NCBI RefSeq assembly: GCF_964355755.1
Contig: NW_027306095.1
Coordinates: 496,001 to 560,000 of the forward strand
DNA from: Antedon mediterranea
Taxonomy: Eukaryota > Animalia > Echinodermata
Direction of reading: 5' to 3'
Length of the DNA stretch: 64,000 bases
How positions within the stretch are numbered: position 1 is the first letter of the stretch; each line of letters begins with the position of its first letter. The position numbers were made by a program, and so were the translations under genes. This document shows, piece by piece, positions 1 to 64,000 of the stretch. Below the pieces are notes generated by a model, which saw nothing but the letters and a program-made list of their open reading frames with translations, ran no database searches and had not been told where the DNA came from.

Positions 1-425
1 ACAAAATAGCAAACTTTTTACACAAAACATCAAAGTGCACAAAAGAGCTCCAAATCGCATTGGGAGACGTTTTAGACCATTTTGTGCATTTCGAAAAAAC
101 TTTTCACTCAAAAACATCAAAGTGCATACAATAGCTTAATATCGTATTTGGAGACGTTTTAGACAATTTTGTGCATTTCGATGAAACTTTTCACACAAAA
201 ACATCAAAGTGCACAAAATAGCTTCAAATCGCATTTGCAGACGTTTTAAACCATTTTGTGCATTTCGATGAAACTTGATTACACAAAACATCAAAGTGCT
301 TAAAATCACATTTGAAACCGTTTTAGACCATTTTGAGAATTTCGATAAAACTTTACACACAAAAACATCAAAGTGCACAAAATAGCTTCAAATCGCATTT
401 AGAGACGTTTTAGACCATTTTGTGT

Positions 426-3016
426 ATTTCGATGAAACTTTTCACACAAAAACATCAAAGTGCACAAAATAGCTTCAAATCGCATTTGGAGACGTTTTAG
501 ACCATGTTGTGCATTTCGAAAAAACTTGATTACACAAAAATATCAAAGTGCTTAAAATCACATTTGAAACCGTTTTAGACAATTTTGAGCATTTCGATAA
601 AACTTTTCACACAAAACATTAAAGTGCACAAAATAGCAAACTTTTTACACAAAACATCAAAGTGCACAAAAGAGCTCCAAATCGCATTGGGAGACGTTTT
701 AGACCATTTTGTGCATTTCGAAAAAACTTTTCACTCAAAAACATCAAAGTGCATACAAGAGCTTAATATCGTATTTGGAGACGTTTTAGACAATTTTGTG
801 CATTTCGATGAAACTTTTCACACAAAAACATCAAAGTGCACAAAATAGCTTCAAATCGCATTTGCAGACGTTTTAAACCATTTTGTGCATTTCGATGAAA
901 CTTGATTACACAAAAACATCAAAGTGCTTAAAATCTCAATTGAAACCGTTTTAGACCATTTTGAGAATTTCGATAAAACTTTTCACACAAAACATTAAAG
1001 TGCACAAAATAGCTTTAAATCGCATTTGCAGACGTTTTAGACCATTTTGTGCATTTTGATGAAACTTGATTACACAAAAATATCAAAGTGCTTAAAATCA
1101 CATTTGAAACCGTTTTAGACCATTTTGAGCATTTCGATAAAACTTTTCACACAAAACATCAAAGTGCACAAAATAACTTCAAATCGCAATTGGAGACGTT
1201 TTAGACCATTTTGTGCATTTCGAAAAAACTTTTCACACAAAAACGACAAAGTGCACAAAATAGCTTCAAATCGCATTTTCAGACGTTTTAGACCATTTTG
1301 TGCATTTCGATGAAACTTTTCACACAAAAACATCAAAGTGCACAAAATTGCTTCAAATCGCATTTGGAGACGTTTTAGACCATTTTGAGCATTTCGATGA
1401 AACTTTTCACACAAAAACGACAAAGTGCACAAAATAGCTTCAAATCGCATTTAGAGACGTTTTAGACCATTTTGTGCATTTCGATGAAACTTTTCACAAA
1501 AAAACATCAAAGTGCACAAAATAGCTTCAAATCGCATTTAGAGACGTTTTAGACCATTTTGTGCATTTCGATGAAACTTTTCACACAAAAACATCAAAGT
1601 GCACAAAATAGCTTCAAATCGCATTTAGAGACGTTTTAGACCATTTTGTGCATTTCGATGAAACTTTTCACAAAAAAACATCAAAGTGCACAAAATAGCT
1701 TCAAATCGCATTTGGAGACGTTTTAGACCATTTTGAGCATTTCGATGAAACTTGATTACACAAAAATATCAAAGTGCTTAAAATCACATTTGAAACCGTT
1801 TTAGACCATTTTGAGCATTTCGATAAAACTTTTCACACAAAACATCAAAGTGCACAAAATAACTTCAAATCGCATTTGGAGACGTTTTAGACCATTTTGT
1901 GCATTTCGAATAAACTTTTCACACAAAAACATCAAAGTGCACAAAATAGCTTCAAATCGCATTTGGAGACGTTTTAGACCATGTTGTGCATTTCGAAAAA
2001 ACTTGATTACACAAAAATATCAAAGTGCTTAAAATCACATTTGAAACCGTTTTAGACAATTTTGAGCATTTCGATAAAACTTTTCACACAAAACATTAAA
2101 GTGCACAAAATAGCAAACTTTTTACACAAAACATCAAAGTGCACAAAAGAGCTCCAAATCGCATTTGGAGACGTTTTAGACCATTTTGTTCATTTCGAAA
2201 AAACTTTTCACTCAAAAACATCAAAGTGCATACAATAGCTTAATATCGTATTTGGAGACGTTTTAGACAATTTTGTGCATTTCGATGAAACTTTTCACAC
2301 AAAAACATCAAAGTGCACAAAATAGCTTCAAATCGCATTTGCAGACGTTTTAAACCATTTAGTGCATTTCGATGAAACTTGATTACACAAAAACATCAAA
2401 GTGCTTAAAATCACATTTGAAACCGTTTTAGACCATTTTGAGAATTTCGATAAAACTTTTCACACAAAACATTAAAGTGCACAAAATAGCTTTAAATCGC
2501 ATTTGCAGACGTTTTAGACCATTTTGTGCATTTCGATGAAACTTGATTACACAAAAATATCAAAGTGCTTAAAATCACATTTGAAACCGTTTTAGACCAT
2601 TTTGAGCATTTCGATAAAACTTTTCACACAAAACATCAAAGTGCACAAAATAACTTCAAATCGCAATTGGAGACGTTTTAGACCATTTTGTGCATTTCGA
2701 TGAAACTTTTCACACAAAAACGACAAAGTGCACAAAATAGCTTCAAATCGCATTTAGAGACGTTTTAGACAATTTTATACATTTCGATGAAACTGGATTA
2801 CACAAAACATCAAAGTGCACAAAATTGCTTCAAATCGCATTTGGAGACGTTTTAGACCATTTTGTGCATTTCGAAAAAACTTTTCACACAAATTCGACAA
2901 AGTGCACAAAATAGCTTCAAATTGCATTTGCAGACGTTTTAGACCATTTTGTGCATTTCGATGAAACTTTTCACACAAAAACATCAAAGTGCACAAAATT
3001 GCTTCAAATCGCATTT
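426..3016 (-). repeat. ~2.6-kb block duplicated at 7564-10154 (offset 7138)
   Basis: ORF pairs 585/7723, 1115/8253, 1811/8949 and 2775/9913 all differ by 7138. Shared rare variants include catacaagag, aatctca, cgaataaac and ttgttcatt. Confidence 0.9.
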
Positions 3017-4443
3017 AGAGACGTTTTAGACAATTTTGTGCCTTTCGATGAAACTTTTCACAAAAAAACATCAAAGTGCACAAAATAGCTTCAAATCGCA
3101 TTTGCAGACGTTTTAGACCATTTTGTGCATTTCGATGAAACTTTTCACACAAAAACATCAAAGTGCACAAAATTGCTTCAAATCGCATTTGGAGACGTTT
3201 TAGACCATTTTGAGCATTTCGATGAAACTTTTCACACAAAAACGACAAAGTGCACAAAATAGCTTCAAATCGCATTTAGAGACGTTTTAGACCATTTTGT
3301 GCATTTCGATGAAACTTTTCACACAAAAACATCAAAGTGCACAAAATAGCTTCAAATCGCATTTAGAGACGTTTTAGACCATTTTGTGCATTTCGATGAA
3401 ACTTTTCACACAAAAACATCAAAGTGCACAAAATAGCTTCAAATCGCATTTGGAGACGTTTTAGACCATGTTGTGCATTTCGAAAAAACTTGATTACACA
3501 AAAATATCAAAGTGCTTAAAATCACATTTGAAACCGTTTTAGACAATTTTGAGCATTTCGATAAAACTTTTCACACAAAACATTAAAAGTGCACAAAATA
3601 GCAAACTTTTCACACAAAAACATCAAAGTGCACAAAATAGCTTCAAATCGCATTTGGAGACGTTTTAGACCATGTTGTGCATTTCGAAAAAACTTGATTA
3701 CACAAAAATATCAAAGTGCTTAAAATCACATTTGAAACCGTTTTAGACAATTTTGAGCATTTCGATAAAACTTTTCACACAAAACATCAAAGTGCACAAA
3801 ATAACTTCAAATCGCAATTGGAGACGTTTTAGACCATTTTGTGCATTTCGATGAAACTTTTCACACAAAAACGACAAAGTGCACAAAATAGCTTCAAATC
3901 GCATTTAGAGACGTTTTAGACAATTTTATACATTTCGATGAAACTGGATTACACAAAACATCAAAGTGCACAAAATTGCTTCAAATCGCATTTGGAGACG
4001 TTTTAGACCATTTTGTGCATTTCGAAAAAACTTTTCACACAAATTCGACAAAGTGCACAAAATAGCTTCAAATTGCATTTGCAGACGTTTTAGACCATTT
4101 TGTGCATTTCGATGAAACTTTTCACACAAAAACATCAAAGTGCACAAAATTGCTTCAAATCGCATTTAGAGACGTTTTAGACAATTTTGTGCCTTTCGAT
4201 GAAACTTTTCACAAAAAAACATCAAAGTGCACAAAATAGCTTCAAATCGCATTTGCAGACGTTTTAGACCATTTTGTGCATTTCGATGAAACTTTTCACA
4301 CAAAAACATCAAAGTGCACAAAATTGCTTCAAATCGCATTTGGAGACGTTTTAGACCATTTTGAGCATTTCGATGAAACTTTTCACACAAAAACGACAAA
4401 GTGCACAAAATAGCTTCAAATCGCATTTAGAGACGTTTTAGAC
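2599..4443 (-). repeat. ~694-bp block (2599-3292) repeated at 3750-4443 (offset 1151)
   Basis: ORFs 2775/3926 and 3015/4166 differ by 1151. Shared variants attttatacattt and aaattcgacaaag. Confidence 0.88.
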
Positions 4444-7400
4444 AATTTTGTGCCTTTCGATGAAACTTTTCACAAAAAAACATCAAAGTGCACAAAATAG
4501 CTTCAAATCGTATTTGGAGACGTTTTAGACAATTTTGTGCATTTCGATGAAACTTTTCACAAAAAAACATCAAAGTGCACAAAATAGCTTCAAATCGCAT
4601 TTGCAGACGTTTTAAACCATTTTGTGCATTTTGATGAAACTTGATTACACAAAAACATCAAAGTGCTTAAAATCACATTTGAAACCGTTTTAGACCATTT
4701 TGAGAATTTGGATAAAACTTTTCACACAAAACATTAAAGTGCACAAAATAGCTTTAAATCGCATTTGCAGACGTTTTATACCATTTTGTGCATTTCGATG
4801 AAACTTGATTACACAAAAATATCAAAGTGCTTAAAATCACATTTGAAACCGTTTTAGACAATTTTGAGCATTTCAATAAAACTTTTCACACAAAACATCA
4901 AAGTGCACAAAATAACTTCAAATCGCAATTGGAGACGTTTTAGACCATTTTGTGCATTTCGAAAAAACTTTTCACACAAAAACGACAAAGTGCACAAAAT
5001 AGCTTCAAATCGCATTTAGAGACGTTTTAGACAATTTTGTACATTTCGATGAAACTGGATTACACAAAACATCAAAGTGCACAAAATTGCTTCAAATCGC
5101 ATTTGGAGACGTTTTAGACCATTTTGTGCATTTCGAAAAAACTTTTCACACAAAAACGACAAAGTGCACAAAATAGCTTCAAATCGCATTTAGAGACGTT
5201 TTAGACAATTTTGTGCATTTCGATGAAACTTTTCACACAAAAACATCAAAGTGCACAAAATAGCTTCAAATCGCATTTTGAGAGGTTTTAGACAATTTTG
5301 TACATTTCGATGAAACTGGATTACACAAAACATCAAAGTGCACAAAATAGCTTCAAATCCCATTTGCAGACGTTTTAAACCATTTTGTGCATTTCGATGA
5401 AACTTGATTACACAAAAACATCAAAGTGCTTAAAATCACATTTGAAACCGTTTTAGACCATTTTGAGAATTTCGATAAAACTTTTCACACATAACATTAA
5501 AGTGCACAAAATAGCTTTAAATCGCATTTGCAGACGTTTTAGACCATTTTGTGCATTTCGATGAAACTTGATTACACAAAAATATCAAAGTGCTTAAAAT
5601 CACATTTGAAACCGTTTTAGACCATTTTGAGCATTTCGATAAAACTTTTCACACAAAACATCAAAGTGCACAAAATAACTTCAAATCGCAATTGAAACCG
5701 TTTTAGACCATTTTGTGCATTTCGATGAAACTTTTCACACAAAAACATCAAAGTGCACAAAATAGCTTCAAATCGCATTTGTAGACGTTTTAGACCATTT
5801 TGAGCATTTCGATGAAACTTTTCACATAAAAACGACAAAGTGCACAAAATAGCTTCAAATCGCATTTAGAGACGTTTTAGACAATTTTGTACATTTCGAT
5901 GAAACTGGATTACAAAAAACATCAAAGTGCACAAAATAGCTTCAAATCGCATTTGCAGACGTTTTAAACCATTTTGTGCATTTCGATGAAACTTGATTAC
6001 ACAAAAACATCAAGGTGCTTAAAATCACATTTGAAACCGTTTTAGACCATTTTGAGCATTTCGATAAAACTTTTCACACAAAACATTAAAGTGCACAAAA
6101 TAGCTTCAAATCGCATTTGGAGACGTTTTAGACCATTTTGAGCATTTCGATGAAACTTTTCACACAAAAACGACAAAGTGCACAAAATAGCTTCAAATCG
6201 CATTTAGAGACGTTTTAGACAATTTTTTACATTTCGATGAAACTGGATTACACAAAACATCAAAGTGCACAAAATAGCTTCAAATCGCATTTGCAGACGT
6301 TTTAAACCATTTTGAGCATTTCGATGAAACTTTTCACACAAAAACGACAAAGTGCACAAAATAGCTTTAAATCGCATTTAGAGACGTTTTAGACCATTTT
6401 GTGCATTTCGATGAAACTTTTCACACAAAAACATCAAAGTGCACAAAATAGCTTCAAATCGCATTTGGAGACGTTTTAGACCATGTTGTGCATTTCGAAA
6501 AAACTTGATTACACAAAAATATCAAAGTGCTTAAAATCACATTTGAAACCGTTTTAGACAATTTTGAGCATTTCGATAAAACTTTTCACACAAAACATTA
6601 AAGTGCACAAAATAGCAAACTTTTTACACAAAACATCAAAGTGCACAAAAGAGCTCCAAATCGCATTGGGAGACGTTTTAGAACATTTTGTGCATTTCAA
6701 TGAAACTTTTCACACAAAAACATCAAAGTGCACAAAATTGCTTCAAATCGCATTTGGAGACGTTTTAGACCATTTTGAGCAATTCGATGAAACTTTTCAC
6801 ACAAAAACGACAAAGTGCACAAAATAGCTTCAAATCGCATTTAGAGACGTTTTAGACAATTTTGTGCCTTTCGATGAAACTTTTCACAAAAAAACATCAA
6901 AGTGCACAAAATAGCTTCAAATCGCATTTGCAGACGTTTTAGACCATTTTGTGCATTTCGATGAAACTTTTCACACAAAAACATCAAAGTGCACAAAATT
7001 GCTTCAAATCGCATTTAGAGACGTTTTAGACCATTTTGTGCATTTCGATGAAACTTTTCACACAAAAACATCAAAGTGCACAAAATAGCTTCAAATCGCA
7101 TTTGCAGACGTTTTAGACCATTTTGTGCATTTCGATGAAACTTTTCACACAAAAACGACAAAGTGCACAAAATATCTTCAAATCGCATTTGGAGACGTTT
7201 TAGACCATTTTGAGCATTTCGATGAAACTTTTCACACAAAAACGACAAAGTGCACAAAATTGCTTCAAATCGCATTTAGAGACGTTTTAGACCATTTTGT
7301 GCATTTCGAAAAAACTTTTCACACAAATTCGACAAAGTGCACAAAATAGCTTCAAATTGCATTTGCAGACGTTTTAGACCATTTTGTGCATTTCGATGAA

Positions 7401-7563
7401 ACTTTTCACACAAAAACATCAAAGTGCACAAAATTGCTTCAAATCGCATTTGGAGACGTTTTAGACCATTTTGAGCATTTCGATGAAACTTTTCACACAA
7501 AAACGACAAAGTGCACAAAATAGCTTTAAATCGCATTTAGAGACGTTTTAGACCATTTTGTGC

Positions 7564-10154
7564 ATTTCGATGAAACTTTTCACACAAAAACATCAAAGTG
7601 CACAAAATAGCTTCAAATCGCATTTGGAGACGTTTTAGACCATGTTGTGCATTTCGAAAAAACTTGATTACACAAAAATATCAAAGTGCTTAAAATCACA
7701 TTTGAAACCGTTTTAGACAATTTTGAGCATTTCGATAAAACTTTTCACACAAAACATTAAAGTGCACAAAATAGCAAACTTTTTACACAAAACATCAAAG
7801 TGCACAAAAGAGCTCCAAATCGCATTGGGAGACGTTTTAGACCATTTTGTGCATTTCGAAAAAACTTTTCACTCAAAAACATCAAAGTGCATACAAGAGC
7901 TTAATATCGTATTTGGAGACGTTTTAGACAATTTTGTGCATTTCGATGAAACTTTTCACACAAAAACATCAAAGTGCACAAAATAGCTTCAAATCGCATT
8001 TGCAGACGTTTTAAACCATTTTGTGCATTTCGATGAAACTTGATTACACAAAAACATCAAAGTGCTTAAAATCTCATTTGAAACCGTTTTAGACCATTTT
8101 GAGAATTTCGATAAAACTTTTCACACAAAACATTAAAGTGCACAAAATAGCTTTAAATCGCATTTGCAGACGTTTTAGACCATTTTGTGCATTTTGATGA
8201 AACTTGATTACACAAAAATATCAAAGTGCTTAAAATCACATTTGAAACCGTTTTAGACCATTTTGAGCATTTCGATAAAACTTTTCACACAAAACATCAA
8301 AGTGCACAAAATAACTTCAAATCGCAATTGGAGACGTTTTAGACCATTTTGTGCATTTCGAAAAAACTTTTCACACAAAAACGACAAAGTGCACAAAATA
8401 GCTTCAAATCGCATTTTCAGACGTTTTAGACCATTTTGTGCATTTCGATGAAACTTTTCACACAAAAACATCAAAGTGCACAAAATTGCTTCAAATCGCA
8501 TTTGGAGACTTTTTAGACCATTTTGAGCATTTCGATGAAACTTTTCACACAAAAACGACAAAGTGCACAAAATAGCTTCAAATCGCATTTAGAGACGTTT
8601 TAGACCATTTTGTGCATTTCGATGAAACTTTTCACAAAAAAACATCAAAGTGCACAAAATAGCTTCAAATCGCATTTAGAGACGTTTTAGACCATTTTGT
8701 GCATTTCGATGAAACTTTTCACACAAAAACATCAAAGTGCACAAAATAGCTTCAAATCGCATTTAGAGACGTTTTAGACCATTTTGTGCATTTCGATGAA
8801 ACTTTTCACAAAAAAACATCAAAGTGCACAAAATAGCTTCAAATCGCATTTGGAGACGTTTTAGACCATTTTGAGCATTTCGATGAAACTTGATTACACA
8901 AAAATATCAAAGTGCTTAAAATCACATTTGAAACCGTTTTAGACCATTTTGAGCATTTCGATAAAACTTTTCACACAAAACATCAAAGTGCACAAAATAA
9001 CTTCAAATCGCATTTGGAGACGTTTTAGACCATTTTGTGCATTTCGAATAAACTTTTCACACAAAAACATCAAAGTGCACAAAATAGCTTCAAATCGCAT
9101 TTGGAGACGTTTTAGACCATGTTGTGCATTTCGAAAAAACTTGATTACACAAAAATATCAAAGTGCTTAAAATCACATTTGAAACCGTTTTAGACAATTT
9201 TGAGCATTTCGATAAAACTTTTCACACAAAACATTAAAGTGCACAAAATAGCAAACTTTTTACACAAAACATCAAAGTGCACAAAAGAGCTCCAAATCGC
9301 ATTTGGAGACGTTTTAGACCATTTTGTTCATTTCGAAAAAACTTTTCACTCAAAAACATCAAAGTGCATACAATAGCTTAATATCGTATTTGGAGACGTT
9401 TTAGACAATTTTGTGCATTTCGATGAAACTTTTCACACAAAAACATCAAAGTGCACAAAATAGCTTCAAATCGCATTTGCAGACGTTTTAAACCATTTAG
9501 TGCATTTCGATGAAACTTGATTACACAAAAACATCAAAGTGCTTAAAATCACATTTGAAACCGTTTTAGACCATTTTGAGAATTTCGATAAAACTTTTCA
9601 CACAAAACATTAAAGTGCACAAAATAGCTTTAAATCGCATTTGCAGACGTTTTAGACCATTTTGTGCATTTCGATGAAACTTGATTACACAAAAATATCA
9701 AAGTGCTTAAAATCACATTTGAAACCGTTTTAGACCATTTTGAGCATTTCGATAAAACTTTTCACACAAAACATCAAAGTGCACAAAATAACTTCAAATC
9801 GCAATTGGAGACGTTTTAGACCATTTTGTGCATTTCGATGAAACTTTTCACACAAAAACGACAAAGTGCACAAAATAGCTTCAAATCGCATTTAGAGACG
9901 TTTTAGACAAGTTTATACATTTCGATGAAACTGGATTACACAAAACATCAAAGTGCACAAAATTGCTTCAAATCGCATTTGGAGACGTTTTAGACCATTT
10001 TGTGCATTTCGAAAAAACTTTTCACACAAATTCGACAAAGTGCACAAAATAGCTTCAAATTGCATTTGCAGACGTTTTAGACCATTTTGTGCATTTCGAT
10101 GAAACTTTTCACACAAAAACATCAAAGTGCACAAAATTGCTTCAAATCGCATTT
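7564..10154 (-). repeat. Second copy of the ~2.6-kb block 426-3016; homology continues at offset 7225 after one extra 87-bp monomer
   Basis: Same ORF offsets as above. ORF 3015..3275 recurs at 10240..10500 (7138+87). Confidence 0.88.
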
Positions 10155-12440
10155 GGAGACGTTTTAGACCATTTTGAGCATTTCGATGAAACTTTTCACA
10201 CAAAAACGACAAAGTTCACAAAATAGCTTCAAATCGCATTTAGAGACGTTTTAGACAATTTTGTGCCTTTCGATGAAACTTTTCACAAAAAAACATCAAA
10301 GTGCACAAAATAGCTTCAAATCGCATTTGCAGACGTTTTAGACCATTTTGTGCATTTCGATGAAACTTTTCACACAAAAACATCAAAGTGCACAAAATTG
10401 CTTCAAATCGCATTTGGAGACGTTTTAGACCATTTTGAGCATTTCGATGAAACTTTTCACACAAAAACGACAAAGTGCACAAAATAGCTTCAAATCGCAT
10501 TTAGAGACGTTTTAGACCATTTTGTGCATTTCGATGAAACTTTTCACAAAAAAACATCAAAGTGCACAAAATAGCTTCAAATCGCATTTAGAGACGTTTT
10601 AGACCATTTTGTGCATTTCGATGAAACTTTTCACACAAAAACATCAAAGTGCACAAAATAGCTTCAAATCGCATTTAGAGACGTTTTAGACCATTTTGTG
10701 CATTTCGATGAAACTTTTCACACAAAAACATCAAAGTGCACAAAATAGCTTCAAATCGCATTTGGAGACGTTTTAGACCATGTTGTGCATTTCGAAAAAA
10801 CTTGATTACACAAAAACATCAAAGTGCTTAAAATCACATTTGAAACCGTTTTAGACCATTTTGAGAATTTCGATAAAACTTTTACACAAAACATTAAAGT
10901 GCACAAAATAGCTTTAAATCGCATTTGCAGACGTTTTAGACCATTTTGTGCATTTCGATGAAACTGGATTACACAAAACATCAAAGTGCACAAAATTGCT
11001 TCAAATCGCATTTGGAGACGTTTTAGACCATTTTGTGCATTTCGAAAAAACTTTTCACACAAAAACGACAAAGTGCACAAAATAGCTTCAAATCACATTT
11101 GAAACCGTTTTAGACCATTTTGAGAATTTCGATAAAACTTTTACACAAAACATTAAAGTGCACAAAATAGCTTTAAATCGCATTTGCAGACGTTTTAGAC
11201 CATTTTGTGCATTTCGATGAAACTTGATTACACAAAAATATCAAAGTGCTTAAAATCACATTTGAAACCGTTTTAGACCATTTTGAGCATTTCGATAAAA
11301 CTTTTCACACAAAACATCAAAGTGCACAAAATAACTTCAAATCGCAATTGGAGACGTTTTAGACCATTTTGTGCATTTCGATGAAACTTTTCACACAAAA
11401 ACGACAAAGTGCACAAAATAGCTTCAAATCGCATTTAGAGACGTTTTAGACAATTTTGTACATTTCGATGAAACTGGATTACACAAAACATCAAAGTGCA
11501 CAAAATTGCTTCAAATCGCATTTGGAGACGTTTTAGACCATTTTGTGCATTTCGAAAAAACTTTTCACACAAAAACGACAAAGTGCACAAAATAGCTTCA
11601 AATCGCATTTGAAGACGTTTTAGACCATTTTGTGCATTTCGATGAAACTTTTCACACAAAAACATCAAAGTGCACAAAATTGCTTCAAATCGCATTTGGA
11701 GACGTTTTAGACAATTTTGTGCCTTTCGATGAAACTTTTCACACAAAAACGACAAAGTGCACAAAATAGCTTCAAATCGCATTTGCAGACGTTTTAGACC
11801 ATTTTGTGCATTTCGATGAAACTTTTCACACAAAAACATCAAAGTGCACAAAATTGCTTCAAATCGCATTTGGAGACGTTTTAGACCATTTTTAGCATTT
11901 CGATGAAACTTTTCACACAAAAACGACAAAGTCCACAAAATAGCTTCAAATCGCATTTAGAGACGTTTTAGACCATTTTGTGCATTTCGATGAAACTTTT
12001 CACAAAAAAACATCAAAGTGCACAAAATAGCTTCAAATCGCATTTAGAGACGTTTTAGACCAATTTGTGCATTTCGATGAAACTTTTCACACAAAAACAT
12101 CAAAGTGCACAAAATAGCTTCAAATCGCATTTAGAGACGTTTTAGACCATTTTGTGCATTTCGATGAAACTTTTCAGAAAAAAACATCAAAGTGCACAAA
12201 ATAGCTTCAAATCGCATTTGGAGACGTTTTAGACCATTTTGAGCATTTCGATGAACCTTTTCACACAAAAACGACAAAGTGCACAAAATAGCTTCAAATC
12301 GCATTTAGAGACGTTTTAGACCATTTTGTGCATTTCGATGAAACTTTTCACACAAAAACATCAAAGTGCACAAAATAGCTTCAAATCGCATTTAGAGACG
12401 TTTTAGACCATTTTGTGCATTTCGATGAAACTTTTCACAC

Positions 12441-12463
12441 AAAACATTAAACTTTGATGTTTT
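12441..12463. other. Orientation-switch (inversion) junction of the satellite array, centred on C12452
   Basis: Sequence aaaacattaaa-c-tttgatgtttt. The left part is a reverse monomer ending just before gtgcac; the right part is a forward monomer starting at the end of gtgcac. Confidence 0.95.
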
Positions 12464-13120
12464 TTTGTGAAAAGTTTCAACAAAATGCACAAAATGGTCT
12501 AAAACGTCTCTAAATGCGATTTGAAGCTATTTTGTGCACTTTGATGTTTTTTTGTGAAAAGTTTCATCGAAATGCACAAAATGGTCTAAAACGTCTCTAA
12601 ATGCGATTTGAAGCTATTTTGTGCACTTTGTCGTTTTTGTGTGAAAAGTTTCATCGAAATGCTCAAAATGGTCTAAAACGTCTCCAAATGCGATTTGAAG
12701 CAATTTTGTGCAATTTGATGTTTTTGTGTGAAAAGTTTCATCGAAATGCACAAAATGGTCTAAAACGTCTCCAAATGCGATTTGAAGCTATTTTGTGCAC
12801 TTTGATGTTTTTTTGTGAAAAGTTTCATCGAAATGCACAAAATTGTCTAAAACGTCTCTAAATCCGATTTGAAGCTATTTTGTGCACTTTGTCGTTTTTG
12901 TGTGAAAAGTTTCATCGAAATGCTCAAAATGGTCTAAAACGTCTCCAAATGCGATTTGAAGCAATTTTGTGCACTTTGATGTTTTTGTGTGAAAAGTTTC
13001 ATCGAAATGCACAAAATGGTCTAAAACGTCTGCAAAAGCGATTTGAAGCTATTTTGTGCACTTTGTCGTTTTTGTGTGAAAAGTTTTTTCGAAATGCACA
13101 AAATGGTCTAAAACGTCTCC

Positions 13121-13824
13121 AATTGCGATTTGAAGTTATTTTGTGCACTTTGGTGTTTTGTGTGAAAAGTTTTATCGAAATGCTCAAAATCGTCTAAAAC
13201 GGTTTCAAATGTGATTTTAAGCACTTTGATATTTTTGTGTAATCAAGTTTCATCGAAATGCACAAAATGGTCTAAAACGTCTGCAAATGCGATTTAAAGC
13301 TATTTTGTGCACTTTAATGTTTTGTGTGAAAAGTTTTATCGAAATTCTCAAAATGGTCTAAAACGGTTTCAAATGTGATTTTAAGCACTTTGAGGTTTTT
13401 GTGTAATCAAGTTTCATCGAAATGCACAAAATGGTTTAAAACGTCTGCAAATGCGATTTGAAGCTATTTTGTGCACTTTGATGTTTTTGTGTGAAAAGTT
13501 TCATCGAAATGCACAAAATTGTCTAAAACGTCTCCAAATACGATATTAAGCTATTGTATGCACTTTGATGTTTTTGAGTGAAAAGTTTTTTCGAAATGCA
13601 CAAAATGGTCTAAAACGTCTCCCAATGCGATTTGGAGCTCTTTTGTGCACTTTGATGTTTTGTGTAAAAAGTTTGCTATTTTGTGCACTTTAATGTTTTG
13701 TGTGAAAAGTTTTATCGAAATGCTCAAAATTGTCTAAAACGGTTTCAAATGTGATTTTAAGCACTTTGATATTTTTGTGTAATCAAGTTTTTTCGAAATG
13801 CACAACATGGCCTAAAACGTCTCC
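13121..13824 (+). repeat. Representative 704-bp nine-unit module (86-78-86-78-87-87-38-86-78), recurring whole or in part in both domains
   Basis: Unit lengths sum to 704, matching aattgcg at 13121 to aaatgcg at 13825. The same ordered variants recur at ~18710-19413, ~24796-25499, ~31322-32025, ~44104-44807, and inverted at ~490-1190 and ~1965-2670. Confidence 0.88.
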
Positions 13825-14263
13825 AAATGCGATTTGAAGCTATTTTGTGCACTTTGATGTTTTTGTGTGAAAAGTTTCATCGAAATACACAAAATGGTCT
13901 AAAACGTCTCTAAATGCGATTTGAAGCTATTTTGTGCACTTTGATGTTTTTGTGTGAAAAGTTTCATCGAAATGCACAAAATGGTCTAAAACGTCTCTAA
14001 ATGCGATTTCAAGCTATTTTGTGCACTTTGATGTTTTTGTGTGAAAAGTTTCATCGAAATGCACAAAATTGTCTTAAACGTCTCCAAATACGATATTAAG
14101 CTATTGTATGCACTTTGTTGTTTTTGAGTGAAAAGTTTTTTCGAAATGCACAAAATTGTCTAAAACGTCCCCAAATGCGATTTGGAGCTCTTTTGTGCAC
14201 TTTGATGTTTTGTGTAAAAAGTTTGCTATTTTGTGCACTTTAATGTTTTGTGTGAAAAGTTTT

Positions 14264-16390
14264 ATCGAAATGCTCAAAATTGTCTAAAACGGTTTCAAAT
14301 GTGATTTTAAGCACTTTGATATTTTTGTGTAATCAAGTTTTTTCGAAATGCACAACATGGTCTAAAACGTCTCCAAATGCGATTTGAAGCTATTTTGTGC
14401 ACTTTGATGTTTTTGTGTGAAAAGTTTCATCGAAATGCACAAAATGGTCTAAAACGTCTCTAAATGCGATTTGAAGCTATTTTGTGCACTTTGTCGTTTT
14501 TGTGTGAAAAGTTTTTTCGAAATGCACAAAATGGTCTAAAACGTCTCCAATTGCGATTTGAAGTTATTTTGTGCACTTTGATGTTTTGTGTGAAAAGTTT
14601 TATCGAAATGCTCAAAATGGTCTAAAACGGTTTCAAATGTGATTTTAAGCACTTTGATGTTTTTGTGTAATCAAGTTTCATCGAAATGCACAAAATGGTT
14701 TAAAACGTCTGCAAATGCGATTTGAAGCTATTTTGTGCACTTTGATGTTTTTGTGTGAAAAGTTTCATCGAAATGCACAAAATTGTCTAAAACGTCTCCA
14801 AATTCGATATTAAGCTATTATATGCACTTTGATGTTTTTGAGTGAAAAGTTTTTTCGAAATGCACAAAATGTTCTAAAACGTCTCCAAATGCCATTTGGA
14901 GCTCTTTTGTGCACTTTAATTTTTTTTGTGTAAAAGTTTTCTATTTTGTGCACTTTTAATGTTTTGTGTGAAAAGTTTTATCGAAATGCTCAAAATTGTC
15001 TAAAACGGTTTCAAATGTGATTTTAAGCACTTTGATATTTTTGTGTAATCAAGTTTTTTCGAAATGCACAACATGGTCTAAAACGTCTCCAAATGCGATT
15101 TGAAGCTATTTTGTGCACTTTGATGTTTTTTTGTGAAAAGTTTCATCGAAATGCACAAAATGGTCTAAAACGTCTGCAAATGCGATTTGAAGCTATTTTA
15201 TGCACTTTGATGTTTTTTTGTGAAAAGTTTCATCGAAAGGCACAAAATTGTCTAAAACGTCTCTAAATGCGATTTGAAGCTATTTTGTGCACTTTGTCGT
15301 TTTTGTGTGAAAAGTTTCATCGAAATGCTCAAAATTGTCTAAAACGGTTTCAAATGTGATTTTAAGCACTTTGATATTTTTGTGTAATCAAGTTTTTTCG
15401 AAATGCACAACATGGTCTAAAACGTCTCCAAATGCGATTTGAAGCTATTTTGTGCACTTTGATGTTTTTGTGTGAAAAGTTTCATCGAAATGCACAAAAT
15501 GGTCTAAAACGTCTCTAAATGCGATTTGAAGCTATTTTGTGCACTTTGTCGTTTTTGTGTGAAAAGTTTTTTCGAAATGCACAAAATGGTCTAAAACGTC
15601 TCCAATTGCGATTTGAAGTTATTTTGTGCACTTTGATGTTTTGTGTGAAAAGTTTTATCGAAATGCTCAAAATGGTCTAAAACGGTTTCAAATGTGATTT
15701 TAAGCACTTTGATGTTTTTGTGTAATCAAGTTTCATCGAAATGCACAAAATGGTTTAAAACGTCTGCAAATGCGATTTGAAGCTATTTTGTGCACTTTGA
15801 TGTTTTTGTGTGAAAAGTTTCATCGAAATGCACAAAATTGTCTAAAACGTCTCCAAATTCGATATTAAGCTATTATATGCACTTTGATGTTTTTGAGTGA
15901 AAAGTTTTTTCGAAATGCACAAAATGTTCTAAAACGTCTCCAAATGCCATTTGGAGCTCTTTTGTGCACTTTAATTTTTTTGGTGTAAAAGTTTTCTATT
16001 TTGTGCACTTTTAATGTTTTGTGTGAAAAGTTTTATCGAAATGCTCAAAATTGTCTAAAACGGTTTCAAATGTGATTTTAAGCACTTTGATATTTTTGTG
16101 TAATCAAGTTTTTTCGAAATGCACAACATGGTCTAAAACGTCTCCAAATGCGATTTGAAGCTATTTTGTGCACTTTGATGTTTTTTTGTGAAAAGTTTCA
16201 TCGAAATGCACAAAATGGTCTAAAACGTCTGCAAATGCGATTTGAAGCTATTTTATGCACTTTGATGTTTTTTTGTGAAAAGTTTCATCGAAAGGCACAA
16301 AATTGTCTAAAACGTCTCTAAATGCGATTTGAAGCTATTTTGTGCACTTTGTCGTTTTTGTGTGAAAAGTTTCATCGAAATGCTCAAAAT
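14264..16390 (+). repeat. Direct tandem duplication, period 1055 bp
   Basis: Rare variants gccatttgga (14891/15946), aaattcgatat, tattatatgc, aatgttct and ttttatgcac all recur at +1055. Confidence 0.9.
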
Positions 16391-17599
16391 GGTCTAAAAC
16401 GTCTCCAAATGCGATTTGAAGCAATTTTGTGCACTTTGATGTTTTTGTGTGAAAAGTTTCATCGAAATGCACAAAATGGTCTAAAACGTCTGCAAATGCG
16501 ATTTGAAGCTATTTTGTGCACTTTGTCGTTTTTGTGTGAAAAGTTTTTTTGAAATGCACAAAATGGTTGGTCTAAAACGTCTCCAAATGCGATTTGAAGC
16601 AATTTTGTGCACTTTGATGTTTTGTGTAATCCAGTTTCATCGCAATGTACAAAATTGTCTAAAACGTCTCTAAATGCGATTTGAAGCTATTTTGTGCACC
16701 TTGTCGTTTTTGTGTGAAAAGTTTCATCGAAATGCACAAAATGGTCTAAAACGTCTCCAATTGCGATTTGAAGTTATTTTGTGCACTTTGATGTTTTGTG
16801 TGAAAAGTTTTATCGAAATGCTCAAAATGGTCTAAAACGGTTTCAAATGTGATTTTAAGCACTTTGATATTTTTGTGTAATCAAGTTTCATCGAAATTCA
16901 CAAAATGGTCTAAAACGTCTGCAAATGCGATTTAAAGCTATTTTGTGCACTTTAATGTTTTGTGTGAAAAGTTTTATCGAAATTCTCAAAATGGTCTAAA
17001 ACGGTTTCAAATGTGATTTTAAGCACTTTGATGTTTTTGTGTAATCAAGTTTCATCGAAATGCACTAAATGGTTTAAAACGTCTGCAATTGCGATTTGAA
17101 GCTATTTTGTGCACTTTGATGTTTTTGTGTGAAAAGTTTCATCGAAATGCCCAAAATTGTCTAAAACGTCTCCAAATACGATATTAAGCTATTGTATGCA
17201 CTTTGATGTTTTTGAGTGAAAAGTTTTTTCGAAATGCACAAAATGGTCTAAAACGTCTCCAAATGCGATTTGGAGCTCTTTTGTGCACTTTGATGTTTTG
17301 TGTAAAAAGTTTGCTATTTTGTGCACTTTAATGTTTTGTGTGAAAAGTTTTTTCGAAATGCTCAAAATTGTCTAAAACGGTTTCAAATGTGATTTTAAGC
17401 ACTTTGATATTTTTGTGTAATCAAGTTTTTTCGAAACGCACAACATGGTCTAAAACGTCTCTAAATGCGATTTGAAGCTATTTTGTGCACTTTGATGTTT
17501 TTTTGTGAAAAGTTTCATCGAAATGCACAAAATGGTCTAAAACGTCTCTAAATGCGATTTGAAGCTATTTTGTGAACTTTGATGTTTTTGTGTGAAATG

Positions 17600-19480
17600 T
17601 TTCATCGAAATGCTCAAAATGGTCTAAAACGTCTCCAAATGCGATTTGAAGCAATTTTGTGCAATTTGATGTTTTTGTGTGAAAAGTTTCATCGAAATGC
17701 ACAAAATGGTCTAAAACGTCTGCAAATGCGATTTGAAGCTATTTTGTGCACTTTGATGTTTTTGTGTGAAAAGTTTCATCGAAATGCACAAAATTGTCTA
17801 AAACGTCTCCAAATACGATATTAAGCTATTGTATGCACTTTGATGTTTTTGAGTGAAAAGTTTTTTCGAAATGCACAAAATGGTCTAAAACGTCTCCAAA
17901 TGCGATTTGGAGCTCTTTTGTGCACTTTGATGTTTTGTGTAAAAAGTTTGCTATTTTGTGCACTTTAATGTTTTGTGTGAAAAGTTTTATCGAAATGCTC
18001 AAAATTGTCTAAAACGGTTTCAAATGTGATTTTAAGCACTTTGATATTTTTGTGTAATCAAGTTTTTTCGAAACGCACAACATGGTCTAAAACGTCTCTA
18101 AATGCGATTTGAAGCTATTTTGTGCACTTTGATGTTTTTTTGTGAAAAGTTTCATCGAAATGCACAAAATGGTCTAAAACGTCTCTAAATGCGATTTGAA
18201 GCTATTTTGTGCACTTTGTCGTTTTTGTGTGAAAAGTTTCATCGAAATGCTCAAAATGGTCTAAAACGTCTCCAAATGCGATTTGAAGCAATTTTGTGCA
18301 ATTTGATGTTTTTGTGTGAAAAGTTTCATCGAAATGCACAAAATGGTCTAAAACGTCTGCAAATGCGATTTGAAGCTATTTTGTGCACTTTGATGTTTTT
18401 TTGTGAAAAGTTTCATCGAAATGCACAAAATTGTCTAAAACGTCTCTAAATGCGATTTGAAGCTATTTTGTGCACTTTGTCGTTTTTGTGTGAAAAGTTT
18501 CATCGAAATGCTCAAAATGGTCTAAAACGTCTCCAAATGCGATTTGAAGCAATTTTGTGCACTTTGATGTTTTTGTGTGAAAAGTTTCATCGAAATGCAC
18601 AAAATGGTCTAAAACGTCTGCAAATGCGATTTGAAGCTATTTTGTGCACTTTGTCGTTTTTGTGTGAAAAGTTTTTTCGAAATGCACAAAATGGTCTAAA
18701 ACGTCTCCAATTGCGATTTGAAGTTATTTTGTGCACTTTGATGTTTTGTGTGAAAAGTTTTATCGAAATGCTCAAAATGGTCTAAAACGGTTTCAAATGT
18801 GATTTTAAGCACTTTGATATTTTTGTGTAATCAAGTTTCATCGAAATGCACAAAATGGTCTAAAACGTCTGCAAATGCGATTTAAAGCTATTTTGTGCAC
18901 TTTAATGTTTTGTGTGAAAAGTTTTATCAAAATTCTCAAAATGGTCTAAAACGGTTTCAAATGTGATTTTAAGCACTTTGATGTTTTTGTGTAATCAAGT
19001 TTCATCGAAATGCACTAAATGGTTTAAAACGTCTGCAAATGCGATTTGAAGCTATTTTGTGCACTTTGAAGTTTTTGTGTGAAAAGTTTCATCGAAATGC
19101 ACAAAATTGTCTAAAACGTCTCCAAATACGATATTAAGCTATTGTATGCACTTTGATGTTTTTGAGTGAAAAGTTTTTTCGAAATGCACAAAAGGGTCTA
19201 AAACGTCTCCAAATGCGATTTGGAGCTCTTTTGTGCACTTTGATGTTTTGTGTAAAAAGTTTGCTATTTTGTGCACTTTAATGTTTTGTGTGAAAAGTTT
19301 TATCGAAATGCTCAAAATTGTCTAAAACGGTTTCAAATGTGATTTTAAGCACTTTGATATTTTTGTGTAATCAAGTTTTTTCGAAATGCACAACATGGTC
19401 TAAAACGTCTCCAAATGCGATTTGAAGCTATTTTGTGCACTTTGATGTTTTTGTGTGAAAAGTTTCATCGAAATGCACAA
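17600..19480 (+). repeat. ~1.9-kb block repeated at ~23690-25570 (offset 6086)
   Basis: ORFs 18450/24536 and 18587/24673 differ by 6086. Shared variants aaagggtct (19191/25277), atcaaaattctc and aaacgcacaac. Confidence 0.82.
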
Positions 19481-22400
19481 AATGGTCTAAAACGTCTCTA
19501 AATGCGATTTGAAGCTATTTTGTGCACTATGATGTTTTTGTGTGAAAAGTTTCATCGAAATGCACAAAATGGTCTAAAACGTCTCTAAATGCGATTTGAA
19601 GCTATTTTGTGCACTTTGTCGTTTTTGTGTGAAAAGTTTCATCGAAATGCTCAAAATGGTCTAAAACGTCTCCAAATGCGATTTGAAGCTATTTTGTGCA
19701 CTTTGATGTTTTTTTGTGAAAAGTTTCATCGAAATGCACAAAATGGTCTAAAACGTCTCTAAATGCGATTTGAAGCTGTTTTGTGCACTTTGATGTTTTT
19801 GTGTGAAAAGTTTCATCGAAATGCACAAAATGGTCTAAAACGTCTCTAAATGCGATTTGAAGCTATTTTGTGCACTTTGATGTTTTTTTGTGAAAAGTTT
19901 CATCGAAATGCACAAAATGGTCTAAAACGTCTCTAAATGCGATTTGAAGCTATTTTGTGCACTTTGTCGTTTTTGTGTGAAAAGTTTCATCGAAATGCTC
20001 AAAATGGTCTAAAACGTCTCCAAATGCGATTTGAAGCAATTTTGTGCAATTTGATGTTTTTGTGTGAAAAGTTTCATCGAAATGCACAAAATGGTCTAAA
20101 ACGTCTCCAAATGCGATTTGAAGCTATTTTGTGCACTTTGATGTTTTTTTGTGAAAAGTTACATCGAAATGCACAAAATTGTCTAAAACGTCTCTAAATC
20201 CGATTTGAAGCTATTTTGTGCACTTTGTCGTTTTTGTGTGAAAAGTTTCATCGAAATGCTCAAAATGGTCTAAAACGTCTCCAAATGCGATTTGAAGCAA
20301 TTTTGTGCACTTTGATGTTTTTGTGTGAAAAGTTTCATCGAAATGCACAAAATGGTCTAAAACGTCTGCAAATGCGATTTGAAGCTATTTTGTGCACTTT
20401 GTCGTTTTTGTGTGAAAGGTTTTTTCGAAATGCACAAAATGGTCTAAAACGTCTCCAATTGCGATTTGAAGTTATTTTGTGCACTTTGATGTTTTGTGTG
20501 AAAAGTTTTATCGAAATGCTCAAAATGGTCTAAAACGGTTTCAAATGTGATTTTAAGCACTTTGATATTTTTGTGTAATCAAGTTTCATCGAAATGCACA
20601 AAATGGTCTAAAACGTCTGCAAATGCGATTTAAAGCTATTTTGTGCACTTTAATGTTTTGTGTGAAAAGTTTTATCGAAATTCTCAAAATGGTCTAAAAC
20701 GGTTTCAAATGTGATTTTAAGCACTTTGATTTTTTTGTGTAATCAAGTTTCATCGAAATGCACAAAATGGTTTAAAACGTCTGCAAATGCGATTTGAAGC
20801 TATTTTGTGCACTTTGATGTTTTTGTGTGAAAAGTTTCATCGAAATGCACAAAATTGTCTAAAACGTCTCCAAATACGATATTAAGCTATTGTATGCACT
20901 TTGATGTTTTTGAGTGAAAAGTTTTTTCGAAATGCACAAAATGGTCTAAAACGTCTCCAAATGCGATTTTGAGCTCTTTTGTACACTTTGATGTTTTGTG
21001 TAAAAAGTTTGCTATTTTGTGCACTTTAATGTTTTGTGTGAAAAGTTTTATCGAAATGCTCAAAATTGTCTATAACGGTTTCAAATGTGATTTTAAGCAC
21101 TTTGATATTTTTGTGTAATCAAGTTTTTTCGAAACGCACAACATGGTCTAAAACGTCTCTAAATGCGATTTGAAGCTATTTTGTGCACTTTGATGTTTTT
21201 TTGTGAAAAGTTTCATCGAAATGCACAAAATGGTCTAAAACGTCTCTAAATGCGATTTGAAGCTATTTTGTGCACTTTGTCGTTTTTGTGTGAAAAGTTT
21301 CATCGAAATGCTCAAAATGGTCTAAAACGTCTCCAAATGCGATTTGAAGCAATTTTGTGCAATTTGATGTTTTTGTGTGAAAAGTTTCATCGAAATGCAC
21401 AAAATGGTCTAAAACGTCTGCAAATGCGATTTGAAGCTATTTTGTGCACTTTGATGTTTTTGTGTGAAAAGTTTCATCGAAATGCACAAAATTGTCTAAA
21501 ACGTCTCCAAATACGATATTAAGCTATTGTATGCACTTTGATGTTTTTGAGTGAAAAGTTTTTTCGAAATGCACAAAATGGTCTAAAACGTCTCCAAATG
21601 CGATTTGGAGCTCTTTTGTGCACTTTGATGTTTTGTGTAAAAAGTTTGCTATTTTGTGCACTTTAATGTTTTGTGTGAAAAGTTTTATCGAAATGCTCAA
21701 AATTGTCTAAAACGGTTTCAAATGTGATTTTAAGCACTTTGATATTTTTGTGTAATCAAGTTTTTTCGAAACGCACAACATGGTCTAAAACGTCTCTAAA
21801 TGCGATTTGAAGCTATTTTGTGCACTTTGATGTTTTTTTGTGAAAAGTTTCATCGAAATGCACAAAATGGTCTAAAACGTCTCTAAATGCGATTTGAAGC
21901 TATTTTGTGCACTTTGTCGTTTTTGTGTGAAAAGTTTCATCGAAATGCTCAAAATGGTCTAAAACGTCTCTAAATGCGATTTGAAGCTATTTTGTGCACT
22001 TTGATGTTTTTTTGTGAAAAGTTTTATCGAAATTCTCAAAATGGTCTAAAACGGTTTCAAATGTGATTTTAAGCACTTTTATGTTTTTGTGTAATCAAGT
22101 TTCATCGAAATGCACTAAATGGTTTAAAACGTCTGCAAATGCGATTTGAAGCTATTTTGTGCACTTTGATGTTTTTGTGTGAAAAGTTTCATCGAAATGC
22201 ACAAAATTGTCTAAAACGTCTCCAAATACGATATTAAACTATTGTATGCACTTTGATGTTTTTGAGTGAAAAGTTTTTTCGAAATGCACAAAATGGTCTA
22301 AAACGTCTCCAAATGCGATTTGGAGCTCTTTTGTGCACTTTGATGTTTTGTGTAAAAAGTTTGCTATTTTGTGCACTTTAATGTTTTGTGTGAAAAGTTT

Positions 22401-25400
22401 TATCGAAATGCTCAAAATGGTCTAAAACGGTTTCAAATGTGATTTTAAGCACTTTGATATTTTTGTGTAATCAAGTTTCATCGAAATGCACAAAATGGTC
22501 TAAAACGTCTGCAAATGCGATTTAAAGCTATTTTGTGCACTTTGATGTTTTTGTGTGAAAAGTTTCATCGAAATGCACAAAATGGTCTAAAACGTCTCTA
22601 AATGCGATTTGAAGCTATTTTGTGCACTTTGATGTTTTTGTGTGAAAAGTTTCATCGAAATGCACAAAATGGTCTAAAACGTCTCTAAATGCGATTTGAA
22701 GCTATTTTGTGCACTTTGATGTTTTTGTGTGAAAACTTTCATCGAAATGCTCAAAATGGTCTAAAACGTCTCCAAATGCGATTTGAAGCTATTTTGTGCA
22801 CTTTGATGTTTTTTTCTGAAAAGTTTCATCGAAATGCACAAAAATGGTCTAAAACGTCTCTAAATGCGATTTGAAGCTATTTTGTGCACTTTGATGTTTT
22901 TGTGTGAAAAGTTTCATCGAAATGCACAAAATGGTCTAAAACGTCTCTAAATGCGATTTGAAGCTATTTTGTGCACTTTGATGTTTTTTTGTGAAAAGTT
23001 TCATCGAAATGCACAAAATGGTCTAAAACGTCTCTAAATGCGATTTGAAGCTATTTTGTGCACTTTGTCGTTTTTGTGTGAAAAGTTTCATTGAAATGCT
23101 CAAAATGGTCTAAAACGTCTCCAAATGCGATTTGAAGCAATTTTGTGCACTTTGATGTTTTTGTGTGAAAAGTTTCATCGAAATGCACAAAATGATCTAA
23201 AACGTCTGCAAATGCGATTTGAAGCTATTTTGTGCACTTTGATGTTTTTTTGTGAAAAGTTTCATCGAAAGGCACAAAATTGTCTAAAACGTCTCTAAAT
23301 GCGATTTGAAGCTATTTTGTGCACTTTGTCGTTTTTGTGTGAAAAGTTTCATCGAAATGCTCAAAATGGTCTAAAACGGTTTCAAATGTGATTTTGTGCA
23401 CTTTGATGTTTTTGTGTAATCAAGTTTCATCGAAATGCACAAAATGGTTTAAAACGTCTGCAAATGCGATTTGAAGCTATTTTGTGCACTTTGATGTTTT
23501 GTGTAATCCAGTTTCATCGAAATGTACAAAATTGTCTAAAACCTCTCAAAATGCGATTTGAAGCTATTTTGTGCACTTTGATGTTTTTGTGTGAAAAGTT
23601 TCATCGAAATGCACAAAATTGTCTAAAACGTCTCTAAATGCGATTTGAAGCTATTTTGTGCACTTTGTCGTTTTTGTGTGAAAAGTTTCATCGAAATGCT
23701 CAAAATGCTCTAAAACGTCTCCAAATGCGATTTGAAGCAATTTTGTGCAATTTGATGTTTTTGTGTGAAAAGTTTCATCGAAATGCACAAAATGGTCTAA
23801 AACGTCTGCAAATGCGATTTGAAGCTATTTTGTGCACTTTGATGTTTTTGTGTGAAAAGTTTCATCGAAATGCACAAAATTGTCTAAAACGTCTCCAAAT
23901 ACGATATTAAGCTATTGTATGCACTTTGATGTTTTTGAGTGAAAAGTTTTTTCGAAATGCACAAAATGGTCTAAAACGTCTCCAAATGCGATTTGGAGCT
24001 CTTTTGTGCACTTTGATGTTTTGTGTAAAAAGTTTGCTATTTTGTGCACTTTAATGTTTTGTGTGAAAAGTTTTATCGAAATGCTCAAAATTGTCTAAAA
24101 CGGTTTCAAATGTGATTTTAAGCACTTTGATATTTTTGTGTAATCAAGTTTTTTCGAAACGCACAACATGGTCTAAAACGTCTCTAAATGCGATTTGAAG
24201 CTATTTTGTGCACTTTGATGTTTTTTTGTGAAAAGTTTCATCGAAATGCACAAAATGGTCTAAAACGTCTCTAAATTCGATTTGAAGCTATTTTGTGCAC
24301 TTTGTCGTTTTTGTGTGAAAAGTTTCATCGAAATGCTCAAAATGGTCTAAAACGTCTCCAAATGCGATTTGAAGCAATTTTGTGCAATTTGATGTTTTTG
24401 TGTGAAAAGTTTCATCGAAATGCACAAAATGGTCTAAAACGTCTGCAAATGCGATTTGAAGCTATTTTGTGCACTTTGATGTTTTTTTGTGAAAAGTTTC
24501 ATCGAAATGCACAAAATTGTCTAAAACGTCTCTAAATGCGATTTGAAGCTATTTTGTGCACTTTGTCGTTTTTGTGTGAAAAGTTTCATCGAAATGCTCA
24601 AAATGGTCTAAAACGTCTCCAAATGCGATTTGAAGCAATTTTGTGCACTTTGATGTTTTTGTGTGAAAAGTTTCATCGAAATGCACAAAATGGTCTAAAA
24701 CGTCTGCAAATGCGATTTGAAGCTATTTTGTGCACTTTGTCGTTTTTGTGTGAAAAGTTTTTTCGAAATGCACAAAATGGTCTAAAACGTCTCCAATTGC
24801 GATTTGAAGTTATTTTGTGCACTTTGATGTTTTGTGTGAAAAGTTTTATCGAAATGCTCAAAATGGTCTAAAACGGTTTCAAATGTGATTTTAAGCACTT
24901 TGATATTTTTGTGTAATCAAGTTTCATCGAAATGCACAAAATGGTCTAAAACGTCTGCAAATGCGATTTAAAGCTATTTTGTGCACTTTAATGTTTTGTG
25001 TGAAAAGTTTTATCAAAATTCTCAAAATGGTCTAAAACGGTTTCAAATGTGATTTTAAGCACTTTGATGTTTTTGTGTAATCAAGTTTCATCGAAATGCA
25101 CTAAATGGTTTAAAACGTCTGCAAATGCGATTTGAAGCTATTTTGTGCACTTTGATGTTTTTGTGTGAAAAGTTTCATCGAAATGCACAAAATTGTCTAA
25201 AACGTCTCCAAATACGATATTAAGCTATTGTATGCACTTTGATGTTTTTGAGTGAAAAGTTTTTTCGAAATGCACAAAAGGGTCTAAAACGTCTCCAAAT
25301 GCGATTTGGAGCTCTTTTGTGCACTTTGATGTTTTGTGTAAAAAGTTTGCTATTTTGTGCACTTTAATGTTTTGTGTGAAAAGTTTTATCGAAATGCTCA

Positions 25401-25570
25401 AAATTGTCTAAAACGGTTTCAAATGTGATTTTAAGCACTTTGATATTTTTGTGTAATCAAGTTTTTTCGAAATGCACAACATGGTCTAAAACGTCTCCAA
25501 ATGCGATTTGAAGCTATTTTGTGCACTTTGATGTTTTTGTGTGAAAAGTTTCATCGAAATGCACAAAATG

Positions 25571-27100
25571 GTCTCAAACGTCTGGAAATGCGAGTTGAAG
25601 CTATTTTGTGCACTTTGTCGTTTTTGTGTGAAAAGTATATTCGAAATGCTCAAAATGGTCTAAAACGTCTCCAAATGCGATTTGAAGCTATTTTGTGATT
25701 TTAAGAACTTTGATGTTTTTGTGTGAAAAGTTTCATCGAAATGCACAAAATGGTCTAAATGCGATTTGAAGCTATTTTGTGCACTTTGATGTTTTTTTGT
25801 GAAAAGTTTCATCGAAATGCACAAAATGGTCTAAAACGTCTCCAAATACGATATTAAGCTATTGTATGTATGTTGATGTTTTTGTGTGAAAAGTTTTATC
25901 GAAATGCTCAAAATGGTCTAAAACGGTTTCAAATGTGATTTTAAGCACTTTGATGTTTTTGTGTAATCAAGTTTCATCGAAATGCACAAAATGGTCTAAA
26001 ACATCTGCAAATGCGATTTTAAGCTATTTTGTGCACTTTCATGTTTTGTGTGAAAAGTTTTATCGAAATGCTCAAAATGGTCTAAAACGGTTTCAAATGT
26101 GATTTTAAGCACTTTGATATTTTTGTGTAATCAAGTTTCATCGAAATGCACCAAATTGTCTAAAACGTCTGCAAATGCGATTTGAAGCTATTTTGTGCAC
26201 TTTGATGTTTTTGTGTGAAAAGTTTCATCGAAATGCACAAAATGGTCTAAAACGTCTCCAAATATGATATTAAGCTATTGTATGCACTTTGTTGTTTTTA
26301 TCTGAAAAGTTTTCACGAAATGCACAAAAGATCTAAAACGTCTCTAAATGCGATTTGAAGTTATTTTGTGCACTTTAATGTTTTGTGTGAAAAGTTTTAT
26401 CGAAATGCACAAAATGGTCTAAAACGTCTCCAAATGCGATTTGAAGCTATTTTGTGCACTTTGATGTTTTGTGTGAAAAGTTTCACCAAAATGCACAAAA
26501 TGGTCTAAAACGTCTCCAAATCCGTTTTGAAGCTAATCTAAGCACTTTGATGTTGTTATGTTAAACAAGTTTTTTCGAAATGCACAAAATGGTCTAAAAC
26601 GTCTCCAAATACGATATAAGCTCTTTTGTGCACTTTGATGTTTTGTGTAATAAGTTTTATAGAAACGCACAAAATGGTCTAAAACGGTTTCAAATGTTAT
26701 TTTAAGCACTTTGATATTTTTGTTTAACCAAGTTTCATCGAAATGCACATAATGGTCTAAAACGTCTCCAAATGCGATTTGAAGCTGTTTTTGTGTGAAA
26801 AGTTTTTTCGAAATACACAAAATGGTCTAAAACGTCTCCAAATACAATTTGGAACTCTTTTGTGCACTTTGATGTTTTTTGTCAAAAGTTTTATAGAAAT
26901 GCTCGAAATGGTCTAAAACGGTTTCAAATGTGATTTTAAGCACTTTGATATTTTTGTGTAATCAAGTTTCATCGAAATGCACAAAATGGTCTAAAACGTG
27001 TTCAAATGCGATTTGAAGCTATTTTGTGATTTTAAGAATTTTGATATTTTTGTGTAATCAAGTTTCATCGAATGCACAAACTGTTCTAAACCTCTCAAAA
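25571..27100 (+). repeat. Diverged ~1.53-kb satellite cassette, copy 1 (subtype a)
   Basis: Dense diagnostic variants: ctcaaacgtctggaaatgcgagtt, aagtatattcg, gtatgtatgttg, gctaatctaagc, gttgttatgttaaac, gtttaaccaag, gaagctgtttttg. Confidence 0.9.
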
Positions 27101-30100
27101 TGCGATTTGAAGCTATTTTGTGCACTTTGATGTTTTTGTGTGAAAAGTTTCATCGAAATTCACAAAATTGTCTAAAACGTCTCCAATTACAATATTAAGA
27201 AATTCTATGCACTTTGATGTTTTTGAGTGAAAAGTTTTTTTCGAAATGCACAAAATGGTCTAAAACGTCTCCAAATGCGATTTGGAGCTCTTTTGTGCAC
27301 TTTGATGTTTTGTGTAAAAAGTTTGCTATTTTGTGCACTTTAATGTTTTGTGTGAAAAGTTTTATCGAAATGCTCAAAATTGTCTAAAACGGTTTCAAAT
27401 GTGATTTTAAGCACTTTGATATTTTTGTGTAATCAAGTTTTTTCGAAATGCACAACATGGTCTAAAACGTCTCCAAATGCGATTTGAAGCTATTTTGTGC
27501 ACTTTGATGTTTTTTTGTGAAAAATTTCATCGAAATGCACAAAATGGTCTAAAACGTCTCTAAATGCGATTTGAAGTTATTTTGTGCACTTTGATGTTTT
27601 GTGTGAAAAGTTTTATCGAAATGCTCAAAATTGTCTAAAACGGTTTCAAATGTGATTTTAAGCACTTTGATATTTTTGTGTAATCAAGTTTCATCGAAAT
27701 GCACAAAATGGTCTAAAACGTCTGCAAATGCGATTTAAAGCTATTTTGTGCACTTTGATGTTTTGTGTGAAAAGTTTTATCGAAATTCTCAAAATGGTCT
27801 AAAACGGTTTCAAATGTGATTTTAAGCACTTTGATGTTTTTGTGTAATCAAGTTTCATCGAAATGCACAAAATGGTTTAAAACGTCTGCAAATGCGATTT
27901 GAAGCTATTTTGTGCAATTTGATGTTTTTGTGTGAAAAGTTTCATCGAAATGCACAAAATTGTCTAAAACGTTTCCAAATACGATATTAAGCTATTGTAT
28001 GCACTTTGATGTTTTTGAGTGAAAAGTTTTTTCGAAATGCACAAAATGGTCTAAAATGCGATTTGGAGCTCTTTTGTGCACTTTGATGTTTTGTGTTAAA
28101 AGTTTGCTATTTTGTGCACTTTAATGTTTTGTGTGAAAACTTTTATCGAAATGCTCAAAATTGTCTAAAACGGTTTCAAATGTGATTTTAATCACTTTGA
28201 TATTTTTGTGTAATCAAGTTTTTTCGAAATGCACAATATGGTCTAAAACGTCTCCAAATGCGATTTGAAGCTATTTTGTGCACTTTGATGTTTTTGTGTG
28301 AAAAGTTTCATCGAAATGCACAAAATGGTCTAAAACGTCTCTAAATGCGATTTAAAGCTATTTTGTGCACTTTGATGTTTTTGTGTGAAAAGTTTCATCG
28401 AAATGCACAAAATGGTCTAAAACGTCTCTAAATGCGATTTGAAGCTATTTTGTGCACTTTGATGTTTTTTTGTGAAAAGTTTCATCGAAATGCACAAAAT
28501 GGTCTAAAACGTCTCTAAATGCGATTTGAAGCTATTTTGTGCACTTTGTCGTTTTTGTGTGAAAAGTTTCATCGAAATGCTCAAAATGGTCTAAAACGGT
28601 TTCAAATGTGATTTTGTGCACTTTGATGTTTTTGTGTAATCAAGTTTCATCGAAATGCACAAAATGGTTTAAAACGTCTGCAAATGCGATTTGAAGCTAT
28701 TTTGTGCACTTTGATGTTTTGTGTAATCCAGTTTCATCGAAATGTACAAAATTGTCTAAAACCTCTCAAAATGCGATTTGAAGCTATTTTGTGCACTTTG
28801 ATGTTTTTGTGTGAAAAGTTTCATCGAAATGCACAAAATTGTCTAAAACGTCTCCAAATACGATATTAAGCTATTGTATGCACTTTGATGTTTTTGAGTG
28901 AAAAGTTTTTTCGAAATGCACAAAATGGTCTAAAACGTCTCCAAATGCGATTTGGAGCTCTTTTGTGCACTTTGATGTTTTGTGTAAAAAGTTTGCTATT
29001 TTGTGCACTTTAATGTTTTGTGTGAAAAGTCGAAATGCTCAAAATTGTCTAAAACGGTTTCAAATGTGATTTTAAGCACTTTGATATTTTTGTGTAATCA
29101 AGTTTTTTCGAAATGCACAACATGGTCTAAAACGTCTCCAAATACGATTTGAAGCTCTTTTGTGCACTTTGATGTTTTGTGTAATAAGTTTTATAGAAAC
29201 GCACAAAATGGTCTAAAACGGTTTCAAATGTGATTTTAAGCACTTTGATATTTTTGTTTAACCAAGTTTCATCGAAATGCACATAATGGTCTAAAACGTC
29301 TCCAAATGCGATTTGAAGCTGTTTTTGTGTGAAAAGTTTTTTCGAAATACACAAAATGGTCTAAAACGTCTCCAAATACAATTTGGAACTCTTTTGTGCA
29401 CTTTGATGTTTTGTGTCAAAAGTTTTATAGAAATGCTCGAAATGGTCTAAAACGGTTTCAAATGTGATTTTAAGCACTTTGATATTTTTGTGTAATCAAG
29501 TTTCATCGAAATGCACAAAATGGTCTAAAACGTGTTCAAATGCGATTTGAAGCTATTTTGTGATTTTAAGAATTTTGATATTTTTGTGAAATCAAGTTTC
29601 ATCGAATGCACAAACTGGTCTAAACCTCTCAAAATGCGATTTGAAGCTATTTTGTGCACTTTCATGTTTTTGTGTGAAAAGTTTCATCGAAATTCACAAA
29701 ATTGTCTAAAACGTCTCCAAATACAATATTAAGCAATTGTATGCACTTTGATGTTTTTGAGTGAAAAGTTTTTTTCGAAATGCACAAAATGGTCTAAAAC
29801 GTCTCCAAATGCGATTTGGAGCTCTTTTGTGCACTTTGATGTTTTGTGTAAAAAGTTTGCTATTTTGTGCACTTTAATGTTTTGTGTGAAAAGTTTTATC
29901 GAAATGCTCATAATTGTTTAAAACGGTTTCAAATGTGATTTTAAGCACTTTAATATTTTTGTGTAATCAAGTTTTTTCGAAATGCACAACATGGTCTAAA
30001 ACGTCTCCAAATGCGATTTGAAGCTATTTTGTGCACTTTGATGTTTTTTTGTGAAAAATTTCATCGAAATGCACAAAATGGTCTAAAACGTCTCTAAATG

Positions 30101-31050
30101 CGATTTGAAGTTATTTTGTGCACTTTGATGTTTTGTGTGAAAAGTTTTATCGAAATGCTCAAAATTGTCTAAAACGGTTTCAAATGTGATTTTAAGCACT
30201 TTGATATTTTTGTGTAATCAAGTTTCATCGAAATGCACAAAATGGTCTAAAACGTCTGCAAATGCGATTTAAAGCTATTTTGTGCACTTTATTGTTTTGT
30301 GTGAAAAGTTTTATCGAAATTCTCTAAATGGTCTAAAACGGTTTCAAATGTGATTTTAAGCACTTTGATGTTTTTGTGTAATCAAGTTTCATCGAAATGC
30401 ACAAAATGGTTTAAAACGTCTGCAAATGCGATTTGAAGCTATTTTGTGCACTTTGATGTTTTTGTGTGAAAAGTTTCATCGAAATGCACAAAATTGTCTA
30501 AAACGTTTCCAAATACGATATTAAGCTATTGTATGCACTTTGATGTTTTTGAGTGAAAAGTTTTTTCGAAATGCACAAAATGGTCTAAAACGTCTCCAAA
30601 TGCGATTTGGAGCTCTTTTGTGCACTTTGATGTTTTGTGTAAAAAGTTTGCTATTTTGTGCACTTTAATGTTTTGTGTGAAAACTTTTATCGAAATGCTC
30701 AAAATTGTCTAAAACGGTTTCAAATGTGATTTTAATCACTTTGATATTTTTGTGTAATCAAGTTTTTTCGAAATGCACAATATGGTCTAAAACGTCTCCA
30801 AATGCGATTTGAAGCTATTTTGTGCACTTTGATGTTTTTGTGTGAAAAGTTTCATCGAAATGCACAAAATGGTCTAAAACGTCTCTAAATGCGATTTGAA
30901 GCTATTTTGTGCACTTTGATGTTTTTGTGTGAAAAGTTTCATCGAAATGCACAAAATGGTCTAAAACGTCTCTAAATGCGATTTGAAGCTATTTTGTGCA
31001 CTTTGATGTTTTTTTGTGAAAAGTTTCATCGAAATGCACAAAATGGTCTA
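26600..31050 (+). repeat. Internal repeat at offset 2534 within HOR unit 1, including a half copy of the diverged cassette at ~29140-29634 (equivalent half copy in unit 2 at ~41922-42416)
   Basis: ORFs 27195/29729 and 39977/42511 differ by 2534. Shared variants gtaataag, gtttaaccaag, gaaaaatttc, aaaactttt, aatcacttt and caatatgg. Confidence 0.85.
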
Positions 31051-33507
31051 AAACGTCTCTAAATGCGATTTGAAGCTATTTTGTGCACTTTGTCGTTTTT
31101 GTGTGAAAAGTTTCATCGAAATGCTCAAAATGGTCTAAAACGTCTCCAAATGCGATTTGAAGCAATTTTGTGCACTTTGATGTTTTTGTGTGAAAAGTTT
31201 CATCGAAATGCACAAAATGGTCTAAAACGTCTGCAAATGCGATTTGAAGCTATTTTGTGCACTTTGTCGTTTTTGTGTGAAAAGTTTTTTCGAAATGCAC
31301 AAAATGGTCTAAAACGTCTCCAATTGCGATTTGAAGTTATTTTGTGCACTTTGATGTTTTGTGTGAAAAGTTTTATCGAAATGCTCAAAATGGTCTAAAA
31401 CGGTTTCAAATGTGATTTTAAGCACTTTGATATTTTTGTGTAATCAAGTTTCATCGAAATGCACAAAATGGTCTAAAACGTCTGCAAATGCGATTTAAAG
31501 CTATTTTGTGCACTTTAATGTTTTGTGTGAAAAGTTTTATCAAAATTCTCAAAATGGTCTAAAACGGTTTCAAATGTGATTTTAAGCACTTTGATGTTTT
31601 TGTGTAATCAAGTTTCATCGAAATGCAATAAATGGTTTAAAACGTCTGCAAATGCGATTTGAAGCTATTTTGTGCACTTTGATGTTTTTGTGTGAAAAGT
31701 TTCATCGAAATGCACAAAATTGTCTAAAACGTCTCCAAATACGATATTAAGCTATTGTATGCACTTTGATGTTTTTGAGTGAAAAGTTTTTTCGAAATGC
31801 ACAAAAGGGTCTAAAACGTCTCCAAATGCGATTTGGAGCTCTTTTGTGCACTTTGATGTTTTGTGTAAAAAGTTTGCTATTTTGTGCACTTTAATGTTTT
31901 GTGTGAAAAGTTTTATCGAAATGCTCAAAATTGTCTAAAACGGTTTCAAATGTGATTTTAAGCACTTTGATATTTTTGTGTAATCAAGTTTTTTCGAAAT
32001 GCACAACATGGTCTTAAACGTCTCCAAATGCGATTTGAAGCTATTTTGTGCACTTTGATGTTTTTGTGTGAAAAGTTTCATCGAAATGCACAAAATGGTC
32101 TAAAACGTCTCTAAATGCGATTTGAAGCTATTTTGTGCACTTGGATGTTTTTGTGTGAAAAGTTTCATCGAAATGCACAAAATGGTCTAAAACGTCTCTA
32201 AATGCGATTTGAAGCTATTTTGTGCACTTTGTCGTTTTTGTGTGAAAAGTTTCATCGAAATGTACAAAATTGTCTAAAACCTCTCAAAATGCGATTTGAA
32301 GCTATTTTGTGCACTTTGATGTTTTTGTGTGAAAAGTTTCATCGAAATGCACAAAATGGTCTAAAACGTCTCTAAATGCGATTTGAAGCTATTTTGTGCA
32401 CTTTGTCGTTTTTGTGTGAAAAGTTTCATCGAAATGCTCAAAATGGTCTAAAACGTCTCCAAATGCGATTTGAAGCAATTTTGTGCAATTTGATGTTTTT
32501 GTGTGAAAAGTTTCATCGAAATGCACAAAATGGTCTAAAACGTCTGCAAATGCGATTTGAAGCTATTTTGTGCACTTTGATGTTTTTTTGTGAAAAGTTT
32601 CATCGAAATGCACAAAATTGTCTAAAACGTCTCTAAATGCGATTTGAAGCTATTTTGTGTACTTTGTCGTTTTTGTGTGAAAAGTTTCATCGAAATGCTC
32701 AAAATGGTCTAAAACGTCTCCAAATGCGATTTGAAGCAATTTTGTGCACTTTGATGTTTTTGTGTGAAAAGTTTCATCGAAATGCACAAAATGGTCTAAA
32801 ACGTCTGCAAATGCGATTTGAAGCTATTTTGTGCACTTTGTCGTTTTTGTGTGAAAAATTTTTTCGAAATGCACAAAATGGTCTAAAACGTCTCCAATTG
32901 CGATTTGAAGTTATTTTGTGCACTTTGATGTTTTGTGTGAAAAGTTTTATCGAAATGCTCAAAATGGTCTAAAACGGTTTCAAATGTGATTTTAAGCACT
33001 TTGATATTTTTGTGTAATCAAGTTTCATCGAAATGCACAAAATGGTCTAAAACGTCTGCAAATGCGATTTAAAGCTATTTTGTGCACTTTAATGTTTTGT
33101 GTGAAAAGTTTTATCGAAATTCTCAAAATGGTCTAAAACGGTTTCAAATGTGATTTTAAGAACTTTGATGTTTTTGTGTAATCAAGTTTCATCGAAATGC
33201 ACTAAATGGTTTAAAACGTCTGCAAATGCGATTTGAAGCTATTTTGTGCACTTTGATGTTTTTGTGTGAAAAGTTTCATCGAAATGCACAAAATTGTCTA
33301 AAACGTCTCCAAATACGATATTAAGCTATTGTATGCACTTTGATGTTTTTGAGTGAAAAGTTTTTTCGAAATGCACAAAATGGTCTAAAACGTCTCCAAA
33401 TGCGATTTGGAGCTCTTTTGTGCACTTTAATGTTTTGTGTAAAAAGTTTGCTATTTTGTGCACTTTAATGTTTTTGTGTGAAAAGTTTCATCGAAATGCA
33501 CAAAATG

Positions 33508-35039
33508 GTCTCAAACGTCTGGAAATGCGAGTTAAAGCTATTATGTGCACTTTGTCGTTTTTGTGTGAAAAGTATATTCGAAATGCTCCAAATGGTCTAA
33601 AACGTCTCCAAATGCGATTTGAAGCTATTTTGTGATTTTAAGAACTTTGATGTTTTTGTGTGAAAAGTTTCATCGAAATGCACAAAATGGTCTAAATGCG
33701 ATTTGAAGCTATTTTGTGCACTTTGATGTTTTTTTGTGAAAAGTTTCATCGAAATGCACAAAATGGTCTAAAACGTCTCCAAATACGATATTAAGCTATT
33801 GTATGTATGTTGATGTTTTTGTGTGAAAAGTTTTATCGAAATGCTCAAAATGGTCTAAAACGGTTTCAAATGTGATTTTAAGCACTTTGATGTTTTTGTG
33901 TAATCAAGTTTCATCGAAATGCACAAAATGGTCTAAAACATCTGCAAATGCGATTTTAAGCTATTTTGTGCACTTTCATGTTTTGTGTGAAAAGTTTTAT
34001 CGAAATGCTCAAAATGGTCTAAAACGGTTTCAAATGTGATTTTAAGCACTTTGATATTTTTGTGTAATCAAGTTTCATCGAAATGCACCAAATTGTCTAA
34101 AACGTCTGCAAATGCGATTTGAAGCTATTTTGTGCACTTTGATGTTTTTGTGTGAAAAGTTTCACCAAAATGCACAAAATGGTCTAAAACGTCTCCAAAT
34201 ATGATATTAAGCTATTGTATGCACTTTGTTGTTTTTATCTGAAAAGTTTTCACGAAATGCACAAAATGATCTAAAACGTCTCTAAATGCGATTTGAAGTT
34301 ATTTTGTGCACTTTAATGTTTTGTGTGAAAAGTTTTATCGAAATGCACAAAATGGTCTAAAACGTCTCCAAATGCGATTTGAAGCTATTTTTTGCACTTT
34401 GATGTTTTGTGTGAAAAGTTTCACCAAAATGCACAAAATGGTCTAAAACGTCTCCAAATCCGTTTTGAAGCTAATCTAAGCACTTTGATGTTGTTATGTT
34501 AAACAAGTTTTTTCGAAATGCACAAAATGGTCTAAAACGTCTCCAAATACGATTTGAAGCTCTTTTGTGCACTTTGATGTTTTGTGTAATAAGTTTTATA
34601 GAAACGCACAAAATGGTCTAAAACGGTTTCAAATGTGATTTTAAGCACTTTGATATTTTTGTTTAACCAAGTTTCATCGAAATGCACATAATGGTCTAAA
34701 ACGTCTCCAAATGCGATTTGAAGCTGTTTTTGTGTGAAAAGTTTTTTCGAAATACACAAAATGGTCTAAAACGTCTCCAAATACGATTTGGAACTCTTTT
34801 GTGCACTTTGATGTTTTGTGTCAAAAGTTTTATAGAAATGCCCGAAATGGTCTAAAACGGTTTCAAATGTGATTTTAAGCACTTTGATATTTTTGTGTAA
34901 TCAAGTTTCATCGAAATGCACAAAATGGTCTAAAACGTGTTCAAATGCGATTTGAAGCTATTTTGTGATTTTAAGAACTTTGATATTTTTGTGTAATCAA
35001 GTTTCATCGAATGCACAAACTGGTCTAAACCTCTCAAAA
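33508..35039 (+). repeat. Diverged cassette, copy 2 (subtype b)
   Basis: Same diagnostic variants, plus aaatgatct, gcccgaaat and aatacgatttggaac. Confidence 0.9.
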
Positions 35040-38000
35040 TGCGATTTGAAGCTATTTTGTGCACATTGATGTTTTTTTGTGAAAAGTTTCATCGAAATGC
35101 ACAAAACGGTCTAAAACGTCTCTAAATGCGATTTGAAGTTATTTTGTGCACTTTGATGTTTTGTGTGAAAAGTTTTATCGAAATGCTCAAAATGGTCTAA
35201 AACGGTTTCAAATTTGATTTTAAGCACTTTGATATTTTTGTGTAATCAAGTTTCATCGAAATGCACAAAATGGTTTAAAACGTCTGCAAATGCGATTTGA
35301 AGCTATTTTGTGCACTTTGATGTTTTTGTGTGAAAAGTTTCATCGAAATGCACAAAATTGTCTAAAACGTTTCCAAATACGATATTAAGCTATTGTATGC
35401 ACTTTGATGTTTTTGAGTGAAAAGTTTTTTCGAAATGCACAAAATGGTCTAAAACGTCTCCAAATGCGATTTGGAGCTCTTTTGTGCACTTTGATGTTTT
35501 GTGTAAAAAGTTTGCTATTTTGTGCACTTTAATGTTTTGTGTGAAAAGTTTTATCGAAATGCTCAAAATTGTCTAAAACGGTTTCAAATGTGATTTTAAT
35601 CACTTTGATATTTTTGTGTAATCAAGTTTTTTCGAAATGCACAACATGGTCTAAAACGTCTCCAAATGCGATTTGAAGCTATTTTGTGCACTTTGATGTT
35701 TTTGTGTGAAAAGTTTCATCGAAATGCACAAAATGGTCTAAAACGTCTCTAAATGCGATTTGAAGCTATTTTGTGCACTTTGTCGTTTTTGTGTGAAAAG
35801 TTTCATCGAAATGCTCAAAATGGTCTAAAACGTCTCCAAATGCGATTTGAAGCTATATTGTGCACTTTGTCGTTTTTGTGTGAAAAGTTTCATCGAAATG
35901 CTCAAAATGGTCTAAAACGTCTCTAAATGCGATTTGAAGCTATTTTGTGCACTTTGATGTTTTTTTGTGAAAAGTTTCATCGAAATGCACAAAATGGTCT
36001 AAAACGTCTCTAAATGCGATTTGAAGCTATTTTGTGCACTTTGATGTTTTTGTGTGAAAAGTTTCATCGAAATGCACAAAATGGTCTAAAACGTCTCTAA
36101 ATGCGATTTGAAGCTATTTTGTGCACTTTGATGTTTTTTTGTGAAAAGTTTCACCGAAATGCACAAAATGGACTAAAACGTCTCTAAATGCGATTTGAAG
36201 CTATTTTGTGCACTTTGTCGTTTTTGTGTGAAAAGTTTCATCGAAATGCTCAAAATGGTCTAAAACGTCTCCAAATGCGATTTGAAGAAATTTTGTGCAC
36301 TTTGATGTTTTTGTGTGAAAAGTTTCATCGAAATGCACAAAATGGTCTAAAACGTCTGCAAATGCGATTTGAAGCTATTTTGTGCACTTTGATGTTTTGT
36401 GTAATCCAGTTTCATCGAAATGTACAAAATTGTCTAAAACGTCTCTAAATGCGATTTGAAGCTATTTTGTGCACTTTGTCGTTTTTGTGTGAAAAGTTTT
36501 TTCGAAATGCACAAAATGGTCTAAAACGTGTCCAAATGCGATTTGAAGTTATTTTGTGCACTTTGATGTTTTGTGTGAAAAGTTTTATCGAAATGCTCAA
36601 AATGGTCTAAAACGGTTTCAAATGTGATTTTAAGCACCTTGATATTTTTGTGTAATCAAGTTTCATCGAAATGCACAAAATGGTCTAAAACGTCTGCAAA
36701 TGCGATTTGAAGCTATTTTGTGCACTTTGATGGTTTGGGTGAAAAGTTTCATCGAAATTCACAAAATGGTCAAAAATGTCTCCAAATGCGATTTGAAGCT
36801 ATTTTGTGCACTTTGTTGTTTTGTGTGAAAAGTTTCATCGAAATGCACAAAATGGTCTAAAACGGTTTCAAATGTGATTTTAAGCACTTTGATATTTTTG
36901 TGTAATCAAGTTTTTTCGAAATGCACAACATGGTCTAAAACGTCTCCAAATGCGATTTGAAGTTGTTTCGTTCACTTTGATGTTTTTGTTTGAAAAGTTT
37001 CATCGAAATGCACAAAATGGTCTAAAACGTCTCTAAATGCGATTTGAACCTATTTTGTGCACTTTGATGTTTTTGTGTGAAAAGTTTCATCGAAATGCAC
37101 AAAATGGTCTAAAACGTCTCTAAATGCGATTTGAAGCTATTTTGTGCACTTTGTCGTTTTTGTGTGAAAAGTTTCATCGAAATGCTCAAAATGGTCTAAA
37201 ACGTCTCCAAATGCGATTTGAAGCTATTTTGTGCACTTCGATGTTTTTTTCTGAAAAGTTTCATCGAAATGCACAAAATGGTCTAAAACGTCTCTAAATG
37301 CGATTTGAAGCTATTTTGTGCACTTTGATGTTTTTGTGTGAAAAGTTTCATCGAAATGCACAAAATGGTCTTAAACGTCTCTAAATGCGATTTGAAGCTA
37401 TTTTGTGCACTTTGTCGTTTTTGTGTGAAAAGTTTCATCGAAATGCTCAAAATGGTCTAAAACGTCTCCAAATGCGATTTGAAGCAATTTTGTGCACTTT
37501 GATGTTTTTGTGTGAAAAGTTTCATCGAAATGCACAAAATGGTCTAAAACGTCAGCAAATGCGATTTGAAGCTATTTTGTGCACTTTGATGTTTTTTTGT
37601 GAAAAGTTTCATCGAAAGGCACAAAATTGTCTAAAACGTCTCTAAATGCGATTTGAAGCTATTTTGTGCACTTTGTCGTTTTTGTGTGAAAAGTTTCATC
37701 GAAATGCTCAAAATGGTCTAAAACGTCTCCAAATGCGATTTGAAGCAATTTTGTGCACTTTGATGTTTTTGTGTGAAAAGTTTTTTCGAAATGCACAAAA
37801 TGGTCTAAAACGTCTCCAAATGCGATTTGAAGCAATTTTGTGCACTTTGATGTTTTGTGTAATCCAGTTTCATCGAAATGTACAAAATTGTCTAAAACCT
37901 CTCAAAATGCGATTTGAAGCTATTTTGTGCACTTTGATGTTTTTGTGTGAAAAGTTTCATCGAAATGCACAAAATTGTCTAAAACGTCTCCAAATACGAT

Positions 38001-38352
38001 ATTAAGCTATTGTATGCACTTTGATGTTTTTGAGTGAAAAGTTTTTTCGAAATGCACAAAATGGTCTAAAACGTCTCCAAATGCGATTTGGAGCTCTTTT
38101 GTGCACTTTGATGTTTTGTGTAAAAAGTTTGCTATTTTGTGCACTTTAATGTTTTGTGTGAAAAGTTTTATCGAAATGCTCAAAATTGTCTAAAACGGTT
38201 TCAAATGTGATTTTAAGCACTTTGATATTTTTGTGTAATCAAGTTTTTTCGAAATGCACAACATGGTCTAAAACGTCTCCAAATGCGATTTGAAGCTATT
38301 TTGTGCACTTTGATGTTTTTGTGTGAAAAGTTTCATCGAAATGCACAAAATG

Positions 38353-39882
38353 GTCTCAAACGTCTGGAAATGCGAGTTGAAGCTATTTTGTGCACTTTGT
38401 CGTTTTTGTGTGAAAAGTATATTCGAAATGCTCAAAATGGTCTAAAACGTCTCCAAATGCGATTTGAAGCTATTTTGTGATTTTAAGAACTTTGATGTTT
38501 TTGTGTGAAAAGTTTCATCGAAATGCACAAAATGGTCTAAATGCGATTTGAAGCTATTTTGTGCACTTTGATGTTTTTTTGTGAAAAGTTTCATCGAAAT
38601 GCACAAAATGGTCTAAAACGTCTCCAAATACGATATTAAGCTATTGTATGTATGTTGATGTTTTTGTGTGAAAAGTTTTATCGAAATGCTCAAAATGGTC
38701 TAAAACGGTTTCAAATGTGATTTTAAGCACTTTGATGTTTTTGTGTAATCAAGTTTCATCGAAATGCACAAAATGGTCTAAAACATCTGCAAATGCGATT
38801 TTAAGCTATTTTGTGCACTTTCATGTTTTGTGTGAAAAGTTTTATCGAAATGCTCAAAATGGTCTAAAACGGTTTCAAATGTGATTTTAAGCACTTTGAT
38901 ATTTTTGTGTAATCAAGTTTCATCGAAATGCACCAAATTGTCTAAAACGTCTGCAAATGCGATTTGAAGCTATTTTGTGCACTTTGATGTTTTTGTGTGA
39001 AAAGTTTCATCGAAATGCACAAAATGGTCTAAAACGTCTCCAAATATGATATTAAGCTATTGTATGCACTTTGTTGTTTTTATCTGAAAAGTTTTCACGA
39101 AATGCACAAAAGATCTAAAACGTCTCTAAATGCGATTTGAAGTTATTTTGTGCACTTTAATGTTTTGTGTGAAAAGTTTTATCGAAATGCACAAAATGGT
39201 CTAAAACGTCTCCAAATGCGATTTGAAGCTATTTTGTGCACTTTGATGTTTTGTGTGAAAAGTTTCACCAAAATGCACAAAATGGTCTAAAACGTCTCCA
39301 AATCCGTTTTGAAGCTAATCTAAGCACTTTGATGTTGTTATGTTAAACAAGTTTTTTCGAAATGCACAAAATGGTCTAAAACGTCTCCAAATACGATATA
39401 AGCTCTTTTGTGCACTTTGATGTTTTGTGTAATAAGTTTTATAGAAACGCACAAAATGGTCTAAAACGGTTTCAAATGTTATTTTAAGCACTTTGATATT
39501 TTTGTTTAACCAAGTTTCATCGAAATGCACATAATGGTCTAAAACGTCTCCAAATGCGATTTGAAGCTGTTTTTGTGTGAAAAGTTTTTTCGAAATACAC
39601 AAAATGGTCTAAAACGTCTCCAAATACAATTTGGAACTCTTTTGTGCACTTTGATGTTTTTTGTCAAAAGTTTTATAGAAATGCTCGAAATGGTCTAAAA
39701 CGGTTTCAAATGTGATTTTAAGCACTTTGATATTTTTGTGTAATCAAGTTTCATCGAAATGCACAAAATGGTCTAAAACGTGTTCAAATGCGATTTGAAG
39801 CTATTTTGTGATTTTAAGAATTTTGATATTTTTGTGTAATCAAGTTTCATCGAATGCACAAACTGGTCTAAACCTCTCAAAA
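38353..39882 (+). repeat. Diverged cassette, copy 3 (subtype a)
   Basis: Copy 1 +12782; carries cacaaaagatct, gctcgaaat and aatacaatttggaac. Confidence 0.9.
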
Positions 39883-42800
39883 TGCGATTTGAAGCTATTT
39901 TGTGCACTTTGATGTTTTTGTGTGAAAAGTTTCATCGAAATTCACAAAATTGTCTAAAACGTCTCCAATTACAATATTAAGAAATTCTATGCACTTTGAT
40001 GTTTTTGAGTGAAAAGTTTTTTTCGAAATGCACAAAATGGTCTAAAACGTCTCCAAATGCGATTTGGAGCTCTTTTGTGCACTTTGATGTTTTGTGTAAA
40101 AAGTTTGCTATTTTGTGCACTTTAATGTTTTGTGTGAAAAGTTTTATCGAAATGCTCAAAATTGTCTAAAACGGTTTCAAATGTGATTTTAAGCACTTTG
40201 ATATTTTTGTGTAATCAAGTTTTTTCGAAATGCACAACATGGTCTAAAACGTCTCCAAATGCGATTTGAAGCTATTTTGTGCACTTTGATGTTTTTTTGT
40301 GAAAAATTTCATCGAAATGCACAAAATGGTCTAAAACGTCTCTAAATGCGATTTGAAGTTATTTTGTGCACTTTGATGTTTTGTGTGAAAAGTTTTATCG
40401 AAATGCTCAAAATTGTCTAAAACGGTTTCAAATGTGATTTTAAGCACTTTGATATTTTTGTGTAATCAAGTTTCATCGAAATGCACAAAATGGTCTAAAA
40501 CGTCTGCAAATGCGATTTAAAGCTATTTTGTGCACTTTGATGTTTTGTGTGAAAAGTTTTATCGAAATTCTCAAAATGGTCTAAAACGGTTTCAAATGTG
40601 ATTTTAAGCACTTTGATGTTTTTGTGTAATCAAGTTTCATCGAAATGCACAAAATGGTTTAAAACGTCTGCAAATGCGATTTGAAGCTATTTTGTGCAAT
40701 TTGATGTTTTTGTGTGAAAAGTTTCATCGAAATGCACAAAATTGTCTAAAACGTTTCCAAATACGATATTAAGCTATTGTATGCACTTTGATGTTTTTGA
40801 GTGAAAAGTTTTTTCGAAATGCACAAAATGGTCTAAAATGCGATTTGGAGCTCTTTTGTGCACTTTGATGTTTTGTGTTAAAAGTTTGCTATTTTGTGCA
40901 CTTTAATGTTTTGTGTGAAAACTTTTATCGAAATGCTCAAAATTGTCTAAAACGGTTTCAAATGTGATTTTAATCACTTTGATATTTTTGTGTAATCAAG
41001 TTTTTTCGAAATGCACAATATGGTCTAAAACGTCTCCAAATGCGATTTGAAGCTATTTTGTGCACTTTGATGTTTTTGTGTGAAAAGTTTCATCGAAATG
41101 CACAAAATGGTCTAAAACGTCTCTAAATGCGATTTAAAGCTATTTTGTGCACTTTGATGTTTTTGTGTGAAAAGTTTCATCGAAATGCACAAAATGGTCT
41201 AAAACGTCTCTAAATGCGATTTCAAGCTATTTTGTGCACTTTGATGTTTTTTTGTGAAAAGTTTCATCGAAATGCACAAAATGGTCTAAAACGTCTCTAA
41301 ATGCGATTTGAAGCTATTTTGTGCACTTTGTCGTTTTTGTGTGAAAAGTTTCATCGAAATGCTCAAAATGGTCTAAAACGGTTTCAAATGTGATTTTGTG
41401 CACTTTGATGTTTTTGTGTAATCAAGTTTCATCGAAATGCACAAAATGGTTTAAAACGTCTGCAAATGCGATTTGAAGCTATTTTGTGCACTTTGATGTT
41501 TTGTGTAATCCAGTTTCATCGAAATGTACAAAATTGTCTAAAACCTCTCAAAATGCGATTTGAAGCTATTTTGTGCACTTTGATGTTTTTGTGTGAAAAG
41601 TTTCATCGAAATGCACAAAATTGTCTAAAACGTCTCCAAATACGATATTAAGCTATTGTATGCACTTTGATGTTTTTGAGTGAAAAGTTTTTTCGAAATG
41701 CACAAAATGGTCTAAAACGTCTCCAAATGCGATTTGGAGCTCTTTTGTGCACTTTGATGTTTTGTGTAAAAAGTTTGCTATTTTGTGCACTTTAATGTTT
41801 TGTGTGAAAAGTCGAAATGCTCAAAATTGTCTAAAACGGTTTCAAATGTGATTTTAAGCACTTTGATATTTTTGTGTAATCAAGTTTTTTCGAAATGCAC
41901 AACATGGTCTAAAACGTCTCCAAATACGATTTGAAGCTCTTTTGTGCACTTTGATGTTTTGTGTAATAAGTTTTATAGAAACGCACAAAATGGTCTAAAA
42001 CGGTTTCAAATGTGATTTTAAGCACTTTGATATTTTTGTTTAACCAAGTTTCATCGAAATGCACATAATGGTCTAAAACGTCTCCAAATGCGATTTGAAG
42101 CTGTTTTTGTGTGAAAAGTTTTTTCGAAATACACAAAATGGTCTAAAACGTCTCCAAATACAATTTGGAACTCTTTTGTGCACTTTGATGTTTTGTGTCA
42201 AAAGTTTTATAGAAATGCTCGAAATGGTCTAAAACGGTTTCAAATGTGATTTTAAGCACTTTGATATTTTTGTGTAATCAAGTTTCATCGAAATGCACAA
42301 AATGGTCTAAAACGTGTTCAAATGCGATTTGAAGCTATTTTGTGATTTTAAGAATTTTGATATTTTTGTGAAATCAAGTTTCATCGAATGCACAAACTGG
42401 TCTAAACCTCTCAAAATGCGATTTGAAGCTATTTTGTGCACTTTCATGTTTTTGTGTGAAAAGTTTCATCGAAATTCACAAAATTGTCTAAAACGTCTCC
42501 AAATACAATATTAAGCAATTGTATGCACTTTGATGTTTTTGAGTGAAAAGTTTTTTTCGAAATGCACAAAATGGTCTAAAACGTCTCCAAATGCGATTTG
42601 GAGCTCTTTTGTGCACTTTGATGTTTTGTGTAAAAAGTTTGCTATTTTGTGCACTTTAATGTTTTGTGTGAAAAGTTTTATCGAAATGCTCATAATTGTT
42701 TAAAACGGTTTCAAATGTGATTTTAAGCACTTTAATATTTTTGTGTAATCAAGTTTTTTCGAAATGCACAACATGGTCTAAAACGTCTCCAAATGCGATT

Positions 42801-45800
42801 TGAAGCTATTTTGTGCACTTTGATGTTTTTTTGTGAAAAATTTCATCGAAATGCACAAAATGGTCTAAAACGTCTCTAAATGCGATTTGAAGTTATTTTG
42901 TGCACTTTGATGTTTTGTGTGAAAAGTTTTATCGAAATGCTCAAAATTGTCTAAAACGGTTTCAAATGTGATTTTAAGCACTTTGATATTTTTGTGTAAT
43001 CAAGTTTCATCGAAATGCACAAAATGGTCTAAAACGTCTGCAAATGCGATTTAAAGCTATTTTGTGCACTTTATTGTTTTGTGTGAAAAGTTTTATCGAA
43101 ATTCTCAAAATGGTCTAAAACGGTTTCAAATGTGATTTTAAGCACTTTGATGTTTTTGTGTAATCAAGTTTCATCGAAATGCACAAAATGGTTTAAAACG
43201 TCTGCAAATGCGATTTGAAGCTATTTTGTGCACTTTGATGTTTTTGTGTGAAAAGTTTCATCGAAATGCACAAAATTGTCTAAAACGTTTCCAAATACGA
43301 TATTAAGCTATTGTATGCACTTTGATGTTTTTGAGTGAAAAGTTTTTTCGAAATGCACAAAATGGTCTAAAACGTCTCCAAATGCGATTTGGAGCTCTTT
43401 TGTGCACTTTGATGTTTTGTGTAAAAAGTTTGCTATTTTGTGCACTTTAATGTTTTGTGTGAAAACTTTTATCGAAATGCTCAAAATTGTCTAAAACGGT
43501 TTCAAATGTGATTTTAATCACTTTGATATTTTTGTGTAATCAAGTTTTTTCGAAATGCACAATATGGTCTAAAACGTCTCCAAATGCGATTTGAAGCTAT
43601 TTTGTGCACTTTGATGTTTTTGTGTGAAAAGTTTCATCGAAATGCACAAAATGGTCTAAAACGTCTCTAAATGCGATTTGAAGCTATTTTGTGCACTTTG
43701 ATGTTTTTGTGTGAAAAGTTTCATCGAAATGCACAAAATGGTCTAAAACGTCTCTAAATGCGATTTGAAGCTATTTTGTGCACTTTGATGTTTTTTTGTG
43801 AAAAGTTTCATCGAAATGCACAAAATGGTCTAAAACGTCTCTAAATGCGATTTGAAGCTATTTTGTGCACTTTGTCGTTTTTGTGTGAAAAGTTTCATCG
43901 AAATGCTCAAAATGGTCTAAAACGTCTCCAAATGCGATTTGAAGCAATTTTGTGCACTTTGATGTTTTTGTGTGAAAAGTTTCATCGAAATGCACAAAAT
44001 GGTCTAAAACGTCTGCAAATGCGATTTGAAGCTATTTTGTGCACTTTGTCGTTTTTGTGTGAAAAGTTTTTTCGAAATGCACAAAATGGTCTAAAACGTC
44101 TCCAATTGCGATTTGAAGTTATTTTGTGCACTTTGATGTTTTGTGTGAAAAGTTTTATCGAAATGCTCAAAATGGTCTAAAACGGTTTCAAATGTGATTT
44201 TAAGCACTTTGATATTTTTGTGTAATCAAGTTTCATCGAAATGCACAAAATGGTCTAAAACGTCTGCAAATGCGATTTAAAGCTATTTTGTGCACTTTAA
44301 TGTTTTGTGTGAAAAGTTTTATCAAAATTCTCAAAATGGTCTAAAACGGTTTCAAATGTGATTTTAAGCACTTTGATGTTTTTGTGTAATCAAGTTTCAT
44401 CGAAATGCAATAAATGGTTTAAAACGTCTGCAAATGCGATTTGAAGCTATTTTGTGCACTTTGATGTTTTTGTGTGAAAAGTTTCATCGAAATGCACAAA
44501 ATTGTCTAAAACGTCTCCAAATACGATATTAAGCTATTGTATGCACTTTGATGTTTTTGAGTGAAAAGTTTTTTCGAAATGCACAAAAGGGTCTAAAACG
44601 TCTCCAAATGCGATTTGGAGCTCTTTTGTGCACTTTGATGTTTTGTGTAAAAAGTTTGCTATTTTGTGCACTTTAATGTTTTGTGTGAAAAGTTTTATCG
44701 AAATGCTCAAAATTGTCTAAAACGGTTTCAAATGTGATTTTAAGCACTTTGATATTTTTGTGTAATCAAGTTTTTTCGAAATGCACAACATGGTCTTAAA
44801 CGTCTCCAAATGCGATTTGAAGCTATTTTGTGCACTTTGATGTTTTTGTGTGAAAAGTTTCATCGAAATGCACAAAATGGTCTAAAACGTCTCTAAATGC
44901 GATTTGAAGCTATTTTGTGCACTTTGATGTTTTTGTGTGAAAAGTTTCATCGAAATGCACAAAATGGTCTAAAACGTCTCTAAATGCGATTTGAAGCTAT
45001 TTTGTGCACTTTGTCGTTTTTGTGTGAAAAGTTTCATCGAAATGTACAAAATTGTCTAAAACCTCTCAAAATGCGATTTGAAGCTATTTTGTGCACTTTG
45101 ATGTTTTTGTGTGAAAAGTTTCATCGAAATGCACAAAATGGTCTAAAACGTCTCTAAATGCGATTTGAAGCTATTTTGTGCACTTTGTCGTTTTTGTGTG
45201 AAAAGTTTCATCGAAATGCTCAAAATGGTCTAAAACGTCTCCAAATGCGATTTGAAGCAATTTTGTGCAAATTGATGTTTTTGTGTGAAAAGTTTCATCG
45301 AAATGCACAAAATGGTCTAAAACGTCTGCAAATGCGATTTGAAGCTATTTTGTGCACTTTGACGTTTTTTTGTGAAAAGTTTCATCGAAATGCACAAAAT
45401 TGTCTAAAACGTCTCTAAATGCGATTTGAAGCTATTTTGTGTACTTTGTCGTTTTTGTGTGAAAAGTTTCATCGAAATGCTCAAAATGGTCTAAAACGTC
45501 TCCAAATGCGATTTGAAGCAATTTTGTGCACTTTGATGTTTTTGTGTGAAAAGTTTCATCGAAATGCACAAAATGGTCTAAAACGTCTGCAAATGCGATT
45601 TGAAGCTATTTTGTGCACTTTGTCGTTTTTGTGTGAAAAATTTTTTCGAAATGCACAAAATGGTCTAAAACGTCTCCAATTGCGATTTGAAGTTATTTTG
45701 TGCACTTTGATGTTTTGTGTGAAAAGTTTTATCGAAATGCTCAAAATGGTCTAAAACGGTTTCAAATGTGATTTTAAGCACTTTGATATTTTTGTGTAAT

Positions 45801-46289
45801 CAAGTTTCATCGAAATGCACAAAATGGTCTAAAACGTCTGCAAATGCGATTTAAAGCTATTTTGTGCACTTTAATGTTTTGTGTGAAAAGTTTTATCGAA
45901 ATTCTCAAAATGGTCTAAAACGGTTTCAAATGTGATTTTAAGAACTTTGATGTTTTTGTGTAATCAAGTTTCATCGAAATGCACTAAATGGTTTAAAACG
46001 TCTGCAAATGCGATTTGAAGCTATTTTGTGCACTTTGATGTTTTTGTGTGAAAAGTTTCATCGAAATGCACAAAATTGTCTAAAACGTCTCCAAATACGA
46101 TATTAAGCTATTGTATGCACTTTGATGTTTTTGAGTGAAAAGTTTTTTCGAAATGCACAAAATGGTCTAAAACGTCTCCAAATGCGATTTGGAGCTCTTT
46201 TGTGCACTTTAATGTTTTGTGTAAAAAGTTTGCTATTTTGTGCACTTTAATGTTTTTGTGTGAAAAGTTTCATCGAAATGCACAAAATG

Positions 46290-47821
46290 GTCTCAAACGT
46301 CTGGAAATGCGAGTTAAAGCTATTATGTGCACTTTGTCGTTTTTGTGTGAAAAGTATATTCGAAATGCTCCAAATGGTCTAAAACGTCTCCAAATGCGAT
46401 TTGAAGCTATTTTGTGATTTTAAGAACTTTGATGTTTTTGTGTGAAAAGTTTCATCGAAATGCACAAAATGGTCTAAATGCGATTTGAAGCTATTTTGTG
46501 CACTTTGATGTTTTTTTGTGAAAAGTTTCATCGAAATGCACAAAATGGTCTAAAACGTCTCCAAATACGATATTAAGCTATTGTATGTATGTTGATGTTT
46601 TTGTGTGAAAAGTTTTATCGAAATGCTCAAAATGGTCTAAAACGGTTTCAAATGTGATTTTAAGCACTTTGATGTTTTTGTGTAATCAAGTTTCATCGAA
46701 ATGCACAAAATGGTCTAAAACATCTGCAAATGCGATTTTAAGCTATTTTGTGCACTTTCATGTTTTGTGTGAAAAGTTTTATCGAAATGCTCAAAATGGT
46801 CTAAAACGGTTTCAAATGTGATTTTAAGCACTTTGATATTTTTGTGTAATCAAGTTTCATCGAAATGCACCAAATTGTCTAAAACGTCTGCAAATGCGAT
46901 TTGAAGCTATTTTGTGCACTTTGATGTTTTTGTGTGAAAAGTTTCACCAAAATGCACAAAATGGTCTAAAACGTCTCCAAATATGATATTAAGCTATTGT
47001 ATGCACTTTGTTGTTTTTATCTGAAAAGTTTTCACGAAATGCACAAAATGATCTAAAACGTCTCTAAATGCGATTTGAAGTTATTTTGTGCACTTTAATG
47101 TTTTGTGTGAAAAGTTTTATCGAAATGCACAAAATGGTCTAAAACGTCTCCAAATGCGATTTGAAGCTATTTTTTGCACTTTGATGTTTTGTGTGAAAAG
47201 TTTCACCAAAATGCACAAAATGGTCTAAAACGTCTCCAAATCCGTTTTGAAGCTAATCTAAGCACTTTGATGTTGTTATGTTAAACAAGTTTTTTCGAAA
47301 TGCACAAAATGGTCTAAAACGTCTCCAAATACGATTTGAAGCTCTTTTGTGCACTTTGATGTTTTGTGTAATAAGTTTTATAGAAACGCACAAAATGGTC
47401 TAAAACGGTTTCAAATGTGATTTTAAGCACTTTGATATTTTTGTTTAACCAAGTTTCATCGAAATGCACATAATGGTCTAAAACGTCTCCAAATGCGATT
47501 TGAAGCTGTTTTTGTGTGAAAAGTTTTTTCGAAATACACAAAATGGTCTAAAACGTCTCCAAATACGATTTGGAACTCTTTTGTGCACTTTGATGTTTTG
47601 TGTCAAAAGTTTTATAGAAATGCCCGAAATGGTCTAAAACGGTTTCAAATGTGATTTTAAGCACTTTGATATTTTTGTGTAATCAAGTTTCATCGAAATG
47701 CACAAAATGGTCTAAAACGTGTTCAAATGCGATTTGAAGCTATTTTGTGATTTTAAGAACTTTGATATTTTTGTGTAATCAAGTTTCATCGAATGCACAA
47801 ACTGGTCTAAACCTCTCAAAA
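46290..47821 (+). repeat. Diverged cassette, copy 4 (subtype b)
   Basis: Copy 2 +12782, with the same subtype-b variants. Confidence 0.9.
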
Positions 47822-50800
47822 TGCGATTTGAAGCTATTTTGTGCACATTGATGTTTTTTTGTGAAAAGTTTCATCGAAATGCACAAAACGGTCTAAAACG
47901 TCTCTAAATGCGATTTGAAGTTATTTTGTGCACTTTGATGTTTTGTGTGAAAAGTTTTATCGAAATGCTCAAAATGGTCTAAAACGGTTTCAAATTTGAT
48001 TTTAAGCACTTTGATATTTTTGTGTAATCAAGTTTCATCGAAATGCACAAAATGGTCTAAAACGTCTGCAAATGCGATTTAAAGCTATTTTGTGCACTTT
48101 AATGTTTTGTGTGAAAAGTTTTATCGAAATTCTCAAAATGGTCTAAAACGGTTTCAAATGTGATTTTAAGCACTTTGATGTTTTTGTGTAATCAAGTTTC
48201 ATCGAAATGCACAAAATGGTTTAAAACGTCTGCAAATGCGATTTGAAGCTATTTTGTGCACTTTGATGTTTTTGTGTGAAAAGTTTCATCGAAATGCACA
48301 AAATTGTCTAAAACGTTTCCAAATACGATATTAAGCTATTGTATGCACTTTGATGTTTTTGAGTGAAAAGTTTTTTCGAAATGCACAAAATGGTCTAAAA
48401 CGTCTCCAAATGCGATTTGGAGCTCTTTTGTGCACTTTGATGTTTTGTGTAAAAAGTTTGCTATTTTGTGCACTTTAATGTTTTGTGTGAAAAGTTTTAT
48501 CGAAATGCTCAAAATTGTCTAAAACGGTTTCAAATGTGATTTTAATCACTTTGATATTTTTGTGTAATCAAGTTTTTTCGAAATGCACAACATGGTCTAA
48601 AACGTCTCCAAATGCGATTTGAAGCTATTTTGTGCACTTTGATGTTTTTGTGTGAAAAGTTTCATCGAAATGCACAAAATGGTCTAAAACGTCTCTAAAT
48701 GCGATTTGAAGCTATTTTGTGCACTTTGTCGTTTTTGTGTGAAAAGTTTCATCGAAATGCTCAAAATGGTCTAAAACGTCTCCAAATGCGATTTGAAGCT
48801 ATATTGTGCACTTTGTCGTTTTTGTGTGAAAAGTTTCATCGAAATGCTCAAAATGGTCTAAAACGTCTCTAAATGCGATTTGAAGCTATTTTGTGCACTT
48901 TGATGTTTTTTTGTGAAAAGTTTCATCGAAATGCACAAAATGGTCTAAAACGTCTCTAAATGCGATTTGAAGCTATTTTGTGCACTTTGATGTTTTTGTG
49001 TGAAAAGTTTCATCGAAATGCACAAAATGGTCTAAAACGTCTCTAAATGCGATTTGAAGCTATTTTGTGCACTTTGATGTTTTTTTGTGAAAAGTTTCAC
49101 CGAAATGCACAAAATGGACTAAAACGTCTCTAAATGCGATTTGAAGCTATTTTGTGCACTTTGTCGTTTTTGTGTGAAAAGTTTCATCGAAATGCTCAAA
49201 ATGGTCTAAAACGTCTCCAAATGCGATTTGAAGAAATTTTGTGCACTTTGATGTTTTTGTGTGAAAAGTTTCATCGAAATGCACAAAATGGTCTAAAACG
49301 TCTGCAAATGCGATTTGAAGCTATTTTGTGCACTTTGATGTTTTGTGTAATCCAGTTTCATCGAAATGTACAAAATTGTCTAAAACGTCTCTAAATGCGA
49401 TTTGAAGCTATTTTGTGCACTTTGTCGTTTTTGTGTGAAAAGTTTTTTCGAAATGCACAAAATGGTCTAAAACGTGTCCAAATGCGATTTGAAGTTATTT
49501 TGTGCACTTTGATGTTTTGTGTGAAAAGTTTTATCGAAATGCTCAAAATGGTCTAAAACGGTTTCAAATGTGATTTTAAGCACCTTGATATTTTTGTGTA
49601 ATCAAGTTTCATCGAAATGCACAAAATGGTCTAAAACGTCTGCAAATGCGATTTGAAGCTATTTTGTGCACTTTGATGGTTTGGGTGAAAAGTTTCATCG
49701 AAATTCACAAAATGGTCAAAAATGTCTCCAAATGCGATTTGAAGCTATTTTGTGCACTTTGTTGTTTTGTGTGAAAAGTTTCATCGAAATGCACAAAATG
49801 GTCTAAAACGGTTTCAAATGTGATTTTAAGCACTTTGATATTTTTGTGTAATCAAGTTTTTTCGAAATGCACAACATGGTCTAAAACGTCTCCAAATGCG
49901 ATTTGAAGTTATTTCGTTCACTTTGATGTTTTTGTTTGAAAAGTTTCATCGAAATGCACAAAATGGTCTAAAACGTCTCTAAATGCGATTTGAACCTATT
50001 TTGTGCACTTTGATGTTTTTGTGTGAAAAGTTTCATCGAAATGCACAAAATGGTCTAAAACGTCTCTAAATGCGATTTGAAGCTATTTTGTGCACTTTGT
50101 CGTTTTTGTGTGAAAAGTTTCATCGAAATGCTCAAAATGGTCTAAAACGTCTCCAAATGCGATTTGAAGCTATTTTGTGCACTTCGATGTTTTTTTCTGA
50201 AAAGTTTCATCGAAATGCACAAAATGGTCTAAAACGTCTCTAAATGCGATTTGAAGCTATTTTGTGCACTTTGATGTTTTTGTGTGAAAAGTTTCATCGA
50301 AATGCACAAAATGGTCTTAAACGTCTCTAAATGCGATTTGAAGCTATTTTGTGCACTTTGTCGTTTTTGTGTGAAAAGTTTCATCGAAATGCTCAAAATG
50401 GTCTAAAACGTCTCCAAATGCGATTTGAAGCAATTTTGTGCACTTTGATGTTTTTGTGTGAAAAGTTTCATCGAAATGCACAAAATGGTCTAAAACGTCA
50501 GCAAATGCGATTTGAAGCTATTTTGTGCACTTTGATGTTTTTTTGTGAAAAGTTTCATCGAAAGGCACAAAATTGTCTAAAACGTCTCTAAATGCGATTT
50601 GAAGCTATTTTGTGCACTTTGTCGTTTTTGTGTGAAAAGTTTCATCGAAATGCTCAAAATGGTCTAAAACGTCTCCAAATGCGATTTGAAGCAATTTTGT
50701 GCACTTTGATGTTTTTGTGTGAAAAGTTTTTTCGAAATGCACAAAATGGTCTAAAACGTCTCCAAATGCGATTTGAAGCAATTTTGTGCACTTTGATGTT

Positions 50801-51298
50801 TTGTGTAATCCAGTTTCATCGAAATGTACAAAATTGTCTAAAACCTCTCAAAATGCGATTTGAAGCTATTTTGTGCACTTTGTCGTTTTTGTGTGAAAAG
50901 TTTCATCGAAATGCACAAAATTGTCTAAAACGTCTCCAAATACGATATTAAGCTATTGTATGCACTTTGATGTTTTTGAGTGAAAAGTTTTTTCGAAATG
51001 CACAAAATGGTCTAAAACGTCTCCAAATGCGATTTGGAGCTCTTTTGTGCACTTTGATGTTTTGTGTAAAAAGTTTGCTATTTTGTGCACTTTAATGTTT
51101 TGTGTGAAAATTTTTATCGAAATGCTCAAAATTGTCTAAAACGGTTTCAAATGTGATTTTAAGCACTTTGATATTTTTGTGTAATCAAGTTTTTTCGAAA
51201 TGCACAACATGGTCTAAAACGTCTCCAAATGCGATTTGAAGCTATTTTGTGCACTTTGATGTTTTTGTGTGAAAAGTTTCATCGAAATGCACAAAATG

Positions 51299-52829
51299 GT
51301 CTCAAACGTCTGGAAATGCGAGTTGAAGCTATTTTGTGCACTTTGTCGTTTTTGTGTGAAAAGTATATTCGAAATGCTCAAAATGGTCTAAAACGTCTCC
51401 AAATGCGATTTGAAGCTATTTTGTGATTTTAAGAACTTTGATGTTTTTGTGTGAAAAGTTTCATCGAAATGCACAAAATGGTCTAAATGCGATTTGAAGC
51501 TATTTTGTGCACTTTGATGTTTTTTTGTGAAAAGTTTCATCGAAATGCACAAAATGGTCTAAAACGTCTCCAAATACGATATTAAGCTATTGTATGTATG
51601 TTGATGTTTTTGTGTGAAAAGTTTTATCGAAATGCTCAAAATGGTCTAAAACGGTTTCAAATGTGATTTTAAGCACTTTGATGTTTTTGTGTAATCAAGT
51701 TTCATCGAAATGCACAAAATGGTCTAAAACATCTGCAAATGCGATTTTAAGCTATTTTGTGCACTTTCATGTTTTGTGTGAAAAGTTTTATCGAAATGCT
51801 CAAAATGGTCTAAAACGGTTTCAAATGTGATTTTAAGCACTTTGATATTTTTGTGTAATCAAGTTTCATCGAAATGCACCAAATTGTCTAAAACGTCTGC
51901 AAATGCGATTTGAAGCTATTTTGTGCACTTTGATGTTTTTGTGTGAAAAGTTTCATCGAAATGCACAAAATGGTCTAAAACGTCTCCAAATATGATATTA
52001 AGCTATTGTATGCACTTTGTTGTTTTTATCTGAAAAGTTTTCACGAAATGCACAAAAGATCTAAAACGTCTCTAAATGCGATTTGAAGTTATTTTGTGCA
52101 CTTTAATGTTTTGTGTGAAAAGTTTTATCGAAATGCACAAAATGGTCTAAAACGTCTCCAAATGCGATTTGAAGCTATTTTGTGCACTTTGATGTTTTGT
52201 GTGAAAAGTTTCACCAAAATGCACAAAATGGTCTAAAACGTCTCCAAATCCGTTTTGAAGCTAATCTAAGCACTTTGATGTTGTTATGTTAAACAAGTTT
52301 TTTCGAAATGCACAAAATGGTCTAAAACGTCTCCAAATACGATTTGAAGCTCTTTTGTGCACTTTGATGTTTTGTGTAATAAGTTTTATAGAAACGCACA
52401 AAATGGTCTAAAACGGTTTCAAATGTGATTTTAAGCACTTTGATATTTTTGTTTAACCAAGTTTCATCGAAATGCACATAATGGTCTAAAACGTCTCCAA
52501 ATGCGATTTGAAGCTGTTTTTGTGTGAAAAGTTTTTTCGAAATACACAAAATGGTCTAAAACGTCTCCAAATACAATTTGGAACTCTTTTGTGCACTTTG
52601 ATGTTTTGTGTCAAAAGTTTTATAGAAATGCTCGAAATGGTCTAAAACGGTTTCAAATGTGATTTTAAGCACTTTGATATTTTTGTGTAATCAAGTTTCA
52701 TCGAAATGCACAAAATGGTCTAAAACGTGTTCAAATGCGATTTGAAGCTATTTTGTGATTTTAAGAACTTTGATATTTTTGTGTAATCAAGTTTCATCGA
52801 ATGCACAAACTGGTCTAAACCTCTCAAAA
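51299..52829 (+). repeat. Diverged cassette, copy 5 (subtype a)
   Basis: Diagnostic variants present, with cacaaaagatct, gctcgaaat and aatacaatttggaac. Confidence 0.9.
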
Positions 52830-55800
52830 TGCGATTTGAAGCTATTTTGTGCACTTTGATGTTTTTGTGTGAAAAGTTTCATCGAAATTCACAAAATTGT
52901 CTAAAACGTCTCCAAATACAATATTAAGCAATTGTATGCACTTTGATGTTTTTGAGTGAAAAGTTTTTTTCGAAATGCACAAAATGGTCTAAAACGTCTC
53001 GAAATGCGATTTGGAGCTCTTTTGTGCACTTTGATGTTTTGTGTAAAAAGTTTGCTATTTTGTGCACTTTAATGTTTTGTGTGAAAAGTTTTATCGAAAT
53101 GCTCAAAATTGTCTAAAACGGTTTCAAATGTGATTTTAAGCACTTTGATATTTTTGTGTAATCAAGTTTTTTCGAAATGCACAACATGGTCTAAAACGTC
53201 TCCAAATGCGATTTGAAGCTATTTTGTGCACTTTGATGTTTTTTTGTGAAAAATTTCATCGAAATGCACAAAATGGTCTAAAACGTCTCTAAATGCGATT
53301 TGAAGTTATTTTGTGCACTTTGATGTTTTGTGTGAAAAGTTTTATCGAAATGCTCATAATGGTCTAAAACGGTTTCAAATGTGATTTTAAGCACTTTGAT
53401 ATTTTTGTGTAATCAAGTTTCATCGAAATGCACAAAATGGTCTAAAACGTCTGCAAATGCGATTTAAAGCTATTTTGTGCACTTTAATGTTTTGTGTGAA
53501 AAGTTTTATCGAAATTCTCAAAATGGTCTAAAACGGTTTCAAATGTGATTTTAAGCACTTTGATGTTTTTGTGTAATCAAGTTTCATCGAAATGCACAAA
53601 ATGGTTTAAAACGTCTGCAAATGCGATTTGAAGCTATTTTGTGCACTTTGATGTTTTTGTGTGAAAAGTTTCATCGAAATGCACAAAATTGTCTAAAACA
53701 TTTCCAAATACGATATTAAGCTATTGTATGCACTTTGATGTTTTTGAGTGAAAAGTTTTTTCGAAATGCACAAAATGGTCTAAAACGTCTCCAAATGCGA
53801 TTTGGAGCTCTTTTGTGCACTTTGATGTTTTGTGTAAAAAGTTTGCTATTTTGTGCACTTTAATGTTTTGTGTGAAAACTTTTATCGAAATGCTCAAAAT
53901 TGTCTAAAACGGTTTCAAATGTGATTTTAATCACTTTGATATTTTTGTGTAATCAAGTTTTTTCGAAATGCACAATATGGTCTAAAACGTCTCCAAATGC
54001 GATTTGAAGCTATTTTGTGCACTTTGATGTTTTTGTGTGAAAAGTTTCATCGAAATGCACAAAATGGTCTAAAACGTCTCTAAATGCGATTTGAAGCTAT
54101 TTTGTGCACTTTGATGTTTTTGTGTGAAAAGTTTCATCGAAATGCACAAAATGGTCTAAAACGTCTCTAAATGCGATTTGAAGCTATTTTGTGCACTTTG
54201 ATGTTTTTTTGTGAAAAGTTTCATCGAAATGCACAAAATGGTCTAAAACGTCTCTAAATGCGATTTGAAGCTATTTTGTGCACTTTGTCGTTTTTGTGTG
54301 AAAAGTTTCATCGAAATGCTCAAAATGGTCTAAAACGTCTCCAAATGCGATTTGAAGCAATTTTGTGCAATTTGATGTTTTTGTGTGAAAAGTTTCATCG
54401 AAATGCACAAAATGGTCTAAAACGTCTGCAAATGCAATTTGAAGCTATTTTGTGCACTTTGATGTTTTTTTGTGAAAAGTTTCATCGAAATGCACAAAAT
54501 TGTCTAAAACGTCTCTAAATGCGATTTGAAGCTATTTTGTGCACTTTGTCGTTTTTGTGTGAAAATTTCATCGAAATGCTCAAAATGGTCTAAAACGTCT
54601 CCAAATGCGATTTGAAGCAATTTTGTGCACTTTGATGTTTTTGTGTGAAAAGTTTCATCCAAATGCACAAAATGGTCTAAAACGTCTGCAAATGCGATTT
54701 GAAGCTATTTTGTGCACTTTGTCGTTTTTGTGTGAAAAGTTTTTTCGAAATGCACAAAATGGTCTAAAACGTCTCCAATTGCGATTTGAAGTTATTTTGT
54801 GCACTTTGATGTTTTGTGTGAAAAGTTTTATCGAAATGCTCAAAATGGTCTAAAACGGTTTCAAATGTGATTTTAAGCACTTTGATATTTTTGTGTAATC
54901 AAGTTTCATCGAAATGCACAAAATGGTCTAAAACGTCTGCAAATGCGATTTAAAGCTATTTTGTGCACTTTAATGTTTTGTGTGAAAAGTTTTATCGAAA
55001 TTCTCAAAATGGTCTAAAACGGTTTCAAATGTGATTTTAAGCACTTTGATGTTTTTGTGTAATCAAGTTTCATCGAAATGCACTAAAAGGTTTAAAACGT
55101 CTGCAAATGCGATTTGAAGCTATTTTGTGCACTTTGATGTTTTTGAGTGAAAAGTTTTTTCGAAATGCACAAAAGGGTCTAAAACGTCTCCCAATGCGAT
55201 TTGGAGCTCTTTTGTGCACTTTGATGTTTTGTGTAAAAAGTTTGCTATTTTGTGCACTTTAATGTTTTGTGTGAAAAGTTTTATCGAAATGCTCAAAAAT
55301 TGTCTAAAACGGTTTCAAATGTGATTTTAAGCACTTTGATATTTTTGTGTAATCAAGTTTTTTCGAAATGCACAACATGGTCTAAAACGTCTCCAAATGC
55401 GATTTGAAGCTATTTTGTGCACTTTGATGTTTTTGTGTGAAAAGTTTCATCGAAATACACAAAATGGTCTAAAACGTCTCTAAATGCGATTTGAAGCTAT
55501 TTTGTGAACTTTGATGTTTTTGTGTGAAAAGTTTCATCGAAATGCACAAAATGGTCTAAAACGTCTCTAAATGCGATTTGAAGCTATTTTGTGCACTTTG
55601 ATGTTTTTGTGTGAAAAGTTTCATCGAAATGCACAAAATTGTCTAAAACGTCTCCAAATACGATATTAAGCTATTGTATGCACTTTGTTGTTTTTGAGTG
55701 AAAAGTTTTTTCGAAATGCACAAAATTGTCTAAAACGTCTCCAAATGCGATTTGGAGCTCTTTTGTGCACTTTGATGTTTTGTGTAAAAAGTTTGCTATT

Positions 55801-58800
55801 TTGTGCACTTTAATGTTTTGTGTGAAAAGTTTTATCGAAATGCTCAAAATTGTCTAAAACGGTTTCAAATGTGATTTTAAGCACTTTGATATTTTTGTGT
55901 AATCAAGTTTTTTCGAAATGCACAACATGGTCTAAAACGTCTCCAAATGCGATTTGAAGCTATTTTGTGCACTTTGATGTTTTTGTGTGAAAAGTTTCAT
56001 CGAAATGCACAAAATGGTCTAAAACGTCTCTAAATGCGATTTGAAGCTATTTTGTGCACTTTGTCGTTTTTGTGTGAAAAGTTTTTTCGAAATGCACAAA
56101 ATGGTCTAAAACGTCTCCAATTGCGATTTGAAGTTATTTTGTGCACTTTGATGTTTTGTGTGAAAAGTTTTATCGAAATGCTCAAAATGGTCTAAAACGG
56201 TTTCAAATGTGATTTTAAGCACTTTGATGTTTTTGTGTAATCAAGTTTCATCGAAATGCACAAAATGGTTTAAAACGTCTGCAAATGCGATTTGAAGCTA
56301 TTTTGTGCACTTTGATGTTTTTGTGTGAAAAGTTTCATCGAAATGCACAAAATTGTCTAAAACGTCTACAAATACGATATTAAGCTATTATATGCACTTT
56401 GATGTTTTTGAGTGAAAAGTTTTTTCGAAATGCACAAAATGTTCTAAAACGTCTCCAAATGCCATTTGGAGCTCTTTTGTGCACTTTAATTTTTTTTGTG
56501 TAAAAAGTTTGCTATTTTGTGCACTTTTAATGTTTTGTGTGAAAAGTTTTATCGAAATGCTCAAAATTGTCTAAAACGGTTTCAAATGTGATTTTAAGCA
56601 CTTTGATATTTTTGTGTAATCAAGTTTTTTCGAAATGCACAACATGGTCTAAAACGTCTCCAAATGCGATTTGAAGCTATTTTGTGCACTTTGATGTTTT
56701 TGTGTGAAAAGTTTCATCGAAATGCACAAAATGGTCTAAAACGTCTCTAAATGCGATTTGAAGCTATTTTGTGCACTTTGATGTTTTTGTGTGAAAAGTT
56801 TCATCGAAATGCACAAAATGGTCTAAAACGTCTCTAAATGCGATTTGAAGCTATTTTGTGCACTTTGTCGTTTTTGTGTGAAGAGTTTCATCGAAATGCT
56901 CAAAATGGTCTAAAACGTCTCCAAATGCGATTTGAAGCTATTTTGTGCACTTTGATGTTTTTTTCTGAAAAGTTTCATCGGAATGCACAAAATGGTCTAA
57001 AACGTCTCTAAATGCGATTTAAAGCTATTTTGTGCACTTTGATGTTTTTGTGTGAAAAGTTTCATCGAAATGCACAAAATGGTCTAAAACGTCTCTAAAT
57101 GCGATTTGAAGCTATTTTGTGCACTTTGATGTTTTTTTGTGAAAAGTTTTATCGAAATTCTCAAAATGGTCTAAAACGGTTTCAAATGTGATTTTAAGCA
57201 CTTTGATGTTTTTGTGTAATCAAGTTTCATCGAAATGCACTAAATGGTTTAAAACGTCTGCAAATGCGATTTGAAGCTATTTTGTGCACTTTTATGTTTT
57301 TGTGTGAAAAGTTTCATCGAAATGCACAAAATTGTCTAAAACGTCTCCAAATACGATATTAAACTATTGTATGCACTTTGATGTTTTTGAGTGAAAAGTT
57401 TTTTCGAAATGCACAAAATGGTCTAAAACGTCTCAAAATGCGATTTGGAGCTCTTTTGTGCACTTTGATGTTTTGTGTAAAAAGTTTGCTATTTTGTGCA
57501 CTTTAATGTTTTGTGTGAAAAGTTTTATCGAAATGCTCAAAATGGTCTAAAACGGTTTCAAATGTGATTTTAAGCACTTTGATATTTTTGTGTAATCAAG
57601 TTTCATCGAAATGCACAAAATGGTCTGAAACGTCTGCAAATGCGATTTAAAGCTATTTTGTGCACTTTGATGTTTTTGTGTGAAAAGTTTCATCGAAATG
57701 CACAAAATGGTCTAAAACGTCTCTAAATGCGATTTGAAGCTATTTTGTGCACTTTGATGTTTTTGTGTGAAAAGTTTCATCGAAATGCACAAAATGGTCT
57801 AAAACGTCTCTAAATGCGATTTGAAGCTATTTTGTGCACTTTGATGTTTTTGTCTGAAAAGTTTCATCGAAATGCTCAAAATGGTCTAAAACGTCTCCAA
57901 ATGCGATTTGAAGCTATTTTGTGCACTTTGATGTTTTTTTCTGAAAAGTTTCATCGAAATGCACAAAATGGTCTAAAACGTCTCTAAATGCGATTTGAAG
58001 CTATTTTGTGCACTTTGATGTTTTTGTGTGAAAAGTTTCATCGAAATGCACAAAATGGTCTAAAACGTCTCTAAATGCGATTTGAAGCTATTTTGTGCAC
58101 TTTGATGTTTTTTTGTGAAAAGTTTCATCGAAATGCACAAAATGGTCTAAAACGTCTCTAAATGCGATTTGAAGCTATTTTGTGCACTTTGTCGTTTTTG
58201 TGTGAAAAGTTTCATCGAAATGCTCAAAATGCTCTAAAACGTCTCCAAATGCGATTTGAAGCAATTTTGTGCACTTTGATGTTTTTGTGTGAAAAGTTTC
58301 ATCGAAATGCACAAAATGATCTAAAACGTCTGCAAATGCGATTTGAAGCTATTTTGTGCACTTTGATGTTTTTTTGTGAAAAGTTTCATCGAAAGGCACA
58401 AAATTGTCTAAAACGTCTCTAAATGCGATTTGAAGCTATTTTGTGCACTTTGTCGTTTTTGTGTGAAAAGTTTCATCGAAATGCTCAAAATGGTCTAAAA
58501 CGGTTTCAAATGTGATTTTGTGCACTTTGATGTTTTTGTGTAATCAAGTTTCATCGAAATGCACAAAATGGTTTAAAACGTCTGCAAATGCGATTTGAAG
58601 CTATTTTGTGCACTTTGATGTTTTGTGTAATCCAGTTTCATCGAAATGTACAAAATTGTCTAAAACCTCTCAAAATGCGATTTGAAGCTATTTTGTGCAC
58701 TTTGATGTTTTTGTGTGAAAAGTTTCATCGAAATGCACAAAATTGTCTAAAACGTCTCCAAATACGATATTAAGCTATTGTATGCACTTTGATGTTTTTG

Positions 58801-59120
58801 AGTGAAAAGTTTTTTCGAAATGCACAAAATGGTCTAAAATGTCTCCAAATGCGATTTGGAGCTCTTTTGTGCACTTTAATGTTTTGTGTAAAAAGTTTGC
58901 TATTTTGTGCACTTTAATGTTTTGTGTGAAAAGTTTTATCGAAATGCTGAAAATTGTCTAAAACGGTTTCAAATGTGATTTTAAGCACTTTTATATTTTT
59001 GTGTAATCAAGTTTTTTCGAAATGCACAACATGGTCTAAAACGTCTCCAAATGCGATTTGAAGCTATTTTGTGCACTTTGATGTTTTTGTGTGAAAAGTT
59101 TCATCGAAATGCACAAAATG

Positions 59121-60654
59121 GTCTCAAACGTCTTGAAATGCGAGTTGAAGCTATTTTGTGCACTTTGTCGTTTTTGTGTGAAAAGTATATTCGAAATGCT
59201 CAAAATGGTCTAAAACGTCTCCAAATGCGATTTGAAGCTATTTTGTGATTTTAAGAACTTTGATGTTTTTGTGTGAAAAAAGTTTCATCGAAATGCACAA
59301 AATGGTCTAAATGCGATTTGAAGCTATTTTGTGCACTTTGATGTTTTTTTGTGAAAAGTTTCATCGAAATGCACAAAATGGTCTAAAACGTCTCCAAATA
59401 CGATATTAAGCTATTGTATGTATGTTGATGTTTTTGTGTGAAAAGTTTTATCGAAATGCTCAAAATGGTCTAAAACGGTTTCAAATGTGATTTTAAGCAC
59501 TTTGATGTTTTTGTGTAATCAAGTTTCATCGAAATGCACAAAATGGTCTAAAACATCTGCAAATGCGATTTTAAGCTATTTTGTGCACTTTCATGTTTTG
59601 TGTGAAAAGTTTTATCGAAATGCTCAAAATGGTCTAAAACGGTTTCTAATGTGATTTTAAGCACTTTGATATTTTTGTGTAATCAAGTTTCATCGAAATG
59701 CACCAAATTGTCTAAAACGTCTGCAAATGCGATTTGAAGCTATTTTGTGCACTTTGATGTTTTTGTGTGAAAAGTTTCACCAAAATGCACAAAATGGTCT
59801 AAAACGTCTCCAAATATGATATTAAGCTATTGTATGCACTTTGTTGTTTTTATCTGAAAAGTTTTCACGAAATGCACAAAATGATCTAAAACGTCTCTAA
59901 ATGCGATTTGAAGTTATTTTGTGCACTTTAATGTTTTGTGTGAAAAGTTTTATCGAAATGCACAAAATGGTCTAAAACGTCTCCAAATGCGATTTGAAGC
60001 TATTTTGTGCACTTTGATGTTTTGTGTGAAAAGTTTCACCAAAATGCACAAAATGGTCTAAAACGTCTCCAAATCCGTTTTAAAGCTAATCTAAGCACTT
60101 TGATGTTGTTATGTTAAACAAGTTTTTTCGAAATGCACAAAATGGTCTAAAACGTCTCCAAATACGATTTGAAGCTATTTTGTGCACTTTGATGTTTTGT
60201 GTAATAAGTTTTATAGAAACGCACAAAATGGTCTAAAACGGTTTCAAATGTGATTTTAAGCACTTTGATATTTTTGTTTAACCAAGTTTCATCGAAATGC
60301 ACATAATGGTCTAAAACGTCTCCAAATGCGATTTGAAGCTGTTTTTGTGTGAAAAGTTTTTTCGAAATACACAAAATGGTCTAAAACGTCTCCAAATACG
60401 ATTTGGAACTCTTTTGTGCACTTTGATGTTTTGTGTCAAAAGTTTTATAGAAATGCCCGAAATGGTCTAAAACGGTTTCAAATGTGATTTTAAGCACTTT
60501 GATATTTTTGTGTAATCAAGTTTCATCGAAATGCACAAAATGGTCTAAAACGTGTTCAAATGCGATTTGAAGCTATTTTGTGATTTTAAGAACTTTGATA
60601 TTTTTGTGTAATCAAGTTTCATCGAATGCACAAACTGGTCTAAACCTCTCAAAA
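59121..60654 (+). repeat. Diverged cassette, copy 6 (subtype b)
   Basis: Diagnostic variants present, with aaatgatct, gcccgaaat and aatacgatttggaac. Confidence 0.9.
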
Positions 60655-63600
60655 TGCGATTTGAAGCTATTTTGTGCACTTTGATGTTTTTTTGTGAAAA
60701 GTTTCATCGAAATGCACAAAATGGTCTAAAACGTCTCTAAATGCGATTTGAAGTTATTTTGTGCACTTTGATGTTTTGTGTGAAAAGTTTTATCGAAATG
60801 CTCAAAATGGTCTAAAACGGTTTCAAATTTGATTTTAAGCACTTTGATATTTTTTTGTAATCAAGTTTCATCGAAATGCACAAAATGGTCTAAAACGTCT
60901 GCAAATGCGATTTAAAGCTATTTTGTGCACTTTAATGTTTTGTGTGAAAAGTTTTATCGAAATTCTCAAAATGGTCTAAAACGGTTTCAAATGTGATTTT
61001 AAGCACTTTGATGTTTTTGTGTAATCAAGTTTCATCGAAATGCACAAAATGGTTTAAAACGTCTGCAAATGCGATTTGAAGCTATTTTGTGCACTTTGAT
61101 GTTTTTGTGTGAAAAGTTTCATCGAAATGCACAAAATTGTCTAAAACGTTTCCAAATACGATATTAAGCTATTGCATGCACTTTGATGTTTTTGAGTGAA
61201 AAGTTTTTTCGAAATGCACAAAATGGTCTAAAACGTCTCCAAATGCGATTTGGAGCTCTTTTGTGCACTTTGATGTTTTGTGTAAAAAGTTTGCTATTTT
61301 GTGCACTTTAATGTTTTGTGTGAAAAGTTTTATCGAAATGCTCAAAATTGTCTAAAACGGTTTCAAATGTGATTTTAATCACTTTGATATTTTTGTGTAA
61401 TCAAGTTTTTTTCGAAATGCACAACATGGTCTAAAACGTCTCCAAATGCGATTTGAAGCTATTTTGTGCACTTTGATGTTTTTGTGTGAAAAGTTTCATC
61501 GAAATGCACAAAATGGTCTAAAACGTCTCTAAATGCGATTTGAAGCTATTTTGTGCACTTTGTCGTTTTTGTGTGAAAAGTTTCATCGAAATGCTCAAAA
61601 TGGTCTAAAACGTCTCCAAATGCGATTTGAAGCTATATTGTGCACTTTGTCGTTTTTGTGTGAAAAGTTTCATCGAAATGCTCAAAATGGTCTAAAACGT
61701 CTCTAAATGCGATTTGAAGCTATTTTGTGCACTTTGATGTTTTTTTGTGAAAAGTTTCATCGAAATGCACAAAATGGTCTAAAACGTCTCTAAATGCGAT
61801 TTGAAGCTATTTTGTGCACTTTGATGTTTTTGTGTGAAAAGTTTCATCGAAATGCACAAAATGGTCTAAAACGTCTCTAAATGCGATTTGAAGCTATTTT
61901 GTGCACTTTGATGTTTTTTTGTGAAAAGTTTCATCGAAATGCACAAAATGGTCTAAAACGTCTCTAAATGCGATTTGAAGCTATTTTGTGCACTTTGTCG
62001 TTTTTGTGTGAAAAGTTTCATCGAAATGCTCAAAATGGTCTAAAACGTCTCCAAATGCGATTTGAAGCAATTTTGTGCACTTTGATGTTTTTGTGTGAAA
62101 AGTTTCATCGAAATGCACAAAATGGTCTAAAACGTCTGCAAATGCGATTTGAAGCTATTTTGTGCACTTTGATGTTTTGTGTAATCCAGTTTCATCGAAA
62201 TGTACAAAATTGTCTAAAACGTCTCTAAATGCGATTTGAAGCTATTTTGTGCACTTTGTCGTTTTTGTGTGAAAAGTTTTTTCGAAATGCACAAAATGGT
62301 CTAAAACGTGTCCAAATGCGATTTGAAGTTATTTTGTGCACTTTGATGTTTTGTGTGAAAAGTTTTATCGAAATGCTCAAAATGGTCTAAAACGGTTTCA
62401 AATGTGATTTTAAGCACCTTGATATTTTTGTGTAATCAAGTTTCATCGAAATGCACAAAATGGTCCAAAACGTCTGCAAATGCGATTTGAAGCTATTTTG
62501 TGCACTTTGATGGTTTGGGTGAAAAGTTTCATCGAAATGCACAAAATGGTCAAAAATGTCTCCAAATGCGATTTGAAGCTATTTTGTGCACTTTGTTGTT
62601 TTGTGTGAAAAGTTTCATCGAAATGCACAAAATGGTCTAAAACGGTTTCAAATGTGATTTTAAGCACTTTGATATTTTTGTGTAATCAAGTTTTTTCGAA
62701 ATGCACAACATGGTCTAAAACGTCTCCAAATGCGATTTGAAGTTATTTTGTGCACTTTGATGTTTTTGTTTGAAAAGTTTCATCGAAATGCACAAAATGG
62801 TCTAAAACGTCTCTAAATGCGATTTGAACCTATTTTGTGCACTTTGATGTTTTTGTGTGAAAAGTTTCATCGAAATGCACAAAATAGTCTAAAACGTCTC
62901 TAAATGCGATTTGAAGCTATTTTGTGCACTTTGTCGTTTTTGTGTGAAAAGTTTCATCGAAATGCTCAAAATGGTCTAAAACGTCTCCAAATGCGATTTG
63001 AAGCTATTTTGTGCACTTCGATGTTTTTTTCTGAAAAGTTTCATCGAAATGCACAAAATGGTCTAAAACGTCTCTAAATGCGATTTGAAGCTATTTTGTG
63101 CACTTTGATGTTTTTGTGTGAAAAGTTTCATCGAAATGCACAAAATGGTCTTAAACGTCTCTAAATGCGATTTGAAGCTATTTTGTGCACTTTGTCGTTT
63201 TTGTGTGAAAAGTTTCATCGAAATGCTCAAAATGGTCTAAAACGTCTCCAAATGCGATTTGAAGCAATTTTGTGCACTTTGATGTTTTTGTGTGAAAAGT
63301 TTCATCGAAATGCACAAAATGGTCTAAAACGTCTGCAAATGCGATTTGAAGCTATTTTGTGCACTTTGATGTTTTTGTGTGAAAAGTTTCATCGAAATGC
63401 ACGAAATTGTCTAAAAAGTCTCCAAATGCGATTTGAAGCTATTTTGTGCACTTTGTCGTTTTTGTGTGAAAAGTTTCATCGAAATTCTCAAAATGGTCTA
63501 AAACGTCTCCAAATGCGATTTGAAGCAATTTTGTGCACTTTGATGTTTTTGTGTGAAAAGTTTTTTCGAAATGCACAAAATGGTCTAAAACGTCTCCAAA

Positions 63601-64000
63601 TGCGATTTGAAGCAATTTTGTGCACTTTGATGTTTTGTGTAATCCAGTTTCATCGAAATGTACAAAATTGTCTAAAACGTCTCTAAATGCGATTTGAAGC
63701 TATTTTGTGCACTTTGTCGTTTTTGTGTGAAAAGTTTCATCGAAAGGCACAAAATGGTCTAAAACGTCTCCAATTGCGATTTGAAGTTATTTTGTGCACT
63801 TTGATGTTTTGTGTGAAAAGTTTTATCGAAATGCTCAAAATGGTCTAAAACGGTTTCAAATGCGATTTTAAGCATTTTGATATTTTTGTGTAATCAAGTT
63901 TCATCGAAATGCACAAAATGGTCTAAAACGTCTGCAAATGCGATTTAAAGCTATTTTGTGCACTTTAATGTTTTGTGTGAAAAGTTTTATCGAAATTCTC

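What the first reader, a model, noticed from the sequence alone, without database searches (positions are those of the whole stretch)
12441..12463. Strand switch in register at the GTGCAC palindrome, forming a giant inverted repeat with a 1-nt centre
Seen: a perfect fusion through the self-complementary hexamer would read cattaaa-GTGCAC-tttgatg. The observed junction is cattaaa-C-tttgatg, so 5 of the 6 bases are lost and there is no filler. Both sides break at the same monomer position, which is unlikely for two independent random breaks in an 87-bp unit. At least 12.4 kb per side is mirror-symmetric at consensus level. Inference: it arose by fold-back or template switching at the palindrome, or by hairpin opening with tip trimming.
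Basis: partly seen in the sequence, partly recalled or inferred. Interest (0 to 1): 0.8.

Follow-up and report, generated by a model that had tools for sequence, protein, structure and literature searches.

The report
In-register flip in satellite DNA array
A long array of an 87-base repeat changes direction once, at almost the same spot of the repeat on both sides, but the two sides are not mirror copies, so this is likely an old inversion scar of a kind already known from human and beetle repeat DNA.

Summary
All 64 kb is one 87-bp satellite with a single clean orientation switch at 12452: no filler, breaks 1 nt apart in the monomer, and 5 of 6 bases of GTGCAC missing. That much is confirmed. 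The 'giant mirror' is not. Over 140 monomers, mirror pairs differ as much as random pairs (15.4 vs 15.9). The tips differ at 16 of 434 columns, mostly standing array variants, and each tip matches another part of the array better. This excludes a recent fold-back copy and a fold-back read artefact. The register is unlikely by chance (0.03; 0.003-0.009 with a palindrome). Best reading (0.45): two different monomers were joined by annealing at GTGCAC, the only in-register inverted microhomology of 6 nt or more, and a small centre deletion followed. Rivals: ordinary end-joined inversion, sister fusion, assembly chimera. Spanning reads could not be tested. Such switches are published for human and Tribolium satellites, and this scan noted in-register switches in two other genomes. 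New member of a known kind.

The parts
11..12451 (+). Left arm: 87-bp AT-rich satellite (about 32% GC), about 143 copies with irregular higher-order structure; runs off the window's left end
   Evidence: TRF; 150 monomer units incl. 38-, 81- and 83-bp variants; 3,165-bp internal duplicate at 98.9%
12452..63996 (-). Right arm: same satellite in the opposite orientation, about 590 copies; runs off the window's right end
   Evidence: TRF; strand-diagnostic 15-mers
12445..12459 (.). Orientation-switch junction: no filler, breaks 1 nt apart in monomer coordinates at the edge of GTGCAC, 1-nt microhomology, 5 of 6 hexamer bases missing
   Evidence: one match in the window, 0 in 100 shuffles
12019..12886 (.). 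Imperfect inverted stem of five monomers per side, about 96% identical; per-monomer distances 5,1,2,4,4 then 7,7,7,18
   Evidence: 16 differences in 434 columns; predicted hairpin of -101.3 kcal/mol for 12352-12552 with a 3-nt loop (prediction only)
12367..12451 (+). Left tip monomer: body of the plain type with the tail of another variant type; its last 30 bases occur once in the window
19440..21023 (-). Array segment that holds the closest matches of both tips (left tip about monomer 87, right tip about monomer 91 from the junction)
25123..48150 (-). Recent 12.8-kb tandem duplication inside the right arm (10,247 bp at 99.85%)

Best explanation
The window is one 87-bp satellite array with a single orientation switch whose arms are different array members rather than mirror copies; the switch is likely a real, old inversion-type junction, likely primed when a broken end at the self-complementary hexamer GTGCAC annealed to the same hexamer of another monomer, with a likely later 5-base deletion at the centre. 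Every intact monomer carries the hexamer at the same position, so such a join (fold-back with a loop of whole monomers, or a template switch between copies) lands in register by itself and need not give identical tips. The first product would have kept the hexamer between arms about 96% alike and would be prone to extrude a cruciform; trimming of such centres is known for palindromes. Later array turnover would have scrambled any longer symmetry. Shown: the anatomy, the non-identity of the arms, the microhomology landscape. Inferred: reality in the chromosome, priming at the hexamer, the deletion as a second step, the age.
For: Register by chance 0.034; with GTGCAC 0.0025; with any short palindrome 0.009. 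Among all 87x87 break pairs, the only inverted microhomologies of 6 nt or more are a 10-nt and a 7-nt pair (both out of register) and GTGCAC (in register); 533 of 792 monomer boundaries carry it. The four 3.1-kb right-arm bins nearest the junction rank 1, 2, 4 and 5 of 16 in similarity to the left arm (0.42 vs 0.31), and three indel variants are absent from the left arm and from the first 13.2 kb of the right arm; both point to a local event, though the bins are not independent. Precedent: fold-back junctions with 2-8 bp inverted microhomology and a spacer (PMC3907307, passages); centre deletions in a mouse palindrome, 93% of 118 rearrangements (review PMC8701086, passages).
Against: The hexamer is gone and the junction shows only 1 nt of microhomology, as do 2,000 of 7,569 random break pairs, so two steps must be assumed. 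A longer, 10-nt inverted repeat exists in the monomer and was not used. No loop size restores long identity between the arms: the best of 17 monomer offsets is not better than chance (P 0.20-0.26), and the longest block tying the right tip to the left arm (1,531 bp, 97.8%) is at background level. A 5-base loss that leaves a 1-base centre adds little asymmetry, so it would stabilise little (inference). n = 1 junction.
Confidence: 0.45

Rival explanations
1. Ordinary two-break inversion (at least 12.4 kb) repaired by end joining. The near-register is chance, or reflects breaks biased to one monomer position, for example by phased nucleosomes on the 174-bp dimer. A reciprocal divergent junction would lie outside the window.
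For: No filler, 1-nt microhomology and tips that are different array members are what end joining gives in one step. Human beta-satellite and HSat3 arrays hold hundreds of switches spread along the arrays (10.64898/2026.07.22.740206 and 10.1101/2021.07.12.452052, passages). Similarity of the left arm to the near right arm also fits a local inversion.
Against: Needs a 0.003-0.03 coincidence plus tip similarity at P about 0.02. Nucleosome phasing was not tested.
Confidence: 0.23
2. Assembly artefact: a chimeric long read or a misjoin fused two satellite fragments in opposite orientation.
For: The junction lies in a highly repetitive array where misjoins occur (general knowledge), and its centred 9- to 21-mers occur once in the window.
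Against: Fold-back read artefacts map back to the same place on the other strand and were virtually absent from HiFi data (PMC12338684, passages); here 11 of 16 tip differences are standing array variants on both sides, not read errors. A random chimera explains neither the register nor the likeness of the left arm to the near right arm. Exact repeats up to 2,693 bp suggest accurate reads.
Confidence: 0.17
3. Symmetric U-turn: sister-chromatid fusion or hairpin capping at one break made a perfect palindrome at any monomer position, and later conversion and unequal exchange replaced the arms almost to the tip.
For: Gives the register directly. Monomer types match for the first three units on both sides and the offset-0 similarity has P about 0.02. 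Collinear runs between close left-right paralogues are short anyway (median 5 monomers among 811 pairs), so an old stem could have decayed.
Against: The very first monomer pair already differs at 5 positions in 30 bases, three of them standing variants; each tip is far closer to other copies (right tip 10 vs 74 differences in 870 bp; left tip 9 vs 24 in 522 bp). All 21 sequenced human inverted-duplication junctions had a spacer (PMC3907307).
Confidence: 0.11
4. Centre of a very large foldback transposon made of two opposed satellite arrays, like the 19-kb elements that earlier notes describe in this genome.
For: Earlier unchecked notes e1-10649806 and e1-10650426 report such elements in this genome.
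Against: The right arm exceeds 51 kb and holds 12.8-kb tandem duplications; the monomer differs in length (87 vs 181-196 bp); no element ends are in the window.
Confidence: 0.04

Closest known systems
Tribolium freemani TfSat01 inversion segments (bioRxiv 10.1101/2024.12.02.626372; passages read; supplements not seen)
   Same: An abruptly ended monomer joined to a reversed truncated monomer, no foreign sequence between, stem running almost to the tip, multi-kb opposed subarrays.
   Different: There the two monomers end at different positions and predicted loops are 9-27 bp; six junction types recur on 3-7 chromosomes among 1,793 arrays. Here the ends are 1 nt apart, the predicted loop is 3 nt, and one junction is seen in 64 kb.
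Tribolium madens TmSat1/TmSat2 macro-dyad symmetries (PMC13081366; abstract, passages and part 1 of 2 of section 7 read)
   Same: Array-level dyad from opposed subarrays of tens of kb (up to 75 kb there).
   Different: Thousands of conserved inversion sites with a degenerate subunit (10.7-23.5% diverged), confirmed on raw HiFi reads. Here the tip monomers are near-consensus, and recurrence and read support are untested.
Strand switches in human satellites: HSat3B5 (chr9), beta satellite, 1.7-Mb inversion in the chr1 alpha HOR array (10.1101/2021.07.12.452052; 10.64898/2026.07.22.740206; passages)
   Same: Orientation switch inside a homogeneous tandem array with higher-order structure.
   Different: The passages read report positions along arrays, not break positions within the monomer, so register cannot be compared.
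Fold-back inverted duplications (Hermetz et al., PMC3907307; passages) and centre deletions of palindromes (review PMC8701086; passages)
   Same: Short inverted microhomology as primer; small deletions at palindrome centres.
   Different: Those are new events in unique or transgene DNA with identical arms beyond a spacer of 766 bp or more; no such identity is found here.

Membership tests
Satellite orientation switch (inversion breakpoint) | Same tandem repeat on both sides in opposite orientation | tested here: met
Satellite orientation switch (inversion breakpoint) | Junction supported by spanning raw reads | not testable with these tools
   All 20 runs listed were kept as assembled contigs
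Satellite orientation switch (inversion breakpoint) | Reciprocal breakpoint (for a two-break inversion) | not testable with these tools
   None in the window; no genome held
Tribolium-type macro-dyad symmetry | Multi-kb opposed subarrays with no foreign DNA at the switch | tested here: met
   longest run of rare 12-mers only 31 positions
Tribolium-type macro-dyad symmetry | The same inversion site recurs, conserved, across the genome | tested here: inconclusive
   One copy in the window; the contig look-ups cannot show absence
Tribolium-type macro-dyad symmetry | (Peri)centromeric location, intermingled with a second satellite | not testable with these tools
   No second satellite in the window; chromosome position unknown
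Recent fold-back palindrome or fold-back read artefact | Arms are copies of each other at the tip or beyond a spacer | tested here: not met
   16 of 434 columns differ; better matches elsewhere; no offset restores identity
Fold-back inverted duplication (Hermetz type) | Inverted microhomology of 2 nt or more kept at the junction | tested here: not met
   1 nt
Foldback transposon | Terminal inverted repeats and target-site duplication | not testable with these tools
   Both arms run off the window

The most novel reading that the evidence does not exclude
Orientation switches of this 87-bp satellite are seeded, again and again, at the monomer's own self-complementary hexamer and then trimmed. 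A short palindrome in the repeat unit would then dictate where large arrays flip, building Tribolium-like macro-dyads in a marine invertebrate (a feather star by earlier notes), outside the one genus where PMC13081366 says they are documented.
Probability: 0.1. Interest if true: 0.55.

Novelty: new member of a known kind. Interest (0 to 1): 0.22.

Why it matters
Satellite arrays flip orientation in many genomes, but the papers read here say little about where in the monomer the flips happen or how they are primed. A rule that a short palindrome in the monomer seeds in-register flips would be directly testable in any complete assembly and would bear on the hairpin and cruciform ideas of centromere function. 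One junction cannot show such a rule. As it stands this is a clean single example of a known feature, in a satellite for which the paper searches found no description.

Tried and rejected
(1) Whole genome: not held, so no genome-wide census of switches and no search for a reciprocal junction. (2) Public runs: 20 listed, best share 0.80 of 15 sampled words, two organism labels at 0.73-0.80, all kept as contigs. I laid 5 of the 20 (X15-X19). On 12375-12530, 10,651-52,481 records per run were laid and none of the 32 listed pieces (100,845 not shown) crossed the junction. On 12422-12482, 218-848 records per run were laid; the 32 listed pieces (the longest kept; 1,758 not shown) were 30-32 nt and none had more than 5 bases on the far side of 12452. 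The tool states that contigs drop rare variants and that a hole proves nothing, and it is unknown whether these runs come from the assembled individual, so this is not counted as evidence either way. The 3 missing words of 15 would fit the 66 of 221 single-copy 31-mers in that stretch, but which words were sampled is unknown. (3) Metagenome contigs: 0 hits for an in-register junction pattern (the pattern finds the window's junction) and 0 for a plain monomer 24-mer, so the satellite was not seen in that collection and the negative says nothing. (4) GTGCAC as a general fragile site: of 11 indel or jump classes of 5 nt or more, about 7 look independent and 2 of those end in the hexamer, against about 1 expected (my estimate); not significant. 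(5) Fold-back with a 4-monomer loop: distances 4,1,1,2 then 7,5,7,14; not better than chance once 17 offsets are allowed (P 0.20). (6) An apparent second switch at 62874-62887 is a point variant. (7) Rare 31-mer sharing gave only 11 events with no clear trend towards the junction. (8) Coding or RNA function: 16 stop-free stretches of 100-173 codons with recurring lengths, as expected from repeats; 0 Rfam hits among 4,227 families in 11500-13500. (9) Paper searches for this satellite or for monomer-level junction register found nothing specific (listings only).

Full report
What is there. The whole window is one AT-rich satellite (about 32% GC) with an 87-bp unit. TRF finds two arrays, 11-12451 (143.3 copies) and 12451-63996 (590.4 copies), the second being the reverse complement of the first. 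Cutting both arms into units gave 794 monomers, 255 of them distinct, with 38-, 81- and 83-bp variants in an irregular higher-order order. No foreign insertion is evident: the longest run of rare 12-mers is 31 positions. Rfam gave 0 hits near the junction. Earlier unchecked notes call the genome a likely feather star; I did not test this. The run search lists aquatic and marine metagenomes among holders and two organism labels at 0.73-0.80 of the words, and 10,651-52,481 contig records per run fit a 156-base stretch, so the family is likely abundant.

The junction. There is exactly one switch: 11,404 forward and 0 reverse diagnostic 15-mers on the left, 42,534 reverse and 0 forward on the right. 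The left tip normally continues with GTGCAC; the right tip is normally preceded by GTGCA. So the left arm kept none of the hexamer, the right arm kept one base, the breaks are 1 nt apart, there is no filler, and 1 nt (A) is shared. GTGCAC is the only 6-bp palindrome of the commonest monomer. The '1-nt centre' is local: centre 12452 pairs 10 of the first 11 bases but only 48 of 120, whereas centre 12452.5 pairs 111 of 120. The stretch 12352-12552 is predicted to fold into a hairpin of -101.3 kcal/mol with a 3-nt loop (z -21.6). That follows from any in-register switch and shows nothing about the cell.

The arms are not mirror copies. Over 140 monomers the mean distance between mirror partners is 15.4, against 15.9 for random pairs. 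The longest exact inverted match (485 bp) and the longest block of at least 97% (1,667 bp) lie far off the mirror diagonal. In the five monomers next to the junction the tips differ at 16 of 434 columns; in 11 both alleles occur elsewhere in the array in the same context, and in 5 one allele's context is private. The right tip differs from its mirror at 74 of 870 bases but from a copy 91 monomers away at only 10; the left tip differs at 24 of 522 against 9. A recent fold-back copy is therefore excluded. So is a fold-back read artefact, which by definition maps back to the same place and was virtually absent in the HiFi data examined by PMC12338684 (passages).

The symmetry is still more than two random breaks would give. 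Register within 1 nt has P 0.034; 0.0025 if both breaks must also touch GTGCAC and 0.009 for any 4-6 bp palindrome, a criterion chosen after the fact. Independently of that choice, the first 3-6 monomer pairs are more alike than random left-right pairs (P 0.016-0.024 over 84,915-87,216 pairs). The four right-arm bins nearest the junction rank 1, 2, 4 and 5 of 16 in likeness to the left arm (0.42 vs 0.31). Three indel variants appear only 13.2 kb or more to the right. The bins are not independent, since the distal right arm holds a 12.8-kb duplication at 99.85%, so this is moderate support for a local event. Against over-reading: allowing 17 monomer offsets, the best tip match is ordinary (P 0.20-0.26), rare shared 31-mers show no clear trend, and indel ends do not cluster significantly at the hexamer.

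Mechanism. Of all 7,569 break pairs, inverted microhomology of 6 nt or more comes only from a 10-nt and a 7-nt internal inverted repeat, both out of register, and from GTGCAC, in register. The hexamer is intact at 533 of 792 boundaries. A broken 3' end there can pair with the hexamer of any other monomer, which gives an in-register switch between non-identical monomers, as seen. Fold-back priming on 2-8 bp of inverted microhomology is documented (PMC3907307, passages). Such a join keeps the hexamer, so its loss needs a second step; small centre deletions are the usual fate of a long palindrome in mouse cells (93% of 118 rearrangements, as reviewed in PMC8701086, passages). Both steps are inferred, and I give this 0.45. 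A one-step end-joined inversion with chance or chromatin-biased register fits the junction letters equally well but needs the coincidence (0.23). A chimeric read or misjoin remains open because no raw reads could be examined (0.17). A symmetric sister fusion later eroded (0.11) and a foldback transposon centre (0.04) follow.

What is known. Human satellites hold hundreds of strand switches and a megabase inversion in an active alpha array (passages). Tribolium freemani has filler-free junctions of truncated opposed monomers with 9-27 bp loops, recurring across chromosomes (passages; its supplementary alignments were not seen and could show how close to register they are). T. madens has thousands of conserved inversion sites in dyads up to 75 kb. 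This junction works like those. Membership of the Tribolium macro-dyad class needs recurrence, which is untested. Earlier notes of this scan describe in-register satellite switches in two other genomes, both read as amplified old scars; they are unchecked and are not evidence. Ten paper searches found no description of this satellite or of monomer-level register; the library lacks most subscription journals.

Verdict. The switch and its near-register are real in the sequence; the giant palindrome is not. It is a new example of a known feature with a plausible but unproven priming story. Interest 0.22.

Noticed in passing
window 25123-53785 and 59063-63773: Near-identical large tandem duplications in the right arm: periods 12,782, 12,946 and 12,833 bp, up to 10,247 bp at 99.85%. 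A very recent 12.8-kb higher-order unit; read support would be needed to exclude an assembly duplication.
   Followed up: partly
whole window: Collinear block length falls with divergence (10 kb at 99.85%, 5.8 kb at 99.5%, 2-3 kb at 98.8%, 1.5-2 kb at 98%): a usable clock for array turnover.
   Followed up: no
whole window, e.g. 13148-13311: The commonest length variant is a 10-base deletion that starts inside GTGCAC (136 copies, both arms); a 48-base deletion gives 38-bp monomers (43-45 copies).
   Followed up: partly
window 12367-12420 and every plain monomer: The monomer has a 10-bp internal inverted repeat with a 33-nt spacer, a candidate for small hairpins of the kind proposed for centromeric satellites.
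   Followed up: no
window 12449-12455: The seven junction bases also occur once inside each normal monomer (122 + 453 times in the window), and a common variant there (AAACTTGAT) resembles the junction; a 5-nt inverted microhomology links that site with the hexamer edge. It could mark a small templated inversion; untested.
   Followed up: no
window 12422-12482: Five of the 16 tip differences fall in the first 30 bases from the junction, probably as two events; they would weaken cruciform extrusion at the tip.
   Followed up: partly
public runs X15-X19: The satellite is held at 0.73-0.80 of sampled words under two organism labels (D and E), so it may be shared between related species.
   Followed up: partly
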